A stretch of DNA of 24,463 bases from a virus. Its lineage: Duplodnaviria; Caudoviricetes. The DNA lies in IMG/VR virus record IMGVR_UViG_3300017925_000039, positions 1 to 24,463 of that record, one strand, 5' to 3'. Below, piece by piece: positions 1 through 24,463 of the stretch. The translations under genes were made by a program, and so were the position numbers. How positions within the stretch are numbered: position 1 is the first letter of the stretch; each line of letters opens with the position of its first letter. Below the pieces are notes generated by a model. The model was given only the letters and a program-made list of their open reading frames with translations. It searched no databases and was not told where the DNA came from.

Positions 1-1601
1 AGATAGAAGTGAGCAGCCAGAGGATCTGTTTTGGCGAGGGTCCTTCCGTAATCGTCAATCGTATCTTCTTCTGGCTTCTTTCGGGCCGAATACATCCCGT
101 ACAAACCGTAGCGGAACGCGTCGTACGCATCGTCACCTCTCGTATCGACTTTGAGAACGTCGTCCATGTTGTCTGGATCGCGCATCAAAGACGGTATGGA
201 GAGAATGATGTCTCTGCACGTATCGAGGATGACGAGATCACCATTCTTGAACATGTTGTACATCAACGATGCACCGCCGACACGATCAGGGTTCGCTCGG
301 GATACTGAGGGAAGCCCGACTTCACGGTATTCTTTCGATATTTCGTCAGCCGGTGAGTGCTGTGTTACTTGCCTTGCAAACTTTTCATGCGAGAAGAAAA
401 TAGCCTTAGGCTTTATGAATTTCTTCTCAGGGTCGCTGGGCATCTTGCACATGGTTTTGAACATGCTAGCCCACTCTTTGTGAGTTTTGCCGCCCTGTGC
501 AACAGTCTCTCTGAAGCAGACCGTCTTGAGCTTATACTCCGAGCCCATCGTGCGTACCATCGCGCGTGTAAACAAATACGCCGCGTTATGGTGCCCGCCC
601 ATCGACCAGTCTTGTGATCCCCAAACGGGTTGCCAAGATTGCCAGATAATTGCTTCTGGGTCTTCGCGGAGGTCGATAACGTGTTCGAACGGGTCGAAAC
701 AATCGAAATACTGACCTTCAACTGCACCGTCCAAGCCCAGCAGGAGTTTATCCCGCTTGGCCTTCGGCATGCTGTTCAAACGCGCAATAATTCCCGGGTC
801 ACGCTTCAGCAACTCGGGATTATCCATTACGGTCGAACGCTGGCAAGCATATAAAGCGGGATCGTATACACAGTGCCAATTTCCAGATTCCTGTACCCAC
901 CATGTACCATTAGTCTCGTCCTTGCGTGCGCCCTCAGGTTTATTCCAAGGCTCCTTCTGCACAAACAACGTACGGTAGTACTCATAATAAGGACCCAGAG
1001 GGTTTGTACAACCTACGATGACTGGCAAGGGCATGTGACCATGCTGATTTTCTTTGCACCCCGCATTTACTGTATTACGAGAATACAGCATCATCCACGC
1101 ATCTGCTGAAAATTGTCCAGCTTCGTCCACCAGAATTGCTGGATATGCTTGACCGAGATACTGTTCTATATCTCGCATTTTCAAGTTTTGGCAATGACCA
1201 AAAACTACACGAGACCCATTGACAAATGTAGCAACATGTTTCGTTTGATCGTACTTATACAGCTCTGGTGGAATGAAGGTACGGAAATCACTAATCGCTC
1301 CGCTCTCCAACTCTTTGAAAGTACGTCTAAGTACTAATATGTCACAACAATCGTAGGCTAATGTGTAGTTTTCTATCATATACAATAGCCAACCTACAGT
1401 TTTTCCTGATCGAATACCCCCAACACTAAGGCACTGAGGAGCTAACGGGCGAATATACGGTACGCCGTCTTTGGTTCGCATCTCTAGCAATTCTGTCTGC
1501 TTTGGTTGTAATTTGAAAATCTTCCTAAAATCTAATGTGCCGTCCTCATTGAGGTACGCAGGTCTCTCTTTTTTCTCTTCCTTCACCACTTTTTTTGGCA
1601 T
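1..1601 (-). CDS. terL: Terminase large subunit (3' end runs off the window, at least 533 aa)
   Basis: Not in the ORF track because there is no stop in the window. Manual translation from ATG 1601 gives MPKKVVKEEKKERPAYLNEDG..., Walker A GGIRSGKT, Walker B ILVDEAGQF, coupling motif GCTNP, and RNase H-like nuclease motifs GSQDWS and DDAYDAFRY. No in-frame stop was found. Confidence 0.95.
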   Translation of the reverse strand, partial: MPKKVVKEEKKERPAYLNEDGTLDFRKIFKLQPKQTELLEMRTKDGVPYIRPLAPQCLSVGGIRSGKTVGWLLYMIENYTLAYDCCDILVLRRTFKELESGAISDFRTFIPPELYKYDQTKHVATFVNGSRVVFGHCQNLKMRDIEQYLGQAYPAILVDEAGQFSADAWMMLYSRNTVNAGCKENQHGHMPLPVIVGCTNPLGPYYEYYRTLFVQKEPWNKPEGARKDETNGTWWVQESGNWHCVYDPALYACQRSTVMDNPELLKRDPGIIARLNSMPKAKRDKLLLGLDGAVEGQYFDCFDPFEHVIDLREDPEAIIWQSWQPVWGSQDWSMGGHHNAAYLFTRAMVRTMGSEYKLKTVCFRETVAQGGKTHKEWASMFKTMCKMPSDPEKKFIKPKAIFFSHEKFARQVTQHSPADEISKEYREVGLPSVSRANPDRVGGASLMYNMFKNGDLVILDTCRDIILSIPSLMRDPDNMDDVLKVDTRGDDAYDAFRYGLYGMYSARKKPEEDTIDDYGRTLAKTDPLAAHFY

Positions 1602-2163
1602 CTCTGGCTCTCTTAGCCATGCTCATTCTGAGTCTAGTCTCTTCGGTGAATGGAGCACGTTTCCTGCCCAATTTTGCTAAACTCTGTTTACGTCTAGTTT
1701 CTTCAGTAGCTACTCTTCCTATATGGGCAATACTTATTCTTTTCTTTGTCTCTTCAGACCTTGGTGGTCTTTTGGTGCCACGGTGTCTTTTACTTATCTG
1801 AAGCCTTTGCTCAACAGACATCACTTTTCCAGAATTCTTTTCACTAATTCTTTTCTTAGCTTCTTCAGACAGCTTATAACCTTGTCTGCCTTCTCCTCCG
1901 TCTGTCAAATTGTATCCGAAAGGGGCCTTAGTATTTAGAAAAGAAATGTAGAACATCTCTACAAAATTCATTTCTTCCTTGGATTCACAGGTATGCAAAA
2001 TCTCCAACGAAAAACTTTCTTTTCCATATTTTCTTATAGACTTGTGCAAAATGCTCGAATTGGTATTGGAAGTGTGTTCGTTCCATCGTAAATTCAGTTT
2101 CTTTGCAGTTTGTCCTACGTATTTCTTTCCGTTAAGAGCGTTTGTTACTAAGTATACTAACAT
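1546..2163 (-). CDS. Free-standing GIY-YIG homing endonuclease with NUMOD3-like C-terminal repeats (205 aa)
   Basis: VYLVTN..NGKKYVGQT, R..EH, E and GYNLTDGGEG motifs, then repeated (S/T)EETKKRIS-type units. Start placed at ATG 2163 behind GGAGGG. The 3' end overlaps the terL start by 56 nt. Confidence 0.93.
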   Translation of the reverse strand: MLVYLVTNALNGKKYVGQTAKKLNLRWNEHTSNTNSSILHKSIRKYGKESFSLEILHTCESKEEMNFVEMFYISFLNTKAPFGYNLTDGGEGRQGYKLSEEAKKRISEKNSGKVMSVEQRLQISKRHRGTKRPPRSEETKKRISIAHIGRVATEETRRKQSLAKLGRKRAPFTEETRLRMSMAKRARDAKKSGEGREKRETCVPQ

Positions 2164-2243
2164 GTTCCCTCCAGATAAGGTCGAGGAGGGCAGCGTATCT
2201 GGCACCGCCCTCAACTCTAGCCCCGAGCCGCTAAACTCGGAGA
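2164..2243 (-). promoter_or_regulatory. Structured RNA leader copy 1 (hairpin plus SD-sequestering pseudoknot/kissing loop)
   Basis: Minus strand: CTCCGAG-tttagcgg-CTCGGGG CTAG AGTT GAGGGCGGTG [CCAGATA] CGCTGCCCTC ctcgacct TATCTGG AGGG aac ATG. The loop CCAGATA is perfectly complementary to TATCTGG at the SD. Confidence 0.85.
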
Positions 2244-2822
2244 TTACTTATTGTCTACAATTTCTGCCTCTATAAAACTGGGCGTTAGTTTCTCTCTTGG
2301 TTTTTCCTCAGTGATCTGCTTATTGATCATAAATTCTGGTGGAGTGAGTACCACGATCTTCACGCCTTGAGTCTGCATTGCTTCAATCTCTTCTTCACTC
2401 TTGGAAGGTGCACCGTACGCGCGCAAGCTTAGTTCTTTGAACGCCTGAACTGATGCCATGGCACACTTCGCATCCATAACTGTGAGGTATGATCCATCAG
2501 CCAGTCTTATAGGATGCCCTAGTTTGTCCAGAACGGGTTGGTGTGGGGAGGTAGATGCGATCAACACTATGTTGTCGAACATCTCCCTGAATCTACTTTC
2601 AGAACTCTTTTCCCCAGTTACGGGAGCGTTCAGCAAATTGCGCATGAGCCGGGTAACGTCTGCCGTCTTGGGCATCGTTTTGGGGGAACGCACGAATTTT
2701 CCCTTTTCGTTCCTGAACACTTTTACTGGAGTATGAGATTCGTGATGTAGAATCATTTGTTCAGAAGGAGCCGGGGTCTTCTCCGGCTTTCCCTCGGTCT
2801 GCTTTTCTGAGTCTTCTGACAT
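2244..2822 (-). CDS. Hypothetical protein, possible terminase small subunit (192 aa)
   Basis: ATG 2822 with RBS AAGGAG. It lies directly upstream of terL apart from the inserted GIY-YIG cassette, and size and charge fit. The function is inferred from position only. Confidence 0.5.
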   Translation of the reverse strand: MSEDSEKQTEGKPEKTPAPSEQMILHHESHTPVKVFRNEKGKFVRSPKTMPKTADVTRLMRNLLNAPVTGEKSSESRFREMFDNIVLIASTSPHQPVLDKLGHPIRLADGSYLTVMDAKCAMASVQAFKELSLRAYGAPSKSEEEIEAMQTQGVKIVVLTPPEFMINKQITEEKPREKLTPSFIEAEIVDNK

Positions 2823-2832
2823 TGCTGGCTCC

Positions 2833-3165
2833 TTATTTCTTTTTGAACTGGAGCAAAACATTATCAAAAATATACTCCACTGGAGAAATCAAATACTTCT
2901 TGGTTAAATCTTCAACTGTCTTCGTGAAGTCTGCCTGCGCCTTCTGCGTAATCTGGCTGAGACGCTGGATTTCCATCTGCGCCTTTAAATACGCATTTTC
3001 AATATCGCGAATAGCGAGTTTTTCTTCGGCGGTCAGTTCCTGCGTCAGTTTCTTCACTTCCGCTTTTACTTCGGCTTCAATCTTTTTAGCCTCGGCAACT
3101 ACTTCACCTTCAACCTTGGCCACTTCTGCTTCTACTGCTTTCACTACTGTTTCAACTTCGCTCAT
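2833..3165 (-). CDS. Hypothetical coiled-coil protein (110 aa)
   Basis: ORF with GGAG RBS, rich in E/K/A/V heptads, packed tightly between its neighbours. Confidence 0.8.
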   Translation of the reverse strand: MSEVETVVKAVEAEVAKVEGEVVAEAKKIEAEVKAEVKKLTQELTAEEKLAIRDIENAYLKAQMEIQRLSQITQKAQADFTKTVEDLTKKYLISPVEYIFDNVLLQFKKK

Positions 3166-3174
3166 CTGAGTCTC

Positions 3175-3648
3175 CTATTTGTATTTGTTTATGTACTTAA
3201 TTGCATTTCTTAGTATTTTTGTGTCTTCAAAAACAAAACCTAAGACAACATTACAATGATGACACAAAAGACCTCTAGGTTCTGGTGGTACAACATGCTT
3301 ATGGTCAGCATGTGGTGTTTCTACAAACTTCTTTTTACAAATTGCACAAGAATTATTTTGCTCTTTTTTCTTTTCCTCCACCATGAGAGGTGTCCAACCT
3401 TTGTCTTTTAACCTGAGTCTTCTTCCCACTTCTGGATGATCTTTGTGGTACTTCCTGAACCTTGCTCGCTCTTTATTCTGGTCTCTGGGGTTCTTTTCAT
3501 TCCAAAGTTTTGCTCTTTTCTTAAACAACTCTGGATTCTTCCTGTAATTTTCTTTAGCGTATGCTATGCTGCATTCTTTACAAGCTCCGCCAGCATATAG
3601 GTTTTCTGGACTCCTTAAATGTCCCCGCTTACAATGTGTCTTTTTCAT
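3175..3648 (-). CDS. Free-standing endonuclease VII-type (His-Me finger) homing endonuclease (157 aa)
   Basis: C-terminal CAIC...HADHKH...RGLLCHHCNVVLG is the Endo VII signature. N-terminal KTHCKRGH...CKEC Zn module. ATG 3648 behind GGAGGGG. Confidence 0.9.
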   Translation of the reverse strand: MKKTHCKRGHLRSPENLYAGGACKECSIAYAKENYRKNPELFKKRAKLWNEKNPRDQNKERARFRKYHKDHPEVGRRLRLKDKGWTPLMVEEKKKEQNNSCAICKKKFVETPHADHKHVVPPEPRGLLCHHCNVVLGFVFEDTKILRNAIKYINKYK

Positions 3649-3725
3649 ATTTACCCCTCCTAGGACGCTCAAAGGGACCGTAGGAGCGGTCCCCGAGCTA
3701 GCCCCGAGCCGCTAAGCTCGGAGAT
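3649..3725 (-). promoter_or_regulatory. Structured RNA leader copy 2
   Basis: Minus strand: ATCTCCGAG-cttagcgg-CTCGGGG CTAG ctcg GGGACCG [CTCCTA] CGGTCCC tttgagcgtcc TAGGAG gggtaaat ATG. The first hairpin is nearly identical to copy 1, and the loop CTCCTA pairs with the SD TAGGAG. Confidence 0.85.
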
Positions 3726-3728
3726 ATT

Positions 3729-4106
3729 TCAGAAGATAGTCAGACCTCGTACCAAAGCATTTTTCTTGAAAATTCCACGATCTCCGATGTAGTTTCTCCA
3801 CTGCTCAAAAACGGGTCCGTGATTGTCTTTCAAATCCGAGGCTATATGCACCATTTCGTGGCTGAGAGTGAGTAGCCGAGTGGATACGGGCTTACACATT
3901 TTTCTGCTGAGAACAATTACATAGTCATGGTAATTGTCGTTGGCCTTGTCTGCCCAACCAAAGAATTTGTCTTCGCAGTTTATGCCTTGCTCTCCGTCGT
4001 CTTCTTCATTTGCCCAGCGAACACATACGTTGTTGGTGAGTTGATTGTCGAAAAAACGCTTGTTGATTTTCTTATACCAACGCTTCAGAGTAGGGTCCGA
4101 CCGCAT
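3729..4106 (-). CDS. SprT-like zinc metalloprotease domain protein (125 aa)
   Basis: INKRFFDNQL...TLSHEMVH...HGPVF is the SprT-like HExxH..HG.F pattern. ATG 4106 behind GGAG. The track's longer start overlaps a terminator. Confidence 0.8.
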   Translation of the reverse strand: MRSDPTLKRWYKKINKRFFDNQLTNNVCVRWANEEDDGEQGINCEDKFFGWADKANDNYHDYVIVLSRKMCKPVSTRLLTLSHEMVHIASDLKDNHGPVFEQWRNYIGDRGIFKKNALVRGLTIF

Positions 4107-4165
4107 TGTCTTTCTCCAAGTCCACCACGCGTTTCCCGCGCATTCGGACAAGGTATTTATGGCAC

Positions 4166-4200
4166 AAAAAAAGCCCAAGCGCTTTTTGAGCACTTAGGCT
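4166..4200 (-). terminator. Intrinsic terminator closing the tRNA/ncRNA operon
   Basis: Minus strand AGCCTAAGTGCT-CAAAA-AGCGCTTGGGCT followed by a T run. Confidence 0.85.
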
Positions 4201-4223
4201 GGTATGAATTATTTATGATTTCT

Positions 4224-4298
4224 TGGTGGACAGCGCCGGTTATGCTCCGACGACTCAGCGTTGCAAACGCCGTGCGTTCCTGATTACGCCAGCCGCCC
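4224..4298 (-). tRNA. tRNA-Ala(UGC) with non-canonical T-loop
   Basis: GGGCGGC TG GCGT-AATCAGGA-ACGC A CGGCG-TT TGC AA-CGCTG AGTC GTCGG-AGCATAA-CCGGC GCTGTCC A CCA. Full cloverleaf, G3:U70 alanine identity pair and encoded CCA. Confidence 0.85.
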
Positions 4299-4304
4299 AC
4301 ATAA

Positions 4305-4545
4305 AAGCTGGCTTCGAGTTTTACGAAGCCACCCCCTGAATTGCACAGGTTCGGCTCATTGTGTACTTGGGTTGAACCATACAGACCCGTTTGCTACGCT
4401 TTCAGGTTTGATGCATTCAAACCGGGCAGGAGCCGCCCATTCATCGCTATTGCGATGCTCAGTGTCGGCACTCTGAGGAGCCGGGTAAGAATCGCTTAGC
4501 GTATCTTACCATTCAGCGCAGCTTTTCAAGCCTACACGCTGAAAC
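4305..4545 (-). ncRNA. Candidate large structured ncRNA between two tRNAs
   Basis: About 10 stems in ~240 nt, including GGTAAGA/TCTTACC, CATCGC/GCGATG, GGGCGG/CTGCCC, GGTTTGA/TCAAACC, TGGCTTCG/CGAAGCCA and a long-range CGGCTC/GAGCCG pair. No credible minus-strand CDS. Confidence 0.65.
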
Positions 4546-4547
4546 TT

Positions 4548-4625
4548 TGGAGCCCAAGGAAGGAATTACACCCTCGACCCTCGCATATTACAAGTGCGAT
4601 ACTCTGTTGACTGAGCTACATGGGC
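4548..4625 (-). tRNA. Atypical tRNA-Thr(UGU)-like gene or pseudo-tRNA with a 9-nt anticodon loop
   Basis: GCCCATG TA GCTC-AGTCAACA-GAGT A TCGCA-CTTGTAATA-TGCGA GGGTC GAGGG-TGTAATT-CCTTC CTTGGGC T CCA. Cloverleaf and CCA are present, but the D-loop lacks GG, the T-loop is non-canonical and the acceptor has a U-U mismatch. Confidence 0.7.
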
Positions 4626-4810
4626 AAAACTTTGCGCCCTAGTGTCGTGGGGCGCTGCACGTCTGTCTACGATATCCGCATTCCGCGTCTACATATCGTA
4701 CGGAACAAACTCGATGGGCGCGAGGGTTGGTTGTCCCTCGCTGTACGTGATACATCAAGCCCTTTACAACTCAAAAAGGGAAATAATTACACTTTCCCCC
4801 CAGTATGTAA

Positions 4811-4840
4811 ATTATACACCCGTACCCCCCTCTTTGTCAA
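4811..4840 (-). promoter_or_regulatory. Consensus sigma70 promoter for the tRNA/ncRNA operon
   Basis: Minus strand TTGACA (4840-4835), 18-nt spacer, TATAAT (4816-4811). The -10 box contains the TAA stop of the upstream ORF. Confidence 0.85.
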
Positions 4841-5282
4841 GTTGAGGTGTTACCAATGCCAACTCTGTAGGCAAGGGGTAGCCCCAAGCGTCATAAGCAT
4901 CCCACGCAGACCTCGCTTCTTCGCTGACCAAGTACAGATCGAGGTCGGTAAGCGCCGCACGCTTTTGTCCTGCCATACGGTTAAGACGCTCGTCTTGTTC
5001 CTCTGGTGACATCTCTGAAATTGTCTTATCAATCAACTTCATTCTTTCTGTTGCTTTCTGAACTTCTTTAATTTCATACACATACTGAAACAAATCCATA
5101 TGCTCACACTTCTCTTTTATGTCCCTTTTTCCGTCCATTCCCCGCATTTTTGCATCTGCCAAGACTTCTGGGGACAAGCTCTCCCTAAGTTTTTCGTAGT
5201 TCTCATCCCATTGATTCTGAAGGATTTCTTGTCGTTCTCTCCTTAGATTCTCCATGGCTAACTTCTTTTCTTCTTTGGTCAT
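4812..5282 (-). CDS. Hypothetical protein (156 aa), likely early-expressed
   Basis: ORF with GGAGG RBS (5293-5289) and its own sigma70 promoter. Charged and helical, with no recognised family. Confidence 0.8.
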   Translation of the reverse strand: MTKEEKKLAMENLRRERQEILQNQWDENYEKLRESLSPEVLADAKMRGMDGKRDIKEKCEHMDLFQYVYEIKEVQKATERMKLIDKTISEMSPEEQDERLNRMAGQKRAALTDLDLYLVSEEARSAWDAYDAWGYPLPTELALVTPQLDKEGGTGV

Positions 5283-5300
5283 TGTGCACCTCCAACAATA

Positions 5301-5329
5301 ATTGTACTACAGGCCCGACCAAAAGTCAA
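5301..5329 (-). promoter_or_regulatory. Leftward sigma70-type promoter
   Basis: Minus strand TTGACT, 17-nt spacer, TACAAT, just upstream of the RBS of ORF 4812..5282. Confidence 0.7.
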
Positions 5330-5353
5330 CAAAATTCCTAGTAACACGTCCGG

Positions 5354-5383
5354 TTGACGCACCGGAACAAAGTGTGTTATCAT
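5354..5383 (+). promoter_or_regulatory. Rightward sigma70-type promoter (divergent partner)
   Basis: TTGACG, 18-nt spacer, TATCAT with an extended -10 TG. Confidence 0.6.
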
Positions 5384-5494
5384 AGACTATAAACCCTGAG
5401 GGCAATGTGTACTATACCTTAGAGGGCTAATAGAATCAACAACTTAGATGTAAGTCCAAGAAAACACACATAGTTAGGGGATTCTCATAGTGTT

Positions 5495-5719
5495 ATGATC
5501 AAAACACCTGAAAACATAAGCAGAGCCCGCCAAGAGGCCGGGGAACAGGCGAAAATCTGGAGGGCAGCAATCGCGGCAGCGCGCGCGGAGCCGATCCTGT
5601 CGCCAGCCAAGCGCACCGAGGTTGAGCATAGGGTAACCTATGCACAAGCCCAGATCGCTGAGATCGCTAAGGAACTGAAGAAGTTGAAAAAGCAAGGAAA
5701 AAAACCTTTCTGGAGATAG
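5495..5719 (+). CDS. Small basic hypothetical protein (74 aa)
   Basis: Ala/Lys/Arg-rich helical ORF downstream of the rightward promoter. The RBS is weak. Confidence 0.6.
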   Translation: MIKTPENISRARQEAGEQAKIWRAAIAAARAEPILSPAKRTEVEHRVTYAQAQIAEIAKELKKLKKQGKKPFWR

Positions 5720-5722
5720 TAT

Positions 5723-5745
5723 ACTGGACAGAAGTTCTGTCCAGT
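5723..5745. repeat. Perfect 11-bp inverted repeat (operator-like or hairpin)
   Basis: ACTGGACAGAA-G-TTCTGTCCAGT. Confidence 0.7.
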
Positions 5746-5808
5746 TCAAGAGTTTCATCCCAAGAGAAGTAGACAGGTTTATAGGTTTTTTTGCCGTCAG
5801 ATTCTGTG

Positions 5809-6005
5809 GTCAACTACCCAGACTAAAGTCTGGGCTTGTAAAAGCAACCCATACCAAAGTTGCCCTCAAGTTAAACAGTTGTACTAGACAAGTCGCGCTT
5901 GTATAGGTGCAAAGTTAGCCGATTGGAAGTGGTATTCCGTAGCATGTGCAGGATGCTTCTCTAGTCCTGCTCCTCTGCATCGGCAACTGTCGAAGAGAAG
6001 TATAC
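5809..6005 (+). ncRNA. HEARO/omegaRNA-like scaffold (IS200/IS605 IscB/IsrB type) with no adjacent IscB ORF
   Basis: Starts GTCAACTACCC, then hairpin CCCAGAC-TAAA-GTCTGGG, GTTGTACTAGAC (partner of the 5' GTCAAC), stem GTTAGCCGAT/ATCGGCAAC, hairpin GCAGGAT-GCTTCTCTA-GTCCTGC, and 3' GTCGAAGAGAAG able to pseudoknot with CTTCTCT. Recognised by recalled resemblance to IscB omegaRNAs. Confidence 0.75.
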
Positions 6006-6024
6006 AGGAGGGCTTATCGCCATT

Positions 6025-6672
6025 ATGCCTCTATCACCGATACAAACTGCTAAGACTGCATATGCCATAACGCAGACTGACATAACAGTAGGGTACGCAG
6101 GGATTCCGATCACATGGCCGGAACCCTTTGCAGACACAGACTATACCATTTCTTTCAGCATTAACGACATTGGACAGAACTTCCTGAGTTTAGACTATGC
6201 CGTAGGCGACATTCATTTCAAGACGCCCCAAGGGTTTGTTGCAGTGATGACGTTGCCTTCATTCTCACCATTGGTGCCGGAGCAACTTCAGGTACAAAAC
6301 ACACTTCTCCCCCAAACCTTATCTTTTGTAGCACCTTTTACCGCGTTGTATGAGCTTACATACTATGTAGACGCTAGGGCAGATGGCGGCAATGGCGGGG
6401 GCTTAATCTTAGAGTACAGTTGGACTGATCCTTCGGGAACTGCTCAAAATACCGATTTCGGAACGATACTGCATTCTGCTTATGGATTTTCTCAAGCTAC
6501 GTATAACGCTTTCGTTTTAGCGGGCACAGTAATCCAGATGCAATCCATTTGGGCCTCTGGGACATATTTTCACTATGATTTGTCCTTTAGCGTTATACAG
6601 GTTCCTTCACCTCAGGTTTCCCCAGCAGTAGGTTCGCTTGTACAAATTGAAGCCATAGCAATTCACAACTAA
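6025..6672 (+). CDS. Putative virion structural protein (beta-rich, tail-fibre/decoration-like, 215 aa)
   Basis: ITWPEPFADTDYTISFS resembles small tail-fibre-associated beta domains. RBS GGAGGG. It sits at the head of the tail arm. Confidence 0.6.
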   Translation: MPLSPIQTAKTAYAITQTDITVGYAGIPITWPEPFADTDYTISFSINDIGQNFLSLDYAVGDIHFKTPQGFVAVMTLPSFSPLVPEQLQVQNTLLPQTLSFVAPFTALYELTYYVDARADGGNGGGLILEYSWTDPSGTAQNTDFGTILHSAYGFSQATYNAFVLAGTVIQMQSIWASGTYFHYDLSFSVIQVPSPQVSPAVGSLVQIEAIAIHN

Positions 6673-6674
6673 AC

Positions 6675-6752
6675 ATCTCTGGACCTCGAATCCAGAGCTA
6701 GAGTGGGGTGGTCCGATAGCCACCCTGCTCAACCTACTATCGGAGGAAAGAA
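6675..6752 (+). promoter_or_regulatory. Structured RNA leader copy 3
   Basis: ATCTCTGGA-cctcgaa-TCCAGAG CTAG AGT GGGGTGGT [CCGATA] GCCACCCT gctcaacctac TATCGG AGGA aagaa ATG. The loop pairs with TATCGG at the SD, extendable to 8 bp. Confidence 0.85.
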
Positions 6753-7403
6753 ATGCCAAGATACGGACATAACAGGCTGCAATTGATTGGTAAAGAGTTT
6801 GGAAACCTAATCGTGATTGCAGCAGCACCAAATACTGCTGCTGGAAAGTCTCGCTGGGTGTGTATGTGTATTTGTGGAAATGAACACATCGCTTATGGGT
6901 CTCACTTGCGTAACGGAAAAATCACAAGTTGCGGGCATTCCCCAGTCTACTGTGTTCATGGACATCTAAGAGTTCCTGAAAACATATATCCTGATGGCAC
7001 TTGCAAAGAGTGTCAAAAAGTTCGTCGTTCTTCAGAAGAGTACAAGTCGGCTAGAAACGAGGAAAGTCGTGTGTTTTATGCCAAGACTGCTTCTAAATAT
7101 AGAAAACAAACTCGCGAAAGAATGGCCGCTCTTAAATTGGAAGTATTGACATACTACAGCCCAGAGCACGTTCTTGGGTGCTGCTGGGAGAATTGCACCG
7201 TCACGGACATCGACATGCTTAGTCTAGATCACATAAACAATGACGGTGCAGAACACAGACGCAGTTTGAATATAGGGGCTAAAGGTGGAGAAAAGTTGTA
7301 TCGTTGGGCAAAGAAAGAAAGTTTTCCTGATGGATTTCAAACTTTATGTATGAACCATCAGTTGAAGAAACAACTGTTATATTTACGTAGCAAAACGACA
7401 TAG
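6753..7403 (+). CDS. Free-standing HNH-like (His-Me finger) homing endonuclease (216 aa)
   Basis: N-terminal GKEFGNLIVI..WVCMCICGN..LRNG..TSCG DNA-binding module, then a CVHGH..CKEC Zn module, and C-terminal CC..C...LSLDHINNDG...FQTLCMNH nuclease motif. Confidence 0.85.
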   Translation: MPRYGHNRLQLIGKEFGNLIVIAAAPNTAAGKSRWVCMCICGNEHIAYGSHLRNGKITSCGHSPVYCVHGHLRVPENIYPDGTCKECQKVRRSSEEYKSARNEESRVFYAKTASKYRKQTRERMAALKLEVLTYYSPEHVLGCCWENCTVTDIDMLSLDHINNDGAEHRRSLNIGAKGGEKLYRWAKKESFPDGFQTLCMNHQLKKQLLYLRSKTT

Positions 7404-7414
7404 AGGAGGTTCGC

Positions 7415-9011
7415 TTGGGTCATACACTGCTTCAACTGGGTTAGATGAATGCAGCCCCCTCGACCAGTAATGGTTGAGTGCAGAATCGTGAGAATTCAGG
7501 GAAACACTCTAAGAGTCAATCCTGAGCCGAGCCGCCTAACGGCGGAAGGTGCAACGACTATCCCGCAAGGGAGTAGGGAACAGCGTTCCCGAAGCACACG
7601 ACGCCCGTTAGGGCGATGATATAGTCTGAACATTGCAGGCGACTGCAAGAGATCAAGCGGAAGCGGTTTGATCGTAACATATTTGACAGCATCTCTCGAT
7701 AGCTTCGGAGGGCTCGCCACGTTTTGCGACCCGCGCGATCTTCCCGAAGGCTCTTCAGGAAGAAATTGGGACATCGACTTTGCTATTGGCTCCGTTTTTA
7801 CGAGGCCGGGTTTGGTGAGTACTTACACATACGCAAGCACTTTGTATATCACTGGCTTTAGTTTGGGTTCAGGCGGGCTTGCGACATTTCAATTCACAGG
7901 GCCGGAGCCAACTATCAACGAGGGCTTCATGCTCTCAGGCTTCACTGGGATATTCTCAGTACTCAACGGGCAGACTGTGTACGTTGAGGCAGTGACCATG
8001 ACGACCTTTATGGCCGTGGCAAACGGGCCCTTAGGTACCTTCAGCGGCCTCAGCGGAACCGCTACATCTCTCACAGGACAATTTGTTGGCCCCAATCAGG
8101 GCACGGTAGCCCTTAGCACTTCTTGGCTTAACCCCTTGAACGTGTACAGCCCTACCGCGTACGCCTCAGCAGATACTGGGGCAAGTATAACAGACCCGAT
8201 TTACCCAACTACCGCAGCCAATCTCAGCTCTCCGAACACGGCGTGGACATCCCCGAGCAATGCGATTGCTGTAGGTGCATCCGTAGCCTCAGTGTCTCTG
8301 TCAATCGGCGGTGCGCCTCCACCGCCTCCCCCGCCACCACCCTCAGGGATAGTGATTGTGCAAGTGCGTACAGGCGGATATGGTTTTGCCAGCACTTCGC
8401 CAGAAGGTGTGCTTTCTGTATCTACCAATCCAGTAGGTTTTTCTAATTCAACTACTGTTAGTAACACTCTTCTCTGTGTAGTGTGGGCAGATTCAGACAA
8501 AGGCACTCCTATCATTAACACTCCCGTGACTACAGGTTTTACATGGGTGTTGGCAGGAACAGCTATATATTCAGACACAGTCAATGGAGAGTATGGCAGG
8601 GTATCGTTATACTACATAAACAATGCAGCAGCAATGTCAGGAACAACCGTAGTAAATGCAGGGAGATCATTGTCAACCTATGTGGAAGTAGAGTTCGCAT
8701 TGTATGAGTTCTCTGGCATCGTAATAGCTTCTGCCATAGATGTGTCTGCAACGAATACAGGAAATACATCAATCCCGAGCACATCATCTCTTGTCACAAC
8801 CGTCAAAGACTTAATTTTCGTTTCCATGCTCTGTGACAACTCTGTTACCCCATCCATAGGTGCAGGGTACACAGCGGGCCTTGCTTCCACCACCATAGCT
8901 TCAGGGTTGAGTCAGTACATTCCCAACCAAGCGGCGGGAACTATAGCCACAGCCTTTGGCACATCTGAAGCACATTGGGCTTGCGTAGCAGTATCATTCA
9001 AGGCGGCATAG
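7415..9011 (+). CDS. Tail hub/stabilisation protein, N-terminal part; spliced join(7415..7441,7686..9011), ~450 aa
   Basis: RBS GAGGAGG plus TTG at 7415. Removing the intron gives MGHTLLQLG|TASLDSFGGLATFCDPRDLPEGSSGRNWDIDF..VFTRPGL, an FGGL...N.D...RPG N-terminus typical of podoviral tail hub/nozzle proteins. Contains a 9-proline linker. Confidence 0.75.
7442..7685 (+). ncRNA. ORF-less group I intron (P7.1/P7.2 present, IA-like), ~244 nt
   Basis: Core elements AATTCAGGGAA, AATCCTGAGC, GTGCAACGACTA and ATGATATAGTCT. P3 TCGTG/CACGA, P7 GACTA/TAGTC, P8 CGCCC/GGGCG. P1 is exon GGGU paired to GCCC with the U.G splice pair. The intron begins with an in-frame TAG and ends in G7685, and splicing restores the frame. 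Confidence 0.9.
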
Positions 9012-9028
9012 TTTAGAAGGAGAACTAC

Positions 9029-12000
9029 ATGTCTACAGCACTTTCGGCACCGATCTTGGTCAGTGGGATAAACTTAGGTTTGCCCTTGACTGCCATAGTT
9101 GCGGGCGTAGAGGTGTCGTGCTCCACAGGTGCCTCGGGCACAGGTTCACCTTCGGTAAACATCCAGTTAGCAAGTAATGGGACAGCCATAGGTAGCTCTG
9201 TGAACGTGCCGATTAGCGGCACGATTTCTCCGTACACCATAGGCGGTCCAACATACCAATGGGGCACTACTTTGACCCCAGCCTTGTTCAACGGTCCGTT
9301 GGGGATACTTGTCACAGCGGAGTTGGATAGCGTTGCAGCAGCGAGCGCTACGTTTAACTTCAACAACCTAACCGCTACTGTGTACTATCTGTCTTCTGCG
9401 CTTTCTGACGTTTTGATTGCGCAGTCGTTCTCTTTTGTTCTGTCAGATTCCTCTGGAGTCTCTGGATTTTTCTCTACATTCAAGGCGTATTCCACTGGCA
9501 GCACTTCGATCTCTCTACAACTGCTGAACAACGGCGTACCCGTAGGCGATCCTAAGACTATCCAGCTTACCTCTGCATCTACTCTCTATCAACTTGGGGG
9601 AGCAAACGATCCTTGGGGATACCCATGGACAGCGGCCAATGTAAACAGCCTTGGCTTCGGTGTGCAGATTACAGCCACAGGCACAGGCACCTCATATGTA
9701 GGCGATCTCGACATCACAACTTTTATTACCCCTGCTCTTGAGAATTTCAACTGGATCGGCTCCTACGAGCAGCAGAACGATGCGCTCACAACCCTCGCTC
9801 TCGACGCTGGTGGCAATATGTGGAAGGAAGACCCGGTGAATAACCCGGGAGTTCTGTCTCTGACTTTAGCAGGACTCTTGCCGGGGTCATTCGCCAATGG
9901 TGCAACCCTAGACAACTCTGAGTTCGTCATGTTCTCGGATTTGACTGTGGGCACAGACCGCCCTCGTCAGTTGTACAGCGACGGCAACTGGTACCCGGTA
10001 ACCCAAGTGGGCCCCGGGGCACCTCCGAGATTCCTAGCCAGCACAGGTTCCCTCAGCGGGCTGCTTACTCTTAAGAGTTACGCTTGGACCGCTGGGGCTA
10101 CCCCCGGCACAGGCACAGCCGTTCTTACGTATGCTACGGCATCTGTGGCACCGACCGTAGGTTCTATCTACGTGATTTCTGGCACAGGCACAGCCCTCGA
10201 TGGGCAAGCCGCGATTGTCTCAGGGAGCCCTGCGCCCACCACTGCGGCGTTCACCGCCGAAGTGACAGGCACATATGGCTCGGGAACTATCACTGTCCCG
10301 CTAGGGGCTTTACTCACTCCTCAGTTCTTTTATGAAGTGGCATCTATCACTGAGACACGGGCTATCACAAACGTATCAGGTACGCCGCGCTTCGTTTTGA
10401 GCGCTGGCCCCGGCGTCACAACGGCAGGGAACAATGTCACGGTGTACTACAGCATTCATGGTTTGCCTATCGACACCTTGCTGCAGACAATGTTTGCATC
10501 TGGGAACGGGTTGTATATTTACATCTCCAATGCTGTGTCTGGGCAGTACAATTTCAATGGCGTATGGCAAGTCACTGCGGTCGGGCAAGGTAATCCCCCC
10601 GGAGTCAGCCAAACCATAGGGTACTTCTGTTTCACGTACGTCAGTTCTGGGACTCTTGACAGCATCATAGCTGGAGCAACGTTCCAAGTAACCCAAGCCA
10701 CGGTAGCTTTCCCATCCCCCGGAATTCTGGGACTATCTGCTGGTCAGCAGTTTACGATAACAGGTGTCACAGGTTCTCCGCAGTCTGGTTGGAATGGTAC
10801 ATGGACTACTGTAGAGGCTCTAAACTCCGGTCAGTACATCATCGACACGACATACTCAGACGGGACTACAGCAACCTATACATACTCCTATGCAGGCAGC
10901 AATAATCAAGACCCCATATCGGGAAACTACATCACGATCACAGGGGCTCTGCAGAACCAAGGGTACAACGGCACCTTCATCATTGCCACGGTAAATACCG
11001 GGGCGCACTCTTTCACAGTTGCCAACTTGGGACTCCCTGCTACAGTAGGGAACCCTGTAGATGAGCATTCAACTGCACAGGCAACTATGTCTGGTACGCA
11101 GTTTACATTTGACCCGGGCGAGACTTTCGTAGGTACCAACACAAATGTTATCTACGGGAACACCACGTACGCTGTGAATAACGGGCAGGTTACGATCATT
11201 GGCAACACCATCACGCCCATAGGCGCAGGAACGCGTAATGCATTCGTGTTCTTCATCACGAAGACGGGGGAGTGGACACCCGCATCTCCTATCCTTGCAC
11301 AGCCGTTTACTACACCTTCGAATGCAAACCTTTTGAATGTGTCCAACATTCCTATAGGCCCTCCTAACGTCGTCGCGCGTGGAATTGCGATAACCGAGGC
11401 AGGTGCTAATGGCGTGCCCGGGGCTAACTACTATGTGATTGAAAGACCCGTAACCCTGACGGTAAATGGGGTTACTACCACATACAGTTCTACAATTATC
11501 AACAACAACACCGACACCACAGCATCTCTCAGCTTTACGGATGCGGTTCTGCTGAATTCTACAGAAGTGGACATCCCCGGTTTCGATCTGTTTAACCTGA
11601 TTGAACTGGGAAGCTGCGCTTGGTGTGTGCCGTACTCCAGCCGTATGTTCTACGGCATGCAGTTGAACAAGGTGCAGAACTTCGACAACCTGACGTTCGA
11701 TGGTGGATCGAAATTAGAAGGTTGGGGTCTATACCCCACTGCTAATGAAATCCAACTGGTAAACAGCCCTGTAACAGGCATGGCCTATTATGTGTCCAAT
11801 ACAACTGGAAGCACACAGGCACAGATGGGGCTGATTTCACAGACCGCTTATCAAGACATATTCAACGTCGCAATTATCAACGCCAACACAGCGTATTCGG
11901 TACGCGTGGCTGCTTCCAAACCCTCTGGGGTAAGCACAGGCAACTTGGTGATTGATCTGACGGATTTGAATGGAGGAAACTTCGGGAAAACCTACGGGTC

Positions 12001-13354
12001 TTTCACGGTTCCACTATCAAGCATGAGTTCTTTGCCTAAGGTATTTTCAGGAACCCTGTTGAACAACGGAATCTTCACTGGCAACGTATCTCCCATACTT
12101 CAACTGCGCATGTCAGTGCAGAACATGGGTGCAGGGGCTGACGTGTTGGTGGACAGAATCGAAGTCTTTCCTACTCTCTTCCCGTATCTGAAGACGGAAG
12201 TCTATGGCTCCTACATCAACAAACCTGAATGGGTAGATGCCTCGGGCGACGGCGGAATTATTGATACGAGCACGGAAAATCCGCAAACGTGCTATGGAGC
12301 TGCCGTTTTGCGCGACAGCATGTACCTGCTTAAGACAAGCAGCATGTACGTCACGAAGGACAATCCGAATTCCGAACCCGGGGGTTGGAGCTTGAACGAG
12401 ATCAGCAACCGAGTGGGTGCCTGTGGCATCAACGCGTACGACGTGGGTGAAGAATGGATAGTCACTGCGTGTCGCAACGGCATCTTCGGGTTTACAGGCT
12501 CATCTCCTGAGCTTATAAACTTGGAAATACTTCAGGTATGGAACGCAATCAACTGGAATGCAGGAAATACTATTTGTCTTAGGAATGATACAGAAAACCG
12601 CAGGATTTTATGCGCTGTGCCTTTGCCAACCGGAACTTCACCTGAGGGTATACCAACGGCTACGGTTCAGTGGTTGCCCTATGCACCTTATAATCCTGCT
12701 CCGCTTACCCCCAATGTTTTACTAATATTAAACTACCAAGGCATCGGGTCGTTTGAGGAGTTGTTGCACAACATATCGGTCCACTGTACCATGTATGGGA
12801 CGCTAGCCGCCCCAGACATGCGCAGGAAGTGGACAATCTGGCAGATACCTACTCCGTATATGGGGCTGGTAACTAGAGCAAACCTCATTGACATGCCTCT
12901 GATGGTCTGTAACGGGATTGAATCTTCTAAGATTTACCAGTTCGACATCAATGCAACCAGTGATGATGGAGCTGCTATCTGGGGCTTATACACCACGTAC
13001 GGTTTTGTAAACGCTCAAAAAGCAGTGACCATGCCTATACTAGGGTTGCACAATAAAAGGTACACCGTGTTGCAGTTTAATGCACAAGGTGAGGGAAATG
13101 CGAAGATTAGATTGTTACCCAACGATCTGAACGCTCGTTATCCTTATTCCATACCCGGAGGAGTGAATCTTTCTTATCCCGTTATGGATGACTACATGAA
13201 GTCGATAAACGCCAAAGGTCAAAGAATGTTCTATGAAATTTCTACTGACGCAGTTGGAAGTTGGTGGGAACTTTGCAAAGTTCTTTTGACAGGTAAGGCT
13301 GACCCCTGGAGTCCAATCAACCCCACGGGTGGAGGCAATGCTGGAATAGTGTAA
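9029..13354 (+). CDS. Large tail hub/nozzle-like virion protein, C-terminal part, with inserted beta-rich domains (1441 aa)
   Basis: RBS AAGGAG. G/T/S-rich beta domains. The C-terminal propeller-like region (VGACGINAYDVGE, IYQFD..SDDG, YTTYGF) is consistent with P22 gp10/T7 gp12-like proteins. Confidence 0.75.
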   Translation: MSTALSAPILVSGINLGLPLTAIVAGVEVSCSTGASGTGSPSVNIQLASNGTAIGSSVNVPISGTISPYTIGGPTYQWGTTLTPALFNGPLGILVTAELDSVAAASATFNFNNLTATVYYLSSALSDVLIAQSFSFVLSDSSGVSGFFSTFKAYSTGSTSISLQLLNNGVPVGDPKTIQLTSASTLYQLGGANDPWGYPWTAANVNSLGFGVQITATGTGTSYVGDLDITTFITPALENFNWIGSYEQQNDALTTLALDAGGNMWKEDPVNNPGVLSLTLAGLLPGSFANGATLDNSEFVMFSDLTVGTDRPRQLYSDGNWYPVTQVGPGAPPRFLASTGSLSGLLTLKSYAWTAGATPGTGTAVLTYATASVAPTVGSIYVISGTGTALDGQAAIVSGSPAPTTAAFTAEVTGTYGSGTITVPLGALLTPQFFYEVASITETRAITNVSGTPRFVLSAGPGVTTAGNNVTVYYSIHGLPIDTLLQTMFASGNGLYIYISNAVSGQYNFNGVWQVTAVGQGNPPGVSQTIGYFCFTYVSSGTLDSIIAGATFQVTQATVAFPSPGILGLSAGQQFTITGVTGSPQSGWNGTWTTVEALNSGQYIIDTTYSDGTTATYTYSYAGSNNQDPISGNYITITGALQNQGYNGTFIIATVNTGAHSFTVANLGLPATVGNPVDEHSTAQATMSGTQFTFDPGETFVGTNTNVIYGNTTYAVNNGQVTIIGNTITPIGAGTRNAFVFFITKTGEWTPASPILAQPFTTPSNANLLNVSNIPIGPPNVVARGIAITEAGANGVPGANYYVIERPVTLTVNGVTTTYSSTIINNNTDTTASLSFTDAVLLNSTEVDIPGFDLFNLIELGSCAWCVPYSSRMFYGMQLNKVQNFDNLTFDGGSKLEGWGLYPTANEIQLVNSPVTGMAYYVSNTTGSTQAQMGLISQTAYQDIFNVAIINANTAYSVRVAASKPSGVSTGNLVIDLTDLNGGNFGKTYGSFTVPLSSMSSLPKVFSGTLLNNGIFTGNVSPILQLRMSVQNMGAGADVLVDRIEVFPTLFPYLKTEVYGSYINKPEWVDASGDGGIIDTSTENPQTCYGAAVLRDSMYLLKTSSMYVTKDNPNSEPGGWSLNEISNRVGACGINAYDVGEEWIVTACRNGIFGFTGSSPELINLEILQVWNAINWNAGNTICLRNDTENRRILCAVPLPTGTSPEGIPTATVQWLPYAPYNPAPLTPNVLLILNYQGIGSFEELLHNISVHCTMYGTLAAPDMRRKWTIWQIPTPYMGLVTRANLIDMPLMVCNGIESSKIYQFDINATSDDGAAIWGLYTTYGFVNAQKAVTMPILGLHNKRYTVLQFNAQGEGNAKIRLLPNDLNARYPYSIPGGVNLSYPVMDDYMKSINAKGQRMFYEISTDAVGSWWELCKVLLTGKADPWSPINPTGGGNAGIV

Positions 13355-13357
13355 GAA

Positions 13358-13436
13358 ATCTCTGGAATAATTACCCAGAGCAGAGTTGGGAGATGCTATG
13401 AACATCTCCCTTCTCACCTTTTCATAGGAGGAAAAA
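13358..13436 (+). promoter_or_regulatory. Structured RNA leader copy 4
   Basis: ATCTCTGG-aataattac-CCAGAG CAG AGTT GGGAGATG [CTATGAA] CATCTCCC ttctcacctt TTCATAG GAGG aaaaa ATG. The loop is perfectly complementary to TTCATAG. Confidence 0.85.
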
Positions 13437-13961
13437 ATGCCAAACGCAAAGTTTTATAAAAAGCATGCAGAAAGACTTAAAAAGCAAAACGCTGAGTACT
13501 ACAAGCGTAATCGTAGAAAAGTCTTAGCAACAAACAAAAGGTGGAACGATTCTCATCCCGAGAAGATGAAAGAAGCTTCTAAAAAGTGGGCAGAATCAAA
13601 CCCCGAGGAAGCCCTTGCAAGGTACAGAAGGTACCAGAACAAAAACAGAGAATTATGCAGGGCTAGATGCCGAGATTACCAGAAGAGAAACCCTGAGGTT
13701 TTCAAGGCTAAGAACAACAAGTACACCACATCTAAAACGGGTGCAGGTGGTTCCTTCGCTGCTGCCGAGTGGAAAGCTTTGTGTAAGCAGTGCCATAATC
13801 GTTGCTTATGCTGTGGCAAGCGTAGGAAACTCACAGCAGACCATGTGATCCCAGTCTCTAAGGGCGGATCAAGCAACATAGAAAACATTCAGCCTCTTTG
13901 CCAACCTTGCAATTCAAGCAAAGGAAATAAGACAATAGACTACAGGAGGAGAACCCAATGA
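13437..13961 (+). CDS. Free-standing HNH homing endonuclease (174 aa)
   Basis: C-terminal CLCCG...LTADHVIPVSKGGSSNIENIQPLCQPCNSSKG and N-terminal basic helical (W/Y)..N(P)E repeats. ATGA overlap with the next gene. Confidence 0.93.
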   Translation: MPNAKFYKKHAERLKKQNAEYYKRNRRKVLATNKRWNDSHPEKMKEASKKWAESNPEEALARYRRYQNKNRELCRARCRDYQKRNPEVFKAKNNKYTTSKTGAGGSFAAAEWKALCKQCHNRCLCCGKRRKLTADHVIPVSKGGSSNIENIQPLCQPCNSSKGNKTIDYRRRTQ

Positions 13962-14581
13962 TCGGCAAATCAGCAATCCTAGAAGGTGGTCAGGAGCTGA
14001 CTAAGATTCAGCAGCAAGACTTCAACAACGGTACCCTCCTCCAACGCATCATTGATGCGGTTAATTCCGTAGCTTTGAACCTAGGTGGCGCGGCAGTAGG
14101 AAAACTTACCCCACCTCCTCCGATAAATTCGATTCAAGTCAGTGGCACGCAGAGTGGAAACGTCATCACCTGTGCTAGCGAACATCTGCATCTTACCTTA
14201 ACCCACAACGGGGAGTTAAGAAAAGGCATCCAATATATCCACGAGATCGCTACGGAACCAAACTTTCTGGCTCCGCACATAATTGATGGAGGCAGTAGCA
14301 GATCTTTGTTCGTACATCTACCCGCATTGGATAACAACGGAAAAGTTCAGACTTATTACCATAGAGCATTCGCACAATATAACGGTTCCGATCCGCAAAA
14401 ACCCACGGTTCTTGGCGGCCTAGCAAGTGCGACACAGATTCAAATGACCGGCACGAGCAAGTGTACACTCCTTAGCTCTACCGGGTCAGGCACAGCCGAT
14501 CCTTCTGGTATGCAAGGGGGCAAGGGGTTGGGCACGGTATTAACGCGCCCCGCACCGGGACCGAAGAGGAATGTAGCATAG
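13958..14581 (+). CDS. Hypothetical virion protein (207 aa)
   Basis: RBS AGGAGG, translationally coupled, and located between the tail hub and GNAT-like genes. Confidence 0.75.
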   Translation: MIGKSAILEGGQELTKIQQQDFNNGTLLQRIIDAVNSVALNLGGAAVGKLTPPPPINSIQVSGTQSGNVITCASEHLHLTLTHNGELRKGIQYIHEIATEPNFLAPHIIDGGSSRSLFVHLPALDNNGKVQTYYHRAFAQYNGSDPQKPTVLGGLASATQIQMTGTSKCTLLSSTGSGTADPSGMQGGKGLGTVLTRPAPGPKRNVA

Positions 14582-14611
14582 AAGTCGGGCGTAGTTTTTA
14601 CACGCCCAGAA

Positions 14612-14689
14612 GTCTAGGACCTCGAATCCTAGATTAGGGTTGGGAGGTGCCAGTTACATCTCCCTTCTCGACCTTAACTGGAGGAAGAA
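14612..14689 (+). promoter_or_regulatory. Structured RNA leader copy 5 (not followed by a nuclease)
   Basis: TCTAGGA-cctcgaa-TCCTAGA TTAG GGTT GGGAGGTG [CCAGTTA] CATCTCCC ttctcgacct TAACTGG AGGA agaa ATG. The first loop is identical to copy 3 and the second stem is near-identical to copy 4. Confidence 0.85.
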
Positions 14690-15172
14690 ATGACTATGTG
14701 GGCCATGCAACTCCAAAAAAGGATCGAAGTGCTCAGATCACAGATTAAAGGGAGAGAAAAAATGAGTGAAGAAGCCCTAATTAGAAACTACACTCCCAGA
14801 GATTTTCTTTCTATACGTAAAATTCATGAGAAGAATAACATAGACTACTGTTTGCCTGATCTTAGTAGATTCTTAATCAATAAGGTCTTAGAAGTAGATG
14901 GAGAAGTTAGAGCCTCTTATGGTATGCAAAGTGCTGCTGAATGTTACCTTTGGCTAGACAAGGGAAATTGGACTGGTGCCGAAGAGCGCTGGTTGGCAAT
15001 CAAGGCTTTGGACAGAGAAGCTACAGAAGAGGTTCGGAAACTGGGAATAGAAAACGTTTTGTGCTGCATTCCCCCAGGGTATGAAAGATTTGGAAGACGC
15101 ATCAAAGAATTAGGCTACAAACCCCTACGTGATGGGTGGACGATTTACTGCAAAGCAGGAGACCGAAAATGA
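14690..15172 (+). CDS. GNAT-like acetyltransferase-fold virion assembly protein (P22 gp14/T7 gp13 position); alternative start at 14762
   Basis: LIRNYTPRDF..I..IH N-terminus and RKLGIENVLC...FGRRIKELGY C-terminus are GNAT-like. It lies just before the ejection proteins. The second ATG at 14762 has its own GGGAG RBS. Confidence 0.6.
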   Translation: MTMWAMQLQKRIEVLRSQIKGREKMSEEALIRNYTPRDFLSIRKIHEKNNIDYCLPDLSRFLINKVLEVDGEVRASYGMQSAAECYLWLDKGNWTGAEERWLAIKALDREATEEVRKLGIENVLCCIPPGYERFGRRIKELGYKPLRDGWTIYCKAGDRK

Positions 15173-15771
15173 ATATCAGCAAACTGTTTTTTCAAACATG
15201 GATACAACCAGCATTCGGATGTTTCCTGCGAGCCGAAGAGAGTATGGCCAAAGGCGATGCAGCTACTGCAGGCAACGTAGCGGCTGGCTATGGGTCGCAA
15301 GCTGCCGCTGAAGGGGCGCAGCTCAACCCCTTTGCTCAACGCGAGATGCACGCCGAGCATATGTTCGACCCAACGCAACTGAACGAGTTGCTGACACACG
15401 CTGGCTTGGGTGCAGGCGCAACATCGGGAGGGCTAGAAGCTGCTATGCAACGCCAAGCAGCCACTACTGGCAATGCTGCTGGCATGTCGAAGAGTTTAGA
15501 TGAACTTGCTCGCGACCGTACGAAGGCCGCTGCAGGCGCATCCGAGGGCATTGCTGCACAGGATGTCATGGGTGCACAGCAACTTCGTCAGCAGGGCGCA
15601 GGGGCACTGCAGGGTTTGTACGGAGAGAACCTCAAGGGCCAACTTTCCGCAATGGGTCAAGAATCTGCAGACATCAACGCAGCCACCAACGCAAGCAAGA
15701 CCGGCTGGCTACAAGATACAGAAGGCGCTCTAAAGACCGGGGCTGATGTTTACTCCGCATTTAAGGGCTAA
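15169..15771 (+). CDS. Putative DNA ejection (pilot) protein, P22 gp7-like position (200 aa)
   Basis: ATG 15169 with RBS AGGAG, overlapping the upstream TGA. Ala/Gly/Gln-rich helical sequence. Confidence 0.6.
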   Translation: MNISKLFFQTWIQPAFGCFLRAEESMAKGDAATAGNVAAGYGSQAAAEGAQLNPFAQREMHAEHMFDPTQLNELLTHAGLGAGATSGGLEAAMQRQAATTGNAAGMSKSLDELARDRTKAAAGASEGIAAQDVMGAQQLRQQGAGALQGLYGENLKGQLSAMGQESADINAATNASKTGWLQDTEGALKTGADVYSAFKG

Positions 15772-15832
15772 GGATTTGATTATCTCACAAAAGATTGGAC
15801 TGTGCATTGGTCCTTAGAAGGATTTTGAAAAT

Positions 15833-18337
15833 ATGTCTATACCTCAAAGAGTGAATATACATGACGGAAATCATCGCATGGTTTTAGCCAAAGTAGGAGA
15901 GCGCATATTGACTCCATCTGAGAACAAAGAATATGAACGTACGCACCCCGATGCACGCAAGCGACCTATGCAGGCAGAAGTGTACGACGGTGGTGGAGAT
16001 GTGAAAAAACCTACCCACCTTGCCGACGCATATTTGGCAGATGCAGCAGCACCCGTGCAAGATAGTCCACTGATGAATCAAGAAGCATTTGACTGCGGTG
16101 GTATGGTGTATGACAAAGGCGGAGACGTTCCTGCACCTGCACAAGATGATTCTTTGTGGGGAAAAATAAAGAACCGTGCTGCAGAGATTTATAGTCAGGA
16201 AAAATCGGCTGTGTCTAGGTACATCCCTACGGTACAAGAACCTATGGGTGGCATAGCTGCGAATCAACAGAACATTGATCAGTATAAAGCAGCCGAGCAG
16301 CCCCAGAAGATGCAGCAGCCTTACTCTGCTGCCCCGTCTGACCGAGTGAACCCCAAGGCTAAGTATGGGGATCGTCCCGGCGAGAAGCGTCCTGAACAGA
16401 TGGCACCCCTCTATGACGATGGCGGCACAGTACAACCAGAGAAGAACGACCAAGAAAAAGCAGCCGATGATGCCGCAGCGAAAGATGCGGCTATGCGGCA
16501 GGCTACACAAGAGGTGCACATGGAAGAAGCACCCATCAGTCACGGAACTATGGGTGACCGTGAAGACGCTCGGGCTCTCCGTCCCCCCGTACGTATGCAG
16601 TACGATACAGAGAATCCCGTGGATGAATCCAAGGGCGTAGCAGACAACTCTAGTATGAGCGAGGCTCACATGAGTATACGTAATGCTCCTCTGGAAAAAC
16701 CACAGATGAATATGAAGAACACTCCAGCATTGCAGCCAGAGATTATGGAACGAGAGGCAAGCACAATCAATACTCCACGTCCAGAAAGAATGAACTATAC
16801 ACCGCAGTCTGAAGGCCTTGCTGCTGGTCCTGTCAAAGAAGACATCGACCAAGCAGCAGCCCAAGGTGATGTAGCCAGCGCAGATTACGCTACTCCTAAA
16901 GCTCCGTCTCCAGAGAAGCAGATAGTGCTCAAGGATCAGATGGATGCAATGAAGAGCGGCGATCTTGTAAAGTTGGGAATGTCTAACATCAATCTGCGCA
17001 TGCTTGAAGGCCGGGATAAAGAACATCCCGAGAGCGTTCAGCCCGCACTGCCTACACCCACTGCCCCTACAGCTCGGGAGAACATTGTAAATCAAAAGGC
17101 AGAACTTAAGAATAAGATGATCAACGCTCCTACTGAGCAAGAGCGTTTCCAAGCCGAAAAAGATTTGGCTGAGCTTAACCGTAGGACTCCTTGGGGTTCC
17201 GAAGGGAACCACCCAGGCATGCTGGGTAAAATAGGGCACGTTATGTCCCGCGTAGGGCAAGCAGCGCTTATGCCCACGGCACCATACCTTGCGCCAGCAA
17301 TACCCGGCTCCCAGGCCAACATAGCAGCACAAGAAGCCCGAGGAGAACAAGGAGTTGAGCAGGCACAGAAAAAACAACAGCAAGCGGCTGTCACTAAAGA
17401 AGCTGAGCAGCAACCTGCACTGCGTGAAGAAGCACAGAAACTGACAGCACAGAAAATGGAGAATACTCTGAGGACTGCTGGTTTCAAGACTGATCCGGCT
17501 ACTGGAGAGCATGTGCCCCTGACTTACGAGGAGATGTCCCCAGTACAACAGGCTGCATATGATCAGAAAGAGAGCATACAGACTCTCAACGAGGCCAAAG
17601 GGCATGAACAAGAGGCTAAGGCAATTCTTGAAAAATATAAGGCTGACCCCAATAATGCTCAAAACAAAATAGCAATGGCCAAATTGCAAGAAGAAGCAAA
17701 GCGTACGAGTATCGCGGCAGGAAAATTGGGATTAGACAAGACGCGATTCTTGGCAGATTATTATGGCCTTGGAGCAGATGGACAACCTATCCCCGGAGCG
17801 CAATTGACTCCTGAGGGCAAGCCCATCGGCCCGAAGATGACACCAAAAGGCACGGCTGGACAGCCTACAGCAAATCAGAAAATGAGGGCTGACTTGGCCG
17901 AGAACGTGATACACAACGTAGATGAAGCCACTAAACTGATTAGGAATAATCCAGATTTGTTTGGAAAAGTATCCGGTCGGTTTACCTCAGTTGCACAGAT
18001 GATGGGGTCCAATGATAAGGCTATAGCCAAACTTGGTCTTATCTTGCACAACACCGCTCTCGCTACGAACGGTATTCACGGTTTGCGTTCAGCACAAGCT
18101 ATAGAGGGCACAGAAAAAGCTCTTCTTAACAAATTTAAGAATTCACCAGAAGCGACTATAGCAGCGTTGAAGGAAAACAGGCGTAGTGTAGGGGACTTCA
18201 TGAAGGACGGCGGAAAAGCACCAATAGTCGATCCTGATCTAGTTCCACATGGGGCCAGTGACGAAGTGCTCGACAAGGCTGGAAATGTCATCGGCCACAT
18301 CGTAAACAAGAAGTATGTAGCTCTACCCAAAGAATAG
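15833..18337 (+). CDS. Putative internal virion/ejection protein (834 aa)
   Basis: Long A/Q/E/K-rich ORF between ejection-type genes. N-terminal GERILT..EN motif and repeated [YF]DxGGxV motifs. Confidence 0.7.
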   Translation: MSIPQRVNIHDGNHRMVLAKVGERILTPSENKEYERTHPDARKRPMQAEVYDGGGDVKKPTHLADAYLADAAAPVQDSPLMNQEAFDCGGMVYDKGGDVPAPAQDDSLWGKIKNRAAEIYSQEKSAVSRYIPTVQEPMGGIAANQQNIDQYKAAEQPQKMQQPYSAAPSDRVNPKAKYGDRPGEKRPEQMAPLYDDGGTVQPEKNDQEKAADDAAAKDAAMRQATQEVHMEEAPISHGTMGDREDARALRPPVRMQYDTENPVDESKGVADNSSMSEAHMSIRNAPLEKPQMNMKNTPALQPEIMEREASTINTPRPERMNYTPQSEGLAAGPVKEDIDQAAAQGDVASADYATPKAPSPEKQIVLKDQMDAMKSGDLVKLGMSNINLRMLEGRDKEHPESVQPALPTPTAPTARENIVNQKAELKNKMINAPTEQERFQAEKDLAELNRRTPWGSEGNHPGMLGKIGHVMSRVGQAALMPTAPYLAPAIPGSQANIAAQEARGEQGVEQAQKKQQQAAVTKEAEQQPALREEAQKLTAQKMENTLRTAGFKTDPATGEHVPLTYEEMSPVQQAAYDQKESIQTLNEAKGHEQEAKAILEKYKADPNNAQNKIAMAKLQEEAKRTSIAAGKLGLDKTRFLADYYGLGADGQPIPGAQLTPEGKPIGPKMTPKGTAGQPTANQKMRADLAENVIHNVDEATKLIRNNPDLFGKVSGRFTSVAQMMGSNDKAIAKLGLILHNTALATNGIHGLRSAQAIEGTEKALLNKFKNSPEATIAALKENRRSVGDFMKDGGKAPIVDPDLVPHGASDEVLDKAGNVIGHIVNKKYVALPKE

Positions 18338-18344
18338 AGGAAAC

Positions 18345-21300
18345 ATGGCAGACCAAATAGAAGGACTTCCTGAGGGTGCAGTTGTACGCCCGTTGCAGGC
18401 CCAAGAAGAAACTGCGCCCCCGCAATCTGTTGGTGAAAAGTCTAGTATCGAAGGTCTGCCTGAGGGGGCCACAGTTAGGCCCCTATCTACACCCTCTACG
18501 ATGGGGGGAGCGGGCGGTTCTTGGGAAGAACCGAGCACAGCATCTAAAGTTTGGGAAAAAGCTACTACGCCCTTGCTGTCTCAGCCTCTTATAGAGAAGC
18601 GCGCGACCGAATATTCGACCGCTGCTCCTACACTGTCGGAATCAGAACACCCATACAGAACTGCTGCCAAGAAATTCGGTGCAGGCGTTGTGGGTAGCAC
18701 AGAGAAGATGGCTCGTGATTTCTCATCTCCTTTGGGCGTGGCTACAATGGCTGCAGGACCGATTGTGGAAGGAGCAGCAGAAGCTGTGCCTGCCCTTAAA
18801 GGTTTGGCAGAAGCTAGTCCCTACATAAAACCTGCCATGAAATACGGGCAGCGTGCTATGGGTACCCTATTTGGTGCACAGGGAGCTGTTGAGGCAGGCA
18901 AAGGTGTAAAGCAAGCGTATGAAGAAGGTGGCTTTACTCCTGAGACTGCTGAGCAAACCTTAGGCGGTGCAGGCATTGCTGCTATGGGTGGCGCAGGGGC
19001 ACTAGAAGGTACAAAGATCGGACAGGAGCGAGCAGGTAAAGTTATGTCCGCCCCTGTGCGCGGTGCAGCTAAAGCTGCAACAATAGCACAACCTGTTATA
19101 CCCACACTTACAGGTTCAGTTCTTGGAGGACTTGCAGGAGAGGCTGCTGGACACCCAATGTTGGGTATGATGGCTGGAGGTGCCGTAGGTAGAAAACTAA
19201 TCCCCAAAGACCTTGGAGAAAGTTTCTTAGAAAAAGGTCGAACTCTCGGACTAAATGACAAAGAGGCAAAAATTGCACATCTACAGGAGCGCTACAACAA
19301 AGCCTTAAAAGATGCAAAGGCTCCAGCAGATGAGTATGCAGCACATGAACCTGGGCGTCAACGTGGTATACCTGCTCCTGAAGATGTAATGAAGGCACAC
19401 GAGAAAGCACAGACTGCCTTACAAGCTGCAAAGGCACATTTAGATGCTGCTAAAGAGGACTATGAAGACAGCAAAGGAGTGCCCCCTTCCACAGGGCCTA
19501 TTGAACTCTCTCCCGAGCAGAAGCTTGCACAAGACACACGCCAAGCGCCTAGCCCGACCGATGAAGACATCAAAGTTCGCCAAGAGCGGTTGATGGGAGA
19601 TATTGAGAAGCGTGTGGGCATAGAGCCGGAGGTCCCTGCTGCGCCTAAACCTGAGCCTCCCCCGATTATGACGGCTGGTGCGCCCGAGCGTGCCCCGAGC
19701 ATGAAGGGCTTGAAGGTTGATGAGGCTACGGGCAAGGTGATTGATACCACCGCTACCGAAGATGCGGCTCGTGAAGCCCTGGGCGCGGAAGCCCCAGGCC
19801 GCAAGGTACCCGCGACCGAAGGTGTCGCTATGCGTCCTCCGTTCGCTAAAGCACCAGCTGAGGAGTCCCCGCTAGCTAAGTACGCACCTGAGGAGATTGC
19901 CAAGAGAGAAGCAGTAAAGGCTGAGGCTCCCAAGGAAGCCCCCAAGCCTGCCGAGGTGCCTGCAGTAGAAGCACCGAAGGCCGAGGCTCCCAAAGAAGCC
20001 CCTGAGCGTTCCCCAGAAGACGTAGGGAAAGCCGAGAAGGTAGTTTATCAACTACCCAATCAAGAACTGCAAAATCTAGGCAATCGCTTTGGTATTTCTA
20101 CGAAGACCGAAGACTATGACTTCAGCAAGCGCGAAGCTACTCGTGAGGGCGGCTCCAAACACGCAGTTGACCGCGATAGGTTCCACAAAGATTTGATGGC
20201 GAGACTACCAACTGCCCTAGTGGACAAACTTGTTGACGCAGAAGCCGCGTGGGACAAAGCGAATCCACAGACGTTCGACGAACCGTCCAGAAGCAGCAAG
20301 TTCTGGGCAGACCGTTCCAAAGAAATCGTCAAGGACGCCCTAACTAAATATCAAGATGATCTAGCAGCCAAAGGTGCCGCTGGGGGTTCTGGGGCACCCG
20401 ACGAAGGCATAGGCGGCTTGGAAAGGTGGCAAGGTAAAAACCCCCTTGATAAAGCCACTGTGAAGCCTACGGCTGATAAGGTTAACCTACCTGCGGACAC
20501 AGGCAAGGAACAACCATTTGAGGCAGGAAATCAAACGTGGGAAGATCAGCTGCGTGAAGCACGCAAGACGGTCAACCAGAGCAAGATGAGTCCTGAGGAT
20601 CGCGCCAAAGTTCAAGAAGCGCTCGCTAAGCAAGGTGCCACTGGGGGTGCCCCGTACGATGTACGTACCCAAGTAGGTGCACATAACTCCAATGGGGGTT
20701 CTACATTCCATCCAGAACACGGCGACCTAAACGGTAAGCCATTCTTTGCTGTAGGTGGAGAACCTGAGTTTCGCGCTCCTGAACTTAAGATGACTACGAA
20801 GGGTGGAGAACTCACCGAAGCACAGATCAAAGAATTCACTGAACGTCCCGCCGTCAAAGAAGCATTGGCTAAGCATCCCGACGCAAGCATAGGCACATGG
20901 CACGACAAAGAAGCAGATCAAACTGTGACTGAGTTAGTCAAGACTCCCGCAAATCGTGATGAAGCGCTTAAAATGGGCGTCAAAAATGACCAGAAAGCCA
21001 TCTACGACTTGAAGGAAGGCAAAGAAGTACCTACGGGCGGCACAGGGGAACCTAAGGGTGGAAACATAACCCTGCATCATTGGTCCGATGTAGATGGATT
21101 GAAGGAAACCGACCCCGATAAGTTTGGCACAGGTAAAGCCGGTGCTGAGAAGGCTCGGGCTAAGGAAGAAGGCTTCCTGCCACGCACGTATTTCGCTGAC
21201 GCAGAATATAAGGAATCTGCCATACAGGGACAGAAGAATCATTACACGGCTGAGGTTGATCCCGAGAAATACTATGACATCGCGAAAGACCCAGATGGTA

Positions 21301-22862
21301 TCTGGCAGAAAGCACTGAAAGACGGTGGCGCAACGGCTGCTGAGAAGGCTGTGCATGACGCAGGATACCATGGGTACTTCCACGATGGAGGCTATGTTTC
21401 TTTTGAGAAAGTACCTGTCAAACCTTATCTGGGAGAGCTGGCTGAGAAGCACGGTACTCCTGAGGAAAAGGCAGGGATCACCAAGTCTAAGGCGCAGACT
21501 GAGAAGTTTGTATCGCAGATGGAGAAGATTCCAGAGGTCCACGAGTACGTGGATATAGCTCTGGCTGGTGAAGGTGCACGCAAGTGGTACCAGAGAAGTG
21601 CCCAGGCTTTCGAAGCTATGTCTTCAGAGGCTCCAGAGTACTTCAAGGAAGAGGGAGACAAGGACAAGTTCATCAACCTGCTTGCTGCCAGTTCACCTAG
21701 GCAGCCGGTAGCGATGAATCTGCGGGAAACGCTGCGTACGTGGAAAGCCTACGTTGACGCAGGGCGACCCGAGGGGGATACACTGAAGTCTCTGCTGGAT
21801 GAGAACTTGTCACCAGCGGTCTCCAAGACACCCAACGCTCTGAAGGCACTCACTGGTCAAGAAATGTGGCCGGACATCACCAAGAACAAAAACTTCAAAG
21901 TTCCCAGCTTTGCTAGGAACCTGAGGGGCTGGCTTGGGGCTGTAACCAACGATGGTTGGATGTCACTATTCGCGGGCTTAGACCCACGAGAGATTTCCAG
22001 TGCCCACTCTTATCACCCACTATCTATTGCCACGCGCGCTGCCGCCGAAGAACTTGGTTGGGAGCCCGCTGAAGCACAGGCAGCAATCTGGTCATTCACC
22101 CAAGCTCTTACTGAGCGCGGCGAGGAATTGCCCGAAGAGGTTCGTAAGCACTCTGAAGATTTTGTCGATCTTCTAGCGCACGATCCATACACTAGAGAAT
22201 TACTCGCAGATTTAGGAGTGACACATGCCAACCTCGACGCAAAGCTCGCAGCCATCGGAGAAAAGCCAGAAGTCTCCGGCAGAGAAACGCCAACTACTGC
22301 TCGCAGTGTTGAGCGGCTTAAAGAACGCATCGAAACAGCCAGAGGCAAGGGAACAATCCCCCCTCCAAAGTCAGCCCAGGGAGAACTCGGTTTCCGAGAA
22401 GCCCCAGCCCAGGGAAATAGGGCCAGAGTCGAGGATGAGGACACCAGCTTCAACACAGCCAAGCTCGAAAATGAGGTAGCTGAGAAGCCTAAGGGTTCCC
22501 CCAAGCACACGTACGAGTATAAGCGGGATGCCGACAGCCACCAAGTCACCGTTAGAGACAAGGATGGAAAATCGGTAGCCCTAATAGAGGCTCGTGCTGC
22601 AGATGACAATCCGAACAAATGGACTGTCAAAACCAGCGCATCAGCCGAGAAGGGCGAAGGGCTCAAGGGCTACACACGTCTTATGGACGCTGCACAGTCC
22701 CAAGCCGAACGCTCAGGGAAACCTGTGACAGTTCAAGGGGACGATGAGATGTCCCCAGCGGCTATACGTACATGGGCCAAGTTGGGCAATGAATATAGCG
22801 TCGCGTGGCCTAAGGATAACCGTCCTTCGATCACGTTCCGTCCGAAGAAGATGAAGTACTAA
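18345..22862 (+). CDS. Large ejection-type polyvalent protein (1505 aa) with putative ART-like, glycosylase-like and GNAT domains
   Basis: RBS GAGG. N-terminal IEGLPEGAxVRPL repeats, Gly/Ala membrane-like segments and EAPK linkers, followed by several globular domains (see findings). Confidence 0.75.
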   Translation: MADQIEGLPEGAVVRPLQAQEETAPPQSVGEKSSIEGLPEGATVRPLSTPSTMGGAGGSWEEPSTASKVWEKATTPLLSQPLIEKRATEYSTAAPTLSESEHPYRTAAKKFGAGVVGSTEKMARDFSSPLGVATMAAGPIVEGAAEAVPALKGLAEASPYIKPAMKYGQRAMGTLFGAQGAVEAGKGVKQAYEEGGFTPETAEQTLGGAGIAAMGGAGALEGTKIGQERAGKVMSAPVRGAAKAATIAQPVIPTLTGSVLGGLAGEAAGHPMLGMMAGGAVGRKLIPKDLGESFLEKGRTLGLNDKEAKIAHLQERYNKALKDAKAPADEYAAHEPGRQRGIPAPEDVMKAHEKAQTALQAAKAHLDAAKEDYEDSKGVPPSTGPIELSPEQKLAQDTRQAPSPTDEDIKVRQERLMGDIEKRVGIEPEVPAAPKPEPPPIMTAGAPERAPSMKGLKVDEATGKVIDTTATEDAAREALGAEAPGRKVPATEGVAMRPPFAKAPAEESPLAKYAPEEIAKREAVKAEAPKEAPKPAEVPAVEAPKAEAPKEAPERSPEDVGKAEKVVYQLPNQELQNLGNRFGISTKTEDYDFSKREATREGGSKHAVDRDRFHKDLMARLPTALVDKLVDAEAAWDKANPQTFDEPSRSSKFWADRSKEIVKDALTKYQDDLAAKGAAGGSGAPDEGIGGLERWQGKNPLDKATVKPTADKVNLPADTGKEQPFEAGNQTWEDQLREARKTVNQSKMSPEDRAKVQEALAKQGATGGAPYDVRTQVGAHNSNGGSTFHPEHGDLNGKPFFAVGGEPEFRAPELKMTTKGGELTEAQIKEFTERPAVKEALAKHPDASIGTWHDKEADQTVTELVKTPANRDEALKMGVKNDQKAIYDLKEGKEVPTGGTGEPKGGNITLHHWSDVDGLKETDPDKFGTGKAGAEKARAKEEGFLPRTYFADAEYKESAIQGQKNHYTAEVDPEKYYDIAKDPDGIWQKALKDGGATAAEKAVHDAGYHGYFHDGGYVSFEKVPVKPYLGELAEKHGTPEEKAGITKSKAQTEKFVSQMEKIPEVHEYVDIALAGEGARKWYQRSAQAFEAMSSEAPEYFKEEGDKDKFINLLAASSPRQPVAMNLRETLRTWKAYVDAGRPEGDTLKSLLDENLSPAVSKTPNALKALTGQEMWPDITKNKNFKVPSFARNLRGWLGAVTNDGWMSLFAGLDPREISSAHSYHPLSIATRAAAEELGWEPAEAQAAIWSFTQALTERGEELPEEVRKHSEDFVDLLAHDPYTRELLADLGVTHANLDAKLAAIGEKPEVSGRETPTTARSVERLKERIETARGKGTIPPPKSAQGELGFREAPAQGNRARVEDEDTSFNTAKLENEVAEKPKGSPKHTYEYKRDADSHQVTVRDKDGKSVALIEARAADDNPNKWTVKTSASAEKGEGLKGYTRLMDAAQSQAERSGKPVTVQGDDEMSPAAIRTWAKLGNEYSVAWPKDNRPSITFRPKKMKY
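19917..20002 (+). repeat. Intragenic direct repeat with a 60-nt period, encoding KAEAPKEAP
   Basis: AAGGCTGAGGCTCCCAAGGAAGCCCC and AAGGCCGAGGCTCCCAAAGAAGCCCC. Confidence 0.8.
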
Positions 22863-22878
22863 CCTGAAGGAGATTTCA

Positions 22879-23271
22879 ATGTCAAACCCAGCGGTAGGAA
22901 TGAATGGTTTACCCGTGGCAGTCGGAGCACATGTCACGGTTCACGGAGCAGTCACGGTAATCACTGGGAGCGGCGTAGGTCGCCCTTCTGGAACCACGAA
23001 TGCTACGGATACAGTGACAGTAGTGACTCCTCTAGGGGATTCTGTGTCTGTCCAAGCAGGCGACTGTTTTGCAGTGGAAGAGCCCCTCACTGGTAACAAC
23101 GCCAGAACAACTCTAGGCAATGCATTACATTTATATGACCAAGTGGTAATCAATGGTACTGTCACAGTCAAGACGGATGGCCCTTGGGGTATAACGGGGC
23201 AACTCACAATCCTAACGGACTTCTCTGGATCAAGCATCGTCGTGTCCAGCGGCACCGTAGACAACGGGTAA
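22879..23271 (+). CDS. Hypothetical beta-rich protein with an internal duplication (130 aa)
   Basis: RBS AAGGAG. Two similar halves: G.PVAVGAHVTVHGAVTVITG and GNALHLYDQVVINGTVTVKTD. Confidence 0.8.
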   Translation: MSNPAVGMNGLPVAVGAHVTVHGAVTVITGSGVGRPSGTTNATDTVTVVTPLGDSVSVQAGDCFAVEEPLTGNNARTTLGNALHLYDQVVINGTVTVKTDGPWGITGQLTILTDFSGSSIVVSSGTVDNG

Positions 23272-23333
23272 TCTAAAGTTTCGCACACAGCAAAATCCTG
23301 AAAGTGGTGCTAGAAGCACCGGAGAAAATAGCC

Positions 23334-24107
23334 ATGTTTTATCAGAAGACACCGTTTAAGCCTTCACCAAAGTTGTTGACCCAAAACACCCCCGAGTATC
23401 TGTTCGGGAACTGGAATGCAGACGTAGCCCCTACACAAGGGTTAATCCTTAGTGACTCAGGCACTGGGTCTACTTCAACTTTTGTAATTAAGATTCTGTC
23501 GGGGAATGTCCCGACCGTGGACTCCCTGTTCACATCTGTGGGAACAGCCAATGTAGCAGGGGCTTACAACCTAACAAACGTAGGCATCCTGAGCGTTTCG
23601 GCACCCGCAAACCCCGACACCGGAATTTACACCATCACCGTTGCGGGGTCGGGAACTAGCGCATCAGCGGCAGATGCTGGGCAGTTCTACATTATGGTCC
23701 CCGAAGTCGGAGACCAACTCACTGCTGATCTTATCTCCACTGGGATAGCCTCTGCCCCTGTTGCATCTGCTGTAGCGGGTCCAGATAATACTGGGAAGTC
23801 CCTGAGTGTGTCTGTGAAGTTGCCAGCCAATACTACGGCGAATCCTAGTACGCTTTCTGCTATCGCAGTGTATATACAGGGCTCGAATCTCGACTACGAC
23901 ACTGAGTTTGTTGACATCGGAGAAATCGTAGCATCAGGGTCGGCAGGGAACACCTACGAATGGCAAAGCGGACAAGCTGTGGGCGCAGCAGCCCCGGGCT
24001 CAGTGGGCTCGGGCAGTGTAGATTTGATTAACTTCAAGTTCTACCGTCTGCGTGTAGCTACGGGTGGTTCTAGAACGGGTCCGATTATCGGCAAAATGGT
24101 AAGTTAA
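23334..24107 (+). CDS. Putative virion structural protein (257 aa)
   Basis: ATG 23334 behind GGAG. S/T/G/A-rich beta protein ending in FKFYRLRV. Confidence 0.7.
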   Translation: MFYQKTPFKPSPKLLTQNTPEYLFGNWNADVAPTQGLILSDSGTGSTSTFVIKILSGNVPTVDSLFTSVGTANVAGAYNLTNVGILSVSAPANPDTGIYTITVAGSGTSASAADAGQFYIMVPEVGDQLTADLISTGIASAPVASAVAGPDNTGKSLSVSVKLPANTTANPSTLSAIAVYIQGSNLDYDTEFVDIGEIVASGSAGNTYEWQSGQAVGAAAPGSVGSGSVDLINFKFYRLRVATGGSRTGPIIGKMVS

Positions 24108-24113
24108 TACCCC

Positions 24114-24142
24114 GAGGGCCCTTAGTGGCCCTCTACATTTTT
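24114..24142 (+). terminator. Possible intrinsic terminator or processing hairpin
   Basis: GAGGGCC-CTTAGT-GGCCCTC followed by TACATTTTT. The U tract is imperfect. Confidence 0.5.
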
Positions 24143-24154
24143 CAGGAGACTCAG

Positions 24155-24463
24155 ATGAACATCGAAGAACTACAGAGGGAGCTTGAACGCAAGATTGCAA
24201 AGCTCGATGAAGAACGACAAGCTAACGCCAAGAAAGCCAAAGAAGAGCGCGAGAACTTGCTCCTTGAAGTAGAAATGGAGCGCAAGGAACGTTTGGCACG
24301 CTATGAGGCTCAAGTAGCGGCACACGAAAAAGAAGAGCGCGAGAAGGTAGCTGCCGAGGAAGTACGAAGAAAGACCGAGATTGAAGCTCGTCTTGCTACA
24401 GAGCAGAAGCAGAACATACTGGATGAAACCCTGCGCTTGCAGCGCGAAAAGCTGGAGTGGCTG
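24155..24463 (+). CDS. Coiled-coil hypothetical protein, 3' truncated by the window
   Basis: RBS AGGAG, MNIEELQRELERKIAKLDEERQ..., open to the end of the window. Not in the ORF track. Confidence 0.8.
   Translation, partial: MNIEELQRELERKIAKLDEERQANAKKAKEERENLLLEVEMERKERLARYEAQVAAHEKEEREKVAAEEVRRKTEIEARLATEQKQNILDETLRLQREKLEWL

Follow-up and report, generated by a model that had tools for sequence, protein, structure and literature searches.

A three-hairpin RNA leader family ahead of unrelated homing-type nuclease genes in uncultured phages: a candidate translational lock

Introduction

A homing nuclease is toxic to its carrier, and the controls known so far have been described gene by gene in T-even phages. 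There, I-TevI, I-TevII, I-TevIII, segB and Aeh1 mobE are held down by RNA that sequesters the ribosome-binding site (RBS); the structures are presented, one gene at a time, as hairpins or helices, with bypass by a late promoter in the case of I-TevI (PMC3014915). A second close system is DNAVirus_8080, an unannotated candidate RNA from 2023, for which the source gives a length of 79 nt, 29 sequences drawn partly from soil and wetland viruses, a position at most 25 bp upstream of HNH, GIY-YIG and AP2 genes, and one covarying base (PMC10690425). The terms 'HNH' and 'kissing' are absent from the main text of that paper.

The window considered here is a whole stretch of 24,463 nt of peat phage DNA (IMGVR_UViG_3300017925_000039). 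On sequence evidence, the RNA leader that recurs within it is a structured family tied to unrelated homing-type nucleases. It resembles the T-even structures in placing RNA structure over the SD of phage homing nuclease genes, free-standing ones included, likely for the same purpose. It differs in that its members are homologous, have three hairpins and a loop-loop helix, and serve GIY-YIG, HNH and Endonuclease VII genes alike. Length and gene context of the family agree with those of DNAVirus_8080, and the two may overlap. With somewhat better than even confidence, the three-hairpin leader is considered to be an RNA lock over the RBS of free-standing phage homing-type nucleases that would keep their translation low.

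Results and Discussion

The five leader copies

Five leader elements of approximately 80 nt are present in the window, each with a perfect loop and partner pair, and the coordinates proposed for them in an earlier sequence-only reading were borne out. Copy 1 (c1; 2164..2244, minus strand, 80.6 bits) is composed of hairpin P1 (2242-2221), a CUA linker, hairpin P2 (from 2217), a GA linker, a small hairpin P3 and the SD. The loops of P2 (2202-2196) and P3 (2177-2171) are perfect complements and may form a kissing helix. In c2 (3649..3725, minus strand, 59.4 bits), the loop at 3686-3681 matches a partner at 3662-3657, and variant pairs are found in the lower stem (GCUC/GAGC) and in P3 (GUCC/GGGU). 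The remaining copies lie on the plus strand: c3 (6675..6752, 57.5 bits; loop 6713-6719, partner 6737-6743), c4 (13358..13436, 58.7 bits; loop 13396-13402, partner 13421-13427, P3 CCUU/GAGG) and c5 (14611..14689; loop 14650-14656, partner 14675-14681). Pairing was perfect as first read, except that the c3 match extends to 7 bp, one more than had been assigned. The upstream stop codon overlaps the conserved A before P1 or lies 2-3 nt before it in c1-c4, in agreement with the proposal that P1 starts near the stop in these four copies, and is 29 nt before it in c5. A CCT/TCC linker had also been placed after P2; that assignment overlooked the lower stem of P2, and the real linker is 2 nt (GA). An 11-nt linker was rejected because the lower P2 stem covaries.

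Loops of different copies in the window have at most 4 complementary bases in common. A loose descriptor recovered the five leaders and two other sites in the window, whereas 60 dinucleotide-shuffled versions gave 0.53 sites on average and never more than 2. A covariance model from an alignment that included the five copies identified no sixth copy in the window. A scan limited to σ70-like sites found no such promoter inside the five copies.

The nuclease genes behind the leaders

Copy c1 precedes a 205-aa GIY-YIG + NUMOD3 homing endonuclease (1546..2163, minus strand; Pfam GIY-YIG, 9.8e-12) whose gene is flanked by a putative small terminase gene and by terL, the start of which it overlaps. 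Behind c2 is a 157-aa Endonuclease VII-type nuclease (3175..3648, minus strand; Pfam Endonuclease_7, 5.8e-13), and behind c4 a 174-aa HNH endonuclease (13437..13961, plus strand; Pfam HNH, 2.5e-15). Fifteen copies occupy the c4 site, where relatives carry different nucleases. The 216-aa HNH-like nuclease behind c3 (6753..7403, plus strand) matches the PHROG HNH endonuclease family phrog_374 (9e-14) in its N-terminal part only (residues 7-63). Of the four free-standing nucleases named in the sequence-only reading, three match catalytic Pfam families and the c3 protein is supported by the partial PHROG match. A His-Me-like motif was seen by eye in the C-terminus of the c3 protein, and the gene just downstream of it carries a group I intron.

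Copy c5 has no intact nuclease, because the HNH gene behind it has lost 533 nt. The remnant (14690..14765, plus strand) consists of the start codon fused to the last 73 nt. The deletion brings the leader ATG in frame with the next gene, which has its own ATG at 14762. The c5 leader is identical to that of an intact 202-aa HNH gene in locus L008. A 60-nt junction contig representing the deleted form and a 593-nt full allele coexist in all four sequencing runs examined.

Across the family, 81 of 91 downstream open reading frames have nuclease-type matches, and the tie to endonuclease genes thereby holds among homologues. The leader is not universal: in a manual tally of loci selected by terminase, it accompanied 12 of 15 nucleases. 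Leaders left after nuclease loss were decayed (L039, L045, L028, L034 and L333).

Cultured relatives of the terminase have 24-28% identity. Terminase relatives that are as much as 37% identical across about 450 aa were found in 50 of 401 genomes of one acidobacterial MAG's class, a tally that covers this single class and includes three unpublished genomes (G080, G111 and G332), none of which is the sole basis of a claim. An acidobacterial host may be taken as a hint only.

Family size and covariation

In uncultured phage DNA, 117 distinct leader copies were identified. A perfect 6-7-bp match between loop and partner is present in 113 (104 of 108, and 9 of 9 from near-complete genomes), and there are 54 different loop sequences, each with its own matching partner. 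Three hairpins covary: P1, a P2 of 12-13 steps and the small SD hairpin P3 (3-4 bp). All three had been recognized, with P2 described as shorter than it is. In an alignment of 72 sequences, 91.6% of cells were paired compared to 41-50% in slid controls, and 23 of 29 pairs had changed on both sides; six of the seven kiss pairs were double-changed. One lower P2 pair is A-U in 51 sequences and C-G in 18. The proposed CCU/AGG pairing of the SD hairpin was upheld by double changes to CUU/AAG, UCU/AGA and UCC/GGA, and compensatory P3 changes also occur in copies fetched without an SD pattern. G-U pairs are common, with U-G at one P1 position in 46 of 72 sequences; being strand-specific, they point to the sense RNA strand. 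A 5' AUCUC pairing with the SD was considered and set aside, as covariation was absent by eye.

The kiss was absent from the search patterns. Nonetheless, the loops complement each other over at least 6 nt in 63 of 68 distinct metagenome matches versus 1 of 30 GTDB matches. With an SD-free pattern, 14 of 15 new copies kiss, as do all nine new full-length copies from three near-complete genomes (one read by eye). None of the 31 loci from a pattern scan of GTDB was convincing as a copy, the highest model score among them being 22.9 bits, and a BLAST search of c5 against cultured phages gave chance matches only (E 0.3). The suggestion that the leader belongs to no described RNA family agrees with Rfam 15, which gave no match for it in the window (E up to 5) or among 20 homologous loci and c5 alone (E up to 10); the best match in the latter set was a single antisense-strand match at E 5.5.

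Almost every copy has a strong, well-spaced SD. The GGAGG is wholly paired in the predicted structure of 95 of the 96 copies that have it, a count inflated by most copies having been fetched with GACCT and GGAGG fixed; the bias-free sample is the 15 SD-free-pattern copies and those from near-complete genomes. The kiss and P3 jointly cover GGAGG, in sizes of 7+3 in 67 of 91 parsed copies and 6+4 in 12. In the 6+4 class the kiss takes only one G of GGAGG and an extra U is present, which looks like selection for complete cover of the SD. Five invariant and many near-invariant columns cluster at the P1/P2/P3 junction, the base of P1 and the preceding A are the most conserved part, and the P1 loops belong to a small number of discrete sequence classes. 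SD masking does not explain the invariant A that precedes P1, the two linkers (CUA and GA) or P1 as such. The idea that loops serve as non-interfering addresses within a genome gained no support, since L031 has two copies with the same loop and random cross-matching is 2.9%.

Energetics and geometry of the predicted kiss

The pairing pattern suggests translational repression by the leader. P3 alone has a median of +0.4 kcal/mol, and masking does not come from a single hairpin; cover of the SD requires the loop-loop helix. Opening P2 below its top 8 nt has a median cost of 6.6 kcal/mol, and for 23 of 87 copies kissing brings a net gain that falls short of -3 kcal/mol. In L082, L105 and L046, 8-11 uninterrupted lower P2 pairs would be costly to open. 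The 3' span of P2 is 13 nt in 66 of 87 copies and the linker is 2 nt in 78 of 87.

In a rigid A-form model, which is crude, a straight P2 with the full kiss and P3 left a gap of 35-38 Å compared to at most 21 Å spanned by the 2-nt linker. Of 70,400 placements sampled with P2 intact, at most 44 closed, and these needed a kink of 40-60˚ as well as a frayed pair; the model also closes if P3 is left out or the lower P2 is open. By this crude model, all of the helices would barely fit one molecule, so that the lock would call for a P2 that is kinked or opened, or for pairing with a second transcript. Of the original picture of an SD hairpin kissing the P2 loop, masking of the SD is supported by sequence, while the full length of P2 makes a simple kiss within one molecule geometrically difficult.

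A candidate order of events may be considered. On the nascent RNA, P2 is predicted to zip up fully while P3 is unstable alone, leaving the strong SD open for a few ribosomes to load. Kissing of the loops, aided by a kink in P2 or by opening of its lower pairs, would follow and seal the SD. Such a short translation window per transcript would keep the nuclease scarce despite a strongly expressed structural operon.

Gain, loss and exchange of nuclease genes

Empty alleles are without leader and nuclease together. The c1 leader and GIY-YIG gene are jointly absent in L032, L033, L037 and L038, and the c2 leader and Endonuclease VII-type gene in L029, L032, L033, L038 and L046; the intergenic gaps of empty alleles are only 12-37 nt. 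Among 85 copies there are 46 groups of insertion sites. Leader similarity tracks the insertion site (0.755 versus 0.674), and in 23 of 29 pairs near-identical leaders stand ahead of unrelated nucleases. The leader sequence goes with the insertion site and not with the nuclease family, from which it follows that nucleases likely swap behind a resident leader. This suggests that the leader is closer to a resident socket than to a passenger. Leader and nuclease would enter a site jointly, and later nucleases would recombine in behind the leader already there. The initial concept of a portable module across nuclease families is therefore retained for its association with unrelated homing-type nucleases and for joint presence and absence, while the picture of a passenger is modified by a sequence that tracks the site.

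Alternative explanations

The gap in the geometric model raises an alternative, thought unlikely, in which the kiss occurs between transcripts, with head-to-tail pairing of two or more mRNAs that mutually seal their SDs. Repression would then rise with mRNA concentration and buffer the nuclease against operon strength. The two complementary loops of each leader would not easily meet, P2, kiss and P3 together make about 22-23 steps or roughly two helical turns, the P2 span and linker lengths are conserved, and the lower P2 pairs of the three loci named above are costly to open. Both phi29 pRNA and bicoid RNA assemble via two complementary loops (PMC7357161). However, the crude model does close under strong kinking if one pair frays, if P3 is omitted, or if the lower P2 is opened; the conserved lengths suit a taut one-molecule fold equally; and loops within one genome, such as the same-loop pair of L031, show no sign of kept difference. 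The wider proposal of a self-assembling mRNA lock and gene socket, in which loops out of mutual reach let transcripts kiss into dimers or rings and unrelated nucleases exchange behind the resident 80 bases, is similarly unlikely. Slightly less plausible is a switch by translational coupling, whereby a ribosome terminating upstream opens the P1 base and alters the fold, which would restrict nuclease production to times when the host gene is translated. Of 77 copies with a long upstream open reading frame, 57 have an upstream stop between -12 and +1 nt relative to the conserved A, and conservation peaks at the base of P1 and the preceding A. Yet with empty-allele gaps of 12-37 nt any insertion ends up near a stop, the other 20 copies are outside the range and several are preceded by a -10-like box instead, and a conserved alternative pairing for the freed P1 strand was not found. 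Switching by upstream ribosomes, as first suggested, is thus unsupported.

Control of the lock by a small ligand or a protein of host or phage origin bound at the junction, or by self-cleavage of the RNA, is distinctly improbable. The clustering of invariant columns at the junction and the few P1 loop classes would fit it, but the leader is unmatched by riboswitch or ribozyme models at E up to 5-10 and the hammerhead core CUGANGA is absent from all five copies; the earlier suggestions of ligand switching and self-cleavage gain no support from these searches. The downstream proteins are mutually unrelated, which makes a common RNA-binding surface unlikely, and have no common metabolic theme. 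That the fold aids initiation, like pseudoknots that free or present the SD, is very improbable: the strong, well-spaced SD is compatible with it and pseudoknot-dependent activation is described for timP (PMC11228461), but the leader pairing covers the SD itself and the extra U of the 6+4 class looks like selection for full cover. Scarcely credible is a repeat that is a mere DNA homology arm for moving nuclease genes, with an incidental RNA fold. Leader similarity by site and near-identical leaders before unrelated nucleases would be expected of it; however, recombination requires identity and not compensatory pairing, the 54 loops each have their own partner, and the G-U pairs are strand-specific.

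If the RNA lock is correct, a single homologous device shared by no fewer than three nuclease families across many sites would explain both the tolerance of nucleases in strong structural operons and their free swapping. The 54 natural loop codes are a directly testable system for compensatory changes, and the matched loop pairs are possible parts for synthetic RNA switches. Were the kiss intermolecular, the mRNA would meter its own translation through self-assembly, for which no bacterial or phage precedent was found in the literature searched.

Comparison with known systems

Among Rfam families, HEARO (RF02033) also adjoins HNH genes, yet its model does not match the leader; the int-alpA model (RF02996) does not match it either. 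A weak HEARO match occurs in the window at 5809-6005, away from the leaders. In ColE1 RNA I/RNA II, 7-nt kissing loops pair completely, and IncI repZ is subject to pseudoknot-dependent activation. Two fully complementary loops on one RNA, found in 104 of 108 and 9 of 9 leaders, are also the feature of phi29 pRNA and the bicoid dimer element (PMC7357161). The roles of pRNA, bicoid and ColE1 RNAs are packaging, localization and antisense control, respectively, whereas assembly between leader molecules is hypothetical. The T4 gene 32 operator is likewise a pseudoknot in the control of translation initiation, but lies 67 nt upstream and nucleates protein binding (PMC3014915). The timP pseudoknot near the SD activates translation (PMC11228461), while the leader pairing covers the SD directly. 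Work on the MS2 maturation-gene leader describes delayed folding that provides a translation window before a strong SD is sealed (PMC4615214). Sealing of the SD by pairing after a folding delay, with a short period of translation for a protein required at low levels, is the likeness to the leader; MS2 is an RNA phage with a cloverleaf and long-distance helix and no homology, and for the leader a comparable delay would follow from the instability of P3 alone.

Leader copies in the window and in related phages

The window, with a terminase at 3-1601, is a portion of the genome of a tailed phage recovered from peat and wetland runs. All five elements claimed by the sequence-only reading were found as described; a descriptor of hairpin, loop complement and ATG returned the five copies and two other sites, compared with a mean of 0.53 over 60 shuffles. 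Their proposed novelty stood up to an Rfam search: the window copies were unmatched at E up to 5, copy 5 alone had no match at E up to 10, and 20 homologous loci produced nothing beyond one antisense-strand match (E 5.5). Elsewhere in the window are a tRNA gene (4551-4625, - strand; Rfam 43.9 bits) and a HEARO-like RNA (5809-6005, + strand; 37.9 bits against a gathering score of 83), which no ORF of HNH or IscB size directly adjoins.

Leader copies were gathered from IMG/VR with three pattern scans, from one metagenome scan, from terminase relatives and by a whole-record search, giving 108 distinct copies and 9 further ones. The search patterns left the loop complement unrequired. A complement of at least 6 nt was present in 63 of 68 distinct metagenome matches (L137, among these, is not a covariance-model hit) versus 1 of 30 GTDB matches. 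A perfect 6- or 7-bp loop match, drawn from 54 different loop sequences, occurs in 104 of the 108 copies; the remaining four are truncated or decayed. The model gave 15 hits in three near-complete phage records of ~100 kb (3, 8 and 4 per record); three were weak. No convincing copy was identified in GTDB, by pattern and model search, or in cultured phages.

RNA architecture and covariation

The leader is real and strongly covarying, with an unusual architecture that runs A-U, hairpin P1, CUA, hairpin P2, GA, and P3, the small Shine-Dalgarno (SD) hairpin. In an alignment of 72 copies (72 of 77 parsed, copy 5 added), 91.6% of cells are paired, compared with 41-50% in slid controls, and both sides change in 23 of 29 pairs. 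The shuffle control is inflated by related sequences, which does not affect the count of independent loop codes. The P2 originally proposed was incomplete, its lower stem having been overlooked; one pair of this stem is A-U in 51 copies and C-G in 18, and RNAalifold recovers the stem too. The P2 3' strand is 13 nt in 66/87 copies and the P2-P3 link 2 nt in 78/87.

The first alignment made P3 look weak, since the search patterns had fixed it. Pattern-free copies carry the double changes CUU/AAG (L291, L348, L008), UCU/AGA (L343), CUUU/AAAG (L347) and UCC/GGA (L233, L045); as exceptions, one pair is broken in L281 and L276, and just two pairs are left, judged by eye, in L340. The P2-loop/P3-loop pairing (the kiss) and P3 are split 7+3 in 67/91 copies and 6+4 in 12/91, and GGAGG is entirely covered in 95/96, a count inflated by the search patterns. 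The P1 loops form a few discrete classes rather than varying freely (UUAGCG, CCUCGAA, CUUAUAA, CUUGAUCA, GUUGC, GGCA), and some resemble tRNA arm loops.

Association with nuclease genes

The leader is tied to mobile nucleases. Among the nuclease types first assigned in the window, Pfam agrees for the genes of copies 1, 2 and 4 (GIY-YIG, Endo VII and HNH); the copy-3 gene matches an HNH PHROG over its N-terminal part only. A group I intron (7432-7649, + strand; Rfam 64.3 bits) lies early in the gene that follows the copy-3 nuclease, and L164 has the same succession of nuclease and intron. The pair may consist of a free-standing nuclease and an intron that home together.

Nuclease genes predominate among 91 downstream ORFs: 45 have a catalytic nuclease Pfam match, 13 have NUMOD3 without a catalytic family, and 23 of the other 33 match PHROGs whose annotation is a homing, HNH or Endo VII nuclease. 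The 10 left over comprise two in the same unnamed PHROG families, one copy-3 protein homologue, two short ones (21-25 aa), four that follow decayed leaders, and that of copy 5. At 16 loci picked by terminase alone, the leader precedes 12 of 15 distinct nuclease-like ORFs, after dropping duplicates and fusion-caused hits. The clear leaderless exception, an HNH gene (L040:~160-690, - strand), is not in the structural operon and is preceded by a promoter-like box.

Behind two intact leaders, an Endo VII domain is fused in frame with the downstream phage gene (L037:4832-5755, + strand, 308 aa; L046:5971-7134, + strand, 388 aa). In L006, L130, L152, L125, L068, L104 and L108 the leader has a -10-like box, TATAAT or TATACT, a few bases 5' of it; thus, some cassettes may be transcribed from a promoter of their own.

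Cassette and proposed socket behaviour

Leader and nuclease are both absent from empty alleles of the copy-1 and copy-2 insertion sites. The upstream stop and terL are then 12 nt apart at the first (L032, L033, L037, L038), and the second measures 22-37 nt by script count (L029, L032, L033, L038, L046). Before several structural-region genes (3171, - strand; 24149, + strand), SD and ATG are separated by a recurring GACTCAG motif, which also occurs at the empty-site terL starts of L032, L033, L037 and L038.

In L008, a 202-aa HNH gene carries a leader identical to copy 5; 533 nt of this gene are missing from the window. The 593-nt full allele was found together with a 60-nt junction contig in 4/4 other runs (junction/full depths 48/39, 65/47, 197/240 and 77/145), the deleted allele contributing 35-58% of depth. 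Since both alleles coexist in each of these four runs, the deletion is genuine and no assembly error. Nuclease ORFs with internal deletions that keep the leader and ORF tail recur (window 14690-14765; L160:694-783; a loose end in run X4 at window 7350).

Leader identity is 0.69 for related-protein pairs versus 0.67 for unrelated ones, and among 29 near-identical leader pairs, 23 stand before proteins without a mutual BLAST hit (background 77%). Same-site leaders are more alike (0.755 versus 0.674; 0 of 1000 permutations), to which the phages' common ancestry may contribute. Because likeness tracks site and hardly protein relatedness, we infer that the leader stays resident at its site while one nuclease is exchanged for another behind it.

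Predicted mechanism and alternatives

P3 alone has a median of +0.4 kcal/mol, so nested folding would leave the SD nearly open; the loop duplex is worth ~ -7 kcal/mol, initiation included. The SD is strong and retained although it can be covered completely, suggesting two states and not mere weakness. In a model of rigid helices with A-form values (10 Å deep-groove minimum), a straight P2 needs 35-38 Å versus a link span of 21 Å. Kinking by 40-60 degrees together with fraying of one pair allowed closure, though in no more than 44 of 70,400 placements and under sparse sampling (17 placements in the 7-bp case); the model closes without P3 or with lower P2 open. Most likely, therefore, one molecule does not hold the kiss and all three covarying helices in a relaxed state.

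Somewhat favored is a lock that closes late and inside a single transcript. The nested fold would come first, giving ribosomes a short translation window at a nearly open SD, and the lock would then end it. ColE1 kissing loops provide a comparison for the loop-loop pairing. A kiss between transcripts, of the kind by which phi29 pRNA and bicoid RNA assemble through two complementary loops (PMC7357161), appears unlikely. Control of the nuclease by translation of the upstream gene is given slightly less weight, and control by a ligand, protein or cleavage (the hammerhead core motif is CUGANGA) is doubtful. Pseudoknot-type activation of translation is known for repZ. A fold that aids initiation, as the timP pseudoknot near the SD does (PMC11228461), is improbable here, and a role in DNA only, with the RNA fold incidental, is very improbable.

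Comparison with known systems

A literature search, thin on subscription papers, found no description of the leader, and the main text of PMC5737381 is without 'endonuclease', 'HNH' or 'int-alpA'. DNAVirus_8080 (PMC10690425) has 79 nt and precedes HNH, GIY-YIG and AP2 genes; by length and gene context it could be the present family itself or a sister. The family combines the lack of an Rfam match with a possible earlier, unannotated listing. The analysis adds that P2 extends into a lower stem, that compensatory changes support P3, that leader and nuclease behave as a cassette and probably as a socket with its inserts, that a deletion explains copy 5, and that kiss and helices pose a geometric puzzle.

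The proposed brief translation window resembles that of the MS2 maturation leader (PMC4615214). Masking the ribosome-binding site of homing nucleases is a known type of control, and the predicted action is like that of the masking structures of T-even homing nucleases (PMC3014915). Unlike those structures, the leader is not a single hairpin; its architecture is unusual, and one homologous family serves across nuclease types.
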